In this document: positions 1 through 64,000 of the stretch, piece by piece
How positions within the stretch are numbered: the first letter of the stretch is position 1
Layout of the letters: the number at the start of each line of letters is the position of its first letter
DNA from: a plasmid
Sequence record: NZ_CP090008.1
DNA length: 64,000 nucleotides
Strand: one strand, 5' to 3'
Notes under the pieces: model-generated
What the model was told of the DNA's origin: nothing
The model's input: only the letters and a program-made list of their open reading frames with translations
Databases searched by the model: none
Position numbers and translations under genes: made by a program

Positions 1-743
1 ATGACAAAGTAGTTTGCCGTATTAATGGTTGCTTGATTTAAATACTCAATATTGTCTGGTGTCAATCTCACTAACATCGTCTGAGCTTCATCAATTGAAT
101 TATCTGTAAACTCAATAGCTAAAAATGGAGATATAGGCAAAATCATTCGTTTCCACATATCAGTACCAATAACTGGATTGTCACTCGTTAATAAGTTTTC
201 ATAACTAATCGCAATGTGGAAATTCATATTATCAGGTTTTTTTAAATGCTTTAAGTAATTTTCTAAAACTCCATCTTGTTTAAATATCTTATTAAACTTT
301 GTAACCTTTTCCCTATTATTTTGTATATCTTCTAATTCTAATGGTACGGTTCTAGGTCTATAAGTGAAAATATCCTCATACATAGTCATAAAATTGATTC
401 GACCAGCGTCAGTCCTCAAATATTGTAAATGCATGTATAAGTATATAAATTCCTGTTGCTCTTTAGTAACTACAAAATCTTCGTCCATAAAGTGACTTAA
501 AATATATTTGATAACCGCTCCCATTTGTGCTTCGTAATAACTAAGCTTGTTTTCTAAAATATTATCGGGAGTGTCCTCACTTTCATATGTGTAGTTTGAA
601 AAACAGGTACTTTCATAATTCATTTTTCTTAATTTATTAGCTTTCCTTATGTAGACATTCACCTCACGACAATCATCCGCAAAGTATTTCAAAAGACATC
701 TTGGATAGTAATGTTGTTTCTTTGTAATTGTTTTCTTCCTCAT
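1..743 (-). CDS. DUF4238-family protein (5'-partial in window; runs off left edge)
   Basis: Minus-strand ORF starts at ATG (revcomp of cat at 741-743) and reads MRKKTITKKQHYYPRCLLKYF... The N-terminal HYxPxxxLKxF motif is typical of DUF4238 (abortive-infection-like) proteins. It is not in the ORF track because there is no stop in the window. Confidence 0.55.
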   Translation of the reverse strand, partial: MRKKTITKKQHYYPRCLLKYFADDCREVNVYIRKANKLRKMNYESTCFSNYTYESEDTPDNILENKLSYYEAQMGAVIKYILSHFMDEDFVVTKEQQEFIYLYMHLQYLRTDAGRINFMTMYEDIFTYRPRTVPLELEDIQNNREKVTKFNKIFKQDGVLENYLKHLKKPDNMNFHIAISYENLLTSDNPVIGTDMWKRMILPISPFLAIEFTDNSIDEAQTMLVRLTPDNIEYLNQATINTANYFV

Positions 744-839
744 TAAAACTATACCTCTTCAATAATTAATGGTGTTGTGCTAACTATATTAAAATCATAC
801 TTGTATTGTACTGACATCAAAAAGTTAGAAAAATAATTT

Positions 840-2095
840 AAGTAAAGGACTAGATCCTTTTTGTTTTACCTTAATGCGTTTGTTGTAGTAATCAATATAG
901 TCTACAATAACTTGTTCCAATTGCTAGAGTAATTTAAACGTCTTCTTATAACCATTAAACCTCTCAGATTGCAAAACTTACAAAGATGAATTAATTCACA
1001 CCATTATCTGTACCACTCCTCTTACGTGACATGAATGGTTGAAGCTCTTTATCCTCTAAATAACGATGATAATATTTGTTTTGATATTACTAGCCTTGGT
1101 TACTATGAAGTATTGTACTTATGTAATGTTTCTCAGTGAATGCCTATTATAACATAGCCTTCACTTGTAATAAATTCGGTAAAGTAGAAAGATTCAAATC
1201 AATAATTTCACTGTTAAAACCATCTGAAACTGGTGATAAATTTAGCTTATGACTGCTTGCTGAAATAGTAGATTCTATGACATCTGTGTAGCACTTCTCC
1301 ATTGGTTTGGATGCTTCAAACTGACTTTGAAAAAGGTTATCTGCTTTCATATCATCCTCTCTTTAGTACGAAGAATTTTTCCGTTTACGACGAATTCTAG
1401 CCGTTAAACCAAATACTTTCTTATGATTCACTACAAAGTCACGATTCTAAATTCAAAAGTCATTCGACGATAGCCATAATTCTTTTGTTCTCAGTAAAAA
1501 TAGCTTGAAGTCAACTTCAAACTCTTCATCTTTGCCAATCCTACCCAGTTACTTAACTGATAGTAGTTAGTTGAGCGAGGCAAACTAGCTGTTTCAAAAA
1601 GTAAATCTAATCAAAATCCTATGGAGACTCTTCCTAACCATCTCTTTTTAGCTGTAAAACTTCATTCATGTCTTATGGACGCTTCTTTTATCAGGCTGTC
1701 TCCCTATTATTTTCTCAACATAGTATACCCTTTTTTCTTGTATTATGCGATTCAAGTAGAAAGCATTACTTGGGTTTAGAGAACATAATCAAGACAAACA
1801 TTCGTTGAGATCGACCTATGAGTGGGCCTTTATTAATTTTTTCTTCCTTTAATTTACGAGAATCGTAACGATTCTTTCCTTTTTTGACGAACTCTATTCC
1901 GTAACAATCAATTAATTTCAGCTTGTACTTTAACAAGATCATTCACCCCAAATTAATTCGAAAGTCGCTTAAAGATTTCTCCTTTCTTTCTAAGTTCATA
2001 GATTTGAACCTTGTCCTCATAAGTCAATTTTATAATAAAAACACCTCAAAAGTTAGATTTTTTCTGTCTAACTTTTAGGGTGCAATTAATTATAT
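840..2095 (-). mobile_element. Decayed IS3-family insertion sequence (orfA and orfB both degenerate)
   Basis: The terminal sequence 'cacctcaaaagttagattttttctgtctaacttttagggtgca' (2040-2090) is a diverged copy of the inverted-repeat end seen intact at 38165-38215. Internal stretches (1380-1620, 1850-2040) match orfB N-terminal and orfA remnants of the element at 36925-38215, but no long ORF survives. Confidence 0.6.
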
Positions 2096-2143
2096 AAGGC
2101 GTTTTCAATCTACAAAAGTAATATTCCCAGTATCTTTTACTTT

Positions 2144-5100
2144 CTAAACAAAATCAAATAATGAAATTTCTTCGTAAACTTCTACTTCTTCTACCTCATT
2201 AACAGAGGTTTCAGAAACTACTTCTGTAGAAACATTATCATTATGTTCTTCAGTCATACCAAAGAGTTCAGAAATGCTTTCTAGGAAGTCATCAGCCATA
2301 ACAAGAACTTCTTGTGAAACAACAACATGAGTTGTTTCTTCAACGATTTCTTGAGCAACTACTACTTCTTCCTCAAAGCCAGTTTCTGATTCATCTACTG
2401 ACTCAGCAATAACTTCAACAAGTTCGCTTTCTTCATCAGGATCATAGCTAGCACTATATTCCTCGGTGATTGAACTAACTTTTACATCAGAGTCCTCATC
2501 CATTTCTGGATGGTCTGCCTTGTACTGCAATTCAAATGTATTGATAGCCTCTTCAATTTGTTCTACAGTAGGCTTCTTAGACTCATCTTCAACTTCGATA
2601 AGAGGATTAACAATGGCACGTTTAGCTGATACATAGTTAAGACGAGCTTGGTCTGCAAAAACATCTGCAGCTTCTCCTCGCTTAATAGTATCTGCACAAC
2701 GGTCAATGTTTTCCTGCAAGAGTTTGGCTTGTTTATCCATACCATCAATAACATTGTTGATACGTTGGATAGTCCCAATACCACTCGCAAAATCTAGACG
2801 AACAGCATAGCTATTTTGACCAATAATATGCAGGTCAAGCATGCGTTCTGGTTGCCAAGGTGATTTTTGTTCCAACGCACGTAGGGCAAAACCACGATAA
2901 TGAGCAAGGGTTGTCATTTTCATATGGAGTGGATCAGAGGCAACATTCATCTGCATAGCATAGTTCAGTTGATTTCCTGCAACATCTTTCTTAGTTGCTT
3001 CGTATCCATCTGGTTCAAATGTCATAACAAATGGGTTATGTTCAACCTCATATTTCTTACCATCTTCTTTTTCAACCACTTCTTTCCAAGGTTTTGTCTT
3101 TTCTGCAAGCTCTTTATCCTGGACTAATAGAGAAAGTTTCTTCTCGTAATTTTCTTTATCTTTAAGGGCTTGCTTAATACGTTTTTGAGACAAAGCAATA
3201 TCACGTTTCCAAGCCTTACGACGATTAGACAACAACTCAAATTCATTATCAAGTTCCATCTTAAGTTTAAGATATGGATTGCCTGTCGCAATGGCTTTAA
3301 ATTCAGAAGCTGAGAGTGTTTGCTCGTCAATATCCTCTGAAGCTCGCATCGGTGTACGACTGGTCATGATTTGCGTAATATAGCGGAGCTTTGTTTCTTG
3401 AATCTGCCAAAGGTAGTTATCAAAGCTTCCTTTAGTGATATAGTGGAAAATATTTACCTTGCGATAGATATTTCCTTGACGAACCAAACGTCCATTACGT
3501 TGGATAATATCAGACGGTTTCCAAGGCACATCGAGATGATGAACAGCTTTCATACGACGTTGGACGTTAAGACCGGTTCCCCCTTTTTCCGTTGAAGCCA
3601 TGAGAATACGAATCTCACCAGCATTCATTTGACGTTGAAGTTGGAGCTTAGCCTTCTTGTTAGCAGCATCGTGAATAAAAGCAATCTCTTCTTCTGGAAT
3701 TCCTCGTTCAACAAGCAAATCTTTCAACTCTTGATAAACAGAGAAACCCTTGCCATTAGGAGTTCCAAGGTCAGAGAAAATCATCTGTGTCCCTTTATGC
3801 TTAGCTTCCATGTGATAAATCTTATCCACTCGCTCAACCACTTGCATGAGTTTATCTGCATCAGCTCTTACATAGAGCTCTGCATCAAGCAAACGCATAT
3901 CTAAAGCCAACTTTCTGGCTTCACTAGTGATTTTGAGCATGTTATCTTCACTAGGATCTACACTCCCATTTTTAACTCGGTCTGAGCGTTCTACAAGCTC
4001 ATCCAAATAAACCTTTTGGTTATCAGTCAACTGACTTTCAACCGCTACCTTTTCTACCATAGGAACTGGAAGATTAAGGTCTTCAGTCATTTGGATATCT
4101 GCAGTCTGACGATAAATCGCCATCAGCTCAGGAAGATTCATAAATTTAGCAAAGCGTTTACGTGAAATGTACTTATCTCCGGTAGGATTAAGCTCGAGAC
4201 TATTCTCAACAATCCCAAAGGCACCAACCCAAGCATCAAAGAAACTGACACCGAAATGCTCCATAACATCTGGTTGAAGATAATTCATCATCGTATACAT
4301 TTCACTGATAGAGTTGGAAACTGGTGTTCCAGTCGCAAAAACAACATGGCGTGTATCATGCTCTTCCTGAAGCACGCGCACCTTCATTTCCATATCCATA
4401 TTCTTTTTTGAGGTACGGTTGGTAATACCAGCAACGTTCCCCAAACGTGTCATAGGACGGACATTCTTGTACCCGTGGGCTTCGTCAACAAAGAGCATAT
4501 CAATACCAAGGCTTTCAAAGTTGATAAACTCATCAATACCAGTCTTGTTCTCAAGCAACGTTTCTAAGTTTGCCTCAAGACTTCTACGCATAGATTGTGC
4601 TTGTTTGAATGTGATTCTGTCGTCATTAGCTTTTGCGTAACTAATGATCTCATCAAGTTCATCAATCTTTTCAGAAATAAAGGCTTGTTCACATTCTTGT
4701 GAGACACGAACTTTCTCAAATTGAGAATGGCCAATCACAATACCATCATAGTCACTCGTTAGAATACGAGAAACGAACAAGCGACGACGTGACTTTTCAA
4801 AGTCCTGCTCAGTCGTAACAAACACTTTCTTAGTCGGATAGAAACGCATAATTTCTTGACCAAATTGTGCTGTTAGACTAGACGGAACCACAAACAATGG
4901 TTTATGAATAAGCCCAAGCTCTTTCATCTTGAAAGCTGCTGAAATCATGGTTAGTGTCTTACCAGTACCTACTTCGTGAGCGAGGAGTGCACGTCTCTCT
5001 TCAAGAATACGTTGGACTGCATTCTTTTGGTGAGGGCGAAGCTCTACACCTTTAGCCAACCCATCAAATTCCAAGAGACTACCGTCATATTGACGTGTCA

Positions 5101-7660
5101 CATAGCGATTAAAGACTTCATTGTAGGTATCTTCAATCACTTCTTGGACTGTTGGGTTTTCATGAATAAAGTTTTTAAAACTCTCTTGTAGAACACGTTC
5201 ACACTCACGTAGGTTTGCTGTAGCCACTTCATCAACCTTACGTATCGGGTTTTCAGTCGTACCAAAGTTACGCATGATTGTTGGTTGATTACTTGTAAGC
5301 AAATGAGCCACAATATCTGTTGCGTGTGAGTAGCTTTTATTGTACTCATCACGTAGACCTAAACGAAGGTTAGATTGACGACTCATATAGCAGTTTAACA
5401 AGCGTTCGTTGAAACCTCTTCCGATTCTGGATTTCACTAATAGTGATTTAGCTTCTTCAGAATGGAGACCAACCTTTTCATCCAACAATTCATTAAACAC
5501 CCATTGAGAAACGACATTACTAGGAATCCAGCTAGAACCAATGCTGAAATCAATATCAGATAAGACAACTGGTTCTGGTACAACAGATAAAATCAATTCC
5601 AAATAACGTTCCCAATCCGCTTGTGTATCTCCGTCTTCAATGAGAGATGTAATGCAATCACGTTTAGTAAGAACATCACCTGAAAGGAATTTATCCTTAG
5701 TAACATAGTGTACAGTCTTATCATCAATATAGCGTTCCACATCAATCATCACAGTCTCACCTAGTTCAGAAATCATCATATCTTCTGAGACATCTGGATA
5801 GACAGAACTCATGAGGTTCAAATCAACGCCACGACCTTCTGAAAGTGACACATTCAAAGCTTCTACTGCTGACATCACTTGATGGAGGTGTTTTTTAGGA
5901 CGAATAGTTGGCTTTTTAAAAGCATCTGACTTCACAAAGACTACCTTTGAGCTGTCATTCTCGTCCAACTCCTCTAATTCAAGACTAGCGATAAGAGGGT
6001 AACGGTCATCTCGGTCAAAAAGGCGAGCATTCACCGCTTGATTGATATAACCATACTTCTTCTTGAAAGTATCGTAGACTTGATTAAGTGTTGCAAGCAG
6101 TTGTTTGAATTGTCCTTCATCATAGTCTGTTGTCATTTGAATATCAATAATTGCTTGATATGCATTTTTGATAGCAACCATGCCACGAATACGTTTGTTT
6201 TCTGTATCCGTAAGAGGTGTTTCATAGAAATAAATACCTTTATAAAGTCCTTTACTTTTAGCTGCTTTAGAAGGTGTTTGACTTACCCATGTATTCGTAA
6301 CAATATTTGGGTCTCCTTCTACTGCTGCTTCAAAGTCTAAAATGGCCTCTTCTTTGTATTTATCATCATATTTTACGAACTGTCCTTGTTCGTCTTGATA
6401 AAAAATCATTTCAGCTGCGCGTGAGCTAGGACGGATAGACGTGTTATCACGATAATAGACACGCCCATTTTTATCACAAGCATACTCGTTCAATCGAATA
6501 TCAAGTGAAGCAAGTAAGTCTTGGTCAAGATGATTCACTTCTTCTTTAAGGATAATATCACGAGGTTCTAGTCTCTCCACTTCGAAAGGCACTGTTACTT
6601 TTGATAGTGCTTCTTGAAGCTCTGAAGCTAAGTCAAAAGAGCTATCTACCACAAGATCCAGTGTTCCACCATTGAAATTACGTACCTGATAATCACCTAG
6701 GACACAAGGATTTTTACAAATAGCATCCTGGAAGAAATAGGGATTGAGTGAGACACGTTTATCAAAGGGGAGTTTCTTTCTATCTGAAGACCAGAAGTCG
6801 ATATTATTATCGGGAACAGGGATAAAAGCTCCTTTTTGGAAAAATAGGATATCTGTTACCACTCGTGTTCCAGCATCTTTAAAAGCAGTATTTGGTAAGC
6901 GGACACCACCTAAAAACTGAGTTCCGCTACGACGGAGTTCTGGCAGAATTGAACCAGCACTCTTATCTGCAGTACCAGTTGAAGTGATAGCAGCAACCAT
7001 CCCATGATAGGGTACCAAATCGATAGCCTTCTTAAAGAAGTAATCATGAATACGATAAGGTTTATTATCATAAGCTTTATCGACAATGCGAACATCCGCA
7101 AATGGAACATTCGTAATGACCAAGTCAAATGGTGTCCCTTCAAAGTTTACTGTTTCAAATCCTTGGACTAAAACAGTAGCATCTTGATGAAGGTGTTTAG
7201 CAATAGCACCTGTAATGGTATCAAGTTCAATTCCATAAAGAGTAGAATTCTTCTTGATATCCTCTGGCATTGTTTCAAAGAAGATACCAGTACCCATTGA
7301 TGGATCAAGAATATTACCTCCTTTAAACCCACTTTCTACAATCTTATCCCACATTGCAGTAGCAATCTCTGGACTTGTGTAGTAAGCCGTAAGGGAGCTC
7401 ATTTCCATCGCACGATATTCTTCTTTAGTGACAAGACTTTTTAGCTCATCACGTTCTTTTGCAAAACGATTAATCTTACTATCAAAGAAATCGTTAGCAA
7501 GCCCTCCCCAACCAACATAGTTAGAGAGAATTTCTTGTTCGGCACTATCGGCTAGACGGTTATCTGCTTCGAGTGCTTTCACAAGTTTAATGGCAGAAAG
7601 GTTAGCTTGAACCTTTTCTGCTTTTGTCATTGTTTTAGTATTATTTTTTTGTTCTTCCAT
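2144..7660 (-). CDS. N6-adenine DNA methyltransferase / SNF2-family helicase fusion protein (1838 aa), mobile-element type
   Basis: Methyltransferase motif I 'ILDPSMGTGIFF' and motif IV 'VITNVPF' (NPPF/Y-type) in the N-terminal third. Helicase motif I 'AHEVGTGKT', motif II 'LFVDEAHGYKN' (DEAH) and C-terminal helicase motifs 'LMASTEKGGTGLNVQ' follow. Acidic C-terminal tail. Confidence 0.8.
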   Translation of the reverse strand: MEEQKNNTKTMTKAEKVQANLSAIKLVKALEADNRLADSAEQEILSNYVGWGGLANDFFDSKINRFAKERDELKSLVTKEEYRAMEMSSLTAYYTSPEIATAMWDKIVESGFKGGNILDPSMGTGIFFETMPEDIKKNSTLYGIELDTITGAIAKHLHQDATVLVQGFETVNFEGTPFDLVITNVPFADVRIVDKAYDNKPYRIHDYFFKKAIDLVPYHGMVAAITSTGTADKSAGSILPELRRSGTQFLGGVRLPNTAFKDAGTRVVTDILFFQKGAFIPVPDNNIDFWSSDRKKLPFDKRVSLNPYFFQDAICKNPCVLGDYQVRNFNGGTLDLVVDSSFDLASELQEALSKVTVPFEVERLEPRDIILKEEVNHLDQDLLASLDIRLNEYACDKNGRVYYRDNTSIRPSSRAAEMIFYQDEQGQFVKYDDKYKEEAILDFEAAVEGDPNIVTNTWVSQTPSKAAKSKGLYKGIYFYETPLTDTENKRIRGMVAIKNAYQAIIDIQMTTDYDEGQFKQLLATLNQVYDTFKKKYGYINQAVNARLFDRDDRYPLIASLELEELDENDSSKVVFVKSDAFKKPTIRPKKHLHQVMSAVEALNVSLSEGRGVDLNLMSSVYPDVSEDMMISELGETVMIDVERYIDDKTVHYVTKDKFLSGDVLTKRDCITSLIEDGDTQADWERYLELILSVVPEPVVLSDIDFSIGSSWIPSNVVSQWVFNELLDEKVGLHSEEAKSLLVKSRIGRGFNERLLNCYMSRQSNLRLGLRDEYNKSYSHATDIVAHLLTSNQPTIMRNFGTTENPIRKVDEVATANLRECERVLQESFKNFIHENPTVQEVIEDTYNEVFNRYVTRQYDGSLLEFDGLAKGVELRPHQKNAVQRILEERRALLAHEVGTGKTLTMISAAFKMKELGLIHKPLFVVPSSLTAQFGQEIMRFYPTKKVFVTTEQDFEKSRRRLFVSRILTSDYDGIVIGHSQFEKVRVSQECEQAFISEKIDELDEIISYAKANDDRITFKQAQSMRRSLEANLETLLENKTGIDEFINFESLGIDMLFVDEAHGYKNVRPMTRLGNVAGITNRTSKKNMDMEMKVRVLQEEHDTRHVVFATGTPVSNSISEMYTMMNYLQPDVMEHFGVSFFDAWVGAFGIVENSLELNPTGDKYISRKRFAKFMNLPELMAIYRQTADIQMTEDLNLPVPMVEKVAVESQLTDNQKVYLDELVERSDRVKNGSVDPSEDNMLKITSEARKLALDMRLLDAELYVRADADKLMQVVERVDKIYHMEAKHKGTQMIFSDLGTPNGKGFSVYQELKDLLVERGIPEEEIAFIHDAANKKAKLQLQRQMNAGEIRILMASTEKGGTGLNVQRRMKAVHHLDVPWKPSDIIQRNGRLVRQGNIYRKVNIFHYITKGSFDNYLWQIQETKLRYITQIMTSRTPMRASEDIDEQTLSASEFKAIATGNPYLKLKMELDNEFELLSNRRKAWKRDIALSQKRIKQALKDKENYEKKLSLLVQDKELAEKTKPWKEVVEKEDGKKYEVEHNPFVMTFEPDGYEATKKDVAGNQLNYAMQMNVASDPLHMKMTTLAHYRGFALRALEQKSPWQPERMLDLHIIGQNSYAVRLDFASGIGTIQRINNVIDGMDKQAKLLQENIDRCADTIKRGEAADVFADQARLNYVSAKRAIVNPLIEVEDESKKPTVEQIEEAINTFELQYKADHPEMDEDSDVKVSSITEEYSASYDPDEESELVEVIAESVDESETGFEEEVVVAQEIVEETTHVVVSQEVLVMADDFLESISELFGMTEEHNDNVSTEVVSETSVNEVEEVEVYEEISLFDFV

Positions 7661-7682
7661 TGTTGTTCTTTCTCCTTAAAAC

Positions 7683-7722
7683 TAAAAAAGACCTGGTATA
7701 AAACCAAGTCTTTCTTTTTAGT
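7683..7722 (-). terminator. Rho-independent terminator (minus strand)
   Basis: Reverse complement gives hairpin agacttggt-tttat-accaggtct followed by a T-run; sits between the 7806..8249 ORF and the methylase-helicase gene. Confidence 0.4.
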
Positions 7723-7805
7723 TATAGTATTTGTTAATACGACTCAAGAATAAGTGAGTGCTTATCAAAGCTTTTGCTGACAGTCTGACTGTCATAGCTT
7801 TACTC

Positions 7806-8249
7806 TTATTTTCTATTTAAATTAGGATGATGGTCTTCTAAAACAAACTTTTCATCGTTGAGTTCTGGTATTGATACCCAATAAAAATCATCGGTATCAA
7901 AACCGTGTGTCATAGCAATTTCGTGCCAGACATCTGGAGCTGTATAGGTATAACCTAAAAGTTCCTTTCGGTTTTTTCGTCCAAAATCAATTTGACGCCC
8001 TTTTAGAAAATCAACCATACGTTCATAGGTGAATTCTGTGTTCAACAAAAAATCATCTTCCCTTTCAAACGTATCTAAGGTCTTACTGATTGTATCAACC
8101 AGGTATTTCCCAATCATCTTTTGATTGTTATAAAGAACAATAGTCAACTTCATGACGTTTCTCCCTGAATTATACATGAAATCACGTATAGTGTTATCTC
8201 TAGTATAACATGAAAACGCAGTTGACTCATAATGAGTTCTAAGTTTCAT
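7806..8249 (-). CDS. hypothetical protein (147 aa)
   Basis: ORF with coding-like composition, same strand as neighbours. Confidence 0.45.
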   Translation of the reverse strand: MKLRTHYESTAFSCYTRDNTIRDFMYNSGRNVMKLTIVLYNNQKMIGKYLVDTISKTLDTFEREDDFLLNTEFTYERMVDFLKGRQIDFGRKNRKELLGYTYTAPDVWHEIAMTHGFDTDDFYWVSIPELNDEKFVLEDHHPNLNRK

Positions 8250-8264
8250 TTTTTCTCCTTTTAT

Positions 8265-9812
8265 CTAAAACTCAATTTTAAGCTTTCCACAATGAGCTAA
8301 AAATTGTTCTGCTTCTTTCTTTGCCTCTTCATCTGCGGATTTGTTCCTTTCTCCTTTCAATTGAATGATCCTATTGTTTTTCAATTCAAGAGTATAGAGA
8401 GGGGTTTCTCTGTCAGTTTTATCACGAACAAAGACAATAATAGAAGTTCCGTAGACAAAGTGTTTTTTTGCATAACTTCCAACACAATGATGTAGGGTTT
8501 TGCCTTCTTTGACAATTTCACTTTCGTCTTTAGGAAAGATAAAAGCATACTTGTCAAATGCGGTCTGAGCCTTCATCATGTTTGTCAAACGTTTAGCTGT
8601 TTCAATCTTCAACTTCGCCTCTTTCTTTTCGTCCTCAAGGCGTTGTTTCTCTTCTCTCAAATCTCTGACAGCATTAGTTACACGTAAATATGTACCACGT
8701 GCTTGTTGATTCTCGAGAAGAGCTGAATAATTTTCTACGATCTCTGTATGTTTATTTTCCCAATTTTTTGGGATAACTACATAATCTCCATCAAATGGAA
8801 TTCCCAGAGCTTCTACCATTTCTTGATAGTCCTCATAATCACGAAGGGAGATATTGTTTTTCATCATCCAGTTAATAAAACGAATTGGTTTCACAGTGGA
8901 TGGTATGATACTTTCCAAACGCTTAATTAGTGGCTTCTTGTCAGAAATCATAGCGTCTGTAATCAACTCGTATAACCCCTTGAAAGTTCGACCATATCGT
9001 CTACGCAAATCTTCCTCAAAAAATGCCTTTTCAACATTCATATCCGTATTTTTTAGAAACGGTTTATTCCTTTTAAGAAAGTTCATGGTAACCTTACCCA
9101 TATTTGCATGACCATGTCCTAGACTAGATGAGTAATAAGACCTATAAAAAGTAGACCCTACCAAGTCTTTGACGATTCCACGCGCCTTGATTTTTTGAGC
9201 GAATTCAATACGTTCTCTATATTTATAGAGGTGAGGTAGTACTAAGTTTATCTCAAAATTATCTTTAATCACTTGTCCAAAATCTAAATATCTCAACTCA
9301 GACTTTGTTTGTAATTTCTGAATAAGACTTTCCATATCCCCATAAAGCGTATAGACACTAAATGCACCAGAACCAAAAAAGAGAGCATTCCTCTGATTTT
9401 GGAATCCACTTCTATAGATATCTTTACCTTTTTGGGCTGAAAGATATGGATCCCGGTGGGCTTTAACAATCTTATTGTTGGCAAGCTGATAAAAGTTGTA
9501 AAGTCTGACTTTGAACTTTTCTTTTCCTTTTTCGAAGGATTGAGTCACAGAATACATCTGCATTTCAATGCGTTTCTTTGTAACTCCCATCCAGACATAG
9601 TAGAAAGTATCTCCTACAAAGGTCAAACGGCTATTAAGTGATAAGCGTTTTGTAACCTTTTCCGAAAATTTTTTTCGGTCTGAAGAGATAATTGTCCTGG
9701 ACTTATTAGTCCATTCATAGATAGGAAAATCATTCATCGCCCACTTGAAAAATCCGTTAGGAACTTTTAGACGATTGTCAACGATTTCTTGAATAGTCAT
9801 TTCTTTTGTCAT
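8265..9812 (-). CDS. hypothetical protein, possibly PcfJ-like (515 aa)
   Basis: Long ORF; the C-terminal 'KTLHHCVGSYAKKHF...IIVFVRDK' resembles the conserved HCVG region of PcfJ-like proteins of Gram-positive conjugative plasmids, from memory only. Confidence 0.35.
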   Translation of the reverse strand: MTKEMTIQEIVDNRLKVPNGFFKWAMNDFPIYEWTNKSRTIISSDRKKFSEKVTKRLSLNSRLTFVGDTFYYVWMGVTKKRIEMQMYSVTQSFEKGKEKFKVRLYNFYQLANNKIVKAHRDPYLSAQKGKDIYRSGFQNQRNALFFGSGAFSVYTLYGDMESLIQKLQTKSELRYLDFGQVIKDNFEINLVLPHLYKYRERIEFAQKIKARGIVKDLVGSTFYRSYYSSSLGHGHANMGKVTMNFLKRNKPFLKNTDMNVEKAFFEEDLRRRYGRTFKGLYELITDAMISDKKPLIKRLESIIPSTVKPIRFINWMMKNNISLRDYEDYQEMVEALGIPFDGDYVVIPKNWENKHTEIVENYSALLENQQARGTYLRVTNAVRDLREEKQRLEDEKKEAKLKIETAKRLTNMMKAQTAFDKYAFIFPKDESEIVKEGKTLHHCVGSYAKKHFVYGTSIIVFVRDKTDRETPLYTLELKNNRIIQLKGERNKSADEEAKKEAEQFLAHCGKLKIEF

Positions 9813-9870
9813 TGTTTTTCTCCTTAATCAATAAAAAATGGCCCTAGGACCATTTTTTTCATCATTTTTG

Positions 9871-10425
9871 TTAAAATTCCCCTTCTTCAACAGATAAATC
9901 TGAAAAAAGATCTAACTGTTTCCCAACCTCTTTAGGCATTTTCTTTGTTTTTGGGGGCTTTTTAGGCTTCTTGGTTGATTCTTTGCTACCAGTAGTCGTT
10001 TTACCTGCTACTGATTTAGTCTCAACTTTAGGGGGGTTCTTTTTAGTTTGGCTCTTCTTTTTGGGATTTTTTGTTGGTTTCTTACTACCAGTAGCCATCC
10101 TACCAAAAACAGAACCTATTTCTACTTCTTCCTCAGTAAAATACTCCTTAACCCAAGAAAAGACCGTATCATCATCAACCATGGCCCCTTGACCATTTTT
10201 ATAGTCAGATTTACTGGCTTTTCTGATGCAGTAACGCATAGCATTCTTAATCGTACGATCAAGGTGTGTTAGGATTCCAGAAATCAGCTCATCATCCTCT
10301 TGATGATCAACTATCCAATTATGAATAGCATCCTCAGTCGGCGTGTGAGCTTCCGCCATTTCATCATCAAAATGGCTTACTGCCATGAAGCGGTCAAAAG
10401 CATCAATCTTAATTTTATCTGTCAT
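9871..10425 (-). CDS. hypothetical protein with Lys-rich basic C-terminal tail (184 aa)
   Basis: ORF; the C-terminus 'SKKPTKNPKKKSQTKKNPPKVETK...KKPKKPPKTKK' is a low-complexity basic tail, suggesting nucleic-acid binding. Confidence 0.45.
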   Translation of the reverse strand: MTDKIKIDAFDRFMAVSHFDDEMAEAHTPTEDAIHNWIVDHQEDDELISGILTHLDRTIKNAMRYCIRKASKSDYKNGQGAMVDDDTVFSWVKEYFTEEEVEIGSVFGRMATGSKKPTKNPKKKSQTKKNPPKVETKSVAGKTTTGSKESTKKPKKPPKTKKMPKEVGKQLDLFSDLSVEEGEF

Positions 10426-10440
10426 TGTTTTTCTCCTCTT

Positions 10441-11265
10441 TTATTTAACTAAAGCTACGTTTCGTTTCCCATCTTGTCCTTGTTTCATTTCTAAAACATC
10501 ATGTGGGATTAAAAAGTCATCTTGATAGGCTGTTGTAACGACACTTAATCCTGCAGAAACAGCCTTAAGTACTGCTTCTACTTCTTCTTGTGTATTAGCT
10601 TCACCGATAAATAAGACATTGGGATTAAAGCGTGGGACTAAAGTGACCAGAGCATCATAGTCCATACGGTTAACCTCATTGACTTGTAGCTGGCCAAAAG
10701 ATACATCCTTAATTTCGACATGTCTTTCAATTGTCATTACTTGCCCTTCTTTAAAAGCTTCAGCAATTATCAAGTAGGCTAAAGTCGTTTTGCCAACACC
10801 TGCACGACCAGTAATGATGTGTAAGCCCGGAATGCGTACTTGTTCAAGTACGTTTTCCAAGCTACTATCAAAATCAAAGTCACGTAAACAAACTCGATGC
10901 TCATCCCTATTGATACAATCTAATAGTCGTATAGCCATCGTTTCTAGTCCTCGAAAATCGCCTACCGTGGATATCCTGATGGTGATAACTCTCCCATCAT
11001 CCAACGGATAGTCACAAGTACCTAGTTGCCCACGCCGTTTTTCGATCACAATCATATCAGCCGTAACTTTTATATGATTAAATAGAACATCCGCATCTTC
11101 TGATGAAATGTGGTCATAGACCTGTTTGACACCAGCTTTTCTAAATGCTACCTCGTATTCTTCACCATGTGGGAAGAAGGTAATATCTTGGATATTGTTA
11201 TCGATAGCTTCTTTCAAAGCCTGTTTAATGTAAGTAATCATTGTTTTTCTCCTCTCAGAACTCAA
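10441..11265 (-). CDS. P-loop NTPase of unknown function (274 aa)
   Basis: Walker A 'ITGRAGVGKTTLAY'; hydrophobic strand plus acidic residue 'LFIGEANTQEE' as a candidate Walker B. Confidence 0.5.
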   Translation of the reverse strand: MSSERRKTMITYIKQALKEAIDNNIQDITFFPHGEEYEVAFRKAGVKQVYDHISSEDADVLFNHIKVTADMIVIEKRRGQLGTCDYPLDDGRVITIRISTVGDFRGLETMAIRLLDCINRDEHRVCLRDFDFDSSLENVLEQVRIPGLHIITGRAGVGKTTLAYLIIAEAFKEGQVMTIERHVEIKDVSFGQLQVNEVNRMDYDALVTLVPRFNPNVLFIGEANTQEEVEAVLKAVSAGLSVVTTAYQDDFLIPHDVLEMKQGQDGKRNVALVK

Positions 11266-12739
11266 ACAAGCTTAACTGCTCACCTTCAGTCGTTGGTTTA
11301 TCGTCAAGTGGCTTTCGACAAGCTACTAGTGCTTTTGGCACCTTCTCGACCTTATAAATAGGTTGCATGGCATAGTAGTTCTCAAAGAACGTATCAAAAA
11401 ATGCAAACAAAAGGTGTCGACATTGCCTTAAAGCCCTATACTCTAATCGAGTATAGTAAGTTGTTTCATCAGATAGCAATTCTGAATCCTTGGTATAAGT
11501 TTCAAAAACCCACCATTCAAAGCCACGTGCAAACACCTCGGTTGGTGTCAAATAATAGTCCAACTTCTTCTTAATGTGAACAGCTTGAGCTAAGTCCGTT
11601 CTGGTTTCCTCAGCTATTTGAATTAACTTCAGCAAGCTAGCCTTGTAGATATATCGAATATCTTTAAAGCTATGTGACGTAGAACTAATGATTCCAGTTT
11701 TATCATACGTATAGTCTAAATAATGTCCATACTCATGTATGAATGATGAGGAATCTCTTACATCAACTGCCATGATATTTAACCCTGGCACATAAAGTCC
11801 GCTTGCTTTATGTTTTCCTAGCTTTCGGAATTTGAGTTCAGGTTCTACAGTCGAATGAGGTAAGTGATTACACAACTTCTCCCATTCGTTCTCTAAAACT
11901 TTAAATTTCTCCTTGTCAAAATCACTACCTCGATAACGCTCAGTATCAACTTCAACTTTCGAAAACCCTAAATCAAGAAATGACGTGTTACTGTTCATTT
12001 CATTATCTTGAAAGATTTTATCCTCACGCACACTGGCTATCGTCTTAGTTGACTGATTAACATATTGTGCATTAAGGTTGGCTGCAAGAGCATCTTCATA
12101 CTCTCTTTTAAGAACGTTAGCTATCTTTTGGATATTTCCATAATAACTACATTCCTTATAGATACCTTCACTATGGATAGACATCAATTCAAGAAAGCTA
12201 AAAGATACTAGTCCATACCTTGTTTGAGAACTTCTCTCTCTCCAAAAACTTAGGTTTTTCTTCAAAGGTACTCTAACCTTTGAATCGTCGACAATGAGAA
12301 GATACAAAGTGCGTTTGGTATTTTCTGCGCTTTTAGTAGCAGGTAATCTACTCCCATGGAGTGTGAGAAGAATCTGTTCACCGAAAAGGTGTTCGTGATT
12401 TTCTTCATCCCTCAAGCTCATGCTCTCGAACAGTCTTTTTAGCTTATTCGAAAAATGTGCTTGATCATAACCAATGGTTTCAATATCAGCCATGATGTCT
12501 TTGACTTTATAGGCTGTATAAACATTATCTTGTCCAAATACCTCTACTGCTAGTGCTCCGACTTCTTGAGATAAAAGTTCCTGACCTTGATATCTGCGAA
12601 TATTCGCATAGTAAGTACAAAACTTTCTCACGATATCTGCAGCTTTATCAGTCTCTTTTATCTTAGGAAAAGTGACTTTTTTAGTCGTTTGCTGTGCTAC
12701 TGCTAGTAAATTAGTCATTGTTTTTCTCCTTAATAGCAA
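11255..12739 (-). CDS. hypothetical protein with HExxH zinc-metalloprotease motif (494 aa)
   Basis: 'FIHEYGHYLDY' gives an HExxH motif in the C-terminal third. Overlaps the upstream gene by 11 nt, suggesting an operon. Confidence 0.45.
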   Translation of the reverse strand: MLLRRKTMTNLLAVAQQTTKKVTFPKIKETDKAADIVRKFCTYYANIRRYQGQELLSQEVGALAVEVFGQDNVYTAYKVKDIMADIETIGYDQAHFSNKLKRLFESMSLRDEENHEHLFGEQILLTLHGSRLPATKSAENTKRTLYLLIVDDSKVRVPLKKNLSFWRERSSQTRYGLVSFSFLELMSIHSEGIYKECSYYGNIQKIANVLKREYEDALAANLNAQYVNQSTKTIASVREDKIFQDNEMNSNTSFLDLGFSKVEVDTERYRGSDFDKEKFKVLENEWEKLCNHLPHSTVEPELKFRKLGKHKASGLYVPGLNIMAVDVRDSSSFIHEYGHYLDYTYDKTGIISSTSHSFKDIRYIYKASLLKLIQIAEETRTDLAQAVHIKKKLDYYLTPTEVFARGFEWWVFETYTKDSELLSDETTYYTRLEYRALRQCRHLLFAFFDTFFENYYAMQPIYKVEKVPKALVACRKPLDDKPTTEGEQLSLFEF

Positions 12740-12855
12740 AAAGGAAGGTAAAGCTTAAAGCTACTACCTTCCTCTTTCTCTTATATGTACTGTGTACGAT
12801 ACACTATGAACTATACATAGTATAACATGCAATTTATTGCGTAAAAAAAGGAAAC

Positions 12856-13428
12856 CTAATTATTGTTATCAAGTTTCCTTGCATAATCTCGTTTGTGACT
12901 CTCTATATTTCGAGAAATATCATTCTTATCCCAGATTTGTAACTCCCAAGGATAATAGAAATGACTCTTGTTTTTAAAGTAGAGATGGATGCCAGTATAG
13001 TCTTCAGTATCTTTTAAATACCAATTTTTTAGACCGTATTCTTCCTTCCAATCATCTAAACGATCCATCACTTCAGTAATGACAGATGTTGGCAAAATGA
13101 CACGTGCTCCAAAAATATCATTTAAAACCGAATTTACTGGATACCCTTCTGGTCTTTTAGTAAAACGCTCAATCTTATCTAAAATAGATTCAGATGTCTT
13201 CACTCTATAGAAGTAACTAATATCTCTGACATCTGCTACCATCAAATAATCGTTGATAGATTCGTGCAGATTCAAACGATATTTTAGAATCTCATCAACT
13301 GGTACCTTCGCAAAAGTGTTATTAAGATTGACTTTAGCAAGTTTACCATTTTCAAAATACTCTTCTGAATACTTTATATGAATGGTGTTGATTTCAAAGA
13401 TCAGTCGCTCTACTTTCTTGATATCCAA
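12856..13428 (-). CDS. hypothetical protein (190 aa)
   Basis: ORF only. Confidence 0.4.
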   Translation of the reverse strand: MDIKKVERLIFEINTIHIKYSEEYFENGKLAKVNLNNTFAKVPVDEILKYRLNLHESINDYLMVADVRDISYFYRVKTSESILDKIERFTKRPEGYPVNSVLNDIFGARVILPTSVITEVMDRLDDWKEEYGLKNWYLKDTEDYTGIHLYFKNKSHFYYPWELQIWDKNDISRNIESHKRDYARKLDNNN

Positions 13429-13459
13429 CCCTTATACGTCTCCAAATAATTTTTCTTCA

Positions 13460-14800
13460 TTATACCATATCCTGTTTATTAAACGTTTTGAACTTAATCT
13501 TTTCTTCTGGGGAAGCTTTCAAAAGGAAATCATCAATTCCCTTTTCGTGAGGCCAGATTAGAGCACGAACCGTACAAGATTGCTTAGTAACTAGATCTTG
13601 AACCATGTCATACATACGTTCAAATACCGAGTCATTATCCTCAAAGTCTTGGTCAAATGCAAGATAAATTGGTTTAACCTTTTTGAGTTCAGTCTTTCCG
13701 ATAAAGTCCGAGATAGGACGCCATGCTGCTACTCCTGCCATAGAGATAACACAGATATTCCCCAATTGAAAAAGACGAGTGTTTTTCGCAACTGATGCAG
13801 TGATATCTCCTTTAAGCAAACCTTCCGTAACTAGAAGGTTATCAACTTTACTCATAAGGTTTACTTTAGCCTTACCTGCATCCGAAAAGCGTGCTTGTTT
13901 TAAAATATCATCGGAATAAGCAAAATGGGGAAAAGACTTAGCACTTGTTCCTTCTGGCTTATATGCTGACGAAACAAAGACATATTTTTGCCCTTTTTTA
14001 AATGTCAACTCAAGTCCAGAACGAAGTTTAACACTAGTTTCCTTAGTTGTCCCACTTGCTAGTTCGTGTGATGAACCTTTAGCAAACACATACCAATCGA
14101 AACTTCCATCGTCATTTTGGAAGACCTTAGCAGTACGTGCATTTCGTCCCTCTTGAAAGGCTTCGTTTACTTTGGCTTGATAACTAACGTTATCAAGACG
14201 TACTTGAAAACCTACAATTTGTCCCCAAGAATTGCGACATGGAATTAGGATTCCATCTTTTGATTCAAAAATAGGACATTTTGCGTTTTCGTTCCAATAG
14301 AAACCAGGAACTCCACGCCAAGCGTCTTTAGGAAGTCCATTTGCAACAAAAAGCTTTTCCCAAATAGTTGCTGGATGAGATACTGTTGTATCAACCTGCT
14401 TCTGGCGTGTTTGCTTTGTTGATGAAGCGTAGCCACGCAGTGCAATGGTCTCAACAGAAAGACCTCGTTCCGCACTTGTTAAGTGCTCTACATGTTCCTT
14501 AGTCAATCCCAACACATCAATAACAAGAGAATTTACTTTGTGAAGTGTTGAGATACTTGCCAAAGGTTGACTTTTCCAACTAGGTTCAAAAGTCACCTCT
14601 TTCGCTTTTTTAGGGTCCAAATCATAAATAGTCCCAGCACTACCAAATTGTGGTTTGTCTAGGTCAATCTTTCTAGCACAGACAGCCTTAGTCTGATCTG
14701 CAAAAACCAGACACCAATCTGGTTTCCCACAAATAGGACAAGGGTAATCACGTCCTACCCTAATCATTTCGGTTTGTCCAATCGTAATAATTTTTGTCAT
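13460..14800 (-). CDS. Primase-like protein with N-terminal zinc finger and Toprim/DUF3854-like domain (446 aa)
   Basis: N-terminal 'CPICGKPDWC...C' zinc-binding motif. Toprim-like conserved Glu ('LLVTEGLLKGD') and DxD ('LAFDQDFEDND'). Confidence 0.55.
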   Translation of the reverse strand: MTKIITIGQTEMIRVGRDYPCPICGKPDWCLVFADQTKAVCARKIDLDKPQFGSAGTIYDLDPKKAKEVTFEPSWKSQPLASISTLHKVNSLVIDVLGLTKEHVEHLTSAERGLSVETIALRGYASSTKQTRQKQVDTTVSHPATIWEKLFVANGLPKDAWRGVPGFYWNENAKCPIFESKDGILIPCRNSWGQIVGFQVRLDNVSYQAKVNEAFQEGRNARTAKVFQNDDGSFDWYVFAKGSSHELASGTTKETSVKLRSGLELTFKKGQKYVFVSSAYKPEGTSAKSFPHFAYSDDILKQARFSDAGKAKVNLMSKVDNLLVTEGLLKGDITASVAKNTRLFQLGNICVISMAGVAAWRPISDFIGKTELKKVKPIYLAFDQDFEDNDSVFERMYDMVQDLVTKQSCTVRALIWPHEKGIDDFLLKASPEEKIKFKTFNKQDMV

Positions 14801-14821
14801 TTTTTTCTCCTTATAAAATAT

Positions 14822-15365
14822 AACATTGTTGTTGTAAAGTGACCTTAGAAAGTCTCAAACACCTGTTCGAAGCCTTTCCTCCGTTTGCCGACAAGTTAGA
14901 GTTGGGAACACCTGTTCCTCACCTCTAATCATCGAGATGTCGCCTTCCTTTTTCGTCCGTCTACCCAAACTCAAAACAAAAAAAGCATAACAAAGAAGCC
15001 GGCAAGCCTTGTCTCAAAAAACAAGGTTGCGCGTGCCTATGGCAAACCATAGGATAAACTTCTCGTTATGCTTAGTTGCTAATAACGTTTGTTGTAGCCT
15101 TTCAAAAAATTAAAGGCAAATTATCTCGTACCTGTTGTAAGCGTCAAGCCCCTTCTTCTGTCTGATGGCTTAACTGATAGCTAAAAGCGAGTACGCTCCC
15201 TTTTAACCCAATCAAACATGTGATACCTATTGCTGGGACAGAACCAGTAATAGCATCTCCTCTTCCATGTTTACTTTTAAAATAGTCACTTGACTATGAA
15301 TTCACCGTTAGAGGTAGTGAAAAAAGATATAAATATAATTATTTATGACTTTAGTATAGCAAAGA
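14822..15365 (-). repeat. Copy A of a ~540-bp inverted repeat: promoter plus long conserved structured leader upstream of the primase gene
   Basis: Reverse complement is ~90% identical to 61430-61980, which lies upstream of ssb. Contains multiple short palindromes, for example cctatgg/ccatagg and ccttgt..acaagg. Confidence 0.7.
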
Positions 15366-15381
15366 GAAACTAACATTACAA
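15353..15381 (-). promoter_or_regulatory. Sigma-A-like promoter (TTGTAA-N17-TATACT) at the distal end of IR copy A, reading towards the primase
   Basis: On the minus strand: ttgtaa (15376-15381), 17-nt spacer, tatact (15353-15358). The homologous position in copy B has TTGCTA-N17-TATACT. Confidence 0.45.
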
Positions 15382-16460
15382 GTTAATCGTTATTCGAATT
15401 ATAACTATATATACTACTCTTCATTGTATTATATACTATACATAGTCTATAGTTTACAACACATTATGTATAGCTCACCATTCGTAACAAACGTAGAACC
15501 AAACGTCATGAAATAAAGCATACAAGATACATTACTAAACTATGTATCTTGTATCGTAAATCACCTATTACGCTCTTTATACTATTTTTTATATATAACT
15601 TATTAAACAATAAAATGTAATCATATATATAGTTTCAAAATGTATCGTTCACTATACATCGTAGACTATCTACAATATACGATAAATAATAAACAATATA
15701 TTATTTACACTACATATTGTATCGTGTATAGCAATGTATGTTGATGTTCTTTATTTTCAGAAGTATTTAATAAAAGATATACGATACAATACTTAGTAAT
15801 ACATTATTTAACTATATACTCTACATCGTCTATAATATACGATAAAAGATTTACAATTTGTTTCATTACTCATATATATAGTAATGCTATGTATAGTGTA
15901 GTGTGTAAATTGTATTACGTTTGAGTTAGAACTCGAATATGATGCTATACACTATATATCAATACAGTATGTATAATATATAGTGGTAATATACATCGTC
16001 TAATATACATTATCTTATTTTATATAACATATAGTGTATCGGGTATACTCTAGTTATGGTTTGATACTCTGTAATATTTTTTGTTATTGAATAGTATAAG
16101 GAATAGATGAAAGATATACGATATAATACTTAGCAATACATTATTTAATAATATATTTTACATCGTCTACCGTACATTCTTATATTTTATATAATATATA
16201 ATGTATCGTGTATTATTCTTGCTGAGTTTTGATACTATGATATATGCTTTTTTTCAAAACAGCATATAGTGAACGATACACTATGTATAACTTAATGCGT
16301 AACAATCAGGTTTTAAAAAGTTTTATATACTATACATAGTGTATCTTGTATTATTTACGATATATCTACATACTACTTGATATTCGATTTCTATATGGTA
16401 TACTTTAAGTAGTTAATTACATGTATCGTTTTGTTATACATAGTGTATCGTATATATTGT
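15370..16460. repeat. AT-rich non-coding region with iteron or centromere-like repeats (TGTATCG/CGATACA ~12 times; TACATCGTCT(A) 4 times; two ~80-bp imperfect repeats at 15770-15850 and 16110-16200)
   Basis: No ORFs. The repeated heptamer recurs at roughly 15652, 15712, 16032, 16203, 16275 (inverted), 16337, 16423 and 16443. Lies between the divergently oriented primase and parA. Confidence 0.6.
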
Positions 16461-16476
16461 ATTGAGAGGAGTAGAT

Positions 16477-17307
16477 ATGGTTGCAAATACAATCGTAGTA
16501 ATGGATGAAAAAGGAGGAGCAGCCAAAACAACATTAAGTTTATTATTGGCTCAAGCTCTAGGAAATGCTGGCTATAAAACGTGTGCAGGTGACTTAGATG
16601 GACAGTGCAATCTAACTACAGCAGCAGGAGTGAACGAAGACGAACAAGAAGGTATTTATTCTGTACTAAAAAAAGAAGTAGAAGTAGCTGATGCTATTGT
16701 CCCGGTTGACGGATATGATCTGCTTCCAGGTAGTAAGCTGATGAAGAACTGGGAGAGTGAAGCATCTGGTTTAAAAGATAGAGATTTTCGTTTAAGAAAT
16801 GTTGTTCAAGATATCAATGACTACTATGATTTTGTTCTCTTTGATACCCCTCCTTTCTTTGGCGTTTCAACAACTAGTACGCTTTTTACTAATTCTAAAG
16901 TTTTTGTACTTATCCCTACAACACCTGATAAGTTTGGTATCGAAGGTGTAAAGGATACAATCGAAGATATTGAAGCAGTTCAAGAAGGATTCTCTTTCTT
17001 TGGAATTGATATTGTTATAGCTGGGATCGTTATAACTCAGGTTGATAAAGGGCCAGGCTTTAGTAAAAAATCAATTAAACAAGTCAAAGCAAGAGAAGCA
17101 GTATCAACTCTTGAGAAAATTGCGGAAGAACATAATACTAAAGTTTTTGAGCAATACTTATTTAATAATAAACAATACAAAGATATGATTGCTAATCAAG
17201 CAAATGTTTTTACAAATAGTGGCTATAGCATCCCTCAAAAACAAATCACAAATGTTATGAATGAACTAATTAAGACGATTGGAGAACACGATGCCGAAAA
17301 AGCTTAA
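16477..17307 (+). CDS. parA: ParA/Soj-family partition ATPase
   Basis: Deviant Walker A 'MDEKGGAAKTT' near the N-terminus; RBS gagaggag upstream of ATG 16477. The ORF track start at 16462 is probably upstream of the true start. Confidence 0.8.
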   Translation: MVANTIVVMDEKGGAAKTTLSLLLAQALGNAGYKTCAGDLDGQCNLTTAAGVNEDEQEGIYSVLKKEVEVADAIVPVDGYDLLPGSKLMKNWESEASGLKDRDFRLRNVVQDINDYYDFVLFDTPPFFGVSTTSTLFTNSKVFVLIPTTPDKFGIEGVKDTIEDIEAVQEGFSFFGIDIVIAGIVITQVDKGPGFSKKSIKQVKAREAVSTLEKIAEEHNTKVFEQYLFNNKQYKDMIANQANVFTNSGYSIPQKQITNVMNELIKTIGEHDAEKA

Positions 17308-17815
17308 TACAATCCAACAAAGAAATTTTAATAACCTTTTATCAGCTGTTGAATCAAATGATCGCACAACAGCTAAAGAAGTATTTGACCGTTTTTTTAA
17401 AGGGAAAGAGATTGAAGAAGTAGTAATTGATAAACTTAAGGAGAAGCATGATATTGCTTTTCTAACTGAAGAAATTGTAGAACCCAAAAAGGCTGCTGTT
17501 TCTCCTAAAAAAGTAAACATTGTTACTCAGAAAAAAGAAAAAAACAAAATTCCTACTAAACTTGAACCAGCAAAAACCCCGGAAGAAAAAGTGCGTTCAA
17601 ATCTAAACATGACACAATTATCAATGTCTCGTTTTAGTGCATTAAGAGCTGTTTTAAATAAAAAAGACCTCAAAGGAGAAAATGGCAATTATCCTAAACG
17701 TGGAGGATCTGATAAGCTATTCACTGAAATGTTAGATCAGATGTACCAACTTCTAGATGAAGAACAAAAAGAGTTGTTTAATACATTGGTAGAAACTGAG
17801 ATGAGTTTTAAATAA
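17291..17815 (+). CDS. Putative partition adaptor or centromere-binding protein (ParB/ParG-type partner), ~174 aa
   Basis: Immediately follows parA with a 17-nt overlap. Small and Lys-rich. Assigned by position only. Confidence 0.4.
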   Translation: MPKKLNTIQQRNFNNLLSAVESNDRTTAKEVFDRFFKGKEIEEVVIDKLKEKHDIAFLTEEIVEPKKAAVSPKKVNIVTQKKEKNKIPTKLEPAKTPEEKVRSNLNMTQLSMSRFSALRAVLNKKDLKGENGNYPKRGGSDKLFTEMLDQMYQLLDEEQKELFNTLVETEMSFK

Positions 17816-17829
17816 TCTAATTTAACATG

Positions 17830-18320
17830 TAGTTATCATACAAAAATGTAGGTAACTCGAATTGAAATCATTTTTTGCATACAAAAGTGTAGGTAATTAC
17901 TACACTTTTTGTTTTGTTGTGATTTTAAATATAGTTTAGAGAGAACATAGTGATGTTTTAAAGCTTATTATTACTAATTTTGTTTTAGTAATAATAGTTT
18001 AAATAGTATTAAGTAGTATTAAGTGGTTAATTATAGTTTAAGTAGTAGAACTCCTGAAACCCTTGCTATTATTGAGCTAAGCCTACCTTTATCATATAAA
18101 AGTGTATGTATATCCTACATATTGGCAGGTATATCATATAACTTTGCATGAAAGTCACACAAAGTTGTATGTTAAGTCTACAAAAATGTATGTATGTCAT
18201 ATAAAATTGCAGGCGTATCCTACAAAACGGTATGTATGTCCTATAAATTTGTATGTTAAGTCTACAAAAATGCATGTATGTCATATAAAATTGCATGTAT
18301 ATCCTACAAAATGGTTGTAA
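17830..18320. repeat. Iteron array upstream of the replication initiator (2 x 'catacaaaa(a/g)tgtaggtaa'; 2 x ~70-bp 'ttgtatgttaagtctacaaaaatg(t/c)atgtatgtcatataaaattgca..tatcctacaaaa')
   Basis: Direct tandem repeats visible at 17850-17905 and 18160-18305. The 72-75 aa ORFs inside are repeat artefacts. Confidence 0.65.
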
Positions 18321-18503
18321 ATTTAAAAAAATACTATGAAAATCAGAATATTAGTGATATAATGTCATACAAAAGGGTTGTAAATTAATATTTTTATACC
18401 CTGTCACATATTGCAGTAAGTAATTAGCTTGTAGTAAAATAATTACTTTTATTTAAAATACAACCAAAATGTATGATGAATGAACTAAGAGAGGTAGAAG
18501 CAT

Positions 18504-19967
18504 TTGGTAGAGAATAGAGAGTTCAGAGAGATCATCAAATATGATAATAAGTTTACCCAAATGTTCCAACTTGGAGACCTTTCTCCTCTTCAAGAAAACA
18601 TGATTTATTCTATATTTGGTGAGTTGCGAGATGTTTATGACGAAAACGAAGCAGCAATCTTTTCTTATTCGAGTCTGGCAATGCTAGCAGGAAATACATT
18701 TTACAGCTCTAGGGAACAAAAAATTGTTCCTAGGACTGGTAAACGCTTTGAAACTACAGTTGAGGAACTAGAGGAAAGAATGACTAAAATTGTATATCGA
18801 CATCCCGAAAAGGTTGTCGATGGTAAGGTAGTCTCTTACACCTCCATCCCACTGTTCAAGACCTTTAGAGTAGACCACGAAAATAAACTCATTAAAATCC
18901 ACTTGTCTGATGCGGAATATACTGAATATGATGAAGTAACTACAGAAGATGGAACAAAAGTAAAAGTAGCGGTTAGGCGTACAGTTAAAGACCTTTTTAA
19001 CAACCCAGAGTGGGGTAAAAAAGCTAAGTACATTCAGTATGGTCGTGACTACCATAATCTATTGAAGAGTAAGTATTCTAAACGATTATTTAGACATTTA
19101 GCAGACTGGCGTAAAACAGGCTTTGTAAAAGATACAGCTCACGAGCTTGAGCAAGAAGTTTTGATTTTGGATAGTCCTAGTTTACTTCGTTCGAAAGGTA
19201 CTAAGCTGCAACAAGCAATGGATGAAATCAATACGCTATTGGTCGATGAGCATGGACTTCCTGTTATTCAAGATTTGACAGTCGAGCGAATCAAAAAAGG
19301 AAAATCAATTACCCACTATATATTTAGGTTTAAACCGTTCGATGACGATTTGAGACGTATTGTTGCAACAAACGATAAAGTCATTACCTTTGAGAAGAAG
19401 AAGGAGTTAGACTTCAAACGTAAGATGGCTATTGTCATGGAGAAATTCTACACTGTTTTTCCTAAAGGGAGCAAAGCTGACAACTACAATAATAAAAATC
19501 AACTCAAACGTTGGCTTGAAACAATGGACCATGAACTAGTTATTGAGGCGTTGGAAAGAACAGGAAGTGATGCAAACCGTACTTTTGGTTGGACAAGAAC
19601 ATTGCTCAATAAATGGGAAGTAGCGGGATACACAAAGCTTTCAGACTTGAGAGATAGTCACCCAACTAATAAGGATAATCGTCCTTCAAATGTTCCAGAC
19701 TGGTCTGAGCCAAACTATGAAAATGGAACGGATGACAAAGACCGTTTAAGACTAGTAGTGGTAGCAGTAAAATCAGCAATTAAAATAGAACTCTCAAAGA
19801 TTCCTGACGAAGATAATAAGTCGGATATTAAACATTTAGCAGAGAAACTGTTACAAGAGAAGCTGTGGGAACTTAAAGATAAAGGATTAGAGTCACTGTC
19901 TGATAGTCATTTTGAAGAGACAAGAGAACAACTTTTGACTGAGATACTTGATTATTTTAAAGTATAA
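18504..19967 (+). CDS. Iteron-associated replication initiator / replisome-organizer-like protein with DnaD-like C-terminal region (487 aa)
   Basis: Lies directly downstream of the iterons. The C-terminal 'TRTLLNKWEVAGYTKLSDL' resembles the DnaD-domain W-x3-G-x-T motif. Confidence 0.5.
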   Translation: MVENREFREIIKYDNKFTQMFQLGDLSPLQENMIYSIFGELRDVYDENEAAIFSYSSLAMLAGNTFYSSREQKIVPRTGKRFETTVEELEERMTKIVYRHPEKVVDGKVVSYTSIPLFKTFRVDHENKLIKIHLSDAEYTEYDEVTTEDGTKVKVAVRRTVKDLFNNPEWGKKAKYIQYGRDYHNLLKSKYSKRLFRHLADWRKTGFVKDTAHELEQEVLILDSPSLLRSKGTKLQQAMDEINTLLVDEHGLPVIQDLTVERIKKGKSITHYIFRFKPFDDDLRRIVATNDKVITFEKKKELDFKRKMAIVMEKFYTVFPKGSKADNYNNKNQLKRWLETMDHELVIEALERTGSDANRTFGWTRTLLNKWEVAGYTKLSDLRDSHPTNKDNRPSNVPDWSEPNYENGTDDKDRLRLVVVAVKSAIKIELSKIPDEDNKSDIKHLAEKLLQEKLWELKDKGLESLSDSHFEETREQLLTEILDYFKV

Positions 19968-20009
19968 CTTCAGTTGTATTTTTGTAAATAGATTATATAT
20001 ATAATAGCG

Positions 20010-20790
20010 ATACACGATGTATCGCTATTTTGTTATGCGATTTTAAGTCCGTTTCGCTCCAAAGGTGCGAAACAAATAAACGACCCGCTATGCGGATGCG
20101 CATCGAAGGTTATACCGTCATAACAAAAACACTCCAAACGAGTTACAATATAGGTGTTCAAGCCAATTGTAAAACGAAAGGAGTTAAGACTATGGCGCAA
20201 AAAGCTCACAGTTTATCACATACAAAATGGATGTGTAAGTACCACATTGTATTTACACCTAAGTATAGACGAAAAATAATCTATAATCAATATAGGAGTA
20301 GTCTGGGAGAGATTTTTCATAGACTATACCACTATAAAGGTGTTGAAATAATTGAAGGCCACTTAATGCCAGATCATGTCCACATGTTAGTAAGTATTCC
20401 CCCACGAATGAGTGTGGCTAGTTTTATGGGATATTTAAAAGGTAAAAGTGCATTAATGATGTTTGAAAAACACGGCAATTTAAAATATAAATTTGGTAAC
20501 AGACATTTTTGGGCAGAAGGTTATTATGTAAGTACAGTAGGACTTAATGAAGCCACAATTAAGAAATATATTCAGGAACAAGAGAAACATGATATCGCAT
20601 TGGACAAATTAAGCGTTAAAGAATATGAAAATCCCTTTAGGGAAACGGTAAGTAATGCGAATGCCTCTTTGAGAGGCTTGTGACGAGTCAAAAGCAATAA
20701 AGCTTGAACAAAGTGAAAGCCAGCGTCTTTAGGCGCTGGCTGGTATTATGGGCTTATAGCCCTTGATCAAACCACCCGTTAGACGCGTGG
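20010..20790 (+). mobile_element. IS200/IS605-family element (tnpA only)
   Basis: Sub-terminal hairpins flank the tnpA ORF: left 'gtttcgctccaaaggtgcgaaac', right 'gccagcgtctttaggcgctggc' and 'aaccacccgttagacgcgtggtt'. Confidence 0.65.
20192..20683 (+). CDS. tnpA: IS200-type Y1 (HUH) transposase TnpA
   Basis: 'HTKWMCKYHIVFTPKYRR' and the HuH motif 'PDHVHMLVSIPP', then 'YLKGKSA'. RBS aaaggag before ATG 20192. The track ORF from 20030 is over-extended. Confidence 0.8.
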   Translation: MAQKAHSLSHTKWMCKYHIVFTPKYRRKIIYNQYRSSLGEIFHRLYHYKGVEIIEGHLMPDHVHMLVSIPPRMSVASFMGYLKGKSALMMFEKHGNLKYKFGNRHFWAEGYYVSTVGLNEATIKKYIQEQEKHDIALDKLSVKEYENPFRETVSNANASLRGL

Positions 20791-20920
20791 TTATGATTTA
20801 GAGATTATTTATACTAGTTAAATCTAAAAAAAACATACAATTTTGTATGATATAATAGGTCTAAAAATATAAGTGGTAAACGTGTAGTTAATTACTATCA
20901 GTGTTGAGAGGAGGGAGAAT

Positions 20921-21904
20921 ATGTCGAAACAGAAAGATAAATATCTAACACTAAGAAGTCAATTACCAGAACTAATAGACGAATATATAGCTTACCTTCA
21001 AGTAGATGTTGAAGAACCTTCTCCCAAAATGGTCGAACGTTTGTCAGTGATTCAGAAATTTTTAAATAGCTATGCAATTACGATTGATAAAGAGGGTGTC
21101 TCACTATCATTGACAGACTTAGAAAAAATACCACGAGAATTTGTTCAAAATTATTTGGCAAATTTACGTCTGAAACCAGCGGGAAAAAGATTTATTCTCT
21201 ATACTTTGGCAGGATTTTGGAATTATCTTACGAATACCTCTTTTACAATTGAGAGAGGGATGCCGTTGTTTTATCGTAACGTGTTTAATGAATGGAAGAT
21301 AGTTTATAAAGAGAGTTATCACAACATAATATATTCTGAATCAAAGAAGAAGACTATTTTGTATACGCAGCAAGAGCTCGAAGAGTTGCTTGATTTCATG
21401 GCAAACAGTTATGTTACAACGCTACCAACTCAGAAGAAGGCTGATAATTGGGAAAAGGAGAAGGAGCGAAATATTGCTATATTTGCAATCATAATTGGTA
21501 CTGGAGCAAGTACTCAAGAAGTTGTTAACTTGACAGTCAGGGATATTGATATGCGTAAAAAAGGAATTTGGGTTGTTAGAAACAACGAGAAACAGTTTAT
21601 ACGTTTTCTACCCTTCACAGTTCCTTACATAGCTCCATTTGTTAAGGAACGCCGGGGACGCTGGGATTTGGATCCTTCTATACCATCATTATTTTTAACC
21701 ATGTTGAAAAAGCCTATGGGAAGAAATACAATAGGTCATTTGGCAAAGAACATTGGACATGCTTATGGAAAGGTAATCACGCCTAGTATTTTAAAAGACA
21801 GCCACGCCTCTATTGTCTATAAAGAGACAGGTGATATTAAGAAAGTTGCTGAAATACAAGGCTATAGTTTAGACAAGAATCACCTCATAAGATTTATCGA
21901 ATAA
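20921..21904 (+). CDS. Tyrosine-recombinase (phage-integrase) family protein with apparently divergent catalytic residues (327 aa)
   Basis: Overall architecture and a box I-like 'LTVRDID' are present. The C-terminal region 'ILKDSHASIVYKETGDIKKVAEIQGYS' lacks the canonical HxxR...GHS residues. Confidence 0.4.
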   Translation: MSKQKDKYLTLRSQLPELIDEYIAYLQVDVEEPSPKMVERLSVIQKFLNSYAITIDKEGVSLSLTDLEKIPREFVQNYLANLRLKPAGKRFILYTLAGFWNYLTNTSFTIERGMPLFYRNVFNEWKIVYKESYHNIIYSESKKKTILYTQQELEELLDFMANSYVTTLPTQKKADNWEKEKERNIAIFAIIIGTGASTQEVVNLTVRDIDMRKKGIWVVRNNEKQFIRFLPFTVPYIAPFVKERRGRWDLDPSIPSLFLTMLKKPMGRNTIGHLAKNIGHAYGKVITPSILKDSHASIVYKETGDIKKVAEIQGYSLDKNHLIRFIE

Positions 21905-21923
21905 TAATATTGATAAAATCCTA

Positions 21924-21952
21924 TATTAGTAAAAGGCCACTTGAGGCCTTTT
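21924..21952 (+). terminator. Rho-independent terminator
   Basis: aaaaggcc-acttga-ggccttttt hairpin followed by a T-run. Confidence 0.5.
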
Positions 21953-22021
21953 TGATGTCACTGGGTTACGAATAGAGACTCCTGTGTCTATAATGAATTT
22001 ATAGAGATTTAAGGAGGTCTT

Positions 22022-22927
22022 ATGCTAAAAAAAAGCAATGAAAAAAGAGGTTGTCTTGGCAATCTGATTTGGATACCGATATCTATTATTGTTATGTTTT
22101 GTATAGCTGGATATGGTATGTCCCAAGGAATTAATGTACCTGGTATTTTATCTAGTGGCTTTAATGTTATTAGTAAAGGGGAGCATGCCAATTCAAGTGA
22201 TGTCGGAAAATTATTTGGGAGATTTATTCCCAAGTCAGAATCTTCGGAAACAGGAAACAGTTCTTCTAAAACAAGTGGTGTAAAGTCTGATGCTTTCAAC
22301 TACAGTCCATTGCCTTTTGAAAACCATAAGCTAATGGTCAATGGAGATTTGGATAGTCTTGGTAGAGCAACATATGGTCACATCAGACTAAAGTATTCGG
22401 ATAAACCACAAGATGATAGGGAAAGTAAAATTAATGTTGATCCAGTCGGTTGGCATAACTATCGTTTTAAGTACGAAGATGAGTCTGGAAAAGTCAAAAA
22501 AGCTTATCTGATGAATCGTGGCCATCTTATTGGTTATCAGTTTTCTGGATTGAATTCTGAAATTAAAAATCTAGTACCTATGACACGCTATTTGAATGCA
22601 GGAACGATGTCTGATAGTAAAACGGATGCTAATAATCCAAACGGTATGCTATACTACGAAAATGCACTAGCCAAATGGTTGAAGAAAAACCAAAATATGT
22701 ACTTAGATTATTGTGTTGTTGCAAACTATACTGACAATGAGTTAGTACCTAGGACTGTGACGCTTTACTGGACATCCTTTGATGAAAATGGGACTCAATA
22801 TGGAGTTGAACTATCAGAAGCAGGATTAGCAACGAGTGATGGAAATGTGAGTTCGGTCACACTTCAGAATGTTTCAAAGAATGCTAATATTAACTACTTA
22901 GATGGTACAGCCACAAGTAATTACTAA
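22022..22927 (+). CDS. Secreted or membrane-anchored DNA/RNA non-specific endonuclease (EndA/NucA family)
   Basis: N-terminal hydrophobic signal/anchor segment; active-site region 'MNRGHLIGYQFSG' (the RGH motif of the DNA/RNA non-specific endonuclease family). Confidence 0.65.
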   Translation: MLKKSNEKRGCLGNLIWIPISIIVMFCIAGYGMSQGINVPGILSSGFNVISKGEHANSSDVGKLFGRFIPKSESSETGNSSSKTSGVKSDAFNYSPLPFENHKLMVNGDLDSLGRATYGHIRLKYSDKPQDDRESKINVDPVGWHNYRFKYEDESGKVKKAYLMNRGHLIGYQFSGLNSEIKNLVPMTRYLNAGTMSDSKTDANNPNGMLYYENALAKWLKKNQNMYLDYCVVANYTDNELVPRTVTLYWTSFDENGTQYGVELSEAGLATSDGNVSSVTLQNVSKNANINYLDGTATSNY

Positions 22928-23046
22928 CATTGACTATAGAATGTTTTATGCTAAAATAAGAATCAGCGTAAGCGTTTGAACAACAAAAAGGGGGGGTATA
23001 GCCTCTTTTTTGTTGATATAATGGATTTTTAAAGATATCTCTTGAT

Positions 23047-23271
23047 TTGTTGCTCTCTAGCCTTGCATTGATATCAAAAATCTATATAATAATAATTAAA
23101 ACAGAGCCAGAAGAAAGGGTGAGAATTATGTTTATGATCTTGGTTCTATTACTAACATTAGCGAGTTTCTTCTATGTTGCCATCGGTATTGCCAAGAAAA
23201 TCTTTTCAATTTTCGCCTTAATTACACCAATTATAGTCTTGGGTGTTGGGCTTCTTATCGCTATGAATTAA
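23047..23271 (+). CDS. small membrane protein (74 aa)
   Basis: Two predicted transmembrane segments; followed by the hairpin 'ggtcactatcttacaggtagtgacc' plus T-run at 23285-23320. Confidence 0.4.
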   Translation: MLLSSLALISKIYIIIIKTEPEERVRIMFMILVLLLTLASFFYVAIGIAKKIFSIFALITPIIVLGVGLLIAMN

Positions 23272-23304
23272 CAAAAGTCAAGGGGGGTCACTATCTTACA
23301 GGTA

Positions 23305-24690
23305 GTGACCTTTTTTGTTATGCTTTTAATGTCAAAAAAGACATTAAAGGAGAAACATATGAAAGCACTTAAACTTATAAGAGAGGACGGTTATGAGAAC
23401 GTCCATTATGCTAGTTTAGGGGAGCAAAAATTTAAAACATTGGTTGTTGCTGATAGAAAAGATGAACAAGAACAATGGTTTGAGCAACCAGAAATTGAAT
23501 GTGTCCCAGAGGAAGTCTCAGATATCATTCGAAACTACACACTCCCATATATTGATCTTGGAAATACTGAAGATGAGTATTTGTTAGAACAAGCAACTAA
23601 TAAGGTTGTATCAGTTGTGGTAGAGAATGTACTTGAAACACAGCCATTTATTCCGAGAAATAGAAATGGTCGCCCTATCGGTGAAGGTGTCGCTTTCTGC
23701 GATATGTTAGTAGGGCGTGTTCAGAATGGAGAACTTGCTGGAACAACAGTTTATATTAAGCAAACAGAATCTGGCTTCCGCCAACCAAAAGACTTCTTTA
23801 AAATGGTTGGGCGTATTTTCCCTTGCAAATTAACTGAAATTCATATCCAAACTATCGACAATTATAAACTAACGATTAATAACCCATCAAACTATGTTGT
23901 TGAAGGTAGTATTGAGTTAGCTGAGTGGTTAACTAATTACCAGCTTCTTCAGCAAATTGAAAAGAGTAAAGATAACTCTTCTCGTAATCGAGATAGAAAA
24001 AACATCTTGGAACGTACTCATGAAGGTATTGTATCTGCCGTGATTAACAATGGTAGCAATGCAGGTATCATGGTAATGACCAAAAAATTACAAACGGTAT
24101 TTATTCCAAAACATAGGGTAAGTTATGAGTGTGATTCTTCATTTGTTAACCTAGACGAAGTAGTATCAGTCTTTGATAGGGTGGAATTTAAAATTACTGG
24201 GGCCAATACCCAAAAACCAAGTCCAAATCAAAGAGAACGTCACATTATTCATGACTATATTCGTATCGAGGGAGATATGAAAGTTCTCGAAGAAGCACCT
24301 CAAGATGCTTTGATTGAGATGATTGATAATAAGAAAGTCATAGGACGATTGTTTAAAGTGCGATTTATCAGTTTTGATCCACAGAGTCTACATACAGTAG
24401 AGTTGGTTGACTTTCCAGGTATCAAAATAAAAATGAAGGACTCAGGTTCTTTAAATCGAGTTCCTTTTAAGCAAGGAGATGAAATTTCAGTTGTTATTCA
24501 AGATGCTCATTATCGCTGGGTAGACGCAAATAGCAGGGGGCGTCGAGTGGCTAAAAAAACTGAAGAAGTGAGCAGTAATTCACAGAATACGGAAGAGAAA
24601 AAATGTCTGTTTCGTATCAAATCACGTTTCAATAGTTTCTATCCAAATCGTGTGAACAGTAAAATCTTATCAACATTTTTTACTAGTTGA
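23305..24690 (+). CDS. hypothetical protein (true start probably ATG ~23359, 'MKALKLIREDG')
   Basis: Long ORF; RBS aaggag before the internal ATG. Confidence 0.45.
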   Translation: MTFFVMLLMSKKTLKEKHMKALKLIREDGYENVHYASLGEQKFKTLVVADRKDEQEQWFEQPEIECVPEEVSDIIRNYTLPYIDLGNTEDEYLLEQATNKVVSVVVENVLETQPFIPRNRNGRPIGEGVAFCDMLVGRVQNGELAGTTVYIKQTESGFRQPKDFFKMVGRIFPCKLTEIHIQTIDNYKLTINNPSNYVVEGSIELAEWLTNYQLLQQIEKSKDNSSRNRDRKNILERTHEGIVSAVINNGSNAGIMVMTKKLQTVFIPKHRVSYECDSSFVNLDEVVSVFDRVEFKITGANTQKPSPNQRERHIIHDYIRIEGDMKVLEEAPQDALIEMIDNKKVIGRLFKVRFISFDPQSLHTVELVDFPGIKIKMKDSGSLNRVPFKQGDEISVVIQDAHYRWVDANSRGRRVAKKTEEVSSNSQNTEEKKCLFRIKSRFNSFYPNRVNSKILSTFFTS

Positions 24691-24764
24691 GTCGCATATA
24701 GTTCCCTCTGAAATGGGAACTTTTTGTTTACGTTCGGAACAGAAAAATTTAACAAGGAGGGATC

Positions 24765-25253
24765 ATGAATCATCACAATATCAATGCTATTGTCTATTAT
24801 CTGATAGTCTTTATTCGCTATGTCTTACCTATTACCTTGGTCTTCATCGGTATCGGTAGGTGGAGTTATGCTAAATCTATCAATAATCCAGAGAAACAAA
24901 TTATGGGAGTAAATTTTGCTTTAAAATCAATTTTATTCTTATATATCGTTACATTTATCCCTATTTTCATCATCTATGGACTCGCAATGATATCAAAGGG
25001 AGGCACACATAGTGGTGACTTCTCTATGATTAGTTTCGTAGAGGTCTTTACCCTAATAGAAATTCTAGCAGTTGGAATATTACCTGCATATGGTTTCATA
25101 CAGGGATACATATATCACTATCAATGGTTGATTACAGAAGGTAAGAAAACAACAAGCTTACCTCGACGAAATCTATTCATTAGACTTGGAATAATAAGTC
25201 CGATTGCTATTGTTGTATTTATGGAATTCTTGAAAAGAATGTTTGCTTACTAG
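24765..25253 (+). CDS. integral membrane protein (162 aa)
   Basis: Four hydrophobic segments. Confidence 0.45.
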   Translation: MNHHNINAIVYYLIVFIRYVLPITLVFIGIGRWSYAKSINNPEKQIMGVNFALKSILFLYIVTFIPIFIIYGLAMISKGGTHSGDFSMISFVEVFTLIEILAVGILPAYGFIQGYIYHYQWLITEGKKTTSLPRRNLFIRLGIISPIAIVVFMEFLKRMFAY

Positions 25254-25264
25254 AGAGGTGCTTT

Positions 25265-28200
25265 ATGCGGAAGATCTTGAAATTATTTTTTAATCGTTAT
25301 TATACAAATGGTAAGCGAACTATAGATATCTTATTGTATTGTTGGCGAAAATATATTGATTGGGTATATCATATATCTTTTGGATTATTTGCTTTCAATA
25401 TTATTATGTTTATCTTTAGATGGCGTTTACCTAATTGGGTATTTATATCTTTATTTATATTTTTGTTCGTTAATATGGCTTTAGTTTTATACATTGGTGT
25501 ATGGCACAGTAATGTTACAAGTCGTCAAATTTTCGTGTTATTTAAAAAATATGATACCTTAAAACGAGCAGAACGAAAGAAGATTATTGGTAAGTATGCT
25601 ATAAGAGCAGCACTAGCAGCAGTACTTATATCTTCTGGATTATATGTATTAACAATCAATAACTTTATCTTATCCCTCATCAATCGTATGTATGATGTAG
25701 CAGATAATTATCTCAAATATATGCCCTGGTCAATACCAAATGGAAGTCAGACAGGTATTGTATTAAGTTATCATACCCTCAAACCTTTAATAGGAGCTGA
25801 CTGGTTTAACAGTTTATTATTGTTGACTCCGATTGGAGCAATTGGTCTTATTTTTTATAATAGTTATGCGACTGGGATTGCTGAAAAAACCTATGAGAAA
25901 CTTGTTGAGCAATGGTTAGGAGGACGTTACTTCCAAGACAGTGTATTAAGTAATATTGTTCATAATCAAGATGAAAAAGGTCAAGCGAATTTGGTTATGG
26001 GACTTAACTCTAAAACTGGAGAGCAAGTGATTTTACATGCTAATGAGAGGACTTATCACACTATTATCTTTGGTTTGATTGGTACTGGTAAATCGGCAAC
26101 GATTCTGATTCCAGCAATGCTACAGGATATGGAAAATATGAAATACTATCTATTATCCTATCGTAAGTATTTGATGAAAGTAGATGAAGAACTGGAACAA
26201 GAATTCTTTAGCACAGAGTTTGAACGTAAGAAAAAAAGACGTGAATTGTTGGAGCAGTGGTATAACAATGGTTATGCTGCAGAGCTTACAAATGGTATTT
26301 ATATGACTGAACCATCAGGTTCGATGTATGGCACAATTGTTAAGTATGCTCATAAAATGGGCTTTCCTGATGAAATGATTTGGACTCTAGATCCTACTAA
26401 CCCAGGAACTGGTGCAATTAATATTTTGGATGGAGATACTACTCAGGTAAAAGGGGCTGTTCGAGACTTATTTAAACGATTTAGTGATCCAAGTGGGACT
26501 GGTTCTTCTTTCTTCCTTAACCAAGAAGGGCAACTTACTGATAATATCATTACGGTCATTAAAGAGGTAGCGTTGATACCAGATGCTCCAATAAACTACA
26601 TGTTAAAAGGTAAGTCTCCAACACTAACTGAATTCTCAAATATGTTACGTTCTAGTGATTGGATTGAAGCCTATATTGTTGTTTTTGAACAATTACTCAA
26701 TCGAAAGAAAAGGCTTTTTGAAGAAACGCTGAAAAAGCATGAAGAGTTCTTAGAGCAGGAAAAAGAAAAGTGGTTAGAGGAATCAGAGTACAATCGTGAA
26801 CACGAACAACTCTTTGATACTATCCTTAGACCAGAGAATGTTCATGAAGCTATAAACGCATTTAATGATGAAAGAAATAAACTTGAAAACCTCCAAAGCT
26901 CTTATGATTATTTCATCAATGCTCATCAATTAAATTCGTACACAGAGGAATATTATTATACCTTTGACGCTAACGTTTCTGGTCTAAAAGCAGTTATTGA
27001 TGACCTATCATCTTCACCAGAAATTCGCCGTGTATTTTTCTCTCAAAGTACCAAAGATTTAGATATTGTTTTAAAAACGGGTGGAATGATTTTGGTCAAT
27101 TCTGCTAAAGGTGTTCTTGGTAAAGAAAAGTCTCGAATGGTAGCACAGATGGTAACATTAGTAATGCAAAATGCTGCTCAAAGACGTCTTCCAGATAAGT
27201 CTCCTTTCTTTGCCTTTTATGAAGATGAAAAGAATGGTTATTTGATGCCAGGTAATGATAGTAACTTCCTAGATGAGTCTCGTAAGTTCCATGTTCCAGT
27301 TATGCATGCTTATCAACATGACGAACAAATTAGAGATTCTATTGGCGAATCTGGGGCTGATGCAATCAAGATGTCTTATCGTAATGCCTTTACCTTCCAA
27401 CAAACCTCAACAAAGGTTGTAGAGTTCATTAATCTACGTTCAGGAGGAAAACATTATGCTCTTAAAGAAACCAAACGTGCAGCAAACGATGATCTCTTAG
27501 CAGGAAATCAGGGGAACTCAAGTGCGACTTCAGAGGAAGTAGTAGAAGAAGATAACTTCACTGCTAGAGATGCAAATAACCTAGAGAAATTCCAAGTTGG
27601 TGGTGTTATCGTCAGTGATGATGAAGTATCAAATATGATTTATTTGACAACATCTCCGCATTTTGAAATGGATATTTCAAAGGACTCTTTTGTCTCACAT
27701 ACACCTTTCAATAAGGTTTATGGGCTTGGAGAGGAAGAACCGGAAATTGCAAAAGCATACAAGTTGTGGAGAGCAGAAGTGGTAGAATATTATGCTCAAA
27801 AAGAGTCTGAAAGCCACCTCTATGAAAGTGATTTTACTGAAGAAGAATGGCAAGCAATCATGGATGTTAGGGTGCCAAATGTTGATAGTAATGTAAATGA
27901 TACAGTTGGTAAAAAAGATGATTCCCCATCAGTTAAAAGAACAATATTAGTCAACGAGAGTATAACAGAACATAGAGAAAGTACTTCAATTAGTGAAGTG
28001 GTAACAGAGGATATTGAGCAAAAAGAGGAGGTCAATAACTCAGAAATTCCTCCATTTGTTGAAGAAAAACAAACTGTAAATAGCAAAAATGATATTGGTG
28101 AGTTAAAGGATAAAGAAATAACTCAAAGAGTGATCCTAGCTCCATCATCTACACCCGAAACAGTTGATACTCAAAATATTCAAGCACCTAATCAAGAGTT

Positions 28201-28303
28201 TGAATTACCTCAAGAACTCTCTCGTGTAGCTCGTGAGAAAGCAACTAGAACTTTAGAAAGTAATGTAGAACAAATGGATATTGATGAAGAAGAAGGGTTT
28301 TAG
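25265..28303 (+). CDS. Type IV secretion coupling-protein-like membrane ATPase (VirD4/TraG/TcpA-like), 1012 aa
   Basis: N-terminal transmembrane region, then Walker A 'GLIGTGKSATILIPAML'. Large, with an acidic C-terminal tail, and set in a context of conjugation genes. Confidence 0.5.
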   Translation: MRKILKLFFNRYYTNGKRTIDILLYCWRKYIDWVYHISFGLFAFNIIMFIFRWRLPNWVFISLFIFLFVNMALVLYIGVWHSNVTSRQIFVLFKKYDTLKRAERKKIIGKYAIRAALAAVLISSGLYVLTINNFILSLINRMYDVADNYLKYMPWSIPNGSQTGIVLSYHTLKPLIGADWFNSLLLLTPIGAIGLIFYNSYATGIAEKTYEKLVEQWLGGRYFQDSVLSNIVHNQDEKGQANLVMGLNSKTGEQVILHANERTYHTIIFGLIGTGKSATILIPAMLQDMENMKYYLLSYRKYLMKVDEELEQEFFSTEFERKKKRRELLEQWYNNGYAAELTNGIYMTEPSGSMYGTIVKYAHKMGFPDEMIWTLDPTNPGTGAINILDGDTTQVKGAVRDLFKRFSDPSGTGSSFFLNQEGQLTDNIITVIKEVALIPDAPINYMLKGKSPTLTEFSNMLRSSDWIEAYIVVFEQLLNRKKRLFEETLKKHEEFLEQEKEKWLEESEYNREHEQLFDTILRPENVHEAINAFNDERNKLENLQSSYDYFINAHQLNSYTEEYYYTFDANVSGLKAVIDDLSSSPEIRRVFFSQSTKDLDIVLKTGGMILVNSAKGVLGKEKSRMVAQMVTLVMQNAAQRRLPDKSPFFAFYEDEKNGYLMPGNDSNFLDESRKFHVPVMHAYQHDEQIRDSIGESGADAIKMSYRNAFTFQQTSTKVVEFINLRSGGKHYALKETKRAANDDLLAGNQGNSSATSEEVVEEDNFTARDANNLEKFQVGGVIVSDDEVSNMIYLTTSPHFEMDISKDSFVSHTPFNKVYGLGEEEPEIAKAYKLWRAEVVEYYAQKESESHLYESDFTEEEWQAIMDVRVPNVDSNVNDTVGKKDDSPSVKRTILVNESITEHRESTSISEVVTEDIEQKEEVNNSEIPPFVEEKQTVNSKNDIGELKDKEITQRVILAPSSTPETVDTQNIQAPNQEFELPQELSRVAREKATRTLESNVEQMDIDEEEGF

Positions 28304-28342
28304 ACAACATAATAAGCAACGGAAATTTCCGTTGCTTTTGTT
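28304..28342. terminator. Bidirectional rho-independent terminator
   Basis: 'aagcaacggaaatttccgttgctt' hairpin between convergent genes. Confidence 0.5.
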
Positions 28343-28651
28343 CTAATTTTGAGAGTCATTATACGTTTCTTTATTAGTCTTCTCAGCATCCTTTCTTGCT
28401 TTTTCTTCTGCTCTTTTTCTCTTAATTTCCTCTTTTTCTTCTTTGACCTTATTTTGTGTTTCAACAACTAAATCATCAATAGATAAATCTGGATTTTCTA
28501 GTTTTTTCAATTCAAAATAGATTTGCCCTAGTTTATCAGTTTGTGATTTTTGATAAGCTTTAAGTTGCTCTGTAGCTTCTTTCTTTTGTTGTTCTAAGGC
28601 TTCAAGTTCCTTGATAAAATCTGATTCAGTTTTTTTGTTTTTTCCTGCCAT
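28343..28651 (-). CDS. small Lys/Glu-rich coiled-coil protein (102 aa)
   Basis: ORF; low-complexity charged sequence. Confidence 0.4.
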   Translation of the reverse strand: MAGKNKKTESDFIKELEALEQQKKEATEQLKAYQKSQTDKLGQIYFELKKLENPDLSIDDLVVETQNKVKEEKEEIKRKRAEEKARKDAEKTNKETYNDSQN

Positions 28652-29191
28652 AATTTGCTCCTTAATTATTAATTATGTCTAATAGTATAGAGCAAGAATA
28701 TTAAAAGTCAACCCATGTCACTCCCTTGAAAATAACCTATTCTAGGGTATACTGAACACTATAGCGACCTATTATAAATGAATCCTAAATGTAGTTATTA
28801 AGTGCTTAAAACCCCATAAAACCGGTTGTTACGAGTATTATGTAATAACCAGATTTTATAAATGAAAGTACAGAGAGAACAAAAGTCTAAGAGTTTACTG
28901 TATTTATAGGGTTGATGACTAATATTAGAAACTCGTAAATCATAAATGAGTAAATAGTGGCTACTATATAGCTAGAATAAACCATGTTTTTTAGGGATTA
29001 TCGTTATAAAAATAAACTACGACGTTATGAATGAGAGGAGATGAAAGTATCAATCAACATTTTACGGGTACAAAGGAATGTTTGAGCAGGTCTATATCAA
29101 AGGCTAAGCATAACTTTAAAAATAATAGCTATACTCTTCGAAAAAAGACCAGACTATATACCCTATTGATTGACTATTTTAGGACTACAAA

Positions 29192-30460
29192 ATGCAAGAT
29201 ATAAAATATAGAGATTTTACCTCACTTATTTCAAATAAAAAAAATAAAATTCATTACACTCAGAGAGATAAAATAGCTTCTTATTTTGTTTCAAAAAAGC
29301 AAAATACCTCACTGTCGTTTTCAGAAGAGGAGCTTATCATCTTTTATCATTTACTAAGGTTTAGTTATTTTGATAAGGAAATAGTAGACCTCATTTATAC
29401 TGCAGTAACTCGAAAATCCAAAACCCCTAATTCATGGTTTTATCGTCTTGTTGGAAAGGTGAATCATCCTATTTCAGCATGTTCGGATGCTAGAAGCGGT
29501 AAGAGAAAGATATATTATCTGAACAAAGGTTTTAGTACCTGGTTGCTTACTATGATTAAGGGGATTGATAAAATACGGTTGCTAACGACAACGACAGAAT
29601 ATGATAGGTCAGTATATAGCATTGTCAGTAATAATCTTCTAGGAGGGAAACCTCAAACCGTAAATATTCATGATCTAGAGACCAGACGATTAGTTGCTAA
29701 AATCTTAAACAAGCTTTTCTTTAAAAACCAAGACAAGTCTGTATATGACCTAAACATACAAGTCGTATTTCCTATTAGTCGGGTTAATCTTTTATTGGTT
29801 CCTGATGCTGTTGTATTTGTGAACGATAACCCTTTTTTTATTGAGTATGACCGAGCAACAGAACGTCAAACAATTCTACTTTCTAAAATATTTGGTTATG
29901 CAGAAGAACCAGCATTCGAAAATTCTAGTTTATTTTTCGTTTTCGAGAATAGTCGTAAAGATAATACGCAAGTATCTAAACGTTTAATGAACTTTTTGGA
30001 ATATGTAAATGAGGTTGAGGTTGAAGGTGTGACTGGACATGACATGTTAAAGCGTAAAAATATTTCTTTATTCAGTCAAACAACAACAAATGCTTCTGAC
30101 GTTATTGTCGAAATCATTCAAGAAAAGATGTTTTCAAATCATAAAGATTGGTGTGATTGCGAGGCTTATGATTTTTCTGAACTGCAGAAAATAGATTATC
30201 TTGTAAAGGAGATATCAGAACCTTTAGATGATGATAAATTCCAGTTATCAGCTGTTGTTGAAACAGACTCTTGGGAATTGAAAGAGTACCCTATGGTACC
30301 TATGGCATATATCAAAAATGACTTGATTTCACACTTAACTAGTCTCTATGAAGAATTCTCAATAGAGTATGAACATATGATCATTGTATTCCCAAAAGAA
30401 GTTCTACCAGAAAAAATAAAACTCCCTTTTGATGATTATTTCTTGATTGTTTATAGATAG
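29192..30460 (+). CDS. hypothetical protein (422 aa)
   Basis: ORF only. Confidence 0.45.
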   Translation: MQDIKYRDFTSLISNKKNKIHYTQRDKIASYFVSKKQNTSLSFSEEELIIFYHLLRFSYFDKEIVDLIYTAVTRKSKTPNSWFYRLVGKVNHPISACSDARSGKRKIYYLNKGFSTWLLTMIKGIDKIRLLTTTTEYDRSVYSIVSNNLLGGKPQTVNIHDLETRRLVAKILNKLFFKNQDKSVYDLNIQVVFPISRVNLLLVPDAVVFVNDNPFFIEYDRATERQTILLSKIFGYAEEPAFENSSLFFVFENSRKDNTQVSKRLMNFLEYVNEVEVEGVTGHDMLKRKNISLFSQTTTNASDVIVEIIQEKMFSNHKDWCDCEAYDFSELQKIDYLVKEISEPLDDDKFQLSAVVETDSWELKEYPMVPMAYIKNDLISHLTSLYEEFSIEYEHMIIVFPKEVLPEKIKLPFDDYFLIVYR

Positions 30461-30477
30461 AGTAAAGGTATTTGTAA

Positions 30478-30840
30478 ATGGATTATTTGGAATACTTAGG
30501 AAGAAGACTTGTATGGTTAGTTGTTTCGCTTGTAGTTGTAATCGTAGTAAAAAGACCAAGAATTTTGAAAAGGCTAGCCATAGTTAGTGATGTAGCTATT
30601 GGAAAAATCAACTACTTTGTTTTTCCAGCAATTGCTTGTTTGGTTCTTGTCACTTATTTTATTTTGTACTTGTTTATGGTAGTTACTTTTTTCCTATCAT
30701 GGCGTTCTCTATCACTGAATAACGTGATGGAAATTATTTTACAAACGGTATTAATCAGCCCAACACTCTATACTTTATTTGTCCCACATAACGAGGTTAT
30801 CATGAGAGTTGATGAATTCATATCAGCGAAAGAAGAATAA
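30478..30840 (+). CDS. membrane protein (120 aa)
   Basis: Hydrophobic segments. Confidence 0.4.
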   Translation: MDYLEYLGRRLVWLVVSLVVVIVVKRPRILKRLAIVSDVAIGKINYFVFPAIACLVLVTYFILYLFMVVTFFLSWRSLSLNNVMEIILQTVLISPTLYTLFVPHNEVIMRVDEFISAKEE

Positions 30841-30980
30841 ATAACGCGCAGCAACTGTAACACATAATCATTCTCTCAACTATTTAAAAGTATGTAAGAA
30901 AGTCACATGATAGTTTGAATTTGTTGTAAGTATCTGGTGGTGTTTTAAAGATAAAAAAGATTGAAAGGTAACGGTAATTA

Positions 30981-31778
30981 ATGACAATAAAAATTGAATC
31001 TGCTTGGGAAACCCTTTGTGATGCTTTCCCCAAGCTAAAGGATAATCCTCTTTACAAGGGTTGGTATATTAGCTATGCGATCCTTGTGACGTTTTCTATT
31101 TTGACGGTAGTTGTAGTGAACCATAGGGTTGTCTATGCTTTTCCGTTTGATTGGCTTGGTTTGCTTTTTGGAATTATCTTACCTTGGGTTTTTACAACCT
31201 TTTATATCGTATATCAAGGTGTGGACCATGCTCACCAGTTTACATCGACTAAAGTTGTTCTTGGGTTATTTATGTTACCAGTAATTCTGATTGGTTTTAC
31301 TTCTAATTTTAAGAATGAATATAGTTATAGCAATCGTATGGTTACTTCAGTTTTTGACCAAGAACTCACTCAACAAAGTTTCCACGCAACGAGGATTACA
31401 TCAAACCAACTTGATTACTTTAAGAAAGATAATGTCATTTTTCCTTATAAGAAGAATACGGCTTCAGAGATATATGTGTTCTTTAGACCTGATTGCCCTT
31501 ACTGTCAAAAATCAATTCCAGTACTCAACAAGAGCTTAACTGAAAAAGAACGAAACAAGATTATCTATGTTAATGTTCTTGACGAAAGTGGCAAGAATTT
31601 AGCTAAAGCTATGGGGGTAGAGAAAGCAGCAACAGCAGTTATCTATCATAAGGATAAGACTTCTGGTGGATGGTCCAAACTAATTGAACGAATGGCAGGT
31701 GGGAAGCATGCTGCACCTCGTCTTGATGAGGATGCTATTCGTGATATCGTATCAGTCGCAAAGGAGGAAACAAAATAA
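30981..31778 (+). CDS. Membrane-anchored thioredoxin-fold thiol-disulfide oxidoreductase
   Basis: Three N-terminal transmembrane segments, then a CxxC motif 'RPDCPYCQKSIPVL'. Confidence 0.6.
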   Translation: MTIKIESAWETLCDAFPKLKDNPLYKGWYISYAILVTFSILTVVVVNHRVVYAFPFDWLGLLFGIILPWVFTTFYIVYQGVDHAHQFTSTKVVLGLFMLPVILIGFTSNFKNEYSYSNRMVTSVFDQELTQQSFHATRITSNQLDYFKKDNVIFPYKKNTASEIYVFFRPDCPYCQKSIPVLNKSLTEKERNKIIYVNVLDESGKNLAKAMGVEKAATAVIYHKDKTSGGWSKLIERMAGGKHAAPRLDEDAIRDIVSVAKEETK

Positions 31779-32017
31779 TGTATTTATCAAAAACTCTAAG
31801 CAGGCTTAGCCTGCTAACTCATGACAGAAAAGAAAGTTCGGCTTATAATGAAGGTGAACAATACCAATCCGTTGTCTTTAATAGGGCTTTGCCTAGCCTG
31901 TATCAAAAACTGGATGAACAAGAGTCATGAGATAACTCGAATATGCCTTGAGCATGAAAATAAAATTACTAATAGCCTCTTGTTCTATTGTTCAATAGTT
32001 AACAGGAGGTTTTTGTA

Positions 32018-33185
32018 ATGGAAGTTATGATTGAAACTTGTTGTGGAATTGATGTCCACCAAAAGTCTATCGTTTGTTGTATTCTAGATGGTCCACTAGA
32101 AAGCAATAAACCTAAAAAGATTCAGAAAAAATTTGGTACAACAACTATAGCTCTCCAAAACGCCTTAGATTGGTTATTGGAAAATCACGTCACACATGTC
32201 TTTTTTGAAAGCACTGGCCAATATTGGGTACCACTCTTTAATATATTCTCAGACTCAGAACTCAATTTGATATTAGCTAACCCCCAACATATTAAGAATG
32301 TGCCTGGTCGAAAAACAGACATGAAAGATGCCGAATGGATTGCACAGCTCGGACGTTGTGGACTTATTGAGCCATCTTACATTCCAAGCCCTGAAGTGAT
32401 GCAGTTACGTTTACTCACTCGTAGGTTACGTTCTTACAAACAACGTCAAACTCAAATAAAGAATGAGATTCATAACCTCTTACAACGTGCTAATATCAAA
32501 CTAACCAGCTATCTTTCTGATATCTTCTCTAAGACAGGACAGTCTCTTTTAACGCTCTTTATCAATGGGGAACTCATTGATTATGACAATGTGACAGCTT
32601 GTATTCACAAGCATGTCAAAGCAAGTCCCGAAGAATTAATGGAGGCCATGAATGGGAAGTTGTCACTGGAGGATCGATTTCTCTTGGAGCAAAGCCTAGA
32701 AGAATATCAATTGTATCAAAAACTCATGAATAAATTAAGGAGTGAAATAATAGCTTATATCGAAAAGGAGTTTCCCTGAAGAAAATAGATTACTTCAAAT
32801 GATTCCTGGTGTGAGTGAAACTTGTGCAGCCACAATTTTAGCTGAGATTGGACCAGATGTGAAGGCTTTTCAATCAGACGCACACTTAGCTTCTTGGGCT
32901 GGGCTCTGCCCAGGATCTTATGAAAGTGCTGGCATTAAAAAATCCTCACATATCACGCAAGGAAATCGATATATCAAGCAGGCTTTGACCATGTCGGGAT
33001 TGATTGCGGCTCACTCTAAAGACAATGCGTTTTCATCTTTTTATAGCAAAATTTCCCAAAGAGGAAGTAAGATGAAAGCCGTCATTGCTTGCGCACATAA
33101 GCTACTTCGTATCATTTACAAAATTCTCGCAACACACCAAGAATACGACAAAGAAAAAGTGCTAGGACTGAGGCAACAGTTCTAA
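32018..33185 (+). pseudogene. IS110-family transposase, frameshifted and split into two ORFs
   Basis: The N-terminal DEDD-type domain 'IETCCGIDVHQKSIVCC' is at 32018-32779. The C-terminal IS116/IS110/IS902-type domain is in a different frame at 32799-33185 ('...SWAGLCPGSYESAG...'). Confidence 0.7.
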
Positions 33186-33249
33186 CACCAAAAATTTAAA
33201 AAATCTCAATTACAGTATAGCACAAGAAGAGTTTTTTGCGCTATTTTTA

Positions 33250-33885
33250 ATGTTTTTTTCAAATAAAAAAGACATTTCAGAATGGATTGCCAACCTAAAT
33301 GCAGGTGACGAGGTTGCTATTCAGAGAACACGTATGGATGGCATTGTAGTTTCTAGTGAGCGTTGTATTGTTGACAAGTGGTTAGGAAAGAGACTTATAG
33401 TTGTAGACGGAAAGCATTTTGTCCCTAGCACTGGTTTGAGACAAAGTAACTCTCTCGTATCAGGTCAAAAGACAATCGTGGAACAACTTTTCCCCTTAGA
33501 TGCTTTACTTTTATATGAGGAAGAACTTGCCAAAAGAGACACCATTATTCAAAATTTGAAAGAGTCTGCAGAACTTCTAGAGCACGCGCAGAATTATTCT
33601 TCTTTAGTTGTTTCTAGAGTGCTTCGTAAGTTGTCTGTACTGGACGTTGGGGATGTTTATGATCTAAATGAACTACGTTCCTCTAGTAACACAGAAGACT
33701 TAGAAGATAGTGCTTTATTGGATAGACGGAAACTCTCAGAGAAGAAACGTTGTCTAAAGACCCTTGACCGTATGCTTACGAACTTGAGTCAAGATAATAC
33801 CTTGGGTGCTTTTAAGTTAATCTCTCTTTTAGGAGAAGTAGCTTCTGAATTTACTGATTCTGAAAATGAGGTAAGTCAATGTTAG
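33250..33885 (+). CDS. hypothetical protein (211 aa)
   Basis: ORF only. Confidence 0.4.
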   Translation: MFFSNKKDISEWIANLNAGDEVAIQRTRMDGIVVSSERCIVDKWLGKRLIVVDGKHFVPSTGLRQSNSLVSGQKTIVEQLFPLDALLLYEEELAKRDTIIQNLKESAELLEHAQNYSSLVVSRVLRKLSVLDVGDVYDLNELRSSSNTEDLEDSALLDRRKLSEKKRCLKTLDRMLTNLSQDNTLGAFKLISLLGEVASEFTDSENEVSQC

Positions 33886-34547
33886 CCTATATCATTTTGT
33901 TTGTAGTTATGTTTGCTATCAAGTGTGTCACTCTTACTTTTGTAAAGAATAAAGAGTCTACAGTAGTCAGTACTTTTTTGAGTGGCACGAATCTGATTTT
34001 CCTTAATACTATTGTCTGGTTCCTACGATTAACAGCCATGACCCAATTTTATCTTTTAGTTGTGGACAATAATCTAACTGTTATCCCTATAATTGTTGGT
34101 TTTATTCTTCCCAATATCTTGTTCTGGTTTAAGAGTATTAAAGCTTCCTTATCGGATTTGCTTGTACGTTGGTTAAAATCAGTCATTGGTCATAAGTATA
34201 GAACATGCCCATTTTGTCATGAATCACATTTATTCTTTCGATACACCGAGGACCGCACGGCTGCTTATTACTATCTCTTGACAGAGGATGATAGTCTTGT
34301 GGCCATTGGAGATTTTGATAATAGTGATCACCCTGCACGATTCTTTTTAAGTAACGACGAATCGCATTTTGATGAACTGGCTGATACTATGCTACCTTAT
34401 ATGTTGCCTGGCATGGAAGAGGCGGTCTATGTAGGTGGGCGACAACAGCGATTGGCTAGAGCATTGTATTGTGTCGATTGCCAGGAACGAGTCAGTGAAG
34501 ATAGTGGGGTACAATTTGGCGAAGTGTTATTGAACAAGGTAAGCTAG
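33879..34547 (+). CDS. membrane protein with C-terminal Cys-rich (CPFC...CVDC) zinc-ribbon-like region
   Basis: Three transmembrane segments; 'CPFCHESH' and 'CVDCQERV'. Confidence 0.4.
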   Translation: MLAYIILFVVMFAIKCVTLTFVKNKESTVVSTFLSGTNLIFLNTIVWFLRLTAMTQFYLLVVDNNLTVIPIIVGFILPNILFWFKSIKASLSDLLVRWLKSVIGHKYRTCPFCHESHLFFRYTEDRTAAYYYLLTEDDSLVAIGDFDNSDHPARFFLSNDESHFDELADTMLPYMLPGMEEAVYVGGRQQRLARALYCVDCQERVSEDSGVQFGEVLLNKVS

Positions 34548-34574
34548 TTATTTCAAGTAGGAAATATAGTTGAA

Positions 34575-34645
34575 GTTCTCCTGAGACCATTTCACTAACT
34601 AGCGCTGCTTTTCTAGCTGTAAGGCTTCGTTACTATCCTATAACA
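34575..34645. mobile_element. IS3-family fragment (~70 bp)
   Basis: 'ctcctgagaccatttcactaactagcgctgcttttctagctgtaaggcttcg' matches 37636-37690 inside the IS3 element. Confidence 0.5.
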
Positions 34646-34673
34646 TATAGGTAAATCTCTGATCAAGCTACAA

Positions 34674-34708
34674 AAAAGCCAGCACTTTGAGTACTGGCTT
34701 TTTTGTAC
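34674..34708 (+). terminator. Rho-independent terminator
   Basis: aaaaaagccagcactttgagtactggcttttttgt. Confidence 0.6.
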
Positions 34709-34710
34709 AA

Positions 34711-35036
34711 TCTCTTTTAAATTATATTATTTGATTTTAATAGAAGTTAATTAATGTCCTAAAAAAAATCTTGTCCAATTCCACATAATTGCTACCTCTT
34801 TTATTCTCTTATTTTTTATGGTGTTATTGTATCAAAACTAAATGTTTTAACCCTTTTTTGTCGTTATCGAACAATAATTTATCAGAATCGGTAAAAATAA
34901 AACTTAGATAAGCAAAAAGTGATTAATTTAAGACCTCTTGTGATAATTGTAAAAATGATGCTGTGGTTGAAATATAATAGTCGTGTCAGTTAGGGAAACT
35001 AATAAGTGACCCGAATAGAATGAAAGGAGTAATAAG
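34711..35036 (+). repeat. Direct repeat A (~326 bp): promoter and 5' leader of the precursor gene; near-identical to 38247-38573
   Basis: ~95% identical over its full length to the region immediately upstream of the degenerate precursor copy next to the biosynthetic operon. Confidence 0.85.
34940..34985 (+). promoter_or_regulatory. Candidate promoter of the precursor array (-10 TATAAT at 34973-34978, ~55 nt upstream of the first start codon)
   Basis: 'ttgtaaaaatgatgctgtggttgaaatataat'; conserved in repeat B, where it reads 'gaagtataat'. Confidence 0.35.
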
Positions 35037-35195
35037 TTGAAAAACGAAAAAAATTTGCTCGAAGAGCTTGAAATTGACATTTTGGAGTTGGACGATGTAG
35101 AAGGTATTCCAGCAACAGCTGCATCAAGTGGTAGCGGTGGTAGTAGTACGTGTGGGTCAACCTCATGTTCATCATGTTCATCAAGTTGTGCTTAA
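35037..35195 (+). CDS. RiPP precursor peptide copy 1 (TTG start; LKNEKNLLEELEIDILELDDVEGIPATAASSGSGGSSTCGSTSCSSCSSSCA)
   Basis: RBS aaggag 8 nt upstream of TTG; 52 codons; the C-terminal 23 residues contain 13 Ser, 4 Cys and 2 Thr; acidic helical leader. Confidence 0.75.
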   Translation: MKNEKNLLEELEIDILELDDVEGIPATAASSGSGGSSTCGSTSCSSCSSSCA

Positions 35196-35245
35196 GGCAT
35201 AGTGCAATCATCTCGTTAAAAAAAGAAAGGAACATAAAATAAAGA

Positions 35246-35404
35246 ATGAAAGATGAAAAAAATTTGCTCGAAGAGCTTGAAATCGACATTTTGGAGTTGG
35301 ACGATGTAGAAGGTATTCCAGCAACAGCTGCATCAAGTGGTAGCGGTGGTAGTAGTACGTGTGGGTCAACCTCATGTTCATCATGTTCATCAAGTTGTGC
35401 TTAA
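35246..35404 (+). CDS. RiPP precursor peptide copy 2 (MKDEKNLLEELEIDILELDDVEGIPATAASSGSGGSSTCGSTSCSSCSSSCA)
   Basis: Identical unit; ATG start; RBS 'aaaggaac' upstream. Confidence 0.8.
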   Translation: MKDEKNLLEELEIDILELDDVEGIPATAASSGSGGSSTCGSTSCSSCSSSCA

Positions 35405-35454
35405 GGCATAGTGCAATCATCTCGTTAAAAAAAGAAAGGAACATAAAATAAAGA

Positions 35455-35613
35455 ATGAAAGATGAAAAAAATTTGCTCGAAGAGCTTGAAATCGACATTT
35501 TGAAGTTGGACGATGTAGAAGGTATTCCAGCAACAGCTGCATCAAGTGGTAGCGGTGGTAGTAGTACGTGTGGGTCAACCTCATGTTCATCATGTTCATC
35601 AAGTTGTGCTTAA
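35455..35613 (+). CDS. RiPP precursor peptide copy 3 (leader variant ILKLDD, E18K)
   Basis: 'tttgaagttggac' replaces 'tttggagttggac'. Confidence 0.8.
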   Translation: MKDEKNLLEELEIDILKLDDVEGIPATAASSGSGGSSTCGSTSCSSCSSSCA

Positions 35614-35663
35614 GGCATAGTGCAATCATCTCGTTAAAAAAAGAAAGGAACATAAAATAAAGA

Positions 35664-35822
35664 ATGAAAGATGAAAAAAATTTGCTCGAAGAGCTTGAAA
35701 TCGACATTTTGGAGTTGGACGATGTAGAAGGTATTCCAGCAACAGCTGCATCAAGTGGTAGCGGTGGTAGTAGTACGTGTGGGTCAACCTCATGTTCATC
35801 ATGTTCATCAAGTTGTGCTTAA
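35664..35822 (+). CDS. RiPP precursor peptide copy 4
   Basis: Identical repeat unit. Confidence 0.8.
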   Translation: MKDEKNLLEELEIDILELDDVEGIPATAASSGSGGSSTCGSTSCSSCSSSCA

Positions 35823-35872
35823 GGCATAGTGCAATCATCTCGTTAAAAAAAGAAAGGAACATAAAATAAAGA

Positions 35873-36031
35873 ATGAAAGATGAAAAAAATTTGCTCGAAG
35901 AGCTTGAAATCGACATTTTGGAGTTGGACGATGTAGAAGGTATTCCAGCAACAGCTGCATCAAGTGGTAGCGGTGGTAGTAGTACGTGTGGGTCAACCTC
36001 ATGTTCATCATGTTCATCAAGTTGTGCTTAA
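35873..36031 (+). CDS. RiPP precursor peptide copy 5
   Basis: Identical repeat unit. Confidence 0.8.
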   Translation: MKDEKNLLEELEIDILELDDVEGIPATAASSGSGGSSTCGSTSCSSCSSSCA

Positions 36032-36081
36032 GGCATAGTGCAATCATCTCGTTAAAAAAAGAAAGGAACATAAAATAAAGA

Positions 36082-36240
36082 ATGAAAGATGAAAAAAATT
36101 TGCTCGAAGAGCTTGAAATCGACATTTTGGAGTTGGACGATGTAGAAGGTATTCCAGCAACAGCTGCATCAAGTGGTAGCGGTGGTAGTAGTACGTGTGG
36201 GTCAACCTCATGTTCATCATGTTCATCAAGTTGTGCTTAA
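36082..36240 (+). CDS. RiPP precursor peptide copy 6
   Basis: Identical repeat unit. Confidence 0.8.
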   Translation: MKDEKNLLEELEIDILELDDVEGIPATAASSGSGGSSTCGSTSCSSCSSSCA

Positions 36241-36290
36241 GGCATAGTGCAATCATCTCGTTAAAAAAAGAAAGGAACATAAAATAAAGA

Positions 36291-36449
36291 ATGAAAGATG
36301 AAAAAAATTTGCTCGAAGAGCTTGAAATCGACATTTTGGAGTTGGACGATGTAGAAGGTATTCCAGCAACAGCTGCATCAAGTGGTAGCGGTGGTAGTAG
36401 TACGTGTGGGTCAACCTCATGTTCATCATGTTCATCAAGTTGTGCTTAA
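36291..36449 (+). CDS. RiPP precursor peptide copy 7
   Basis: Identical repeat unit. Confidence 0.8.
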   Translation: MKDEKNLLEELEIDILELDDVEGIPATAASSGSGGSSTCGSTSCSSCSSSCA

Positions 36450-36499
36450 GGCATAGTGCAATCATCTCGTTAAAAAAAGAAAGGAACATAAAATAAAGA

Positions 36500-36658
36500 A
36501 TGAAAGATGAAAAAAATTTGCTCGAAGAGCTTGAAATCGACATTTTGGAGTTGGACGATGTAGAAGGTATTCCAGCAACAGCTGCATCAAGTGGTAGCGG
36601 TGGTAGTAGTACGTGTGGGTCAACCTCATGTTCATCATGTTCATCAAGTTGTGCTTAA
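36500..36658 (+). CDS. RiPP precursor peptide copy 8
   Basis: Identical repeat unit. Confidence 0.8.
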   Translation: MKDEKNLLEELEIDILELDDVEGIPATAASSGSGGSSTCGSTSCSSCSSSCA

Positions 36659-36708
36659 GGCATAGTGCAATCATCTCGTTAAAAAAAGAAAGGAACATAA
36701 AATAAAGA

Positions 36709-36867
36709 ATGAAAGATGAAAAAAATTTGCTCGAAGAGCTTGAAATCGACATTTTGGAGTTGGACGATGTAGAAGGTATTCCAGCAACAGCTGCATCAAG
36801 TGGTAGCGGTGGTAGTAGTACGTGTGGGTCAACCTCATGTTCATCATGTTCATCAAGTTGTGCTTAA
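36709..36867 (+). CDS. RiPP precursor peptide copy 9
   Basis: Identical repeat unit; last of the array. Confidence 0.8.
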   Translation: MKDEKNLLEELEIDILELDDVEGIPATAASSGSGGSSTCGSTSCSSCSSSCA

Positions 36868-36924
36868 GGCATAGTGCAATCATCTCGTTAAAAAAGAAAG
36901 GAACATAAAATAAAAAAGGAAACA

Positions 36925-38215
36925 AGAGAAATAAGTAAAGGACTTAGTTCTGTATTTTACAGGACCAAGTCCTTTTAGTTTTACCTTGATTCGTTAATAA
37001 GAAAAATGGTCTAGCTTGTTCCAATTTACTTATTCGACTTAAATCTCTTTTCGGAATCGTTAAACATCTCAGACTTAAAGATGCCGAATAAGGTTTCCAT
37101 CATACTATTATCTATACTATTTCTCTGTAATATTTTGTTCTAGCATAACTATCACTTGTAACAAGTTCGATGACGTAGAAAGATTATAGGTAATAATTTC
37201 GCTATTAACGTTATCTAAAATTAGCGACAAATAGAGTTTTTAGCTGTTTACTGGAATGGCAAATTCTGTCACATCTGAGTAGCATTCTTTTCATTGATTT
37301 TTGATGTTTCAAATAGGTGATGATTAAGATTCTATGCTTTCTTGCGAACCTATCTTTGGTAGGAATAATACTTCCGTTTACGACGTATTCTAGCGATTAA
37401 GCCAAGAACTTTCATCAAACGTTGGATCTTTTTATGATTTATCACAAAGCCATGTTTTCCCAATTTAAGAGTCATTCGACGATAACCATAATTTCCTTTA
37501 TGCTCATAATAAATTGTCTGAATTTCGTCTTTAAACTATTTCTCTTTGTCAAGCCCCTCCAGTTGCTTCAACTGATAGTAGTAAGTTGAGCGAGGTAAAC
37601 GAGCCGTTTCAAGAAGCAAATCTAGTCGAAATCCTCCTGAAGCCATTTCTCTAATTGTCTCTGCTTTTCTCGCTGTAAGGCTTCGTCCCTGTCTTCTAGC
37701 TCTTTTAACTTTTTTAGGTAAGCCACCTCGGTACGTAAGCGTTCATTCTCCTCTTGGAGTCGCTCTAGTTCTGTCATTTCTTCCCAAGATTTCTTATGTT
37801 TACGTCCCATTTTAGGTGCTCCCCCTCTTGTTTTCTCAACAATAGTATACCCATTTTTCTTGTATTGTGCTGTCCAATTTGTCAATAGCGAAGGATTCGG
37901 TAGAGCATAATCTAAAGATACACTTTTTCGTGAACGACCTTCAAGTAGGACTTTATCAATCATTTCTTGTTTTAGTTCTGGAGAATAGTAACAATTCTTA
38001 CCTTTCTTGACAATTTCTACTCCGTAACGATCAATTAATTTCACCATGTACTTTAGACCAGAAACATCCACATCAAATTTTTTTGAAAGCTGTTTGAAGC
38101 TTTGTCCTTGTTTTCTTAGTTCATAAATCTGAACTTTATCGTCATAACTCAATTTCATAATAAAACACCCCAAAAGTTAGATTTTTTCTGTCTAACTTTT
38201 GGGGTGCAGTTCATC
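36925..38215 (-). mobile_element. IS3-family (IS150-group-like) insertion sequence with intact orfA and truncated or decayed orfB
   Basis: Left inverted repeat 'tgaactgcaccccaaaagttagacagaaaaaatctaacttttgggg' (revcomp of 38165-38215); orfA at 37622-38173. The orfB N-terminus is recognisable (revcomp of 37380-37620 reads ...RLPRSTYYYQLKQLEGLDKEK...) but the distal part (36930-37370) carries no ORF. Confidence 0.75.
37622..38173 (-). CDS. IS3-family transposase OrfA (helix-turn-helix plus leucine zipper)
   Basis: '[30 protein letters not shown]' HTH region; C-terminal coiled coil '[24 protein letters not shown]'. Confidence 0.8.
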
Positions 38216-38246
38216 AGTGTATTAGGAGTCATTAATTTTTAACAAT

Positions 38247-38573
38247 TTCTTTTAAGTTATATTATTTGATTTTAATAGAAGTTGATTAATGTCCTAAAAA
38301 AAATCTTGTCCAATTCCACATAATTGCTACCTCTTTTTATTCTCTTATTTTTTATGGTGTTATTGTATCAAAACTAAATGTTTTAACCCTTTTTTGTCGT
38401 TATCGAACAATAATTTATCAGAATCGGTAAAAATAAAACTTAGATAAGCAAAAAGTGATTAATTTAAGACCTCTTGTGATAATTGTAAAAATGATGCTGT
38501 GGTTGAAGTATAATAATCGTGTCAGTTAGGAGAGCTAATAAATGACCCCAGATAGAATGAAAGGAGTAATAAG
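38247..38573 (+). repeat. Direct repeat B (~327 bp): second copy of the precursor promoter/leader region
   Basis: Near-identical to 34711-35036. Confidence 0.85.
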
Positions 38574-38710
38574 TTGAAGATCGAAAAAATTTACAAGAAG
38601 AGTTTGAAATCGACATTTTGGAGTTAGATGATATAGAAGGAATTCCATTAACAGATGTATCAAGTGGTAATTATTACGTATGGAATAACCTTATGCTCAT
38701 CAAGTTTTGA
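38574..38710 (+). pseudogene. Degenerate tenth precursor gene (frameshifted N-terminus; core replaced by a Cys-free sequence)
   Basis: TTG AAG ATC GAA AAA ATT TAC AAG AAG AGT TTG AAA TCG ACA TTT TGG AGT TAG. The leader-like 'EIDILELDDIEGIP' is recognisable only in another frame, and the C-terminus reads ...SSGNYYVWNNLMLIKF with no Cys. Confidence 0.7.
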
Positions 38711-38816
38711 AAAAAATAGGAAGATGGACGTGCGATAGATAAACAGAAATATATATAATGTTCTTTAATTTTGAACAATTATATTTGTTTTCATAGTCAT
38801 AGAGGAATAAGAACAG

Positions 38817-39593
38817 ATGAGAAATTTAAAATATGTCATCCAAGAGGACAGTATGCTGCTATCATATTTTGGAAAAAGATGTAGGATTGCTTTACCTAAA
38901 AAGCTATCTAAGGATGAAGTTCTACAACTAGTTATTTCAAATATAAATGAAATTTTTGGATTAAAGCAAGAGTTTTCAAAATCACTCACCATGTTTAAGA
39001 TTGGGGAACAAATCTTTCGACTTCCCAAGGAAGCCGAAACTTCCTTAAAACGCTTTTTCCCAGCTATAAGATTACTTTCTGAGGAAGAAGAGTCTTTACT
39101 GAGACAAAATTTGCAGTTTCTAGGAAATTTGAAAGGAACGTTCTACCTTAAAACAGATGGAAAGCAAATGATTCATCAATTAGAAGAAGGAATTTCTATT
39201 TATCACGTGCTGGACCAAGCAGACACTATATTTAAAACACCAACTATTAATCGTCTTCTAGATATTAATATTTTGAAAAATATATATTTTGAGAGTTTAA
39301 TAGACTCATTTGATATCATCAATCGTCAAGGAACATGTCACTTAGAAATTTTTACTAATGAAAAAGAAAAATATAGTTTTGATGATACCAACATGGAGGA
39401 TCTTGTTTTTAAAGCAGTCAAAAAAATAATGGAGTCTAAACTAAGTTATAGATACGTAGGCATAGGGAGAAATAGAGGCGAATGCCTTGAGGATTATTTG
39501 ATGAAACATGGTGCCTCTAGTACTCCTATATTTTGTCAAGATAGTTTATCGAAATTCTTGGGTCTTGTACTTGCTAAGAAGGAGAATCTATGA
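38817..39593 (+). CDS. Hypothetical protein, first gene of the biosynthetic operon (258 aa)
   Basis: ORF in an operon context; overlaps the next gene by 4 nt. Unassigned; a candidate leader-recognition or scaffold protein. Confidence 0.5.
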   Translation: MRNLKYVIQEDSMLLSYFGKRCRIALPKKLSKDEVLQLVISNINEIFGLKQEFSKSLTMFKIGEQIFRLPKEAETSLKRFFPAIRLLSEEEESLLRQNLQFLGNLKGTFYLKTDGKQMIHQLEEGISIYHVLDQADTIFKTPTINRLLDINILKNIYFESLIDSFDIINRQGTCHLEIFTNEKEKYSFDDTNMEDLVFKAVKKIMESKLSYRYVGIGRNRGECLEDYLMKHGASSTPIFCQDSLSKFLGLVLAKKENL

Positions 39594-41320
39594 ATATTCA
39601 GCAATACGTAAAAGTAATACTGTCAAAATCTTGTGAAACACAGCCAATAGAGCTAGTCTACCAAGGGATGAGGTTATATTTTGGAGAACTGGATTATTTT
39701 TACTCAAACAGAGTAGAAGAAGGGATAATCATTTTCTGGGATGAAGACAAACTGATTGTAAGTCCCGTATTTCATAAGAAAGAAAAAAATTGTAGCATCT
39801 GTTTCTTAGAACATCGGAGGAAATTTAAAATAGATGATTCTATTGGAAGAGATGGCGACACGATTGAAATAGAGGATAACAATTTATTTGAAGAAAAATT
39901 TCTTTACGTAATATCTAACCTGATACAGGTCAAATCGCAGCCTCCTTTATTTGATTATTTTATAATTGAGGATTGGAAAATTTCAAAGTGTCAATTCTTT
40001 CGAATTGCTAATTGTGACACCTGTATTTCTAATAGAGAAAGTGTAGAAGAGATCTTGGCTACAGGAAATAGTCGTTGCCAGGCATCCTCTTTGAGAGAAA
40101 AGTTGGGAGATTATTCTGCTTATATTCAATTGGGTAATTCTGATACTGGGATTTTCAATAGAGAGTTAACAACTCTACTAGATAATGGTGTAACGGTTGA
40201 ACTACAATACTCACTTTCTAATAATGAGATTATTTCGGGAATTGGTATTGATAAAAGCTATAAAAGAGCAAAAGCTAAGGCATTTCTAGAAGCGATGGAA
40301 CGTTATAGTGGCATTACCTCCAAGGGGCAGAAACGATATTGGTTCTCCATAGAAGACTTGAGAGGGAAGTCAATCGATTTCCTAAATCCTAACGATTATT
40401 TTCTTGAACTTGAGAAAGAAGAGGTGGCTAGTACGAATAAATTTTTCTGGTTGCCAGCTTACAATTACCAAAGTAATGACTATGCTTTAATACCTGAAGA
40501 TTTTATCATTTATAAAACAGAGAGAACTCCTGAAAGTAAAAAATTAATGAATATGAGTTCAAATGGACATGCAATTGGAAATAGCTATAAAGAAGCGGTT
40601 ATTTTTTCACTTTTTGAAATGTACGAACGAGATCATTTTCTTGTTCATTGGTACGAGAAACAGCCACCTCAAGAAATAAATCAAGATAGCATTCTAGATG
40701 AAGATATTCACCATTATTTAAGTATGATTAAAAACTTAGGGTATGAGGTCTCGATTTATCAAATGCTTTCTAGCAAGGTGATAAGCATTTATTGGACCAT
40801 CGCTAGAGGAAAAAATGGTAGCAAGTTTGCGACTTATTCAACAGCAGGTGCTCATCTTTTTGGAAAGACGGCAATTATTTCTGCATTAAAAGAGCTATAT
40901 TTTGCACTTTATATTTATGATGAAGACGTCGAACATATTAAAGAAAATGGGCGACAAATGCAAGCTCAAGATGTTAAAACTGTGGCAGATCATGCAATTT
41001 ATTATTCAATTGAGGATAGAAGTATACAGTTTAATTTTTTGAAAGGTGTAGAGGTTATCGATTTTGAAATAAAAGATGACTACTCTATCGAGTTAGATTC
41101 CTACTATTCAGATCTATTGGAGTTTACGAATAAGCTATTTGGGAATTTTTATATCGTAGATAATACCCCAAAAGGTTTGAAGGAAATTGGGTTATGCGAG
41201 GTGAAAGTGTTTGTTCCTGGTATGCAAGATATGAATTTTGGTTATGCAAATCAGTACATCAATCACCAGCGGATTCATCTGGACGGTAATCAGGAAGTAC
41301 CAATTCACCCCTTCCCATAA
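39590..41320 (+). CDS. YcaO-domain protein 1 (azoline-forming cyclodehydratase-type; 576 aa)
   Basis: YcaO ATP-binding motifs 'KAFLEAMERYSG' and 'SNGHAIGNSYKEAVIFSLFEMYERD'; C-terminal PxPxP-type tail 'VPIHPFP*'. Confidence 0.75.
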   Translation: MNIQQYVKVILSKSCETQPIELVYQGMRLYFGELDYFYSNRVEEGIIIFWDEDKLIVSPVFHKKEKNCSICFLEHRRKFKIDDSIGRDGDTIEIEDNNLFEEKFLYVISNLIQVKSQPPLFDYFIIEDWKISKCQFFRIANCDTCISNRESVEEILATGNSRCQASSLREKLGDYSAYIQLGNSDTGIFNRELTTLLDNGVTVELQYSLSNNEIISGIGIDKSYKRAKAKAFLEAMERYSGITSKGQKRYWFSIEDLRGKSIDFLNPNDYFLELEKEEVASTNKFFWLPAYNYQSNDYALIPEDFIIYKTERTPESKKLMNMSSNGHAIGNSYKEAVIFSLFEMYERDHFLVHWYEKQPPQEINQDSILDEDIHHYLSMIKNLGYEVSIYQMLSSKVISIYWTIARGKNGSKFATYSTAGAHLFGKTAIISALKELYFALYIYDEDVEHIKENGRQMQAQDVKTVADHAIYYSIEDRSIQFNFLKGVEVIDFEIKDDYSIELDSYYSDLLEFTNKLFGNFYIVDNTPKGLKEIGLCEVKVFVPGMQDMNFGYANQYINHQRIHLDGNQEVPIHPFP

Positions 41321-41345
41321 TCTTATAATTAAAAGAGGATAAAAA

Positions 41346-42188
41346 ATGAATTTAATTGAAATTAACAATTTAAGAAAAAACTATGGCGTAAAAGAAGTCT
41401 TGAAAGGTTTGGATTTGTCCCTAAAGAATGGTCAAGTTTATACATTGCTTGGAAAAAACGGTGCAGGGAAAACAACATTTATCAATATTTTACTTAGACT
41501 AATCAAGGAAGATTCTGGTAGCGTAGTCTCAAACGTTAGCGTAAAAAAAGAAGTTGGTGTAGTCTTTCAGGAAGACTATTTTCCAAAAGAGACAACAGTT
41601 TCGGATTTGATAAAGCTACAAGCTTCATTTTTCCATAAGAAGGTTAATGTTGATGAAGAATTAAAAATAATGGGATTAGAGAAAGAGAAGTTTCAAAAGG
41701 TAGGAACACTTTCGGGAGGACAAAAACGGAAACTTTCGTTCCTATTAGCGACCTTACATGATCCTAAACTTTTGATTTTGGATGAACCTACTGCTGGTAT
41801 GGATTATGATAGTGTAGAAAAGTTTGTTCAACAGATTAAAAAATTAAAGGCAAAGGGAAAAACAATTCTCTTAATTACACACGATTTGTACCAAATTGAA
41901 TCTTTTGCAGATTATATTCTGTTGCTAAATGAAGGTGTATTCGAAGAGAAAATCTCAGTAAATGATATGTTTATGGAATCGTTGTATGAATTTCCCAAAG
42001 AGATGGTTATGAGTGGAGCTGCGAAGGAGCAATTGTTTTATAAGAATGATCAAACTTATGTTTTCAGTAGTCCATACGCACAAAAAATAATTGAACAAAA
42101 TGGTATTAGGAATCCAGAAAACTTTAAGCGTCATAAACAAGTAGTAGATATTTTCAAACGTATTTCATTTGTAGAAGGAGATAAATAA
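41346..42188 (+). CDS. ABC transporter ATP-binding protein
   Basis: Walker A 'GKNGAGKTT', ABC signature 'LSGGQKRK', Walker B 'LLILDEPT'. Confidence 0.85.
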   Translation: MNLIEINNLRKNYGVKEVLKGLDLSLKNGQVYTLLGKNGAGKTTFINILLRLIKEDSGSVVSNVSVKKEVGVVFQEDYFPKETTVSDLIKLQASFFHKKVNVDEELKIMGLEKEKFQKVGTLSGGQKRKLSFLLATLHDPKLLILDEPTAGMDYDSVEKFVQQIKKLKAKGKTILLITHDLYQIESFADYILLLNEGVFEEKISVNDMFMESLYEFPKEMVMSGAAKEQLFYKNDQTYVFSSPYAQKIIEQNGIRNPENFKRHKQVVDIFKRISFVEGDK

Positions 42189-42907
42189 TGATTTCAATTG
42201 TTCAGCAGATAAAAAATAGTTTACAAAATAAGCGATTTATCATTTTTACGATTTTATTCCCAGTGGTATTTTACGTTTTCTTTATAAAGCAACTTAAGTT
42301 TGTAAACACAGATGATAGTGGAATGATTGCATTGTTTTCTGCTATGTTTGGAATCGCAGGAAGTGGCTTGAACACCTTTAGTCAAAAAGTATCGAAAGAC
42401 AAAGACTACTTCCGTATTATGGATAAAATCTCGCCCTATTCTTATGCACATTATATGTTTGATAGTGTATTAGCACAAACGATCTTGAATATTTTAATTT
42501 TGTTCTCAGTTACTTTAGCTGGTGTATTGATTGGTAAATTAAATGTAACAGGGTCTTACTTGTCAATTTCTAGTCTCCTGCTATACTTTGGCTTTTATTA
42601 TATTGTTATTGGCTTCCTATTAGGAACAGTATTTAATGATGAAACACTTGCTTCTGCCTCAATGCCAATCTTTTTCCTATTCATGATGCTTAATATTACT
42701 CCAAATATCATGACAACATTAAAAATGCCAGATATCATTGTAACGATTCAGAAATTTTTCCCGGGCTATTATTATAATGAAGTTTTATTGCATCAGACTC
42801 CAGAAAAGTTCTTACAAGCATGCTTGGTCATTACAATTTATGTTTTTATCGCAGGGACTATCACAGTAATTGTAAATAAATTGTTACAAATTAATAGGAG
42901 AGACTAA
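42188..42907 (+). CDS. ABC-2-type transporter permease (6 TM)
   Basis: Start is translationally coupled to the ATPase stop (ATGA overlap); multiple hydrophobic helices. Confidence 0.65.
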   Translation: MISIVQQIKNSLQNKRFIIFTILFPVVFYVFFIKQLKFVNTDDSGMIALFSAMFGIAGSGLNTFSQKVSKDKDYFRIMDKISPYSYAHYMFDSVLAQTILNILILFSVTLAGVLIGKLNVTGSYLSISSLLLYFGFYYIVIGFLLGTVFNDETLASASMPIFFLFMMLNITPNIMTTLKMPDIIVTIQKFFPGYYYNEVLLHQTPEKFLQACLVITIYVFIAGTITVIVNKLLQINRRD

Positions 42908-44001
42908 TGGTAGAAATGACTTCAGATAGGTTGTTTTCACACTATGAACAATTACATAGGCGACCTGAGCCAGGTTTTTCAGAAGAAAAAACTAAGTGTT
43001 ATATTAAAGACTTCTTAAGTCCATATCCAGAACTAAAAAAAATTTCGGAAGGTAAGATGGGATTGATTTATCAATACGTAGGGCGAAAGGAAGAAAAACA
43101 TCATTATGATTTAGCTTTTCGTGCTGAATTAGATGCTGTAGAAATGGATGAATTCTATGGAACCTACTATCATGGTTGTGGACATGATGCACATACAAGT
43201 ATCCAACTGGAATTAATCACCTATGTTTGTCGTAACAAACCAAAGCTAAATGTACTTTTCATTTTTCAAGCAAGTGAAGAAAAGTATGGTGGTGCAAAAG
43301 AAGTTTGTAAGTTTTTGAAAGACAAAAGGATTACTTTATCGAGAATATATGCTTTACACGTTACCTCGGATTTGTATCCCAATTATGTATCAATCAATAA
43401 GGGAGACATTCTAGCTGCTGGTTTGACTTGCCATTTAAAACTTTCATTAAAGAATAGTGGACATGTCAGTAATCATGGGGACAGTGCAGCGAGTTTATTT
43501 TCTAAATTAGTTTTACTATCAGAAAGCCTAGATGAACTGGATTGTCAGTGTAGAATTACTAACTTTTTCACCAATGGCTCTCATAATGTATCTCCTACAG
43601 AAATAAAATTTAATATTACGTTTAGAGGAAAAAGTAGTGATATTTGCAAGCAGCAACATCAGAAATTTTTAGATCAGTTAAACCTAGAATATCAAAAGGA
43701 AGTTATTATGGATTATCCTTTATTACATAATAATACAATGCTATATGAATGGGTTGAACAAGTATTATCTCAAAGTAAAGTAGTAAAGACTCTAAAAACT
43801 CCATTTTTGTTTTCTTGTGATGATTTTGCCTTCTATGGAAAAGAGCTAGATGTACCGACATGTTATTTCTTTATTGGTGCATATAGTCAGGGTCATCCGA
43901 TTCATTCGAATGAATTTATTACACCGAAGGCTAGCTTATTAAGAGGTTTGTATGTGATGACATTATTGATAGAAAAGGAGAATGAGCGAATTAATGGTTA
44001 A
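42907..44001 (+). CDS. M20-family (M20D-like) amidohydrolase/peptidase
   Basis: Metal-binding signature 'YHGCGHDAHT'. Confidence 0.6.
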   Translation: MVEMTSDRLFSHYEQLHRRPEPGFSEEKTKCYIKDFLSPYPELKKISEGKMGLIYQYVGRKEEKHHYDLAFRAELDAVEMDEFYGTYYHGCGHDAHTSIQLELITYVCRNKPKLNVLFIFQASEEKYGGAKEVCKFLKDKRITLSRIYALHVTSDLYPNYVSINKGDILAAGLTCHLKLSLKNSGHVSNHGDSAASLFSKLVLLSESLDELDCQCRITNFFTNGSHNVSPTEIKFNITFRGKSSDICKQQHQKFLDQLNLEYQKEVIMDYPLLHNNTMLYEWVEQVLSQSKVVKTLKTPFLFSCDDFAFYGKELDVPTCYFFIGAYSQGHPIHSNEFITPKASLLRGLYVMTLLIEKENERING

Positions 44002-46513
44002 AAATGTATATTATAGAAAAACAAATTTTTCGAATGGCGAATTTTCTAAGTTTTTTCAAAAAGAAATATTTGAAAAAATACGAAATAATCAAAAATATCG
44101 CCTCAATTTGTTAAAACAAGTGAGTTCTATTCGAGAATCGGGAATTGAACAATTAAATCAAGTTATTCAGGAATGTCCGGAAGGTAAAGATAAGAAGCAA
44201 TTGTTAAAGTTCTCGCATGACTTCTACAATAATAGAGGAGATTTAGGAAAGAAATTTCAAAAAATAGTATTTCTACTTCCACCAGATTTAGCATCAGAAT
44301 TTGATTCTTATTTTAAAATGAAAGAACAAATTTTGATGATTGATAATAGAATTGAAGAACAGGTAGATCAACAATATTTAAATGAGAAACAAATGATGCT
44401 ACAGGGACTTCGTGATAATCTAGATTTTGTTCAGAACACAAAGATGATTGGGCAGACTCTCTATCAAAAGTTAGAAAAGCTACTCAAAACAGATGTTAAA
44501 AATCATAATAAGAAGCAACGGCAAATGGATGGTTTTTTGTACAATTATTATACTCGTATTGCTACAAAGACAAGTCCCTTGGGGTTATTAGGCACAACAA
44601 GTGTTTATGGGCAAGAAGAATTTCATTTAGATAGAGAGATTTTTATGTCGGTGAACTCTTCAATCATTTTAAAGATATTTGATAGGCTTTATCAAAACCC
44701 AAAAAATCAGCCAGTTTTGAACTTCAAACTAAATGAGACACTAATTTTAAAAGAGAATAAGTATTACGTAACGGTTTTCAATGATATCAAAGGAAAAAGT
44801 TTATACCGTAATCGTCAGGAATTGGTTACACTCCCTGAAAGTAAAATCTTAAATGAGATTTTACAGCTTTTCAAAGGAAAAGGGCAGTTATCGGGACGTG
44901 ACATCTTAGATAAACTCTCTCAAAAAGGGCAAGAAAATCTTCTTACAAAATTGTTGGAGAATTGTATTTTACTTCCAGCTGATCAATTAACTATTGAAGG
45001 TAAGCAAAGTATGTCAGAAGCGTTTCTGCAGAAATTAAAGGGTATTTCTTCGGTTATGTTTTCAAATGAAATTGAGATTTTCGAAAGAATAGTTGCATTT
45101 GAGCAAGAAGAGTTTTCTTGGGAGATATATGATCGATTGACGGAAGAAGTTCATAATCTTGTTCTGTATTATGGCATTGAAGGATTTGACAAATCATCGT
45201 ATGTTTCGATAGATAAGCTTGCTTCTAATACTGAGAATGATTTAGAAAAAGAGGTTCAAGTTGTAAAAGAACAACAGAAGTGTTTCAATGATCTATCAAA
45301 ATTTATTTCTATTTTTGATATTTCAACACGCAGTAAGTATTTAGCCTATGAGATGCTTCGAAAAAAATATGGTGGAGAATTCAAGCCTCGAAACGCTCGA
45401 GAAATGAGTAAATTTTTGCGAGATCTATCAACTACGCTTTTTCAAAGAGATGGCTATTGGATGGAATCATTTGGCTATTTAGGAGAAAAGTACCAGCATA
45501 AAATTGATAATCAACTCTTGAAGTTGAAGAAGGAAATTCTTGAGCAATTGCTTGGTCAAGATTCGGGGGATGGATCAGAACTATTGATTTCAACCGAATT
45601 GTTGAATAGTTCAACGAAACAATTAGAGAAACTTGTTGGACAAAGCCATAAATCTCGTGCTTATTTTTTACAAGTTAGTCCAAGTAATCAAATAGTCTTT
45701 AATCATATTTATAAAGGCTATGGAGTCTACCGTAGACGGTTTAATCATTATCTTCCAACAGATCAAGAAAGTTATAGATTAGATGGAGCTTTAGTAGATA
45801 TTCCAATGACATTTGGTTTCAATGCAAATATTCGAGAAAGTACAGATAAGACCTTATCCTTACCATTAGGTGAACGAGCTTTTGCCAGCTCTGAACAATT
45901 GAACTGGTTAGATTTAGGTTTTCGACTTTCAAAACAATCAAAGGAAATCGAAGTGTTCGAAAAGGCAACGGGTGCTATTATTTATCCACACTTCTTAGGA
46001 AGTTTAATAACAGTCGCCCTCCCTTCATTAGTTGCGGTTTTTAATTCAATTACTCTCAATGATTCTATTTATTTTGATTTTGGAGAATTGTTACTCAGAC
46101 AGAAAATAAAAAATCATTCTCAGGAAAAAGTAGTGGTCCCAAGACTTTGCTTTGAAAAAGTTGATTTTATATTATCTCGAAAAAAATGGTATCTTGCTTG
46201 TGAAAAATTACATACCATTTTACAGGAAGATACGTCAATGGGTCAAAAATGGTTAGAAGTTATCGAGTATTTTGAAGAAGAAGAGTTGCCATTATCTTTC
46301 TTTGTAAAAGACTTTTTCGAGTCTTATAATCAGGACTCGGAGTTACTAAAAACAAAACCACTATACATCAATTTTGAATCTTTTTTAAGCTTTAAAGCAT
46401 TTGTAGGTTTGGTGAAGAAGAAGGATAGAATTTTAATCGAAGAGGTCTTGCCAGAATGTACTGATACGGAAACAGATATGATTACAGAGTTAATTGTTGA
46501 AACAAATGATTGA
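43982..46513 (+). CDS. LanB-type dehydratase, N-terminal (glutamylation) domain protein - split-LanB component (843 aa)
   Basis: Assigned by size, operon position directly before a ~360-aa partner, and co-occurrence with YcaO and SagB-type genes. No short diagnostic motif was read, so this needs HMM confirmation (Lant_dehydr_N). Confidence 0.45.
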   Translation: MSELMVKNVYYRKTNFSNGEFSKFFQKEIFEKIRNNQKYRLNLLKQVSSIRESGIEQLNQVIQECPEGKDKKQLLKFSHDFYNNRGDLGKKFQKIVFLLPPDLASEFDSYFKMKEQILMIDNRIEEQVDQQYLNEKQMMLQGLRDNLDFVQNTKMIGQTLYQKLEKLLKTDVKNHNKKQRQMDGFLYNYYTRIATKTSPLGLLGTTSVYGQEEFHLDREIFMSVNSSIILKIFDRLYQNPKNQPVLNFKLNETLILKENKYYVTVFNDIKGKSLYRNRQELVTLPESKILNEILQLFKGKGQLSGRDILDKLSQKGQENLLTKLLENCILLPADQLTIEGKQSMSEAFLQKLKGISSVMFSNEIEIFERIVAFEQEEFSWEIYDRLTEEVHNLVLYYGIEGFDKSSYVSIDKLASNTENDLEKEVQVVKEQQKCFNDLSKFISIFDISTRSKYLAYEMLRKKYGGEFKPRNAREMSKFLRDLSTTLFQRDGYWMESFGYLGEKYQHKIDNQLLKLKKEILEQLLGQDSGDGSELLISTELLNSSTKQLEKLVGQSHKSRAYFLQVSPSNQIVFNHIYKGYGVYRRRFNHYLPTDQESYRLDGALVDIPMTFGFNANIRESTDKTLSLPLGERAFASSEQLNWLDLGFRLSKQSKEIEVFEKATGAIIYPHFLGSLITVALPSLVAVFNSITLNDSIYFDFGELLLRQKIKNHSQEKVVVPRLCFEKVDFILSRKKWYLACEKLHTILQEDTSMGQKWLEVIEYFEEEELPLSFFVKDFFESYNQDSELLKTKPLYINFESFLSFKAFVGLVKKKDRILIEEVLPECTDTETDMITELIVETND

Positions 46514-46530
46514 GAAAAGAGGAGGAGATT

Positions 46531-47607
46531 ATGGTATATAAATTATCTGTATTTATCAATGATTTAGCTTTTTCAAACAGTCTAATCATTAAGATTTATA
46601 GTTTTTTAAATAATAAAGCAATTAAAGAAATTTGGGTGAAGAAATCAATTCAGCGTGGCCACCATCTTGAATTGTTTTCTCTCAATAAAGAGTATTTGAA
46701 GACAATGGAAGATTTTATTGTTGGAGAACTGTCAAGTTATTCCCCAGTTAATGTTCCTGAAATGAAATTAAAGAAGCAAATCATGAGTGTTGCAGCTGCA
46801 GAAAACACGGAGGCTGACTTAAATATTCAACCGGATGGGACAATTCTGTTTGAAGAAGTTGAAGAACTATATCAAGATAAAGTTAGGTTAAATTCCTATG
46901 AGACTGAGTTGGTTGTGGAAAAGAAAAAGATGGAGTTGATTCTCTATCTTGAAAGTATAGGATTCTTCAACGAGCCTGAAAATCAGCAAAATATTTTATT
47001 GGTTAAACTATTCTTAAATTTAGGGTTACTTTTTAATAACAATTTAAAAATGGGTTATCTATCTATGAAGTCAAATATTCTATTCTTTAACTTACAACTG
47101 GAGAAGTTGAAGGGTACAATGTCGCCGGAGAAGTATAAACGGTATCATCACTTAGTTAATTTTCTAGATGAGACAGAACAGAGTTATATCAATGAGAATA
47201 TTGAAATCTTTCTGAATGAAAATAAAAGTTCATTCTATAAGCAATTTGTAGAAGAACTTTATCAATTTTTTAGTGATGAATTTGAAAAAGGAAACCTTTA
47301 TTATGAAAACCTAAGTGATGCAGAGAGTTTTGTTCAGAAATCACGAAAGAATGGTCAGATAACAGATTTTCACAAAAAATTCTTTACGAATCAAGCTTTT
47401 CTTTCCCATCATGCTTCGGAACCCTTTGTGATTTATCGTTATACAGTTGATGTTCTTTATCAAATTATGCCGTTGTTAAACGTTAATCCGCTTCGAAAAC
47501 AGAAAATTACAAAAATGGTAAGTGATAAGGTTGAGACAGGCTATGATATGACCTGGGAAGACAGTTATGCTGACATGCAAGAATTATTTAACAAGAAGGT
47601 ACAATAA
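46531..47607 (+). CDS. Putative LanB C-terminal (SpaB_C-like elimination) domain protein - split-LanB partner (~358 aa)
   Basis: Size and position match the arrangement in thiopeptide and goadsporin clusters; RBS 'agaggagga' before ATG 46531. By inference only. Confidence 0.35.
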   Translation: MVYKLSVFINDLAFSNSLIIKIYSFLNNKAIKEIWVKKSIQRGHHLELFSLNKEYLKTMEDFIVGELSSYSPVNVPEMKLKKQIMSVAAAENTEADLNIQPDGTILFEEVEELYQDKVRLNSYETELVVEKKKMELILYLESIGFFNEPENQQNILLVKLFLNLGLLFNNNLKMGYLSMKSNILFFNLQLEKLKGTMSPEKYKRYHHLVNFLDETEQSYINENIEIFLNENKSSFYKQFVEELYQFFSDEFEKGNLYYENLSDAESFVQKSRKNGQITDFHKKFFTNQAFLSHHASEPFVIYRYTVDVLYQIMPLLNVNPLRKQKITKMVSDKVETGYDMTWEDSYADMQELFNKKVQ

Positions 47608-48135
47608 ATGCATATTTTACTTGAAAATGGAGAAAAATATATTTTTGATGGAGTCTACTATAGAAAATTAAATTCAAAGACTAGGCACTTATATTTTCAT
47701 CAGTTAAAACATAACCATTCCATTTGTTTAGTTAAGAGTCAGCGTGTGAAGTGTCCGTCTCTTACTTTTGAATTGGTGGATGTGGACAATATTGGTGATC
47801 TTCCTGTATTGGATAAAAATGATTGTAAGAAAATAGTTGAATTCTTTGCCAAAAACATGACAAAAACTTTTGATAAAGTGATGGAAGTTAGTCAAACAAT
47901 GAATCAGCTTGGATCTCCGACTTTTTCAGATGGTATCGACACAACAGTAGGAAAATCAATTGTAAAAGTATTAGCTGCACAGTTATTACGCACCTACTTG
48001 AGAGAGCAGGGGTGGATAGTACGAGTAGATTTTGAAAATTACCCTAGTAGAAAGGGACAGTTTTTAAAAGTAGATCTCCTCGAAGGCAAAGATATTTATT
48101 GTGGGGTAGTAAATGAATACGAACTTAATTACTAA
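47608..48135 (+). CDS. hypothetical protein (175 aa) within the biosynthetic operon
   Basis: Start is 1 nt after the previous stop; overlaps the next gene by 23 nt. Confidence 0.45.
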   Translation: MHILLENGEKYIFDGVYYRKLNSKTRHLYFHQLKHNHSICLVKSQRVKCPSLTFELVDVDNIGDLPVLDKNDCKKIVEFFAKNMTKTFDKVMEVSQTMNQLGSPTFSDGIDTTVGKSIVKVLAAQLLRTYLREQGWIVRVDFENYPSRKGQFLKVDLLEGKDIYCGVVNEYELNY

Positions 48136-49792
48136 TGACTCTTTTTTTCATAAAAAGTATTTAGAAAGTCTGGAAGAAGGACGTAAATATGCTATTTTGG
48201 TAGTAGATCACCTCTTCTTTTTCAAGAAAGAGGAAGGATTCCTTGAGGATTTTTTATATACAGTTTCTTTATACAATAGGACTAAAACAAAAAATGTATT
48301 AGCTAGCATGTTCTCAACAAATTACCAAAATAGCGAGTTGGAGATAGAAAAAGCAAAACATCTTATGGACAGGCTAGTCTTTAAAAAGGGACAGATAGGA
48401 GTACTGTATCTAGAAAATCAAGCCCTCTCCTATGTTTGTATTAAGAAAAAAAGAACATCTCAAACCAAAAGTAAAATGGAGCTTGGGACTTTATTAGATA
48501 AGGTCACTATTGGTGAATCGGATGGCTTTCGAGAAAAAACTGTGAGTGAACTGTCAAAATATGCACAAGGTTTTTTAGACAAAACGGTAGCCTATCGTAA
48601 ATTTTTCGATTTAGATTCAGATTATTTTCCAGGAGTGGGCATTGAATATGCTGTAACAGACAAATATACAGAATGTGGTTATGGTCGTTCTGCATCTTTT
48701 CATGATTCTACTAATATTGCTCTCCTAGAAGCGATTGAAAGATATTCCTCCCTTTTTTACCCCTATCAAAATAAAGATATTTATGCTAAGTTCTCAGACT
48801 TGGACAATGCTATTCACCCCAAGAATTTCATTCTCCCATCTTCTGAAAAAAATCCTTTTATGCAGTACCATGATAATTTGGAGATTTATTGGACAGAGGC
48901 GGAATCTCTGAGAGATAAGAAAACAGTACTAGTGCCTGAACAATTAGCAGTATATGGAGATTCTTTCTTTAGAGATAAAAAGAAACAGCATCGATTCATA
49001 TATGATAGTTCAAATGGTGTTTCTTTAGGAGGATCATTTGAGGAAGCTGTATTATATGGACTATTGGAGTTAATTGAGAGGGATAATTTTTTAATGACAT
49101 GGTATGGTAGGATTCCAATCAATGAAGTTAGACTGGAATCTCTGGGCTTGTCTGAAGATACTTTAAATACAGTTCATCGTGCTCAACGAGACGGTTTTGA
49201 TGTCAAAGTTTACGATATTTCAATGGAGTTAGGAGTTCCTTCTTTTTGGGCCTTAGTAAGAAGTTTGAAAGGGCATAAAATGTATTCTTATACAGCTGCA
49301 GGGAGCAACCCAATCCCTCATAAAGCAGCGGAGTCAGCATTGCTAGAAGCTCTGGTTGGAATTAAAATCCATGATAATATAAACGCTGAATTTGGGACAA
49401 CGGTTCCGACTGAGGTTATTGAGATGGAGGATCACGTCAACTATTATTCAAGTGATCAGCATAAAGGTGCCTATGATTTTCTGCAAGATTCCCATGTAAC
49501 TGACTTATCGACAGAAAATTACATTAAAGCCTTTAATACGAAGACTTATTTGAAAAAACTAATTAATAAAGTATTAAAAGAATATGAAGATATCTATGTC
49601 GTTAATTTAACTTCAAAAGAAATGGAGAAACTAGGAATCTATACTGTGAAAGTTATTGTTCCAGGACTTCTTCCAATGACTTTTGGTGTACAAAATGAAA
49701 GAATATCTGAACCTCGTATCAATAGAGAAAGGAGTAGGAGAGGTCTTGAGGAAGTGAAACAGATTAGTTGCTATCCTCACCCTTTCCCTTAA
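48113..49792 (+). CDS. YcaO-domain protein 2 (559 aa)
   Basis: 'ALLEAIERYSSLFY' and 'SSNGVSLGGSFEEAVLYGLLELIERDNFLMTWYG'; C-terminal 'SCYPHPFP*'. Confidence 0.75.
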   Translation: MNTNLITNDSFFHKKYLESLEEGRKYAILVVDHLFFFKKEEGFLEDFLYTVSLYNRTKTKNVLASMFSTNYQNSELEIEKAKHLMDRLVFKKGQIGVLYLENQALSYVCIKKKRTSQTKSKMELGTLLDKVTIGESDGFREKTVSELSKYAQGFLDKTVAYRKFFDLDSDYFPGVGIEYAVTDKYTECGYGRSASFHDSTNIALLEAIERYSSLFYPYQNKDIYAKFSDLDNAIHPKNFILPSSEKNPFMQYHDNLEIYWTEAESLRDKKTVLVPEQLAVYGDSFFRDKKKQHRFIYDSSNGVSLGGSFEEAVLYGLLELIERDNFLMTWYGRIPINEVRLESLGLSEDTLNTVHRAQRDGFDVKVYDISMELGVPSFWALVRSLKGHKMYSYTAAGSNPIPHKAAESALLEALVGIKIHDNINAEFGTTVPTEVIEMEDHVNYYSSDQHKGAYDFLQDSHVTDLSTENYIKAFNTKTYLKKLINKVLKEYEDIYVVNLTSKEMEKLGIYTVKVIVPGLLPMTFGVQNERISEPRINRERSRRGLEEVKQISCYPHPFP

Positions 49793-49798
49793 TATAAT

Positions 49799-50707
49799 AT
49801 GAAAGAAACTGACAAATGGTTGTCCTACCATATCTTTTGCCATAATCTTCTTCATCATGACCGTATCATTTGTAAGTTAAATAAATGGACCTCTGAGAAA
49901 CATCTTTACCCTTATTTCTTCATTCGCTACTGGGAAGGGGGGCCTCATATCCGTTTTAGGATAAAGAGGAAAGATACCATTCGGGATGACTATTACAATA
50001 CTCTCGTTGACCTCTTAGAATCGGAATTATCTGATGAGAGTATCATTCTGACAAAAGAAGAGTATTATCAAGGTCATAAGTTAGATGGAGAGAAAATTCC
50101 TATTGAGGAATTGCCTTGGTATGAGAATAACACTATTGTCCCGATTACCTATGTTCGAGAGAATGAGAGGTACGGGGGAAAAGAAGCAATTGAGCATGCG
50201 GAATATGTTTTTTACCGCTCTAGTCAATTAGTCTCAACTATGTTAGAAGGTTGTATGAACTGCCACATGATGATTCGGATGCTATTTTATGTCCATATTT
50301 ATGAGAAAGTAAATGCAGCAATTAAAGAGTGTGGTATAAACTTTGATTTCCCCCAATTCTATGCCAATTGTTTCTCGTATTGGAATGAACTTTATGACTT
50401 GAAAGATGCAGAATATATAAGAGACATTGCTAATGCTATCAAACACTCATTTGAGGACAAAGAAGAAAAAATAAATACTGTCTTTTCATTTATTCAGCCA
50501 CAAATTCAGAACAATTTTATTGACTCTTTAGTAGAGTATTTAAAAAATGTTTCTCAATTAAAGGGAAACAAGATGATGCGTTCTGTCCTGTTTTCTCAAA
50601 TGCATATGTTCGCGAACCGTCTCGGAATTCCGATTGAATATGAATGTGCCATATACAGTTATTATAACCAGAAAAATACAAATTTAACTTGCCAGAAGGG
50701 AGCATAA
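49799..50707 (+). CDS. SpaB_C-sized protein (302 aa); candidate second elimination enzyme or [4+2] pyridine synthase
   Basis: Context and size only. Confidence 0.3.
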   Translation: MKETDKWLSYHIFCHNLLHHDRIICKLNKWTSEKHLYPYFFIRYWEGGPHIRFRIKRKDTIRDDYYNTLVDLLESELSDESIILTKEEYYQGHKLDGEKIPIEELPWYENNTIVPITYVRENERYGGKEAIEHAEYVFYRSSQLVSTMLEGCMNCHMMIRMLFYVHIYEKVNAAIKECGINFDFPQFYANCFSYWNELYDLKDAEYIRDIANAIKHSFEDKEEKINTVFSFIQPQIQNNFIDSLVEYLKNVSQLKGNKMMRSVLFSQMHMFANRLGIPIEYECAIYSYYNQKNTNLTCQKGA

Positions 50708-51520
50708 ATGAAAAAAGTACTGCTTAATGAAGAAATGTATTATACGCCTAACTTTGATTATGATCAATTAAAGAATCGTAGAAAGAAGTTTGCAACCAAT
50801 CGTATCAATTGGTTTATGAACAATAGTCCTAAACAAGACTATCAATTTCCTAAAGACAACCCAACAGATTTTGATTCCAACAAACAGTATAGTTACTATC
50901 AAGAAAATAATGCAGATGATCCGATTCGAAAATTATTTGAAAATCGACGCTCAACGCTTTTAAATTCTTTTGATGGGAAATGGAGTCGTGAAGAACTATT
51001 TAATTTATTGACAATAGCTGTTGGACCCAATCCACGAAAAAGATTTTATCATGGAGAGGAATTAATTTTAAGAAACTATCCATCTGGTGGAGCTTTGTTT
51101 CCAGTAAAACTTTATCTTTTTATCAAGGATGTGGAAGGTATGGAACCGGGTGTTTACTATATTAGTTCTCAGTTGAAAAAATTGATTAAAGTTGAAAGCA
51201 AGGAAAATCTGGTCTGGGACAATCTCTTTCCAATGACTCTTTACAAATTAGACGCATTGAGCAATTCAACAGAAAAAATTAGTTTTGCTGTATTCATGGT
51301 TGTTGATTTTAAGGAATCTTTTAAAAAATATGGAGAACTTTCCGAACGTTTAGCTTTCTTTGAGGCTGGACATGTTGCCCAAAATCTTCAGTTGGTTTCG
51401 AGTCATCTCAACAAAAAATCACTACCCATTTGTGGTCTCTTTCCAGAAGAAGTTGAAAAACAAATTAATATCCAGAACAACGATAGCCAATATTGTGTTT
51501 ACGGTATCCTATTTGGATAA
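50708..51520 (+). CDS. SagB/McbC-type FMN-dependent dehydrogenase (nitroreductase fold)
   Basis: 'FENRRSTLLNSF' (RRS motif) and 'YPSGGALFPV' (PSxGxxxP motif); 270 aa; start 1 nt after the previous stop. Confidence 0.7.
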   Translation: MKKVLLNEEMYYTPNFDYDQLKNRRKKFATNRINWFMNNSPKQDYQFPKDNPTDFDSNKQYSYYQENNADDPIRKLFENRRSTLLNSFDGKWSREELFNLLTIAVGPNPRKRFYHGEELILRNYPSGGALFPVKLYLFIKDVEGMEPGVYYISSQLKKLIKVESKENLVWDNLFPMTLYKLDALSNSTEKISFAVFMVVDFKESFKKYGELSERLAFFEAGHVAQNLQLVSSHLNKKSLPICGLFPEEVEKQINIQNNDSQYCVYGILFG

Positions 51521-51537
51521 AAGCAAGGAGAATTGTT

Positions 51538-52284
51538 ATGCTAATAAATCCATTCCTAACAGTTGAAAATCATAACGGTGTTTATTATTTTTCTGAAAAA
51601 TACGGTAAAACAAAAAAGCCTTTTCTAACTTTACAATCAAAAAGAGAACTGGCTGATTTGATAAATGATAGAGAGCTAAATAAAAAAATTAGTAAGCATC
51701 TTAATTATTCATTTGCAATTCCAGAACATCATAAGGAACTTTTTTCTATATTGGAAGAAAATGTAGCGTTTTGCTCTGAGCTTGTTAACAAAACAATGCT
51801 TGCTAAGTTCTTAATGTACAGATTACATTCTGCGACAATTGAATTCTACAATTACAGTGATTTGAATTTGCAGCATTTAAAAAAGATGTTAGAGTTGGAA
51901 AATGGGACTGAGAGTCGAGTACAAGTTGTTATCTATGACAAAAACAGTCATATTCAGGACTTCCAGCCTACATATAATCAAGGATTGCTTCTATTTTTTG
52001 AAGTATGTGGTGGAAAATTACGTGGGATAGGTCCTTTTGTAGAAGTATCAGCAGATGGCACTAAAATGAGCCATTTTCAGGAAGAGAAAAACGTAGAGAG
52101 AAAAGTCGAGAAAGAAGATAGTTACTGGAATCGATCAATTGAGGAAGTTGTCTTAGATACAGTACTTTCAGCTATTACAGATTATTTTTCAGATTATATT
52201 ACTGTCTCTTCACCTTTTATGTACCGTAGAGCTATCTTGAATGAAGATACAGTTTGTCTTTGTGAAGCATTTTCTCGTCAATGA
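51538..52284 (+). CDS. hypothetical protein, last gene of the operon (~249 aa)
   Basis: RBS 'aaggag' before ATG 51538; the track ORF from 51493 probably overruns the true start. Confidence 0.45.
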   Translation: MLINPFLTVENHNGVYYFSEKYGKTKKPFLTLQSKRELADLINDRELNKKISKHLNYSFAIPEHHKELFSILEENVAFCSELVNKTMLAKFLMYRLHSATIEFYNYSDLNLQHLKKMLELENGTESRVQVVIYDKNSHIQDFQPTYNQGLLLFFEVCGGKLRGIGPFVEVSADGTKMSHFQEEKNVERKVEKEDSYWNRSIEEVVLDTVLSAITDYFSDYITVSSPFMYRRAILNEDTVCLCEAFSRQ

Positions 52285-52589
52285 GTTTCTTAAGACAAGA
52301 TTTATAAATTGTTTGGACTGAGGGTTTTCTCGGTTCTTTTTTTATGGTAAGTTCAAAAATCAGCTGAGCACTCTAGAACCATCATAAAGTATATGAGTAT
52401 GGAGGAGCTCAGGAGTAAGATTATTGAGGAAAAGACATGATTTAATAGGATTGAAAAACAGTCAGACCAACTAATTTCGTAAGCTTTTATACGACTTGTG
52501 CAAAGTGAAGGCTGATAGATTTTGTAGCATTTTTCCATGGACTAAAATATCCAATTCAGCAGTCTTAAAATTCCTTTGTCAAACCAATA

Positions 52590-52735
52590 TCCTTTCTAGA
52601 CTGCTACCTTTATAAATGCTCTCTATTTCGTAACGATCAATTAATCACGACATGAACTTTGTCCTCATAAGTTAATTTAATGAGAAAAGCACCCCAAAAG
52701 TTAGATTTATTTGTCTAACTTTTGGGGTGCAGTTC
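52590..52735 (-). mobile_element. IS3-family left-end fragment (inverted repeat plus first ~25 codons of orfA)
   Basis: 'caccccaaaagttagatttatttgtctaacttttggggtgcagttca' at 52686-52733 and 'ttcgtaacgatcaattaat...gaactttgtcctcataagttaatttaatgag' match the 38000-38215 end of the IS3 element. Confidence 0.7.
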
Positions 52736-52791
52736 AAAAATTATTTGCACACGGAGAAGATAATATTATTTTAGTAACTAATTTTTTATGA

Positions 52792-53166
52792 TTATTCGCT
52801 CTTTATTTCTATGAAATCATCGATGTATCCTTTTATTAATTCTAGTAGTGTTGTATAGCTGTAATTTGAAGATAAGTCAATAATTCCTAGAAGTTCAAGG
52901 TGATTTTCGAAAATATAATTATAGTCAACATCCGACGTTAGTAGTACGATTTGTGCAGAGTTCTCATTGTTTCGAATAGCTTTCACCATGGTTCTGTAAT
53001 TGCTTTTTTGAGTAATTATGATAAAATATAGACTAAGAAATTCATGAGAGATTTTAATAGTTTTTAATGGGCTATCCATCTTGCATTGAATTTTTTTCTG
53101 TTTACAGTAATGTTTGATGGACAGGTATAGTCTTAGCGACGTTAATAACTGCCGAAATAATTTCAA
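52792..53166 (-). CDS. hypothetical protein (124 aa); weak resemblance to a receiver-domain fragment
   Basis: ORF; '...AQIVLLTSDVDYNYIFENHLELLGIIDL' is loosely similar to 'ATIVFVTTHSEFMPITFKYKVAALDFVDK' of the adjacent response regulator. Confidence 0.3.
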   Translation of the reverse strand: MKLFRQLLTSLRLYLSIKHYCKQKKIQCKMDSPLKTIKISHEFLSLYFIIITQKSNYRTMVKAIRNNENSAQIVLLTSDVDYNYIFENHLELLGIIDLSSNYSYTTLLELIKGYIDDFIEIKSE

Positions 53167-53296
53167 TATATATTCCTTCTATTCTATGAGATTTGACTTT
53201 ATTATAATATTTTAGAAGAGGAAATATTGGGTTTATCAAAAACGGTCTGTATATTGTCATTAACAGTCATCATTTTTAATAGTTTAGGAGAAAAGG

Positions 53297-54028
53297 ATGA
53301 TTAACATCTTTGTTCTAGAAGACGAAATTTTACAGCAATCTCGTATTGAAAATACGATAACAGAAGTTCTAACAAAGCATTCTTGGAAATGTAAGGGACC
53401 TGAGATTTTTGGGAAACCCTCTCAAATGCTAGAAGCAATAGTTGAACGTGGTTCCCATCAACTATTCTTTCTAGATATTGAAATAAGGGGAGAAGAGAAA
53501 AAAGGATTAGATATTGCTAGACAAATACGTGAACAAGATCCACATGCCACAATCGTATTTGTAACGACGCATTCAGAGTTTATGCCTATAACTTTTAAAT
53601 ACAAAGTAGCTGCTTTAGACTTTGTTGATAAAGCCCTAGGAAACGAACAATTTACTTATCGGATTGAATCTATTATCGAGTATGCCATGGAAAAAGAAGG
53701 ACAGGCAGTCTCTCAAGATGCCTTTAAGTTTGAAACATCTTTGGCACAAGTTCAGGTTCCTTTTAATAAAGTATTGTATTTTGAGACTTCCCCAACGGTT
53801 CACAAAGTAATTCTACATACGACAGATGAACGTCTTGAGTTTTATGCAAGTATATCGGAAGTTGAAAGGGCAGATGAACGACTATATCGTTGTCATAAGT
53901 CTTTTGTTGTCAATCCGGAAAATATTGAAAAAATAGATAAAGAACAAAGAATTGTTTATTTTGATGGGGACCAAAATTGTTTAATCTCTCGTTCAAAAAT
54001 GAAGGGCTTGAAAGAACGGATTAAATAG
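53297..54028 (+). CDS. LytTR-family two-component response regulator (AgrA/ComE/BlpR-like)
   Basis: N-terminal receiver with 'IFVLEDE', 'FFLDIEI' and 'IVFVTTH'; C-terminal LytTR domain '...LYRCHKSFVVNPENIEKID'. Confidence 0.85.
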   Translation: MINIFVLEDEILQQSRIENTITEVLTKHSWKCKGPEIFGKPSQMLEAIVERGSHQLFFLDIEIRGEEKKGLDIARQIREQDPHATIVFVTTHSEFMPITFKYKVAALDFVDKALGNEQFTYRIESIIEYAMEKEGQAVSQDAFKFETSLAQVQVPFNKVLYFETSPTVHKVILHTTDERLEFYASISEVERADERLYRCHKSFVVNPENIEKIDKEQRIVYFDGDQNCLISRSKMKGLKERIK

Positions 54029-54064
54029 CAAAGTATACCAGAAAAGTAATGGAAAGGTCAGCTT

Positions 54065-55378
54065 ATGGAAATGTTATTTGAACATTTGACATTTGTCGCC
54101 CACATAATTGTTGTCTTATTGCTGTATCAACACATTAGTGGAAATAAATTCAAGTGGTATTGGTTTATCATTTTTCCAATAACATTTAGGATTCTTTTCC
54201 TGCTGGTTCCACCACTAGCTTATTTTGCCTATATATTCTTCCTGCCCGTCTATTCTCTATATCGAAATAAGTATGGTAGTAGGTTGTTGGATGTTTTTTA
54301 TAGTTTTTATCCCATTGTAGTAGAAAGCTTGATTGGACGTGTATTAGCTTTCTATCTGTTTCCTATACTTGGATTTAACCAAGTTATGATTAACACACAT
54401 TATTGGATAAATTTTATAATAGAAGTTTCAATTTACCCACTATACTTCTATTTTACGAAGTTTGTGAAAATTGATTTTTACAATTTACAAAAAGGAGTTA
54501 AGAAAAATTATTTAAGCCGCTACTTTGTTCTCATGAATGTATCGATGTTTTTTTACATAATTTTGTTGCAGGTACTGGTGATAGGAGAAGGTTTTATTCC
54601 AAATGCAGTAGAACATCGTGAACATTTAGTAGGGATTTATGTTGTCATATTTTTTGTAATGCTGATTTATTTAAACTCAACTCTTACTGAGAAATTAGAG
54701 TTAGAGTTGCTTTATCAAAAAAACAAACAATTAGAAGAATTGTCAGTTTATAGCAAGCATGTTGAATCCTTATATAACGAAATCAGAAGCTTCAGACATG
54801 ACTATATCAATGTTCTGACGAGTATACAAGAAGGAATTGAACTTAAAGATATCGAGGCTATCCAAGAAGTTTATGATAATGTCTTGTCTAAGACAAAAGA
54901 GAATTTTTCAAATAGTAAGTACGACTTCGCTAATCTTTCTAATATTACGAATACTGCAATTAAAAGTGTTGTTTCTGCCAAATTGTTAGAAGCTCAAAGT
55001 AAGAACGTAGAAGTGCATATCGAAGTTGAAAGCCTAGTAAGTCTTTCCAACATGGACGCTTTGGATATAATAACGATATTATCTATTCTTTTAGATAATG
55101 CTATCGAAGCAGCCTGCTTGGCAGAAAAGCCATGTTTAACTTTGGCTATTTTCCAAGAAAAAGATAGTGATATTATTGTTGTAGAAAACTCTATTCGAGA
55201 AGAAAAAATCAATATTTCTAAAATCTTTGACCTGGGGTACTCTTCAAAAGGAGAGAATAGGGGAATTGGATTATCAAACGTGCATGACATTTTGGATAAA
55301 TATCCTGCGGCCTTTATTAAAACAAGTAGCCGAAAACATTTATTTAGACAAACTATTGAAATCAAAAGAGTTTGTTAA
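54065..55378 (+). CDS. HPK10-type (AgrC/ComD/BlpH-like) membrane histidine kinase
   Basis: ~6 N-terminal transmembrane helices; C-terminal HATPase region 'LSILLDNAIEAA', 'DLGYSSKGENRGIGLSNV'. Confidence 0.8.
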   Translation: MEMLFEHLTFVAHIIVVLLLYQHISGNKFKWYWFIIFPITFRILFLLVPPLAYFAYIFFLPVYSLYRNKYGSRLLDVFYSFYPIVVESLIGRVLAFYLFPILGFNQVMINTHYWINFIIEVSIYPLYFYFTKFVKIDFYNLQKGVKKNYLSRYFVLMNVSMFFYIILLQVLVIGEGFIPNAVEHREHLVGIYVVIFFVMLIYLNSTLTEKLELELLYQKNKQLEELSVYSKHVESLYNEIRSFRHDYINVLTSIQEGIELKDIEAIQEVYDNVLSKTKENFSNSKYDFANLSNITNTAIKSVVSAKLLEAQSKNVEVHIEVESLVSLSNMDALDIITILSILLDNAIEAACLAEKPCLTLAIFQEKDSDIIVVENSIREEKINISKIFDLGYSSKGENRGIGLSNVHDILDKYPAAFIKTSSRKHLFRQTIEIKRVC

Positions 55379-56076
55379 CTTTAGTGAGTTAGTGTCAGGA
55401 ATTGCCTAGACGTAACTAATTGTAAGTCCACTAAAAAGTGAACTTGGTAGTTAAAATAAAAAAGGAGGAATCTATCTTATATTTGGGTAGGTTCCTCCTT
55501 TTAAGTTTCTTTGGCTCTTAGTCAACTGTAGTGAGTGACGAAAAGCTATCAATAAAGAGCTAAAAAAACTAGGGCCATTGCCCTAGTTGTAAGGAGGTTA
55601 GTTCACATCTTGGTTTATAGGAGATTATGATGTGAACTGGATTGGATTAGGAGTCTCTGTTTCTGTTAGGAGGATTAGAGACTGAAAGGATTAATTTTCG
55701 AGTGTAGTTTCATCGAACTACAAGAAAATTATAGCAGTTTATGAGAAAGGACACAATGGACTTAGGGGGGGTCACATCTCTTATTATTAGAGAATTAGGT
55801 TAGTAGAATTTGATGGATCCGTAAAAGAGCTTACTACGCAATCTGTGGAGAAAAAATCAGATATGTTATTACAGGCAGTTTTGAGGAACGATCAAGGAAG
55901 CTCTGTCTTAAACATAAAGAAATACTTTAATAGGTTATATTTTTATAGTGAACCTACCATCATGGAGTGCTATAATGTCAATCGAAGAGAATAGTCTTAA
56001 TGACATAATGTATCCAACAACAATACCTCATTATCTCTCTTCATTGTAGTCTTTTGTTATTCAAAGAGGTAGAATT

Positions 56077-56970
56077 ATGAATTATGTAGCTAGAATCAAC
56101 TTAAAAACGGGTACATCCTATCGTAACGAATTAATTGATTTTTGTTTAAAAGGAGAACAACAGTATTTGGCTATTGGTTGGAGTCGAATATATGGTGAGG
56201 GAGAAGTATTAACTTATTCTGAATTTTATGAACGACTTCGTCAAGAGCCTGGTCGATTAAATACTGTGCTGAATATTTTTAAGAATACACATGAAGATAA
56301 TTTGTTTTGGACACGTGATTTAGATGGTAATTATTGGATATGTAGAGCTAAAGGCGAGGTGCTTACAAGGTGTAATAAAAGGTTAGACGTAGGAGCACTT
56401 TTACCGATAGATGCTTATAAATTTGGTATGCAAGTGCCAGGACAAATCAAGGCAGCATTCAACAGAGCTAATGCTGGAACGGCACAGAAAATTTATGATG
56501 CTATTATAGTTGAGTACTCAAAAGCTATTTATAATAAACTCTCTCAAACGAATCACTATGAGGTTGCTCGTTTAGAAGGTAGTTTATTGGATAACCTGCC
56601 TGATTTTGATTTGGAAGAGCTAGTGATTTCCTATATACAGGTAAATTATGACTATTATGTTCTTTCGAATTCTATTGCAAGCAAATCGACGACAATAAAA
56701 GTAGAATGCGAGTTTTTATCTAGAGATCCTAAACGGGTGAGAAAGGCAGTTGTTCAAGTAAAGGGTAGAAAAGCCGAAGCACTTGATGCATTACAATTTG
56801 AAGATTTTACCCAGAATGGTTACGAGGTGTTCCTCTTTGCACCAGAAGTATTAAATGCTGATAAGGTGGATAATATTGTCGTTATTACGCCAAATGAATT
56901 AATTGACTTTTACGAGAATTATAAAGTAATACTTCCAGACTCCATCACACAGTGGGAGAATTTATACTAA
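56077..56970 (+). CDS. hypothetical protein (297 aa)
   Basis: ORF preceded by RBS 'agaggtag'. Confidence 0.45.
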   Translation: MNYVARINLKTGTSYRNELIDFCLKGEQQYLAIGWSRIYGEGEVLTYSEFYERLRQEPGRLNTVLNIFKNTHEDNLFWTRDLDGNYWICRAKGEVLTRCNKRLDVGALLPIDAYKFGMQVPGQIKAAFNRANAGTAQKIYDAIIVEYSKAIYNKLSQTNHYEVARLEGSLLDNLPDFDLEELVISYIQVNYDYYVLSNSIASKSTTIKVECEFLSRDPKRVRKAVVQVKGRKAEALDALQFEDFTQNGYEVFLFAPEVLNADKVDNIVVITPNELIDFYENYKVILPDSITQWENLY

Positions 56971-57282
56971 TCTAGTTTACTATTTGTGAATCTTCAATTA
57001 TGAGTAATGATTGAACTCATTTTCTTTGACACATATGGCACTATTAGGTACTTGATGTTAGTCTGATTTCCTAGACACGTTTTGGTAGGATAATATCAAC
57101 CCAAAGAGATATCTAAGAGTTACAAAAATATACTAAAGAATTCAAAGAAACCATTACTTAATTGCATGAGTCAGGAAAGCCAGTCTCAGAGCTTGTTAAG
57201 GATGGGATTGAATAGCCACAAGCTCTTTTATAGGGAAGAAGTAACTCGTCTCTAATGATTTACAACAAGGGAAGGAGAATAA

Positions 57283-58029
57283 TTGGAAACAATCAAAGAT
57301 AACTTGAAGCGTTGTGATGCATTTTATAAAAGCGATTTTTACCAATTTCTAGAGAAACATCATCCAAACTATATTGCGAATATTTTTGACCACTTATGTG
57401 AGGATCCAGATGCTGGAGATGTTAGTTTATACCAAGATTTAAGCAATAAATTTCAATTATCGGCTAGAAAAGATCACTTGATAGATGTAGTTGAAGGACG
57501 GAAGATTCGACTCGCAGCCGATATAATTTGTGGTAGAAAGCAAATTGCCGATTTTCATAACAATGATTATGAAAAGTGGAGAAAAGATTATGAGCTTGTT
57601 CGTTCTAATTTAAACCTTCATTTTTTGTGGCCTAAGCATAAGCCTCCAACGATTAATACTTATCGCTACACTAAATATTTAGATAGAATTGATTATTTAC
57701 TTTTTGATTTAAAATGTTATTTTAAAGGACAAGAGAATCAAGAGAATCTGAATACTCCGATGAAGGATGCCTATGAAAGTGAAGAAACAGCGATTTGGTT
57801 AGGGCAGTTTAATAGAGATTTCAAGTACTTTATTGATAAAATGAAGTTACAGGCATTTGTTAATGACAACTATGATGTTTTAGATATCAGTACAGGTCAA
57901 ACTGAGATTATACAAGGTATCATTTCTCTAAAAGAGATATCAGAGACACTAAATCTATATATGGAAAATCTATTAAGGTTAAATAGCCAAAATGTCTTTA
58001 ATAAAGAGTGTCCCCCAACCCAAGATTAA
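57283..58029 (+). CDS. hypothetical protein (248 aa)
   Basis: ORF with RBS 'aaggag'. Confidence 0.45.
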   Translation: METIKDNLKRCDAFYKSDFYQFLEKHHPNYIANIFDHLCEDPDAGDVSLYQDLSNKFQLSARKDHLIDVVEGRKIRLAADIICGRKQIADFHNNDYEKWRKDYELVRSNLNLHFLWPKHKPPTINTYRYTKYLDRIDYLLFDLKCYFKGQENQENLNTPMKDAYESEETAIWLGQFNRDFKYFIDKMKLQAFVNDNYDVLDISTGQTEIIQGIISLKEISETLNLYMENLLRLNSQNVFNKECPPTQD

Positions 58030-58076
58030 TGTGATGATATTTATGTGTTAAAAAATTAAGCTAGGAAGTTAAGAAT

Positions 58077-58583
58077 ATGGAAATCAAAAATCACTTTGGT
58101 GTATATGGTATTTGTTTTGAGAATGGGAAATTGCTATGCATTGAGAAAACGAGAGGACCTTATCAGCATCGTTTTGATTTACCGGGTGGTAGTCAAGAAC
58201 TAGGTGAGGGACTGACAGAAACCCTCGAACGAGAGGTTCTAGAAGAGACGGGCTATACGCTTAGCCGTTATTCAAATCCTAGGATTTATGATGTAATGGT
58301 TCAAGAAGGTGGGCAAGACTTCGCAGTACATCACATCATGGCCTTTTATGATATCGTGCTCGATTTTGAGCGCTCTCAAAAATCCCTTCCTCAAGAGGTT
58401 CTTGATGGAAGCAATGATTCAGCAAATGCAATTTGGGTTCCTTTCGAGCAGATTACCGAAGAAAATGCCTCACCCTTAGTATTGAAGGTGAAGGCAGAGT
58501 TAGTAGGAATTCCAGAATTACAACTGACAAGCTATAGAAATTGGAAGGTAAAAGTAAAGAAGGAGAACACACGACACCTCTAG
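58077..58583 (+). CDS. NUDIX hydrolase
   Basis: Nudix box 'GGSQELGEGLTETLEREVLEETGY' (Gx5Ex7REUxEExGU). Confidence 0.85.
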   Translation: MEIKNHFGVYGICFENGKLLCIEKTRGPYQHRFDLPGGSQELGEGLTETLEREVLEETGYTLSRYSNPRIYDVMVQEGGQDFAVHHIMAFYDIVLDFERSQKSLPQEVLDGSNDSANAIWVPFEQITEENASPLVLKVKAELVGIPELQLTSYRNWKVKVKKENTRHL

Positions 58584-58759
58584 AGATGAGGAATGCCAAA
58601 AAGCAAATCAAACCCTCTATTTTGTGTTACACAACTTATTTTATATTACCCGAAGACTTGGAATATGAGATTTATATTGATTTAAAGCTTGTTTCGGAGT
58701 ATATTTTAGATGATACAATTTTTATACACCCTCAAATTAAGAGTCTCAAAAGGTGAAAT

Positions 58760-60049
58760 ATGGTTATGGATACTTCAAATGATAAATATAAATTAACAAA
58801 AACTCGTGATTACGAAGATAAAGAAGGAAAAACTAAAGACATGGAATCCAATTCACAAGCTTCAACGACAGAGCCTCATATTAATAGTTATTCAGAACTC
58901 TTATTATCTGTAAAAAATTTAGTATTTCGTGGGGCACCAGGAACTGGAAAAACGTATCTTTCTAAGCAAATTGCAGCGAACATTGTTTCTAATGGTAGAA
59001 CGAGTGAGATAAGTCAGTTGTCAGAGGAGGAAATGAACCAAATTGATTTTGTCCAATTTCATCCTTCATATGATTATACTGACTTTGTTGAAGGCTTCCG
59101 TCCTTCGGAAGTTGAAAATAATCAAATTGGTTTTACTCTAAAACCAGGAAAGTTTAAAAGATTTATTGCAAAAGCTCAAAAAGTTGAGACGGTTGATCGG
59201 CAAGATAATTTTGCTCAAGCATGGGAAAAATTTTTTGAGGCAGTGACTGAAGCTGAAGAAACATCTCAAGGATATAATGAACTGAAAACATTGACGGGTA
59301 AGCCAATGACAAATATGGTGTCTTATGATAACAATGGTGTGCAAGGAATCTATAAAAAAGATACAAAACAGTATCTTAATTATAATCAAATATATAATGT
59401 TTATAGAGGTTTGCCTGGGGTTCCCGAGGGTGGATTTGATACCTATAGAAAAGCAGTTGTTAAGCACTTGAAAGAAAAATTTGGCCTAAAGGATTATGTT
59501 GCTGGTGAAGAAAAAAATGATAAAGATAAGTTTGTTTTTATCATTGATGAAATCAACCGTGGTGAGATCTCGAAGATTTTTGGAGAGTTATTTTTCTCTG
59601 TTGATCCTGACTATAGAGGAATTAAAGGTGCAGTAAATACACAGTATAACTCTAAGGAAAAATTATATATACCTGAAAATGTTTATATTATTGGGACAAT
59701 GAATGACATTGACCGATCAGTTGAAACCTTCGATTTCGCAATGAGAAGGAGATTCACCTTTGTTGAAGTTACTGCCGAGGAGTCGGCTCAAAATATGCAC
59801 CTTAATGATGAAACGAAAAGAATCATGTACAGATTAAATAATGCAATTATTGAGGAGGGCCATTTAAATCAAGACTATCAGATTGGTGCAAGTTACTTCA
59901 AGGGTCTTGATAAAGGAACAATTTCAATAGAAAATTTATGGGACTACAAGTTAAACCCGTTATTAAAGGATTATTTTCGTGGTGAGAGATTAGCTGATGA
60001 AAAGATGAAAGCTTTGGAAAAAGCTTACTTTGGTACTAGTGAGGACTAG
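58760..60049 (+). CDS. McrB-like AAA+ GTPase (type IV restriction system subunit)
   Basis: Walker A 'FRGAPGTGKTYL'; McrB signature 'FIIDEINRGEISKIFGELF'; 'IIGTMNDIDRS'. Confidence 0.75.
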   Translation: MVMDTSNDKYKLTKTRDYEDKEGKTKDMESNSQASTTEPHINSYSELLLSVKNLVFRGAPGTGKTYLSKQIAANIVSNGRTSEISQLSEEEMNQIDFVQFHPSYDYTDFVEGFRPSEVENNQIGFTLKPGKFKRFIAKAQKVETVDRQDNFAQAWEKFFEAVTEAEETSQGYNELKTLTGKPMTNMVSYDNNGVQGIYKKDTKQYLNYNQIYNVYRGLPGVPEGGFDTYRKAVVKHLKEKFGLKDYVAGEEKNDKDKFVFIIDEINRGEISKIFGELFFSVDPDYRGIKGAVNTQYNSKEKLYIPENVYIIGTMNDIDRSVETFDFAMRRRFTFVEVTAEESAQNMHLNDETKRIMYRLNNAIIEEGHLNQDYQIGASYFKGLDKGTISIENLWDYKLNPLLKDYFRGERLADEKMKALEKAYFGTSED

Positions 60050-60052
60050 TCT

Positions 60053-61354
60053 ATGATCAAAATTAGTGATAACACAGAAATTACACTAAGTGAGATAAAT
60101 CATCCGGTTATTAATGAATTAACGAATAAATCCTTGTCAACTTTGGATCAAGAAAGGTTTATTATCTTTCCGCCATTATTAAAGGATTCTGATGACTTAG
60201 ATGAGGGTAATTGTATCTTTCGCACATTTAATGGTAAAACGAGGACTTGTAATATAGTAGGTTTTCTAAGTGATGGGAATAATGAAATTTATATTCATAG
60301 TCGTTTTTTTGAAACGGAAGATGAAGATTATTTTCTAGATTACATGTTGCAAAAAGTACTTCATTACAATGTTACGGTAAACGAAATTGCATCTTCAGAA
60401 GAAACCACCTATTATGATTTATTAGTCTACTTGTTTCCTTACTATTTGGAGGAGGCTATGCGAAAGGGACTATATAAGGAGTATGCTTCTCATTCTTATA
60501 ATGATAGTAATGTTCGAGGTCAGATGGATATCAATCGTCATTTTAAGGAGAATGTGCCTTTTGTCGGTAAAGTTGCTTACAATACACGGGAGTTTTCATT
60601 CGATAATAAAATAAATCAATTGATTCGTCATACCATTGAAAAAATCGAAATTACAAAACCATTTTTACTTGAAGAAAACCCAGTTGTTCAAAAAAATGTA
60701 AAGATGATAAAGGAAATAACCCCAAGTTACTCTCATTATGAACTGGAAAAAGTGTTATATGAGAATATAAGTAATACCATAAAACATGGATTTTTTGAAG
60801 AATACACACAGTTACAGACGTTGTGTCTTAAAATTTTGACGGATGAGAGAATTAGTTACGGAGCATCCAGTCAGAAAGTACATGGTATCGTTATTGATAT
60901 TGCTTGGTTGTGGGAAGAATATCTAAACTTATTGATTAAAGAACACTTTTATCATCCTCAAAATAAGTTAGGTACCATGGCTCATTATTATTTTCAAAAT
61001 GGTAATGGTAAAATTTATCCCGATTTCATAGGGAGAGATGTAACTAATAGAGTTATTGCAGATGCAAAATATAAACCAGAGAAGAATATAAAGAGCAGCG
61101 ACTATTCTCAAATTTTGTCGTATATGTTTCGATTTGACAGTAAATTAGCGTACTTTTTACATCCTACAAAAGAAGAATCACAAAGTATATTTTATTTAAT
61201 GGAGGGAGTAAGTGCGGAACATACTCCCCAAAAAAGAATGGATATACGAGTAGAAAAAATAGGTTTGAAGATTCCACGAGCGACAAGTTATTCGGAATTT
61301 GTTATGTTGATGGAAGAAAGCGAGAAGAGTTTTCTGACTAAATTGAAACGTTGA
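60053..61354 (+). CDS. McrC-like nuclease partner (PD-(D/E)xK) of the McrB-like protein
   Basis: Starts 4 nt after the McrB-like stop; 'IYPDFIG...VIADAKYK' fits a PD...D/ExK nuclease core; the 433-aa size is typical. Confidence 0.6.
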   Translation: MIKISDNTEITLSEINHPVINELTNKSLSTLDQERFIIFPPLLKDSDDLDEGNCIFRTFNGKTRTCNIVGFLSDGNNEIYIHSRFFETEDEDYFLDYMLQKVLHYNVTVNEIASSEETTYYDLLVYLFPYYLEEAMRKGLYKEYASHSYNDSNVRGQMDINRHFKENVPFVGKVAYNTREFSFDNKINQLIRHTIEKIEITKPFLLEENPVVQKNVKMIKEITPSYSHYELEKVLYENISNTIKHGFFEEYTQLQTLCLKILTDERISYGASSQKVHGIVIDIAWLWEEYLNLLIKEHFYHPQNKLGTMAHYYFQNGNGKIYPDFIGRDVTNRVIADAKYKPEKNIKSSDYSQILSYMFRFDSKLAYFLHPTKEESQSIFYLMEGVSAEHTPQKRMDIRVEKIGLKIPRATSYSEFVMLMEESEKSFLTKLKR

Positions 61355-61418
61355 AAGTTTCCTTATTCTTAGCACGTTAATATTTAGGAGGACAAATAGC
61401 TTATCGATTAATGTTAAC

Positions 61419-61447
61419 TTGCTATCTTCTAATATGTTTGCTATACT
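61419..61447 (+). promoter_or_regulatory. Sigma-A-like promoter TTGCTA-N17-TATACT
   Basis: ttgcta at 61419-61424, tatact at 61442-61447; conserved in IR copy A. Confidence 0.45.
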
Positions 61448-61980
61448 AATGTCATAAATTATTTAATTTATATCTTTATTCACCACACCTCTAACGGTGA
61501 ACCTTTGGTCACGTGACTAAAGAAAACAGAAATATGGAGGAGGAGATGCTATTGCTGGTTCTGTCCTAGCAATAGGCATCCCATGTTTGATTGGGTTAAA
61601 AGGGAGCGTACTCGCTTTTAGCTATCAGTTAAGCCATCAGACAGAAGAAGAGGCTTAACGCTTTGAAACACGTACGAGATAATTTGCCTAATTGATTGAA
61701 AGGCTACAACAAACGTTATTAGCAACTAAGCATAACGAGAAGTTTTTCCTATGGTTTTCCATAGGCACGCGCAACCTTGTTTTTTGAGACAAGGCTTGTC
61801 GGCTTCTTTGTTATGCTTTTTTTGTTTTGAGTTTGGGTAGATGGACAAAAAAGGAAGGCGACATCTCGATGAATAGGGCAGAGGAACAGGTGTTCCCAAC
61901 TCTAAACTATCGGCATGCGGAGGAAAGACTACGAACAGGTGTTTGAGACTTTCCAAGGTTACTTTACAACAACAATTTTT
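61430..61980 (+). repeat. Copy B of the ~540-bp inverted repeat: promoter plus conserved structured leader directly upstream of ssb
   Basis: Reverse complement is ~90% identical to 14822-15365; ends ~15 nt before the ssb RBS. Confidence 0.7.
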
Positions 61981-61996
61981 TAAAGGAGAAAAGCTT

Positions 61997-62425
61997 ATGC
62001 TTAACAAAGTCATTATTACTGGTCGTTTGGTCGCAGATCCGGAACTTCGCTACACACCTTCTAACAAGGCGGTAGCAACGGCTCGAATCGCCTCTCCACG
62101 TGATTTTAAAAATCAAAACGGAGAACGAGAGACCGATTTTATTAACCTCGTCATTTGGGGTAAATATGCAGAGAATTTCTCAACTTGGATCAAGAAGGGA
62201 TATCTTGTGACAGTTGAGGGACGGTTACAAACTCGTTCTTATGAAAACCAACAAGGTCAAAAGGTCTATGTGACTGAGGTTAATGTGTCAAACTTTGACA
62301 ACTTACAGCCTCGTGACCATAGTAACACTTCTTCGCAAAGTCAAGATTTTGGACCTGCAGAAGGGGGCTTTCCTGGAGGTGGAGAACCTCTAGATGATTC
62401 TATGTTTGAGAATATTCCTTTCTAG
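61997..62425 (+). CDS. ssb: Single-stranded DNA-binding protein
   Basis: '[23 protein letters not shown]...' OB fold; Gly/Gln-rich linker; acidic C-terminal tip '[10 protein letters not shown]'. RBS aaaggag before ATG 61997; the track ORF from 61943 overruns upstream. Confidence 0.9.
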
Positions 62426-62486
62426 TACATAGTTCAAGGTTTTAAGAAGAAAGTAGAGAGTTCAGTTATACTGAGCTCTTTTTGTT

Positions 62487-63350
62487 TTGGAAGGAGAAAG
62501 AATGATAAAAGAAGTAGAGATACTTCCTCCATTGACAGAGGATAATTACTACCAAGATAGGTATTATATGTCCACTTCTCGTCTGAAGGAGTACATCAAA
62601 TGTCCCTTAAGGCAGGAAGTTGTCGATTTGGGCTTTTGGCCTGAGAAGACGGAGACAGAAAGCCTACTTGTTGGTAATTATGTCCATTCTTATTTTGACA
62701 CTAAAGAAGCTCATGAAGCTTTCTTGGAAATGAATCGAGATAAGATCATTAGTCAACGAGGAAAAACTGCTGGCCAGGTAAAAGCCTCTTTCAAACAAGC
62801 AGATAAGATGATTGCTGCTTTAGAAAAAGAGGAGCTTTTTAATCGTTTGTATCATGGTACAGATGATGAACTGGTGGAGAAAGAACGGATTATCACTGGT
62901 ACGTTAGAAGGGATTCCCTTCAAATGCAAAATTGATAGTCTGAATCTTTCAGGAGGCTATTTCGTTGACCTGAAGACGATGGAGAGTCTTCAGTCAGAAA
63001 AATATTCGACGACACTTCATCGTTTTACGAAGTCTCTTCTCTATAACATTGTAGAATATCAGTATACGCTACAAATGTACGTATATCAGGAGTTGCTGAA
63101 GCAAACCTACGGTTATGAGTTTACACCATATATTATGGCAGTTTCAAAGGAACCTGTTCCCGATAAGGAGTTAATTCTAATCGATGATACTATCATTGAA
63201 ATGGGGAGAGACATCTTCTATGGACATGTTGAAGCACTTAAAGATGCTTTGGCACATAAGTCTGTCGAAGGATGTGGTCATTGTGATTACTGTTTAACGA
63301 ATAAGTCGTTAGTTACAGCAAAAACAGTGGCAGAATTTTTACAACAATAA
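62487..63350 (+). CDS. PD-(D/E)xK-family nuclease with C-terminal Cys cluster (Cas4/RecB/phage-exonuclease-like)
   Basis: 'GYFVDLKTMES' (D...K), Q/Y motif 'YTLQMYVYQ', C-terminal 'CGHCDYC' plus an upstream Cys. The ssb neighbourhood is typical of a recombination module. True start probably ATG 62503 (MIKEVEIL). Confidence 0.5.
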   Translation: MEGERMIKEVEILPPLTEDNYYQDRYYMSTSRLKEYIKCPLRQEVVDLGFWPEKTETESLLVGNYVHSYFDTKEAHEAFLEMNRDKIISQRGKTAGQVKASFKQADKMIAALEKEELFNRLYHGTDDELVEKERIITGTLEGIPFKCKIDSLNLSGGYFVDLKTMESLQSEKYSTTLHRFTKSLLYNIVEYQYTLQMYVYQELLKQTYGYEFTPYIMAVSKEPVPDKELILIDDTIIEMGRDIFYGHVEALKDALAHKSVEGCGHCDYCLTNKSLVTAKTVAEFLQQ

Positions 63351-63364
63351 TAAATAGGAAATAA

Positions 63365-63388
63365 AGTGGTCAAAAGACCACTTTTTAT
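63365..63388 (+). terminator. Rho-independent terminator
   Basis: aaagtggtc-aaaa-gaccacttttt. Confidence 0.6.
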
Positions 63389-63406
63389 ATTAAGGAGAAA
63401 AGAACA

Positions 63407-64000
63407 ATGACTGAAACAATTGCAAACACAAATGAAAAAAACCTAGTAGCTGAACTAATTGAAGCTAAAGTGGCTCTTGCTAAGGCTGAAATGCAATTAG
63501 AATGGCAAAAGGCTGAACAAGTAAAAAAAGACCATTCTAAACCGGAGCCAGAGCTTATGGCTCCACTGTTTGAGGCTTTGGCCAAGGCTCAAGCTGAGTT
63601 CGAGTCTGTAACAGCAACAAGTAGAGTCACGTTTAAGAACGTGGACTTTAAGTTCGCCCCTCTCTCAGAGATTTTAGGGGCTGTACGTCCAGCACTTAAC
63701 AAGTACGGCCTGACATTGACGCAACAAACCAAACATATTCCGTTTGGTAATGCCAATGGAATCAAAGTTGTGACGACACTACTTCATGAAAGTGGTGTCT
63801 CTTACGACATTGAGTCGGTTCCTGTATTCTATAATGTCAATGACATTAAGAACCTAGGAGCTCAAGTAACCTATCTGCGACGCTACGAGGTGAAAACCTT
63901 GCTGGGTATTGAGGCTGATAGCGAAGAACTAGATATGGACAATGTGCCAAATCATTCGCAATCAGCTCAACAGACTTGTAATTATGATGGTAACCATAAT
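63407..64000 (+). CDS. Putative single-strand annealing / recombination protein (ERF-like?), 3'-partial
   Basis: RBS 'aaggag' precedes ATG 63407; the ORF runs off the window. The call rests mainly on its position next to ssb and the nuclease, so it is low confidence. Confidence 0.3.
   Translation, partial: MTETIANTNEKNLVAELIEAKVALAKAEMQLEWQKAEQVKKDHSKPEPELMAPLFEALAKAQAEFESVTATSRVTFKNVDFKFAPLSEILGAVRPALNKYGLTLTQQTKHIPFGNANGIKVVTTLLHESGVSYDIESVPVFYNVNDIKNLGAQVTYLRRYEVKTLLGIEADSEELDMDNVPNHSQSAQQTCNYDGNHN

Follow-up and report, generated by a model that had tools for sequence, protein, structure and literature searches.

The window analysed here is a stretch of 64,000 nucleotides of plasmid DNA (record NZ_CP090008.1), in which Tandem Repeats Finder detected one array, at 35038-36922, with a period of 209, 9.0 copies, 99% matches, 0% indels and a score of 3721. 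The open reading frame listing gave nine ORFs of 52 codons on the plus strand, spaced by exactly 209 bp, the first of which starts with TTG at 35037 while the other eight all start with ATG. Nine 209-bp units with complete 52-codon ORFs had been proposed in a sequence-only reading of the same DNA, and both analyses bore this out. The putative precursor genes are the following.

35037-35195, plus strand: precursor gene, unit 1 (TTG start, MKNEK...; strong Shine-Dalgarno sequence AAAGGAG 6 nt upstream)
35246-35404, plus strand: precursor gene, unit 2 (MKDEK..., consensus sequence)
35455-35613, plus strand: precursor gene, unit 3 (leader variant E17K)
35664-35822, plus strand: precursor gene, unit 4
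35873-36031, plus strand: precursor gene, unit 5
36082-36240, plus strand: precursor gene, unit 6
36291-36449, plus strand: precursor gene, unit 7
36500-36658, plus strand: precursor gene, unit 8
36709-36867, plus strand: precursor gene, unit 9

Upon unit-by-unit comparison, units 2, 4, 5, 6, 7 and 8 were 100% identical in DNA. Unit 3 differed by a single substitution (G>A at 35503), which is responsible for E17K, and unit 9 deviated solely in its last two bases, where the array meets the unique flank. Unit 1 is preceded by a 5' UTR and a Shine-Dalgarno site of its own and carries three coding changes (the TTG start, D3N and one synonymous change). Apart from E17K and D3N, the encoded peptides are the same in leader and core, and the C-terminal 23 residues (SSGSGGSSTCGSTSCSSCSSSCA) are identical in all nine units. 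Nine equal cores at an exact spacing of 209 bp are beyond chance. The 96-aa minus-strand ORFs that repeat through the array were dismissed as genes, being a by-product of the periodicity. A CRISPR array was also dismissed, in agreement with the earlier reading, since whole 209-bp units are repeated, including the 50-bp intergenic part, with no unique spacers.

As six units are indistinguishable, the count of nine holds only if the original assembly had reads longer than about 1.3 kb. An assembly artefact, in which repeat expansion produced the count or even the whole array, has in its favour that the number of base-identical units is uncheckable from sequence alone, and that, in metagenome assemblies from short reads, the locus is collapsed to 2-3 units or broken at the array. 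However, the usual error is collapse and not expansion, and independent complete records contain 7 units (pIKMIN-B501, NZ_CP054154.1) and 8 units (CP145864.1), marked in each case by internal variants of their own. Furthermore, the junction between wild-type unit 2 and the E17K unit 209 bp later was seen independently in a metagenome contig (L024), and the E17K variant recurs in four independent metagenome contigs. An artefact is therefore considered extremely unlikely. The numbers of 7, 8 and 9 units in three assemblies also agree with the unstable, recombining array that had been suggested.

The 52-aa peptide passes the curated cut-offs of two NCBIfam thiazolylpeptide-precursor models, NF033400 (43.2 bits versus a cut-off of 30) and TIGR03892 (40.6 bits versus 25). 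Ser, Thr and Cys make up 14 of its last 16 residues, Ala is the C-terminus, and every unit and every relative has SSSCA at residues 48-52. Residue 36 is variable among the relatives (S/Y/F/H) and the ungapped alignment to the thiocillin leader stops at residue 35, so that the core probably comprises the last 16-17 residues and not the 23 first assumed, although the identity of that longer stretch in all units stands. With such a core, the product is expected to be lighter than the 1.5-2.3 kDa originally put forward.

A complete thiopeptide gene cluster is located at 38817-52284, 1.9 kb downstream of the array, with all its genes intact.

38817-39593, plus strand: 258-aa protein, no domain match; first gene throughout this thiopeptide cluster family
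39590-41320, plus strand: YcaO-domain protein, first of two, 576 aa (Pfam YcaO, 147.8 bits)
41346-42907, plus strand: ABC transporter, ATPase of 280 aa and ABC-2 permease of 239 aa (domain matches), likely for export or self-protection
42907-44001, plus strand: M20-family metallopeptidase, 364 aa (Pfam Peptidase_M20, 75.7 bits), possibly for peptide trimming
43982-46513, plus strand: split LanB-type dehydratase, putative glutamylation part, 843 aa
46510-47607, plus strand: [4+2] pyridine synthase homologue, 365 aa (structure match)
47608-48135, plus strand: 175-aa protein, no domain match
48113-49792, plus strand: YcaO cyclodehydratase of the SagD family, 559 aa (TIGR03604, 246.3 bits versus a cut-off of 219)
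49799-50707, plus strand: LanB C-terminal-type glutamate-elimination protein, 302 aa (Pfam Lant_dehydr_C, 123.8 bits)
50708-51520, plus strand: SagB/ThcOx-type FMN dehydrogenase, 270 aa (Pfam Nitroreductase, 36.3 bits; orthologue annotated SagB/ThcOx)
51493-52284, plus strand: 263-aa protein, last operon gene, no domain match

For the 843-aa protein, the Lant_dehydr_N score of 26.8 bits is just below the cut-off of 28; the protein matches PDB entry 6ec7, 'Lantibiotic dehydratase domain protein' (E = 1.7e-4), and its pIKMIN-B501 orthologue is annotated as lantibiotic dehydratase. When the AlphaFold2 model of the 365-aa protein (pLDDT 88.6, pTM 0.87) was submitted to Foldseek, the top 12 PDB matches were all PbtD/TbtD pyridine synthases or an entry named '[4+2] aza-cyclase' (E = 1e-8 to 9e-6, TM up to 0.67/0.76). 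The match of this protein to the NCBIfam model TbtD_PbtD (NF045556) was weak, 25 bits versus a cut-off of 325, and phmmer gave no match in the PDB. The predicted fold points to the 365-aa protein as the class-defining [4+2] aza-cycloaddition enzyme. A precursor of the appropriate family, a YcaO protein with an FMN dehydrogenase, a split LanB pair whose glutamylation protein is the weaker match and, as judged from the model, a pyridine synthase were consequently found together, as defines a thiopeptide cluster. This enzyme set and the two family matches uphold the thiopeptide-type precursor of the sequence-only reading, and they support the array peptide as the putative precursor of an uncharacterised thiopeptide. 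No paper describing this Streptococcus salivarius thiopeptide array or cluster was found, and the window showed no additional gene for ribosomal protein L11.

Between the array and the enzyme operon, two degenerate features are present.

37137-38213, minus strand: truncated IS3-family element
38574-38705, plus strand: decayed precursor gene (tenth copy), in the ancestral precursor position immediately before the enzyme genes

The IS3 element has an intact orfA (37622-38173) and a fragmented orfB, matches Pfam HTH_Tnp_1 and HTH_38, and is 86-87% identical to annotated IS3 transposase genes of S. equinus and S. salivarius plasmids; in other strains, IS110 copies fill the same gap. In the decayed precursor, a 1-nt deletion after codon 4, also present in the pIKMIN-B501 counterpart, shifts the leader into another frame than that of the TTG start, and in the three-frame translations the leader frame is devoid of a start codon. 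Its 'core' (SSGNYYVWNNLMLIKF) contains no Cys; compared with unit 1, the leader is 77% and the core 59% identical.

The expression signals around the array and the candidate regulator are the following.

34669-34707, no strand: inverted repeat with 18-nt arms (94% complementary) and a 3-nt loop, flanked by A and T runs
34708-35036, plus strand: array promoter region and 5' UTR, paralogue of 38236-38574
36937-36975, plus strand: array intrinsic terminator, a 17-bp stem followed by TTTAGTTTTA
38236-38574, plus strand: second promoter copy, with the same direct-repeat box at 38455-38485 and TATAAT at 38509-38514
53297-55378, plus strand: two-component system, LytTR response regulator of 243 aa (LytTR, 76.4 bits) and AgrC/ComD-like HATPase_c_5 histidine kinase of 437 aa (HATPase_c_5, 66.7 bits)

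By its structure, the inverted repeat is a predicted bidirectional terminator, closing the upstream 222-aa gene and forming the left edge of the array transcription unit, and the duplicated promoter segment starts directly after this hairpin, at 34708. The array promoter contains two direct repeats (GTGATTAATT and GTGATAATTG) 21 bp apart at 34919-34949 and a TATAAT -10 hexamer at 34973-34978, for which no good -35 was found. The two promoter copies are 95-98% identical upstream of the -10 and 98% identical across the box and -10; the second one presumably drives the enzyme operon. The direct repeats and the -10 are conserved upstream of the precursor genes of Streptococcus sp. UMB0029, a metagenome relative (L014) and Enterococcus cecorum, and the 64,000 nt contain just two instances of the box pattern, versus 0.37 expected by chance. 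Their conservation and spacing make the direct repeats a candidate LytTR response-regulator box, and the LytTR two-component system a candidate regulator of both promoter copies. On the right side, the terminator is a strong one: the RNA fold of 36868-36990 has an energy of -25.5 kcal/mol (z = -3.0 versus shuffles), and the terminator scan also matches 36961-36973. With a hairpin on each side and a duplicate of the cluster promoter in front, the array is predicted to be its own transcription unit.

As announced by the earlier reading, a Shine-Dalgarno-like sequence (AGAAAGGA, duplex of about -10 kcal/mol) is carried by all nine units. In units 2-9 it is nevertheless separated from the ATG by 13 nt; the corresponding distance is 6 nt for unit 1 and 5-7 nt among relatives. 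The sites of units 2-9 are thus probably sub-optimal, which argues against maximised translation per copy.

The degenerate features allow another reading, in which the array is out of use and the cluster a relic, either silent or decaying: insertion sequences have invaded the gap here and elsewhere, the original precursor at 38574-38705 is dead, and in S. thermophilus the precursor is found only as truncated or frameshifted versions (P0006, P0008). Against it, each of the 12 operon ORFs has its full length. Between the window and pIKMIN-B501, 10 of the 12 cluster genes had enough substitutions and gave dN/dS values of 0.04-0.34, with no indels; of the other two, one has 0 non-synonymous changes and one is undefined (3 non-synonymous, 0 synonymous). 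These values indicate purifying selection on the enzyme cluster. The near-identity of the promoter copies over box and -10 also speaks against a relic, as does the listing of the exact precursor sequence in 420 blocks of a public assembly collection, so that the element is common and maintained. A relic is accordingly regarded as very unlikely.

Among relatives, a single precursor copy was found in E. cecorum and S. equinus ATCC 33317, two diverged copies with Tyr or Phe in the core in Streptococcus sp. UMB0029, at least three copies in the metagenome relative L012, and two core types on scaffold L013. The copies of E. cecorum, S. equinus, UMB0029 and L012 are always directly upstream of the enzymes, and in L012, L020, L021 and L035 the precursor genes directly adjoin the modification genes, uninterrupted by any transcriptional break. 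When the arrays of the window and pIKMIN-B501 were compared, fixed differences were observed at about 15 of the 50 spacer positions and at four coding positions, all four of which are synonymous and common to every unit of a given array. Within one array the units are uniform, and arrays of different strains differ only at spacer and synonymous positions; this pattern suggests concerted evolution with selection on the peptide.

These comparisons also bear on whether copy number matters at all. It might be a neutral by-product of RecA-dependent unequal exchange, nine being a snapshot with no benefit for production. Such drift would fit the variation between 7, 8 and 9 units and the unfavourable Shine-Dalgarno spacing of units 2-9, as well as the state of the pIKMIN-B501 array, in which one unit is frameshifted and another is missing one codon, pointing to relaxed selection on individual copies. 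The intact clusters of single-precursor relatives fit it too and indicate that amplification is not required for the pathway. Yet 7-9 units are present in each of the three long S. salivarius-type assemblies and 1-3 units in none, even though arrays normally lose units more easily than they gain them; no fixed non-synonymous difference separates the arrays in spite of about 30% spacer divergence; and the array is framed by a dedicated promoter copy and a terminator. We consider neutral drift unlikely, while granting it an appreciable chance. It is likely, in our opinion, that on an S. salivarius megaplasmid the gene for the precursor of an uncharacterised thiopeptide was amplified in tandem and that the resulting array is kept for dosage; we infer precursor dosage to be its likeliest function.

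According to this dosage explanation, the 209-bp units would be kept identical, and their number shifted, by unequal crossing-over or gene conversion among them. A RiPP precursor is spent at one molecule per molecule of product, whereas the enzymes turn over, and the amplification may be kept on that account: nine cistrons on one mRNA would provide more substrate without higher enzyme levels. The LytTR response regulator of the cluster probably switches on both promoter copies together via the direct repeats spaced by 21 bp. In the peptide, the leader (approximately residues 1-35/36) would guide the enzymes, Cys would be converted into thiazole and Ser/Thr into dehydro-residues or oxazole, and [4+2] pyridine formation, with release of the leader, would take place as in lactazole at an oxazole-Dha-thiazole site supplied by the C-terminal S-S-S-C-A.

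The closest parallel, already drawn by the sequence-only reading, is thiocillin of Bacillus cereus ATCC 14579, for which PMC5100339 confirms four identical tandem precursor genes, tclE-H, encoding a 52-residue precursor. Both systems have several identical precursor genes in direct tandem (nine units, six of them DNA-identical, in the window), an acidic leader of the same family fitting TIGR03892 (33% identity over 30 ungapped residues with TclE, E = 0.002) and the same enzyme logic of YcaO, dehydrogenase, split LanB and pyridine synthase. In tcl, the precursor genes adjoin the modification genes and are not known to be split from them by a transcriptional break. In contrast, the window array is a separate transcription unit with its own promoter and terminator, parted from the operon by the terminator 36937-36975, the IS3 remnant and the second promoter copy, and a dead copy occupies the operon-proximal slot. 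The window further differs in having nine copies instead of four and in containing two YcaO proteins as well as an M20 peptidase. Its core (STCGSTSCSSCSSSCA versus SCTTCVCTCSCCTT in thiocillin) is unrelated and lacks a C-S-C motif flanking the second pyridine-forming Ser.

The C-terminal S-S-S-C-A is shared with LazA, the precursor of lactazole A from Streptomyces lactacystinaeus, in which Ser10-Ser11-Ser12-Cys13(-Ala14) is indispensable for macrocyclisation, with oxazole-11, Dha-12 as the 4-pi component and thiazole-13 (PMC7210931). LazA has a low Ser/Thr/Cys content, an unmodified Trp2 and residues 15-16 beyond Ala14, and the laz cluster has only five enzymes, LazB-F (PMC7210931). Unlike this, the window core has Ser, Thr or Cys in 14 of its last 16 positions and ends at Ala, and the cluster consists of 12 genes, including a second YcaO, the M20 peptidase and separate elimination (302 aa) and dehydrogenase (270 aa) proteins, in a Firmicute and not an actinomycete. 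In LazA, the residues following Ala14 are QPQDM.

Plasmid-borne thiopeptides of human-associated Firmicutes were reportedly described by Donia et al. 2014 (lactocillin in Lactobacillus gasseri, micrococcin P1 in staphylococci). As in these cases, the cluster studied here is carried by a mobile replicon of a human commensal. The lactocillin and micrococcin P1 clusters are described with a single precursor gene and have thiocillin-like cores, in contrast with the nine precursor genes of the S. salivarius window, whose cluster is known from its genes alone. Lactocillin is mentioned in PMC12282076. In cyanobactin clusters, which are multi-precursor RiPP loci used for diversification (PMC4603692), one enzyme set also serves more than one precursor gene. 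The varied cores of the relatives UMB0029 and L013 resemble that pattern, whereas all nine window cores are identical and multiply the amount, not the chemical diversity.

A further proposal, which joins two ideas, is that the array acts as a recombination-driven rheostat and that its product may be a new structural type of thiopeptide; we regard this combination as quite improbable. If the first part were true, frequent gain and loss of 209-bp units would produce subpopulations differing in their output of a quorum-regulated antibiotic. If the second were true, the novelty would lie in a lactazole-style SSSCA cyclisation site combined with a fully Ser/Thr/Cys core. Known natural thiopeptide rings are all 26- to 35-membered (range quoted in PMC7210931). 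The lactazole ring has 32 atoms; if Ser36 or Ser37 (as residue 1) pairs with Ser50, the macrocycle of the window product would have 38-41 atoms and, once formed, would be larger than those of all known natural thiopeptides.

The thiocillin-like multi-copy pattern is already known and is taken further here, where the enzyme cluster, the duplicated promoter, the terminators and the decayed tenth copy are added to the earlier reading. Among human oral commensals, S. salivarius is dominant and one of the most abundant; it is also sold as a probiotic, and its megaplasmids are known to carry lantibiotics. For natural-product discovery, the thiopeptide cluster of this species, which is widespread, intact and apparently undescribed, is a concrete target; because short-read assemblies collapse or break at the array, genome-mining surveys will under-count both the copies and the cluster. 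The series of strains with 1, 2, 7, 8 and 9 copies suits a direct test of dosage. In addition, the array is a natural experiment on a general RiPP problem, the balance between a stoichiometrically consumed precursor and catalytic enzymes, which this lineage appears to solve by gene amplification and promoter duplication instead of the usual single strong precursor gene.

Analysis of the window with Tandem Repeats Finder revealed one array at 35038-36922, with 9.0 copies of period 209, 99% matches and no indels. Nine 52-codon ORFs were found on the + strand, the first starting with TTG at 35037 and the others with ATG at 209-bp intervals between 35246 and 36709. The nine consecutive 209-bp coding units proposed by the sequence-only reading thus stand as claimed. 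The precursor peptide encoded by the units is MKDEKNLLEELEIDILELDDVEGIPATAASSGSGGSSTCGSTSCSSCSSSCA. Units 2 and 4-8 have exactly the same sequence; unit 3 shows a single substitution (35503 G>A, leading to E17K), unit 1 has its own 5' UTR and three coding changes, and unit 9 deviates solely at its junction with the unique flank. Since six of the units are indistinguishable, the exact count depends on how long the reads behind the original assembly were. When a single 209-nt unit was folded, z was -0.9, and it was therefore concluded that the spacers contain no processing or stabilising hairpin. Two other sets of ORFs repeating with the array (96 aa on the minus strand and 30 aa in an alternative frame) match no family and were rejected as periodicity artefacts, not genes.

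To our knowledge, nine is the highest copy number of a thiopeptide precursor gene. Thiocillin is encoded by four identical precursor genes (PMC5100339), compared with nine near-identical ones here.

Related loci were retrieved by using as bait the 258-aa protein encoded by the first gene of the enzyme operon, which is specific to the cluster family.

Precursor copies in the window and in related loci
Enterococcus cecorum: 1 copy, core ...GG-H-STCGSTSCSSCSSSCA
S. equinus ATCC 33317: 1 copy, core as in E. cecorum
Streptococcus sp. UMB0029: 2 copies, sharing 89% identity and carrying Tyr or Phe at the variable position
Metagenome locus L012: at least 3 copies, period 197, core ...SALPFR-STCAACSCSSCSSSCA; the contig begins inside the array
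pIKMIN-B501: 7 copies, five intact, one missing a codon and one frameshifted
CP145864.1 (2.25-Mb record): 8 copies, followed by an IS110
Window: 9 copies

In E. cecorum, S. equinus ATCC 33317, UMB0029 and L012, the precursor gene or genes lie directly 5' of the 258-aa gene, and a detached array was found, among the compared loci, in the S. salivarius type only. In short-read assemblies of this type, either 2-3 units are present or the contig stops at the array, as expected from repeat collapse. Creation of the array by faulty assembly is unlikely, given that three independent assemblies each carry their own marker variants and that the junction of the E17K unit recurs in metagenomes. Scaffold L013, where 54-aa SALPFR-type and 52-aa SGGS-type precursors adjoin the same enzyme genes, represents an array of mixed cores or else a mis-scaffold; it was left out of the copy counts for its runs of N and 2592-bp self-repeat, which give it the look of a mis-scaffold.

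From 16.5 to 55.5 kb, the window aligns at about 92-97% identity, block by block, with S. salivarius DB-B5 plasmid pIKMIN-B501 (NZ_CP054154.1), in which the same genes are annotated, including six 'thiazolylpeptide-type bacteriocin' CDS. The window also encodes ParA, a Rep3-type initiator, PcfJ/PcfK, a VirB11-like ATPase and McrBC, and therefore belongs to a megaplasmid or plasmid-derived element. The exact 52-aa sequence was found in 420 blocks of a public assembly collection, mainly human metagenomes; judged by such matches, the element is common. In PLSDB, the array is present in one plasmid record only (pIKMIN-B501), the remaining matches being to an IS3 remnant. Among GTDB species representatives the 258-aa gene occurs in two loci only, and the S. 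salivarius representative is therefore without the cluster. Two S. thermophilus precursor records (P0006 and P0008) hold truncated or frameshifted versions only, and one S. thermophilus precursor runs in the wrong frame into the 258-aa gene, consistent with decay of the cluster in a dairy species.

The peptide matched two NCBIfam models of thiazolylpeptide-type bacteriocin precursors, NF033400 with 43.2 bits (curated cut-off 30) and TIGR03892 with 40.6 bits (curated cut-off 25). Its leader aligned without gaps, at 33% identity over 30 residues, with the leader of thiocillin TclE. Position 36 varies across the family (S, Y, F or H); both this variability and the TclE alignment place the putative first core residue at Ser36 or Ser37. 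The C-terminus is S-S-S-C-A in every family member. In lactazole, the residues of this same motif cannot be altered without loss of macrocyclisation: Ser11 becomes an oxazole, Ser12 a dehydroalanine entering the pyridine and Cys13 a thiazole, and Ala14 matters too (PMC7210931). By analogy, the second pyridine-forming residue would be Ser50. Extrapolating from this, the pairing of Ser36 or Ser37 with Ser50 would give a ring of 38-41 atoms, whereas the known natural thiopeptide rings have 26-35 (PMC7210931). Other residues may pair instead, for example Ser41 with Ser50, which would give a 26-membered ring. The unmodified 16-residue core STCGSTSCSSCSSSCA has a calculated mass of about 1456.46 Da; azole formation (-20 Da each), dehydration (-18 Da each) and pyridine formation would lower this to roughly 1.15-1.35 kDa in a fully processed product.

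An operon of 12 genes begins 1.9 kb 3' of the array and extends on the + strand from 38817 to 52284.

Products of the enzyme operon
258-aa protein, gene 1: no domain match
YcaO protein, 576 aa: Pfam, 147.8 bits
ABC ATPase and ABC-2 permease: domain matches
M20 peptidase: domain match
LanB-type glutamylation protein, 843 aa: Lant_dehydr_N with 26.8 bits, narrowly missing the cut-off of 28; PDB 6ec7, E = 1.7e-4
Pyridine synthase homologue, 365 aa: AlphaFold2 fold comparison; weak model match
175-aa protein: no domain match
SagD-family YcaO, 559 aa: TIGR03604, 246 bits against a cut-off of 219
LanB C-terminal elimination protein: 123.8 bits
Nitroreductase/SagB-type dehydrogenase: domain match
263-aa protein: no domain match

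The 365-aa protein matched a pyridine-synthase sequence model weakly, and a phmmer search of PDB sequences gave no match. Its AlphaFold2 model (pLDDT 88.6, pTM 0.87) had as its top twelve structural matches the pyridine synthases PbtD and TbtD and an entry titled [4+2] aza-cyclase, with E values from 1e-8 to 9e-6; by the fold of the predicted model alone, this protein is a pyridine synthase homologue. With YcaO proteins, a dehydrogenase, the LanB parts and a pyridine-synthase fold all found, the defining enzymes of a thiopeptide pathway are all present. When the operon genes of the window were compared with those of pIKMIN-B501, dN/dS was 0.04-0.34 in ten of the 12, the other two being too similar between the plasmids to be rated, and none contained indels. 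This argues for a pathway in use; that the cluster persists as a silent relic is unlikely in view of the intact ORFs and the low dN/dS.

A bidirectional terminator hairpin (34669-34707) closes the gene upstream of the array. The region that follows runs from 34708 to about 35178 and is paralogous to 38236-38706, in front of the operon. The two copies are 95% identical far upstream and 98% over a 60-bp promoter core, and identity is lower downstream (88% for the 5' UTR, 77% for the codons of the leader and 59% for those of the core). Both contain an identical 31-nt element (34919-34949 and 38455-38485) with the direct repeats GTGATTAATT and GTGATAATTG exactly 21 bp apart, and a TATAAT lies 24 nt 3' of these repeats, unaccompanied by a good -35. 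Repeats, spacing and -10 alike are kept 5' of the precursor genes of E. cecorum, Streptococcus sp. UMB0029 and metagenome locus L014, and the repeat pattern occurs in the window at no site beyond the two copies. In a scan for the sigma-70 consensus, promoter matches were no commoner than in shuffled sequence and the conserved TATAAT was missed because the -35 is absent; the promoter assignment is therefore based on conservation across species. After unit 9, a hairpin at 36937-36975 has a 17-bp stem and a T-rich tail (-25.5 kcal/mol, z = -3.0). No Rfam family was detected in the whole window at gathering thresholds.

The operon-proximal slot is occupied by a tenth, dead precursor copy (38574-38705), in which a 1-nt deletion past codon 4 puts the TTG start out of register with the leader; the leader frame terminates in SSGNYYVWNNLMLIKF, without Cys. 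The identical deletion is found in pIKMIN-B501, and the pseudogene is therefore older than the split of the two plasmids. In another reading frame, the 3' part of the dead copy reads ...TYGITLCSSSF, and the copy may derive from a paralogue with a different core. One predicted promoter type precedes two units: a monofunctional nine-cistron precursor unit with a strong terminator, and an enzyme operon led by the dead precursor.

Features beside the array and the operon
about 37137-38213, - strand: truncated IS3 element between the array terminator and the second promoter copy
53297-54028: LytTR response regulator just 3' of the operon
53297-55378: pair formed by this LytTR response regulator and an AgrC/ComD-like kinase, just 3' of the operon

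The gap between terminator and second promoter holds an IS110 in two related loci (L004, 10445-11797; L011, 11903-13105) and the IS3 remnant in the window, and it appears to be a landing zone for insertion sequences.

The layout of the repeat boxes fits an activator of the LytTR type, and they are a candidate binding site for the regulator at 53297-54028. A search beside this pair for a double-glycine-leader pheromone gene, covering ORFs of 20 aa or more in 52250-53320 and 55350-56100, found nothing convincing. Beside the single-copy cluster of S. equinus ATCC 33317 (L035), a C39-peptidase ABC exporter and an HATPase_c_5 kinase are encoded at 946-3096 and 1-652. This is a classic setting for a peptide pheromone or bacteriocin, a hint that the cluster family has long been under quorum regulation.

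In units 2-9 a Shine-Dalgarno-like AGAAAGGA (spacers, window 35226-36708) forms a good duplex with the 16S tail (about -10 kcal/mol) and lies 13 nt from the ATG, as it also does in the otherwise diverged spacers of pIKMIN-B501; this distance is 6 nt in unit 1 and 5-7 nt in all relatives. Each of units 2-9 may therefore be translated only modestly. Such low output per copy may be made up for by amplification or, alternatively, the weak spacing may just be tolerated thanks to the many copies.

The 24 units of the three long assemblies (window, CP145864.1 and pIKMIN-B501) were aligned. One spacer type is common to the window and CP145864.1, from which pIKMIN-B501 differs at about 15 of 50 spacer positions and at four coding positions, these differences being common to all its repeated units. 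All four coding differences are synonymous, leaving no fixed non-synonymous one. Uniformity within arrays together with divergence between them indicates concerted evolution, driven by either unequal exchange or gene conversion, while the peptide is under purifying selection. Both array types and the L012 family have homologous spacers, and the first duplication is therefore ancestral. Neutral drift in copy number, which would fit the variation in unit number and the decayed units of pIKMIN-B501, is a rather improbable account: it leaves unexplained the retention of 7-9 units in all long assemblies, the invariance of the peptide, and the array's own promoter copy and terminator.

Identity to pIKMIN-B501 is a mosaic, which suggests recombination between plasmid lineages: it is about 92% (dS near 0.24) over 33248-36900, that is, two upstream genes and the array, about 97% (dS near 0.08) in the flanks of this segment, and >99% in the 3' third of the operon (48113-55378). 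Three genes 5' of the array (30981-34547) encode a 265-aa thioredoxin-like membrane protein, a 211-aa protein and a 222-aa protein with CxxC pairs; they are kept directly next to the array in the S. salivarius-type loci checked, though not in more distant relatives, and may serve in immunity or in redox handling. In the window, they are interrupted by an inserted, split IS110 transposase (32018-33185; 253 + 128 aa). Other plasmid cargo includes a 1838-aa SNF2 helicase with an Eco57I-like methylase region (2144-7660, - strand), a 190-aa RelA/SpoT-like protein (12856-13428, - strand) and a DUF6994-NUDIX-AAA_5/McrBC block (57283-61354, + strand), which looks like a restriction or defence island.

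Array and operon would be co-induced, probably via the LytTR system, and the array would increase the precursor-to-enzyme ratio, which is relevant because one precursor is consumed per product molecule. The S. salivarius copies are already labelled by NCBI's pipeline, and no paper on this cluster, its product or the array was found in the literature on S. salivarius or megaplasmid thiopeptides, the core sequence and multi-copy precursors, in a search that covered few subscription journals. Multi-copy identical precursors are known; the architecture is unusual in some respects, namely the copy number, the detached and separately terminated array, the promoter duplication, the fossil precursor, and the copy-number polymorphism with concerted evolution. 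No new principle is involved; the cluster makes a good target for discovery and offers a natural test of precursor dosage.

Follow-up and report, generated by a model that had tools for sequence, protein, structure and literature searches.

Duplication and concerted evolution of the precursor promoter in a streptococcal thiopeptide cluster point to a probable co-regulation of substrate and enzymes in trans

Introduction

How do the precursor genes and the modifying enzymes of a thiopeptide cluster stay in step when a dead insertion sequence separates them? The question is raised by a cluster in the window, as we call the whole 64,000-nt stretch of plasmid record NZ_CP090008.1 that was analysed, where one promoter region occurs twice, ahead of a tandem array of precursor genes and again, followed by the relic of a precursor, ahead of the biosynthetic operon. 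The cluster is of the Streptococcus salivarius megaplasmid type, and its thiopeptide identity holds because the precursor, YcaO/SagD, SagB and Lant_dehydr_C/thiopep_ocin matches all exceed their curated cut-offs. We consider it probable that an ancient duplication divided the cluster into two transcription units, co-regulated in trans from promoters that gene conversion maintains.

Twenty-one related loci were mapped, a PacBio-resolved plasmid included. One relative, pIKMIN-B501 (the S. salivarius DB-B5 megaplasmid, NZ_CP054154.1), resembles the window in its genes, in the layout A-array-IS debris-B-relic-operon and in the relic lesions. It differs in belonging to another sequence lineage, 4-9% diverged, in having seven array units, two of them damaged, and in the IS110 and IS3 debris that separates its array from the second promoter. 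The record annotates six precursors; the genome announcement mentions just ‘a thiazolyl peptide bacteriocin locus’ and does not describe the promoter duplication, the relic or concerted evolution (PMC7530928).

Anatomy of the locus

Repeat A (34696..35036, plus strand) comprises promoter P_A and the 5' UTR of the precursor array, and repeat B (38236..38573, plus strand) comprises promoter P_B and a 5' UTR. The copies are 95.9% identical over 338 nt (E 4e-156), and repeat search, pairwise alignment and blastn found no third copy in the 64-kb window; the adjoining coding parts are less alike (85%, 35041-35133 versus 38577-38669). Each copy has a direct-repeat box (34919-34948 in A, 38455-38484 in B) and a TATAAT -10 element (34973-34978 and 38509-38514). 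A strong bidirectional terminator hairpin (34669..34707; -20.5 kcal/mol, z -4.7) marks the upstream edge of copy A and is not present at copy B. Sub-threshold matches to Rfam Thr_leader coincide with this hairpin.

Nine thiopeptide precursor genes follow repeat A in tandem (35037..36867, plus strand) as 209-bp units, each encoding 52 aa with identical cores (TRF: period 209, 9.0 copies, 99% matches, 35038-36922); the start codon is TTG in unit 1 and ATG in units 2-9. The products match Pfam Thiopep_pre at 46.9 bits (cut-off 23.5) and NCBIfam thiazolyl_B at 43.2 bits (cut-off 30). The units differ by 0.24% inside the window versus 8.7% from those of pIKMIN-B501, and long or complete records hold 7, 8 or 9 of them. 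In the thiocillin cluster of Bacillus cereus ATCC 14579, tclE-H are four identical tandem precursor genes; the two clusters share a YcaO-type cyclodehydratase, a dehydrogenase, a split LanB dehydratase and identical tandem precursors. Unlike the thiocillin cluster, the one in the window has nine precursor copies (7-9 in relatives), a dead IS3 between array and enzymes, enzymes with their own duplicate of the precursor promoter and a precursor pseudogene, and a much longer, Ser/Gly-rich core (SSGSGGSSTCGSTSCSSCSSSCA).

Directly after the last unit lies an IS3-borne hairpin with a T-run (36938..36985, z -3.45). It is the sole terminator-like site called by the scan, recurs in the intact IS of locus L022 and in the window's other IS3 copy, and is probably the terminator of the array transcript. 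The IS3-family element itself (36914..38213, minus strand) is dead: its IRL (TGAACTGCACCCC...) is intact and terminates at 38213, the IRR lacks its terminal bases or has them in degenerate form, and of the two reading frames orfA (37622-38173, minus strand) is whole and orfB is shattered by at least four in-frame stops, at least three frameshifts and an internal deletion. Positions 37141-38213 match an annotated intact IS3-family element at 86.6% DNA identity, and 36937-37103 give a further 72% match. Two scraps have the same orientation: a 101-bp fragment of the orfA/orfB junction region upstream of copy A (34530..34630, minus strand; 79% identity to 37586-37686 and 78% to the intact IS in L022) and an IRL-end remnant just 3' of the operon (52622..52738, minus strand; 88-90% identity to the IS3 end). 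Between the element and repeat B are 22 bp (38214..38235), which show no homology to the copy-A flank and are missing from L1-type loci.

The precursor relic (38574..38710, plus strand) follows repeat B and precedes a twelve-gene thiopeptide operon (38817..52284, plus strand), which encodes a 258-aa unknown, YcaO, an ABC ATPase and permease, an M20 peptidase, a LanB-N-like protein, a 365-aa protein, a 175-aa protein, YcaO/SagD, Lant_dehydr_C, a SagB dehydrogenase and a 263-aa protein. Seven genes compared with pIKMIN-B501 have dN/dS of 0.04-0.32 at dS of 0.06-0.13; the operon is under purifying selection. The original prediction had this anatomy (the repeat, an IS3 between the copies, a Cys-less frameshifted relic 3' of copy B) right in every detail; the repeats it drew at 34711-35036 and 38247-38573 fall within the boundaries given here, and its IS3 span of 36925-38215 was essentially correct (about 36914-38213 here).

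The ancestral layout and the origin of the duplication

An ancestral order of promoter, precursor and biosynthetic genes had been postulated from the window, and it is what relatives lacking the IS contain. Four outgroups, S. equinus ATCC 33317 (L025), an assembly labelled ‘S. canis’ (L027) and the metagenome contigs L030 and L032, have homologous precursors of identical leader-core design with one variable core residue, and the operon order of the window. They differ from it in that a single promoter and a strong attenuator hairpin enclose one live precursor (L025, L027), two (L032) or three (L030), directly upstream of the homologue of the 258-aa protein, with no IS, no second promoter and no relic. 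The promoter region of L027, L030 and L032, with its direct repeat and -10 element, is homologous to the window's, and with L027 the homology spans the whole of repeat A. The relic stands where the live precursor stands in L025 and L027 and where L023 (a 71% homologue) has an intact precursor 3' end; from start to start, precursor and operon are 249 bp apart in the outgroups versus 243 bp for relic and operon in the window. These single-promoter relatives represent the ancestral state.

The two copies divide the ancestral flanks between them. In L027, L030 and L032 the single promoter is preceded, at equal distance, by a hairpin (GCCAGCAC...GTGCTG) homologous to that at 34669..34707. This ancestral feature is retained at copy A, and copy B retains the ancestral downstream flank. 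The layout is common to all mapped loci that span the region, bar one, and these form two lineages with the same relic lesions. Because the 1-nt frameshift and the 8-nt deletion are common to W-type and L1-type loci, the sequences place the duplication before the split of the two lineages. The architecture is fixed and widespread, its operon selectively maintained, and it is not a recent strain-level disruption.

The part assigned to IS activity in the original prediction fares less well. Duplication did occur and a dead IS3 lies exactly at the junction, but this is circumstantial, and a causal role of IS3 is unproven. The arrangement is not that of a simply duplicated IS3-promoter-precursor unit, because the IS3-like scrap at 34530..34630 lies beyond the ancestral hairpin and is not the positional homologue of the copy-B IS. 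It is possible, if rather unlikely, that the two promoters are not of local origin, two diverged cluster copies having been joined by IS3-mediated recombination (a cointegrate or composite element); reciprocal loss, in this doubtful scheme, would have left one copy with its promoter and precursors only and the other with its enzymes and no precursor. Same-orientation IS3 ends do bracket P_B, relic and operon (36914-38213 and 52622-52738), a third scrap precedes copy A, the IS3 ahead of P_B varies between loci (77% in L034, 93% in L018), and A and B diverge more in their unconverted part (21% plus indels) than the lineages do from each other. Relaxed constraint on the relic also explains that divergence, however, no remnant of a second biosynthetic gene set adjoins the array, and an ancestral upstream flank at A with an ancestral downstream flank at B is what simple tandem duplication predicts.

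Concerted evolution of the two promoters

Duplicated bacterial sequences such as tufA/tufB and the rRNA operons evolve in concert by gene conversion. The promoter copies follow the same pattern: between 34734 and 34937, 12 sites sort by lineage and none by copy, and from 34972 on none sorts by lineage and more than 20 by copy. Among 40 promoter copies, the upstream segment shows a difference of 3-5 between A and B and of 14-18 between lineages; in the downstream segment the corresponding values are 25-30 between A and B and 10-17 for the same copy across lineages. Because the upstream 259 bp (34707-34965 in repeat A) sort by lineage and the sequence from the -10 box onward by copy, this regulatory half is evidently kept alike within each plasmid lineage by gene conversion. 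As in tufA/tufB and the rRNA operons, paralogues are closer within a genome than orthologues between genomes, and the tract boundary is sharp; unlike in those cases, the tract is non-coding and regulatory, 259 bp long, ends just upstream of the -10 box and adjoins a freely decaying pseudogene. Locus L007 joins an A-type upstream half to a B-type downstream half and lacks both array and IS, the structure expected of crossing-over between A and B, although this short-read MEGAHIT contig may reflect an assembly path; no further A/B hybrids turned up in a metagenome census.

Control of the two transcription units

A LytTR box is a pair of 9-10-nt direct repeats spaced by 12 nt, and the promoter that follows it has no -35 element. 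P_A and P_B share a 9-nt/12-nt/9-nt direct repeat that precedes TATAAT by about 24 nt, and both lack a -35, which is why the consensus promoter scan called neither. The repeat, GTGATTAAT-N12-GTGATAATT, occurs in the window only in the two promoter copies. It is in register in L027, L030 and L032 (ATGATTGAT or AGGATTGAT, N12, ATGATAACT), with a conserved TATAAT 24-25 nt 3' of it; against L027 the half-sites match at 7/9 and 7/9 and the spacer at 7/12, only modestly better conservation in an AT-rich region.

A LytTR response regulator (53297-54028) and a GHKL histidine kinase (54065-55378) lie downstream of the operon (53297..55378, plus strand; Pfam LytTR 76.4 bits, Response_reg 36.2 bits, HATPase_c_5 66.7 bits). 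The pair keeps its place downstream of the cluster in pIKMIN-B501, and it lies beside the cluster in both lineages of S. salivarius as well as in S. equinus (L025), where the neighbouring regulator is 55% identical to the window's over its full length, the 258-aa protein being 54% identical. Regulator and kinase are candidate regulators of P_A and P_B, and the regulator is predicted to bind the direct repeat. No matching box was found upstream of the two genes or elsewhere in the window, so no autoregulatory loop backs the assignment.

Could P_B be a passenger, the operon being read through from P_A or transcribed from a promoter within the IS? Gene conversion can proceed without selection and could by itself keep the upstream halves identical, no promoter was called in the repeat, and substitutions specific to B lie on either side of the -10 box, at 38508 and 38516. 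We nevertheless find this improbable. The hairpin with its T-run and the 1.3 kb of antisense IS lie between P_A and the operon, and both lineages have kept TATAAT, direct repeat and RBS intact at copy B, next to a relic that diverges neutrally. Three loci (L009, L014, L020) have an extra 1.6 kb with IS110 between array and IS3, yet their 258-aa protein is identical or near-identical (99.6-100% over the gene's first 284 nt), and their downstream operon genes are called at full length. Separate control of the two units, which the original prediction had thought possible, is likewise unlikely, given the same direct-repeat box and -10 element in regulatory halves that conversion keeps alike.

Decay of the operon-proximal copy

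The relic retains an RBS and a TTG start codon at 38574 but lacks 1 nt after it, which closes the ORF at 17 codons. In the leader frame the first start codon comes only at 38618, the frame closes at 38710 without a Cys (SSGNYYVWNNLMLIKF), and the core has lost 8 nt. L001, L016 and L017 carry the same lesions. Between lineages the relic has diverged by 12%, about the synonymous divergence of neighbouring genes and hence close to the neutral rate, and its distance to L027 is twice that of the live copy (36% versus 18%); the decay claimed for this copy is borne out. That the relic is instead a live divergent gene (a regulatory peptide, an upstream ORF or a frameshift-restored precursor) is very improbable: RBS and start codon are conserved (TTG in the window, ATG in L001) and both lineages have a 17-codon ORF (MKIEKIYKKSLKSTFWS and MKVEKICWKSLKSTFWS), but that ORF is merely the out-of-frame product of the common 1-nt loss, the divergence is that of synonymous sites, the A-run is just 6 nt long, and even with frameshifting the core would have the deletion and no in-frame Cys.

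The attenuator hairpin has gone the same way. Between precursor and first biosynthetic gene the window retains only a decayed remnant of the ancestral attenuator/terminator (38746..38791, plus strand), with z of 0.02 and of -0.95 in L001 versus -5.5, -4.4, -3.6, -3.6 and -2.6 in five outgroups; decay affects both S. salivarius lineages and is confined to loci with a dead precursor. In the outgroups only about 25 nt separate hairpin and first operon gene, which leaves their operon without a promoter of its own. Neither this decay nor concerted evolution figured in the original prediction.

The repeats are almost certainly not an assembly duplication, a concern raised with that prediction: near-identical repeats and a 209-bp tandem array are hard for assemblers, and the array has collapsed to 1-3 units in many scaffolds assembled from short-read metagenomes, but the copies carry fixed diagnostic differences and different flanks, and the two-copy layout recurs in the complete, PacBio+Illumina hybrid pIKMIN-B501 (PMC7530928), in the complete chromosome-sized record CP145864.1 and in independent metagenome scaffolds spanning the region.

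Discussion

The relatives lacking the IS, the comparison originally proposed, show one promoter, one to three precursors, a hairpin and the operon, and suggest a history. The ancestor had a single promoter, which would have read through the precursor gene or genes and a leaky terminator hairpin into the biosynthetic operon. In the S. salivarius lineage the promoter and first precursor would have been duplicated, an IS3 coming to lie at the junction. The upstream copy, keeping the ancestral upstream flank, would then have been amplified into the tandem array, nine units in the window. The downstream copy stayed joined to the operon as in the ancestor, its precursor turning into a pseudogene and its attenuator decaying. 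Conversion between copies 3.5 kb apart keeps the 259-bp regulatory tract identical in each lineage, unequal exchange homogenises the array units, and crossing-over between repeats A and B can remove array and IS together.

In the LytTR-regulated plantaricin (pln), blp and sakacin regulons, one quorum-sensing promoter recurs ahead of several operons, and the nisin operons, with PnisA and PnisF under NisRK, are organised likewise. The thiopeptide cluster resembles these regulons in placing structural and maturation/transport genes in separate units with repeated promoter boxes and one two-component system. It differs in that the second promoter is a duplicate of a whole promoter (about 340 bp) with a pseudogene scar, in that gene conversion keeps the duplicate identical, and in that LytTR control is putative.

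From P_A, nine precursors would be transcribed up to a probable stop in the IS; from P_B, the presumed operon promoter, an untranslated relic leader and then the twelve genes. The direct repeat and TATAAT without -35 have the architecture bound by LytTR response regulators, and because both promoters share it and the cluster has a LytTR regulator and kinase beside it, substrate and enzymes would be switched on together. Precursor and enzyme units are thus most likely uncoupled in cis and co-regulated in trans.

The promoter repeat and the cluster it serves

Two copies of one promoter repeat lie in the cluster: copy A (34696-35036), which carries promoter P_A and heads the precursor array, and copy B (38236-38573), which carries P_B and precedes a precursor pseudogene (the relic) and the biosynthetic operon. 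The two are 95.9% identical over 338 nt (E 4e-156; repeat search, pairwise alignment and blastn), with weaker similarity extending beyond the start codon into leaders that are 85% identical; blastn finds no third copy within the 64-kb window. The original prediction of a repeated promoter, a precursor array, an intervening IS3 element and an operon-side relic is confirmed, with coordinates essentially unchanged. A 40-codon ORF within repeat A (34789-34911) is rejected as a gene, because its frame is lost where a T-run differs in length, namely in copy B and in the two copies on megaplasmid pIKMIN-B501 (NZ_CP054154.1) of Streptococcus salivarius DB-B5. Rfam, run on 34400-39000, identifies no known RNA family within the repeat, its only output being two sub-threshold Thr_leader matches, both on the terminator hairpin (34647-34743).

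Nine 52-codon ORFs follow copy A as tandem 209-bp units (TRF: 9.0 copies, 99% matches, 35038-36922), and every one of the nine encodes the core SSGSGGSSTCGSTSCSSCSSSCA. The precursor matches the Pfam family PF19409 Thiopep_pre (46.9 bits, cut-off 23.5) and the NCBIfam models NF033400 (43.2 bits, cut-off 30) and TIGR03892 (40.6 bits, cut-off 25). Identical multi-copy precursor genes are known in thiopeptide clusters, e.g., tclE-H of the thiocillin cluster, which the present array resembles in this respect. Unit 3 of the window (35455-35613) has an E-to-K change in the leader (ILKLDD); in the pIKMIN-B501 array, unit 3 is frameshifted and unit 6 is short of one Val codon (9416-9618 and 10038-10193 of that locus, L001).

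Among the products of the twelve-gene operon 3' of copy B (38817-52284) are two YcaO proteins, a SagB-type dehydrogenase and a putative split dehydratase of the LanB type, together with an ABC transporter, an M20 peptidase and several proteins without annotation. The YcaO proteins score 147.8 and 222.9 bits against Pfam, a 559-aa protein scores 246.3 bits against TIGR03604 (cut-off 219.25) and the SagB family model TIGR03605 gives 92 bits (cut-off 78.4); a YcaO/SagD cyclodehydratase and a SagB-type dehydrogenase for azole formation are both present in the operon. The C-terminal part of LanB matches Lant_dehydr_C (123.8 bits, cut-off 24.4) and TIGR03891 (85.9 bits, cut-off 48.45), and the N-terminal part of the 843-aa protein scores 26.8 bits, slightly below the Pfam cut-off of 28. 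The candidate pyridine synthase, a 365-aa protein (46510-47607), reaches only 25.2 bits against the TbtD/PbtD model NF045556, which has a cut-off of 325. The first operon product, a 258-aa protein (38817-39593), has no match in Pfam, NCBIfam or PDB sequences, and its homologues are confined to these streptococcal clusters; a sequence search of the PDB gives no usable relative for the 365-aa protein either. From its gene content, the locus is predicted to be a biosynthetic gene cluster for a thiopeptide (thiazolyl peptide). A literature search found no description of the product, the core sequence or the promoter duplication; for the locus, it turned up only the DB-B5 genome announcement, which mentions a thiazolyl peptide locus (PMC7530928). 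Downstream, an McrBC-type restriction system (AAA_5 + McrBC domains) occupies 58760-61354, beside NUDIX and DUF6994 genes.

One layout in two lineages

Relatives were obtained via PLSDB, exact-protein look-ups and a homologue search; a genome-contig scan with the 258-aa protein gave no confirmed relative. The public assembly collection lists the exact 258-aa protein in 2,492 blocks (exact-protein look-up). The closest annotated record is pIKMIN-B501, assembled from PacBio plus Illumina reads (PMC7530928), which has the order 222-aa gene, hairpin, copy A, 7-unit array, IS debris, copy B, relic and operon. Blastn mapping of 21 related loci finds the same layout in all that span the region, except contig L007; contigs L010 and L011 start inside the array. 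Short-read scaffolds show a collapsed array of one to three units, and eight units are present in the chromosome-sized record CP145864.1. Because the layout recurs in pIKMIN-B501 and in other loci, the repeats are not an assembly duplication, an outcome that the original prediction had allowed for. The related loci split into two sequence lineages, W-type (window-like) and L1-type (pIKMIN-B501-like). CP145864.1 (2.25 Mb; loci L009 / L020) bears the entire cluster together with plasmid-type neighbours (a relaxase-like gene etc.), which suggests either integration of a megaplasmid segment or fusion of two molecules in the assembly.

The ancestral arrangement and the dead precursor

The search with the 258-aa protein returns relatives at 50-71% identity, among them four single-promoter outgroups: S. 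equinus ATCC 33317 (L025), an assembly labelled 'S. canis' (L027) and two metagenome contigs (L030 and L032). L025 and L027 have a single live 52-aa precursor (6752-6910 and 6739-6897, respectively) 90-100 bp upstream of the 258-aa homologue, and at that position two tandem precursors are found in L032 (579-928) and three in L030 (3080-3620); all four lack both an IS and a second promoter. Measured between starts, precursor and first gene are 249 bp apart in L025, and relic and first gene 243 bp apart in the window. The window repeat and the lone promoter of L027 are homologous from end to end. A strong hairpin upstream of copy A (34669-34707; -20.5 kcal/mol, z -4.7) is absent at copy B; L027, L030 and L032 carry a corresponding hairpin equally far upstream of their one promoter. 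The hairpin and the position of the relic together indicate that copy A retains the ancestral upstream flank and copy B the ancestral downstream flank, the pattern predicted by duplication of a promoter-plus-precursor segment; the four outgroups thus support the proposed descent from a promoter-precursor-biosynthesis layout. The core varies among the loci at one site, SGG-X-STCG: S. salivarius has S, L025 and L027 have H, and the arrays of L030 and L032 each combine Y with F; because Y and F cores share an array, some strains should make two thiopeptide variants from one cluster.

The relic (38574-38710) retains an RBS and a TTG start after copy B, and 1 nt lost a few codons in leaves an ORF of 17 codons. 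In the leader frame, the first start codon lies at 38618, the core has an 8-nt deletion, and the frame ends at 38710 without a single Cys. Rescue by programmed frameshifting is rejected on account of the additional 8-nt core deletion. W-type and L1-type relics are 12% different, approximately the synonymous rate, and the relic diverges from the L027 precursor by 36%, compared with 18% for the live copy; constraint has therefore been relaxed, as expected of a pseudogene. That the operon-side copy is a decayed precursor was correctly predicted. The intact 3' end of a precursor sits exactly where the relic does in L023, a locus with a 71% homologue of the 258-aa protein, whose contig breaks off within that precursor.

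Age of the duplication and gene conversion

When the four copies (A and B of the window, A and B of pIKMIN-B501) are aligned and scored per site, the repeat divides into two halves with opposite histories. Across 34734-34937, 12 sites sort by lineage and 0 by copy; from 34972, the first base 5' of TATAAT, onward, 0 sites sort by lineage and more than 20 by copy, the 1-nt frameshift and 8-nt deletion among them. A wider comparison of 40 promoter copies from 22 sources gives the same picture. Within a lineage, the upstream part (34707-34965) of A and B shows 3 (W-type) or 5 (L1-type) differences, against 14-18 across lineages for any copies, whereas the downstream part (34966-35130) shows 25-30 differences between A and B within a lineage and 10-17 across lineages for the same copy. 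Since the lesions are common to both lineages, the segment was duplicated and the proximal precursor died before the lineages split, and since the upstream 259 bp are alike within each plasmid, they have been homogenised since then, i.e., by gene conversion, a process well known between duplicated sequences. Concerted evolution of this kind is evident in the ratios of 12:0 and 0:>20 sites and holds over the 40 copies.

The array evolves as the upstream half of the promoter does, being homogenised within a plasmid: its units are 0.24% different within the window and 2.1% different within pIKMIN-B501, against 8.7% between the two. For seven operon genes compared between W-type and L1-type, dN/dS is 0.04-0.32 at dS 0.06-0.13, and these low ratios mean that the enzymes have been under purifying selection ever since the rearrangement. 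The prediction of a duplicated and disrupted locus stands as to the ancestral layout, the duplication, the relic and the position of the IS; the architecture is not a recent disruption but old, fixed and apparently functional.

Two probable transcription units with one type of promoter

RiPP clusters usually have one promoter and a leaky terminator that fixes the precursor-to-enzyme ratio. The outgroups have this attenuator feature: hairpins with a U-run follow the last precursor (-27.4, -24.5, -24.5, -22.4 and -17.5 kcal/mol; z -5.5, -4.4, -3.6, -3.6 and -2.6; n=5), the first biosynthetic gene begins about 25 nt past the hairpin, and the outgroup operon is predicted to lack a separate promoter. 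In both S. salivarius lineages, the attenuator hairpin between precursor and enzymes has decayed to background (z 0.02 in the window, -0.95 in L001). The sole terminator-like site from the scan is an IS-borne hairpin with a T-run after the array (36938-36985, z -3.45), past which lie 1.3 kb of antisense IS and, in some relatives, an IS110 element. With the operon under selection and this hairpin and the IS behind the array, the operon would need copy B as its promoter, and we infer that P_B fills this role. The decay of the attenuator fits, as it would be pointless when no precursor is made from the P_B transcript. Transcription from P_A would thus yield the precursor array and transcription from P_B the enzyme operon, two units uncoupled in cis and likely co-induced in trans; in lactic acid bacteria, separate bacteriocin operons with one type of quorum-sensing promoter are standard. 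The separate control envisaged in the original prediction is unlikely, given that both copies keep the TATAAT and the direct repeat and that their upstream 259 bp are homogenised.

The TATAAT is kept at 34973-34978 and 38509-38514, with no recognisable -35 at either copy in a promoter scan, and 24 nt upstream of it lies the direct repeat GTGATTAAT-N12-GTGATAATT (34919-34948 and 38455-38484). LytTR response regulators (agr, com, blp, pln) bind two 9-nt direct repeats separated by a 12-nt spacer in promoters that lack a -35, and both copies have this architecture (9-12-9 repeat, -10, no -35 called). The direct repeat is in register in L027, L030 and L032, its half-sites conserved only slightly better than the spacer. 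A LytTR regulator (53297-54028) and a GHKL kinase are encoded just downstream of the cluster (53297-55378 for the two); both genes recur in pIKMIN-B501 and next to the S. equinus cluster (L025 1214-3652). The window regulator is 55% identical to that of S. equinus over its full length; the figure for the biosynthetic 258-aa protein is 54%. The window contains no identified pheromone gene, and no further direct-repeat box occurs upstream of the regulator genes or elsewhere in it at 0-2 mismatches, matches at 3 mismatches being at chance level. By analogy with the known systems, the LytTR response regulator is a likely candidate regulator of P_A and P_B, acting through the putative box.

In S. 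equinus, the regulator and kinase genes lie upstream of the cluster, accompanied by those for a C39-peptidase ABC exporter and a further LytTR protein of 110 aa. L025 also has a classic LytTR box, ATTCATGAC-12-ATTCATTAC (6358-6388), about 390 bp upstream of the precursor, and, in the leader between them, two tiny ORFs of 16 and 12 codons (6573-6715), each with an RBS.

Mobile elements at the junction

The IS3-family element between the array and copy B is on the minus strand and shares 86.6% DNA identity over 1074 nt (37141-38213) with an annotated intact IS3, with weaker similarity back to 36937. Its orfA-orfB layout is confirmed, OrfA being 85% identical over 178 aa and the OrfB pieces collinear with the reference. 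The left inverted repeat (TGAACTGCACCCC...) is present, with its end at 38213, and the opposite one has missing or degenerate terminal bases; orfB is interrupted by at least four in-frame stops and at least three frameshifts and lacks reference residues ~173-206. A complete pair of terminal inverted repeats and an intact transposase, as in a mobile IS3, are thus not found here; the degenerate right end and shattered orfB make the junction IS3 a dead, fixed remnant. Beside the shattered orfB, orfA (37622-38173; 183 aa, HTH) has survived intact, at 85% identity to the reference, which may be chance or the retention of a small DNA-binding protein. The IS3 upstream of copy B is 77% identical to the window junction IS3 in L034 and 93% in L018, and the junction IS is therefore polymorphic between samples. 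A second IS3-family copy in the window (807-2090) is ~77% identical to the junction copy.

In L009, L014 and L020, an intact IS110 element (L009 2712-3914; L014 6445-7797) lies inside the IS3-terminal hairpin between the array and IS3 (window-equivalent ~36973-36976), and pIKMIN-B501 has IS110 debris at the same hairpin junction (L001 10631-11285), which suggests that the hairpin is repeatedly targeted by IS110. Seen in the window only, an IS110-family element with two ORFs (253 and 128 aa) occupies 32018-33185, between thioredoxin-like and 211-aa genes.

Origin of the duplication

The original prediction attributed the duplication to IS activity. IS3 is indeed located exactly at the junction, with its array-side end lost, and may have had such a role, but the geometry does not fit simple duplication of a unit that includes the IS. 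Similar IS3 ends are found directly after the last operon gene (a left-end remnant at 52622-52738, 88-90% identical and oriented as the junction IS3) and upstream of copy A (a 101-bp scrap at 34530-34630, 79% identity); these and the lost end make IS involvement plausible. Copy B, the relic and the operon are flanked by IS3 ends and resemble a decayed composite element. An alternative to duplication of a promoter-plus-precursor segment is that two cluster copies were merged by IS3 recombination and then underwent reciprocal loss; the flanking IS3 ends speak for this, but we hold it rather unlikely, and the flank pattern is what segment duplication predicts. The L030 and L032 arrays show that a precursor can be amplified in tandem without an IS.

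The duplicated promoter could also be no scar but a maintained design, in which conversion keeps two identical quorum-sensing promoters firing array and operon together without an attenuator and the direct repeats, 3.5 kb apart, serve as a recombinational switch, an A x B crossover excising array and IS. In L007 (a MEGAHIT contig of 89 kb), the upstream half is A-type and the downstream half B-type, followed by the relic and operon, with array and IS absent; this would be the expected product of a crossover within a 173-bp block identical between A and B, but the hybrid could also be an assembly path. A pattern scan of JGI metagenomes gave three promoter copies and no further A/B hybrid, too small a sample for a frequency of array deletion. 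Design and switch taken together seem improbable; if true, the switch would yield, in the oral population, non-producers that keep the enzymes, the transporter and presumably immunity.

A simple tandem duplication of an IS3-promoter-precursor unit fails, since the IS3-like scrap lies upstream of the ancestral hairpin at copy A and the IS replaces the hairpin at copy B; the 22 bp at 38214-38235 match the copy-A hairpin at random level (alignment judged by eye).

Implications

The finding reveals no new kind of system and is of modest general surprise, and its value is practical for this oral thiopeptide cluster, which is very common in human-associated samples. For expression or refactoring, the real structural genes are those of the array 1.7 kb upstream, the ORF beside the enzymes is dead, and the operon most likely relies on its own copy of a regulator-dependent promoter. 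The combination of a whole-promoter duplicate with a pseudogene scar, conversion confined to the regulatory half, attenuator loss and a 7-9-copy array appears new. The cluster offers a clean natural example of a RiPP operon split into substrate and enzyme units, in which a pseudogene scar dates the event, regulatory DNA undergoes concerted evolution and a redundant attenuator has been lost.

Follow-up and report, generated by a model that had tools for sequence, protein, structure and literature searches.

What is the second YcaO protein for? Two such proteins are encoded in one operon of a plasmid (NZ_CP090008.1). Lactazole obtains thiazoles and an oxazole from one YcaO (PMC7210931), and a related cluster of Latilactobacillus curvatus also encodes one, so the need for a second is not obvious. 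We analyzed a window of 64,000 nucleotides, in which the open reading frame (ORF) list placed a single-strand operon with overlapping or abutting junctions at 38817-52284, as the initial annotation had described. The operon contains 12 intact co-directional genes instead of the thirteen reported there, and RefSeq likewise annotates 12 in a near-identical plasmid. All 12 have the lengths of their orthologues. Pfam and NCBIfam domain searches recognized, besides the two YcaO proteins, a SagB-type dehydrogenase, the components of a split LanB and of an ABC exporter, and an M20 hydrolase. The features are listed below.

34716..35036, + strand: promoter / 5′ region copy 1, before the precursor array (~98% identical over ~320 nt to 38236-38573)
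35037..36867, + strand: nine tandem precursor genes of 52 aa each, 209-bp period, MKDEKNLLEELEIDILELDDVEGIPATAASSGSGGSSTCGSTSCSSCSSSCA (tblastn, TRF)
37300..38213, - strand: IS3-family element remnant between array and operon (HTH_Tnp_1, NF033516)
38236..38573, + strand: promoter / 5′ region copy 2, before the operon (alignment with copy 1)
38574..38710, + strand: degenerate tenth precursor, pseudogene (tblastn leader-only match, E 1.7e-10)
38817..39593, + strand: g1, 258 aa, candidate TclI-like partner of YcaO-1 (synteny)
39590..41320, + strand: YcaO-1, 576 aa, divergent paralogue (PF02624, E 6e-43)
41346..42188, + strand: ABC transporter ATPase, 280 aa (PF00005, E 8e-28)
42188..42907, + strand: ABC-2 permease, 239 aa (PF01061, 28.9 bits, cut-off 26.9)
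42907..44001, + strand: M20/M25/M40 metallohydrolase, 364 aa (PF01546, E 6e-21)
43982..46513, + strand: split-LanB glutamylation protein (TclK/TbtB-like), 843 aa (PF04738, E 1.9e-6, just under threshold)
46510..47607, + strand: g7, 365 aa, candidate [4+2] pyridine synthase of the TclM/TbtD class (NF045556, E 8e-6)
47608..48135, + strand: g8, 175 aa, candidate partner of YcaO-2 (synteny)
48113..49792, + strand: YcaO-2, 559 aa, canonical TOMM/SagD-type cyclodehydratase, TclJ-like (PF02624, E 8e-66)
49799..50707, + strand: split-LanB glutamate-elimination protein (TclL-like), 302 aa (PF14028, E 1.7e-35)
50708..51520, + strand: SagB/McbC-type azoline dehydrogenase, 270 aa (TIGR03605, 92 bits, cut-off 78.4; PF00881)
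51538..52284, + strand: g12, 248 aa; longest ORF from 51493, 263 aa (homologue in L. curvatus)
52605..52736, - strand: second IS3-end remnant, in direct orientation relative to 37999-38213 (repeat families D1 and D2, 75-77% identity)
53297..54028, + strand: AgrA-like LytTR response regulator (PF04397, E 2e-21; NF046049 AgrA, E 6e-42)
54065..55378, + strand: AgrC-like histidine kinase (PF14501, E 2e-18; NF046015 AgrC, E 2e-42)

The initial annotation had referred to a Ser/Cys core. Precursors with a Ser/Cys-rich core and a C-terminal SSSCA do exist, but they lie upstream of the operon. Using tblastn with the L001 precursors as queries, we found copies starting at 35037, 35246, 35455, 35664, 35873, 36082, 36291, 36500 and 36709, and TRF reported a period of 209 with 9.0 copies and 99% matches. 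Ahead of the first precursor lies an aaaggag ribosome-binding site, copy 1 uses a TTG start and copy 3 carries an E-to-K change within the leader. The degenerate tenth precursor has the same ribosome-binding site and TTG start as copy 1; a 1-nt deletion in an A-run causes a frameshift, and the loss of another 8 nt breaks up the core. Within the intervening IS3 remnant, a 183-aa ORF at 37622-38173 matches HTH_Tnp_1 and the NF033516 IS3 transposase. Its identity to transposases annotated as IS3 on other Streptococcus plasmids is 87%, and the body of the transposase seems to be cut short. This remnant sets the precursors apart from the enzyme operon, which counts against the explanation we favor below. 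The duplicated promoter and the intact genes were counted for a functional state of the cluster.

The precursor passed three thiopeptide-precursor models, NF033400 (43.2 bits, cut-off 30), TIGR03892 (40.6, cut-off 25) and PF19409 (46.9, cut-off 23.5). Such a precursor occurs here together with YcaO, a SagB dehydrogenase, a split LanB and a pair of SpaB_C-like proteins. Of the two classes initially proposed, the evidence favors the thiopeptide rather than the goadsporin type. Enzyme homologies to TbtB, TclK, TclL and TclJ further back this class. Judged by its sequence, the locus is a real, apparently intact gene cluster on an S. salivarius-type megaplasmid for a peptide antibiotic of the thiopeptide type, a class rich in sulfur and ring-shaped.

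Next to its sub-threshold Pfam match, the 843-aa protein matched TbtB 6EC7 by profile (E 5e-4, collinear positions) and, by blastp, the lactocillin LanB-N (1e-14) and TclK (1e-4), in agreement with the LanB-N-like character suggested earlier. The two smaller proteins are related to this system as anticipated, but their roles had been swapped: the ~300-aa rather than the ~360-aa protein pairs with the 843-aa protein. The 302-aa protein scored 85.9 bits on TIGR03891 (cut-off 48.45), aligned with the TclL family in hhalign (probability 99.7%, E 1.5e-25), and its profile matched the MibB elimination domain. By homology it is a TclL-type elimination enzyme. The pyridine synthase is likely g7, a weak assignment. 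Residues 245-352 of g7 match positions 245-351 of NF045556 with 25 bits, and the same C-terminal part is matched collinearly by validated TclM (1.5e-16), itself far under the model's cut-off, by a lactocillin 261-aa protein (3.9e-10) and by Lcur_307 (1.9e-6). The hhalign comparison with the TclM family was weak (E 0.0055, probability 6.7%), and PbtD matched at E 2.2.

The predicted SagB-type dehydrogenase, ABC ATPase, permease and M20 hydrolase were borne out by the domain matches, and the dehydrogenase carries RRS and PSGGALFP motifs. The closest models of the M20 hydrolase are the TIGR01891 amidohydrolase and the CpsA carboxypeptidase, and an orthologue is present in the sibling L. curvatus cluster. 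The AgrA-like response regulator is the probable cluster regulator; together with the kinase it also stands downstream of the cluster in L001 and in pIKMIN-B501, and such a pair neighbors the L. curvatus cluster.

Both YcaO proteins contain EAxER and SSNG..G..EA..E..ERD, conserved YcaO motifs read earlier as ATP-binding, and end in HPFP, as does validated TclJ. YcaO-2 exceeds the TIGR03604 cut-off of 219 bits (246 bits), shares 30% identity with TclJ and 34% with the L. curvatus YcaO, and clusters in the tree with the YcaO of that single-YcaO cluster. YcaO-1 stays under the same cut-off (166 bits), forms its own deep clade and matches the YcaO domains of MusD, TruD and LynD, which form azolines and are its best solved relatives. 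Across ten sequences of both clades, E234/E237/R238, S323-G326, E335, E343/E346/R347/D348 and the HPFP terminus show no variation, which makes the suggestion that one YcaO has become non-catalytic or RRE-only unlikely; both look active.

The YcaO-1 and YcaO-2 subtrees are congruent, and gene order is unchanged even in relatives whose YcaO-1 identity falls to 34-36% and whose YcaO-2 identity falls to 41-42%. The core SGSG..STCGS(T/S)SCSSCSSSCA is kept throughout, nearly invariant. By these comparisons the two proteins are ancient paralogues that have been inherited together down to 34% identity. The constant gene order, congruent subtrees and near-invariant core argue that both are kept by selection, and most likely they share out the azoline-forming work between them. 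There are precedents for such a pair: the berninamycin thiopeptide cluster has two YcaO cyclodehydratases, berG1 and berG2 (PMC9290621), and an Actinomyces oris plasmid thiopeptide cluster likewise has two.

Each YcaO gene is overlapped by a small upstream gene of its own. The end of g1 overlaps the YcaO-1 start (ATGA), an adjacency kept in 5/5 relatives, and g8 overlaps the YcaO-2 start in an adjacency kept in all relatives. This repeats, twice, the arrangement in which a small protein abuts a ~560-aa YcaO, as tclI (242 aa) adjoins tclJ (563 aa) on pBac115; in the lactocillin cluster a 229-aa protein adjoins a 585-aa YcaO. g1, g8 and g12, left unassigned before, again gave no family match in Pfam and NCBIfam HMM searches and no detectable homology to TclI, each other or any solved structure. 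The AF2 model of g1 reached pLDDT 62 without a secure fold match, and that of g8 (pLDDT 42) was unusable. Since homology was undetectable and the models were poor, g1 and g8 are candidate YcaO partners on synteny alone. The lack of a recognizable E1-like or ocin-ThiF-like partner had been called atypical, but even validated TclI does no better than E 2.4e-4 on TIGR03693, and the counterpart of TclI in lactocillin gave no match. For g12, which probably starts at 51538 and has 248 rather than 263 aa, only 13 representative clusters match among 1.84 billion proteins, and comparisons with the PDB and with TclI revealed no connection. Its homologue Lcur_252 (E 4e-4) occupies the same place after the dehydrogenase in L. 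curvatus.

The architecture had been called unusual for a Streptococcus-like host, but the host is no surprise: the S. salivarius DB-B5 megaplasmid pIKMIN-B501 (NZ_CP054154.1) carries the same locus, flagged by BAGEL4 and reported only as a "thiazolyl peptide bacteriocin locus". It shows 96.5% nucleotide identity over 93% of 34500-53300 and shares the 12 genes, the tandem precursor array (about seven copies versus nine here) and the response regulator and kinase, with a gap at the IS position. The closest relative outside the family is the plasmid thiopeptide cluster of L. curvatus / L. sakei (NZ_AP024686.1). Its genes include orthologues of LanB-N, the M20 hydrolase, both ABC proteins, g7, YcaO-2, the TclL-like enzyme, the SagB dehydrogenase and g12. 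The core (SSGSSSCKVTSTCGSSSCCA) is similar and an agr-like regulator is present, but there is a single YcaO, no g1 and YcaO-1 module and a different block order. A 226-aa protein upstream of its YcaO has no detectable similarity to g8. One YcaO serves the similar four-Cys core of this sibling cluster, an observation that counts against dividing the work.

The micrococcin P1 / thiocillin pathway (tclE, I, J, K, L, M, N; pBac115) follows the same enzyme logic, with small TclI abutting ~560-aa, HPFP-ended TclJ, split LanB TclK/TclL, TclM and a dehydrogenase, and thiocillin-type clusters also have tandem identical precursors. Micrococcin differs in having a single YcaO, a Cys-rich core (SCTTCVCTCSCCTT), a gene for L11 immunity and tailoring enzymes of the SDR type, and in lacking M20; its proteins share only 26-30% sequence identity with those of this cluster. 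The core of lactazole (laz, Streptomyces lactacystinaeus) is Ser-rich and Cys-poor like the present one, with a C-terminal tail after Ala. Its essential motif SSSCA (Dha10, oxazole11, Dha12 of the pyridine, thiazole13, Ala14), required for macrocyclization, is identical to the invariant core C-terminus here (PMC7210931). LazE is the only YcaO of the five-enzyme lactazole cluster, which is actinobacterial; the LazD partner is a large protein of its own, and dehydrogenase and elimination parts are fused in one protein. Berninamycin, also actinobacterial, pairs its two adjacent YcaOs with two dehydrogenases (berE1/berE2), whereas here the YcaOs lie in separate modules with one dehydrogenase. The single dehydrogenase likewise speaks against the reading we favor.

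With moderate confidence, we consider the locus a complete plasmid-borne thiopeptide-type RiPP cluster with two TclI/TclJ-like azoline-forming modules acting on different residues. From the genes observed, their conserved motifs, their homologies and their joint inheritance we infer a pathway, including its division of labor, pyridine step, M20 role and regulation. The nine identical precursor genes would yield the 52-aa peptide with a Ser/Cys-rich core ending in SSSCA. g1 with YcaO-1 and g8 with YcaO-2 would each be a cyclodehydratase that uses ATP to form azolines, and the two would modify different residues: most likely Cys (thiazolines) falls to one and Ser/Thr (oxazolines) to the other, or each serves its own stretch of the core. 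The single SagB dehydrogenase would oxidize azolines to azoles, and the 843-aa glutamylation and 302-aa elimination proteins would convert remaining Ser/Thr to dehydro-residues. g7 would then join two dehydroalanines into a pyridine, closing the macrocycle and releasing the leader, which would explain the lack of an encoded leader protease. The M20 hydrolase may trim one end, probably the C-terminal Ala, and the ABC pair would export the product and/or protect the producer. The AgrA/AgrC-like system probably drives the duplicated promoter before array and operon.

YcaO-1 with g1 might instead perform another chemistry on the same peptide (backbone amidine or macroamidine formation, thioamidation or other ATP-activated amide modification) and leave all azolines to YcaO-2. 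Its sub-cut-off score and deep clade, the similar core managed by the single-YcaO L. curvatus cluster, the presence of only one dehydrogenase, and g1 as an orphan, conceivably a partner of a new type, are consistent with this. However, YcaO-1 shares the terminal HPFP with validated azoline-forming TclJ as well as all conserved YcaO motif residues, its best solved relatives form azolines, and Pfam and NCBIfam searches found no TfuA or sulfur-transfer gene. As nothing points to the second chemistry that the initial annotation had offered for one YcaO, and two-YcaO thiopeptides have precedents, we regard it as unlikely.

Slightly less probable still is a linear azole/dehydroalanine peptide of goadsporin type, in which g7 would be no pyridine synthase and a host protease would remove the leader. 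Goadsporin-type clusters also unite YcaO, dehydrogenase and split LanB, and the similarity of g7 to TbtD, PbtD and TclM is weak. On the other hand, TclM matches the same C-terminal part of NF045556 far under its cut-off, the precursor fits thiopeptide models, a second SpaB_C-related protein beside a TclL orthologue is a thiopeptide hallmark, the core ends in the lactazole macrocyclization motif, and Pfam and NCBIfam searches revealed neither a leader protease nor a C39 peptidase domain. PMC7210931 refers to goadsporin as a distant relative. Least probable of all, the cluster would be silent or decaying, with precursors uncoupled from enzymes by the IS insertion and with one YcaO module as redundant baggage. 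The IS3 remnant between array and operon, the dead tenth precursor, the second IS3 end downstream and the lack of a reported product in DB-B5 would fit decay, but the 12 enzyme and nine precursor genes are all intact, the ~98% identical promoter region is kept before both units, the layout persists in pIKMIN-B501, and both YcaOs are conserved over deep divergence.

The locus, then, was already listed in public annotation, and it carries a conserved second ring-forming enzyme, the additional YcaO, whose most likely role is a share in azoline formation.

An ORF listing of 38817-52284 on the plus strand returned 12 genes with overlapping or abutting junctions. The initial annotation had correctly described co-directional genes joined in this way but had counted 13; the RefSeq annotation of a near-identical plasmid also has 12. 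The last ORF of 263 aa probably starts at 51538, which shortens its product (g12) to 248 aa. The locus and its surroundings contain the following features.

2144-7660, minus strand, very large ORF of 1838 aa
29192-31778, replication-relaxation protein gene and a weak TraF-like match
32018-33185, IS110-family transposase in two ORFs (DEDD_Tnp_IS110 and Transposase_20)
33250-34547, two unassigned ORFs between the split IS110 transposase and the precursor array
34560-34640, short stretch resembling, by eye, the 3′ region of IS3 orfA
34716-35036, promoter/5′ region of about 320 nt, before the array
35037-36867, precursor array
37999-38213, IS3-family end remnant
38236-38573, second copy of the promoter/5′ region, before the operon
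38574-38710, frameshifted precursor remnant
38817-52284, plus strand, operon with ORFs of, in order, 258, 576, 280, 239, 364, 843, 365, 175, 559, 302, 270 and 263 aa (g1 to g12)
39590-41320, plus strand, YcaO-1 (576 aa)
48113-49792, plus strand, YcaO-2 (559 aa)
52605-52736, IS3-family end remnant

Domain searches upheld the two YcaO proteins (PF02624, E 6e-43 for YcaO-1 and E 8e-66 for YcaO-2), and the translations of both contain the conserved YcaO motifs, previously called ATP-binding, and end in HPFP. The proposed SagB-type dehydrogenase was likewise recovered (TIGR03605, 92 bits against a cut-off of 78.4; RRS and PSGGALFP in the translation), as were the ABC ATPase, the ABC-2 permease and the M20 hydrolase. 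The azoline-forming YcaO and FMN-dependent dehydrogenase of a thiopeptide cluster are thus represented by YcaO-2 (TIGR03604) and SagB (TIGR03605).

The first class prediction had drawn on a Ser/Cys core. The precursor genes sit outside the operon; only the frameshifted remnant at 38574-38710 lies close to it, and neither the interval that separates it from the IS element nor the sequence on its 3′ side contains a Ser/Cys-rich ORF. A related locus in Streptococcus sp. UMB0029 (L001), whose YcaO-2 is 76% identical, carries two intact 52-aa precursors immediately 5′ of its first gene; close to that cluster are also MobC/NikA genes and an IS110 transposase that is likewise split. With the L001 precursor peptides as tblastn query, we identified nine intact tandem precursor copies in the window at 35037-36867, encoding the peptide MKDEKNLLEELEIDILELDDVEGIPATAASSGSGGSSTCGSTSCSSCSSSCA. 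The peptide scores above the cut-offs of the thiopeptide-precursor models NF033400 (43.2 bits, cut-off 30), TIGR03892 (40.6, cut-off 25) and PF19409 (46.9, cut-off 23.5). The array was also detected by TRF as a tandem repeat with a period of 209 bp, 9.0 copies and 99% identity; because this period is not divisible by three, the copies occupy all three reading frames. Spurious 96-aa ORFs run through the minus strand of the array.

An IS3-family remnant separates the array from the operon, and the promoter region before the array recurs before the operon with about 98% identity. Next after the second copy comes a tenth precursor, now dead, in which a 1-nt deletion in an A-run causes the frameshift and an 8-nt deletion breaks the core. 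This layout looks as if a rearrangement associated with an IS had given the array and the operon a promoter copy each. The IS3-family end remnants flank the biosynthetic operon in direct orientation, and the IS3 remnants around the locus suggest past IS-mediated shuffling. No short direct repeats (possible LytTR sites) were found in the duplicated promoter region.

The split LanB dehydratase is represented by g6 for glutamylation and g10 for elimination. The 843-aa g6 had been considered LanB-like, and this agrees with a PF04738 match just below threshold, a collinear match of a five-sequence profile to TbtB, the thiomuracin glutamylation enzyme (6EC7, E 5e-4), and a blastp match to the lactocillin LanB-N protein (1e-14). 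The 302-aa g10 matches Lant_dehydr_C (PF14028, E 1.7e-35), TIGR03891 and the MibB elimination domain, and aligns with the family of TclL from the micrococcin P1/thiocillin pathway with an hhalign probability of 99.7% (E 1.5e-25). By these similarities g10 is the predicted elimination half of the split LanB. The roles first suggested are therefore reversed: the 302-aa protein, once a possible pyridine synthase, is TclL-type, and the candidate synthase is g7. g7 matches the TbtD/PbtD model NF045556 weakly (E 8e-6, 25 bits against a cut-off of 325); validated TclM reaches 60 bits on this model. The C-terminal part of NF045556 is matched collinearly by g7, TclM (1.5e-16), a lactocillin 261-aa protein (3.9e-10) and a Latilactobacillus curvatus 307-aa protein (1.9e-6), and the best hhalign partner of g7 is the TclM family (E 0.0055). 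A match to PbtD has E 2.2. Since g7 shares both this region and its best alignment with TclM, we regard it as a pyridine-synthase candidate. A linear, goadsporin-type azole/Dha product would need no pyridine synthase and would lose its leader by proteolysis; the cluster contains a second SpaB_C-related protein in the candidate synthase g7, and domain searches detected no leader protease encoded in it, which fits leader release during pyridine formation.

Could one of the two YcaO proteins have diverged to a non-catalytic role, as had been proposed? This is unlikely, since both retain the motif residues and the HPFP terminus. In a ten-sequence alignment, E234, E237, R238, S323-G326, E335, E343, E346, R347, D348 and the terminal HPFP are invariant in both paralogues, including the EAxER and SSNG...ERD motifs of YcaO-1, taken as ATP/Mg2+-binding. 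YcaO-1 shares its proline-rich C-terminus with the YcaOs of the lactocillin and L. curvatus clusters and with validated TclJ, and the solved relatives of both paralogues are the azoline-forming MusD, TruD and LynD. YcaO-2 passes TIGR03604 (246 bits, cut-off 219), whereas YcaO-1 falls below the curated cut-off with 166 bits against 219.25. In a neighbour-joining tree YcaO-2 joins the single YcaO of the L. curvatus plasmid cluster, YcaO-1 stands in a deep clade of its own, and the two subtrees share their topology. The invariant motifs and congruent subtrees indicate ancient, co-inherited paralogues. Judged from sequence, YcaO-1 represents a divergent lineage and both proteins look catalytically competent. 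A recent duplication of YcaO-2 as the source of YcaO-1 was ruled out, as the two are 23–27% identical and fall into separate deep clades.

N-terminal extensions of about 190–220 aa, as in both proteins, are usual among the thiopeptide YcaOs of Firmicutes (TclJ is 563 aa long), and scans against Pfam and NCBIfam with an E limit of 10 detected nothing credible in these regions of either protein. The N-terminus of YcaO-1 (39590-40255) contains two CxxC motifs whose distance of 74 residues recalls the ThiF/MoeB zinc site. A zinc-binding E1-like remnant as a family feature was rejected, because the motifs occur in streptococcal members only and the cysteines are missing in two related loci (L002 and L003).

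The absence of a recognizable E1/ocin-ThiF partner had been considered atypical. We calibrated the ocin_ThiF_like model TIGR03693 on known partners: validated TclI reached only E 2.4e-4 and the 229-aa lactocillin protein gave no match. Since TclI itself is barely detected, a missing HMM match is uninformative and the supposed anomaly falls away. Gene order points to candidate partners. g1 directly adjoins YcaO-1, as g8 does YcaO-2, and every relative keeps the two pairs together; this synteny matches that of tclI (242 aa) and tclJ on pBac115, and the 229-aa protein on the lactocillin plasmid likewise abuts its YcaO. g1, g8 and g12 gave nothing credible in Pfam and NCBIfam at E up to 10, which extends to a TfuA-like partner for YcaO-TfuA thioamidation, and no match in PDB profile searches. 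An all-against-all hhalign comparison of the three proteins with the TclI family, the L. curvatus protein Lcur_226 and the YcaO N-terminal regions returned nothing significant. The AF2 models of g1 and g8 (pLDDT 62 and 42) provided no secure fold link, and that of g8 was unusable. An exhaustive search of 1.84 billion proteins assigned g12 to a family with only 13 representative clusters, none of them annotated, and a homologue occupies the same position in the L. curvatus cluster.

A protein encoded on megaplasmid pIKMIN-B501 of Streptococcus salivarius DB-B5 shares 99.5% identity with YcaO-2. Across 93% of the region 34500-53300, this plasmid aligns with 96.5% nucleotide identity, the sole such record among 72,556 plasmids, and pIKMIN-B501 has about seven precursor copies as against nine in the window. 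Together with the genes at 29192-31778, this match indicates that the window is megaplasmid and not chromosomal DNA. Streptococcal thiopeptide loci have earlier been reported in silico in S. pneumoniae (ThioFinder) and S. henryi. From the pIKMIN-B501 match and earlier annotation, the present locus was already known to annotation, from genes alone. A literature search found no paper on the core sequence, and no S. salivarius thiopeptide is described in the literature searched. A paper on dehydrazole was set aside as a match because the architecture is unrelated.

Thiopeptide clusters with two YcaOs have precedents in berninamycin and on an Actinomyces oris plasmid. The two A. oris YcaOs are each other's closest relatives, which indicates an independent duplication. 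That cluster, from an oral bacterium (NZ_CP116225.1, 9488-23427), has four tandem precursors and YcaOs of 591 and 595 aa with 33% mutual identity; behind the second lies a 192-aa protein that has no match in Pfam. The sibling cluster of L. curvatus (NZ_AP024686.1, 9743-20610) contains one YcaO, an M20 hydrolase and the g12 homologue, encodes the core SSGSSSCKVTSTCGSSSCCA and is adjoined by an agrB/kinase/LytTR set; its YcaO also occurs on plasmids of L. sakei and other L. curvatus. On an unannotated Lactobacillus johnsonii plasmid (CP024782.1), a 524-aa YcaO ending in HPYA has neighbour ORFs of 829, 353, 382 and 418 aa that resemble another RiPP cluster. Distinctive here are a deep-branching YcaO that has an orphan partner to itself, a total of three orphan proteins, a single dehydrogenase, the M20 hydrolase, the nine-fold precursor array and the duplicated promoter region.

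We propose that two TclI/TclJ-like modules, g1 with YcaO-1 and g8 with YcaO-2, would place azolines on different residues of the peptide, which the single SagB enzyme would oxidize. The split LanB would introduce dehydro-residues, g7 would close the ring, M20 would trim one end and the ABC pair would export the product. An AgrA/AgrC-like pair, which adjoins the cluster in L001 and pIKMIN-B501 and has a similar counterpart near the L. curvatus cluster, probably regulates it. The invariant C-terminal SSSCA equals the motif required in lactazole, where it yields Dha10, oxazole11, Dha12 (pyridine), thiazole13 and Ala14 (PMC7210931). This analogy suggests a ring resembling that of lactazole, with one oxazole or more, which would provide a rationale for a Ser-directed cyclodehydratase. 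Against this, a single YcaO suffices for lactazole and in the L. curvatus sibling, and the two YcaOs of berninamycin come with two dehydrogenases, as opposed to one here.

A bolder reading is that g1 and YcaO-1 form a new YcaO system, in which an orphan partner and a deep-branching YcaO install a modification so far unseen in thiopeptides on a lactazole-like product of a human oral commensal that serves as a probiotic. The modification could be, for instance, an amidine, a different activation of the backbone or a set of oxazolines reserved for Ser/Thr. If the pyridine joins the first Ser of the conserved STCG... to the SSSCA serine, the macrocycle would span about 14 residues and be larger than that of berninamycin, whose 35-membered ring tops the natural sizes listed in PMC7210931. 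In this reading g1 would be a partner with no RRE or E1 ancestry detectable in its sequence. We consider it rather improbable compared with a role of both modules in azoline formation.

The YcaO-1 homologues form a small family of 14 clusters, and the gene order from precursor to dehydrogenase is kept in contigs whose YcaO-1 homologues are 50%, 36% and 34% identical. In these contigs the core is near-invariant (SGSG..STCGS(T/S)SCSSCSSSCA), which points to strong selection on the product; that it stays so while the enzymes drift to about 35% identity argues for a conserved molecular target. The cluster contains no immunity gene of the L11 or EF-Tu type. The cluster proteins recur in public sequence collections with up to about 190 member sequences per cluster, and the product may thus matter ecologically in the microbiomes of humans and animals. 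Among oral commensals S. salivarius is dominant, and commercial probiotics are based on bacteriocins of its megaplasmids. With one YcaO in the L. curvatus sibling and two in this cluster, the family also offers a natural experiment, which could show how paired YcaOs split the work on one peptide and what roles the three orphan proteins have.
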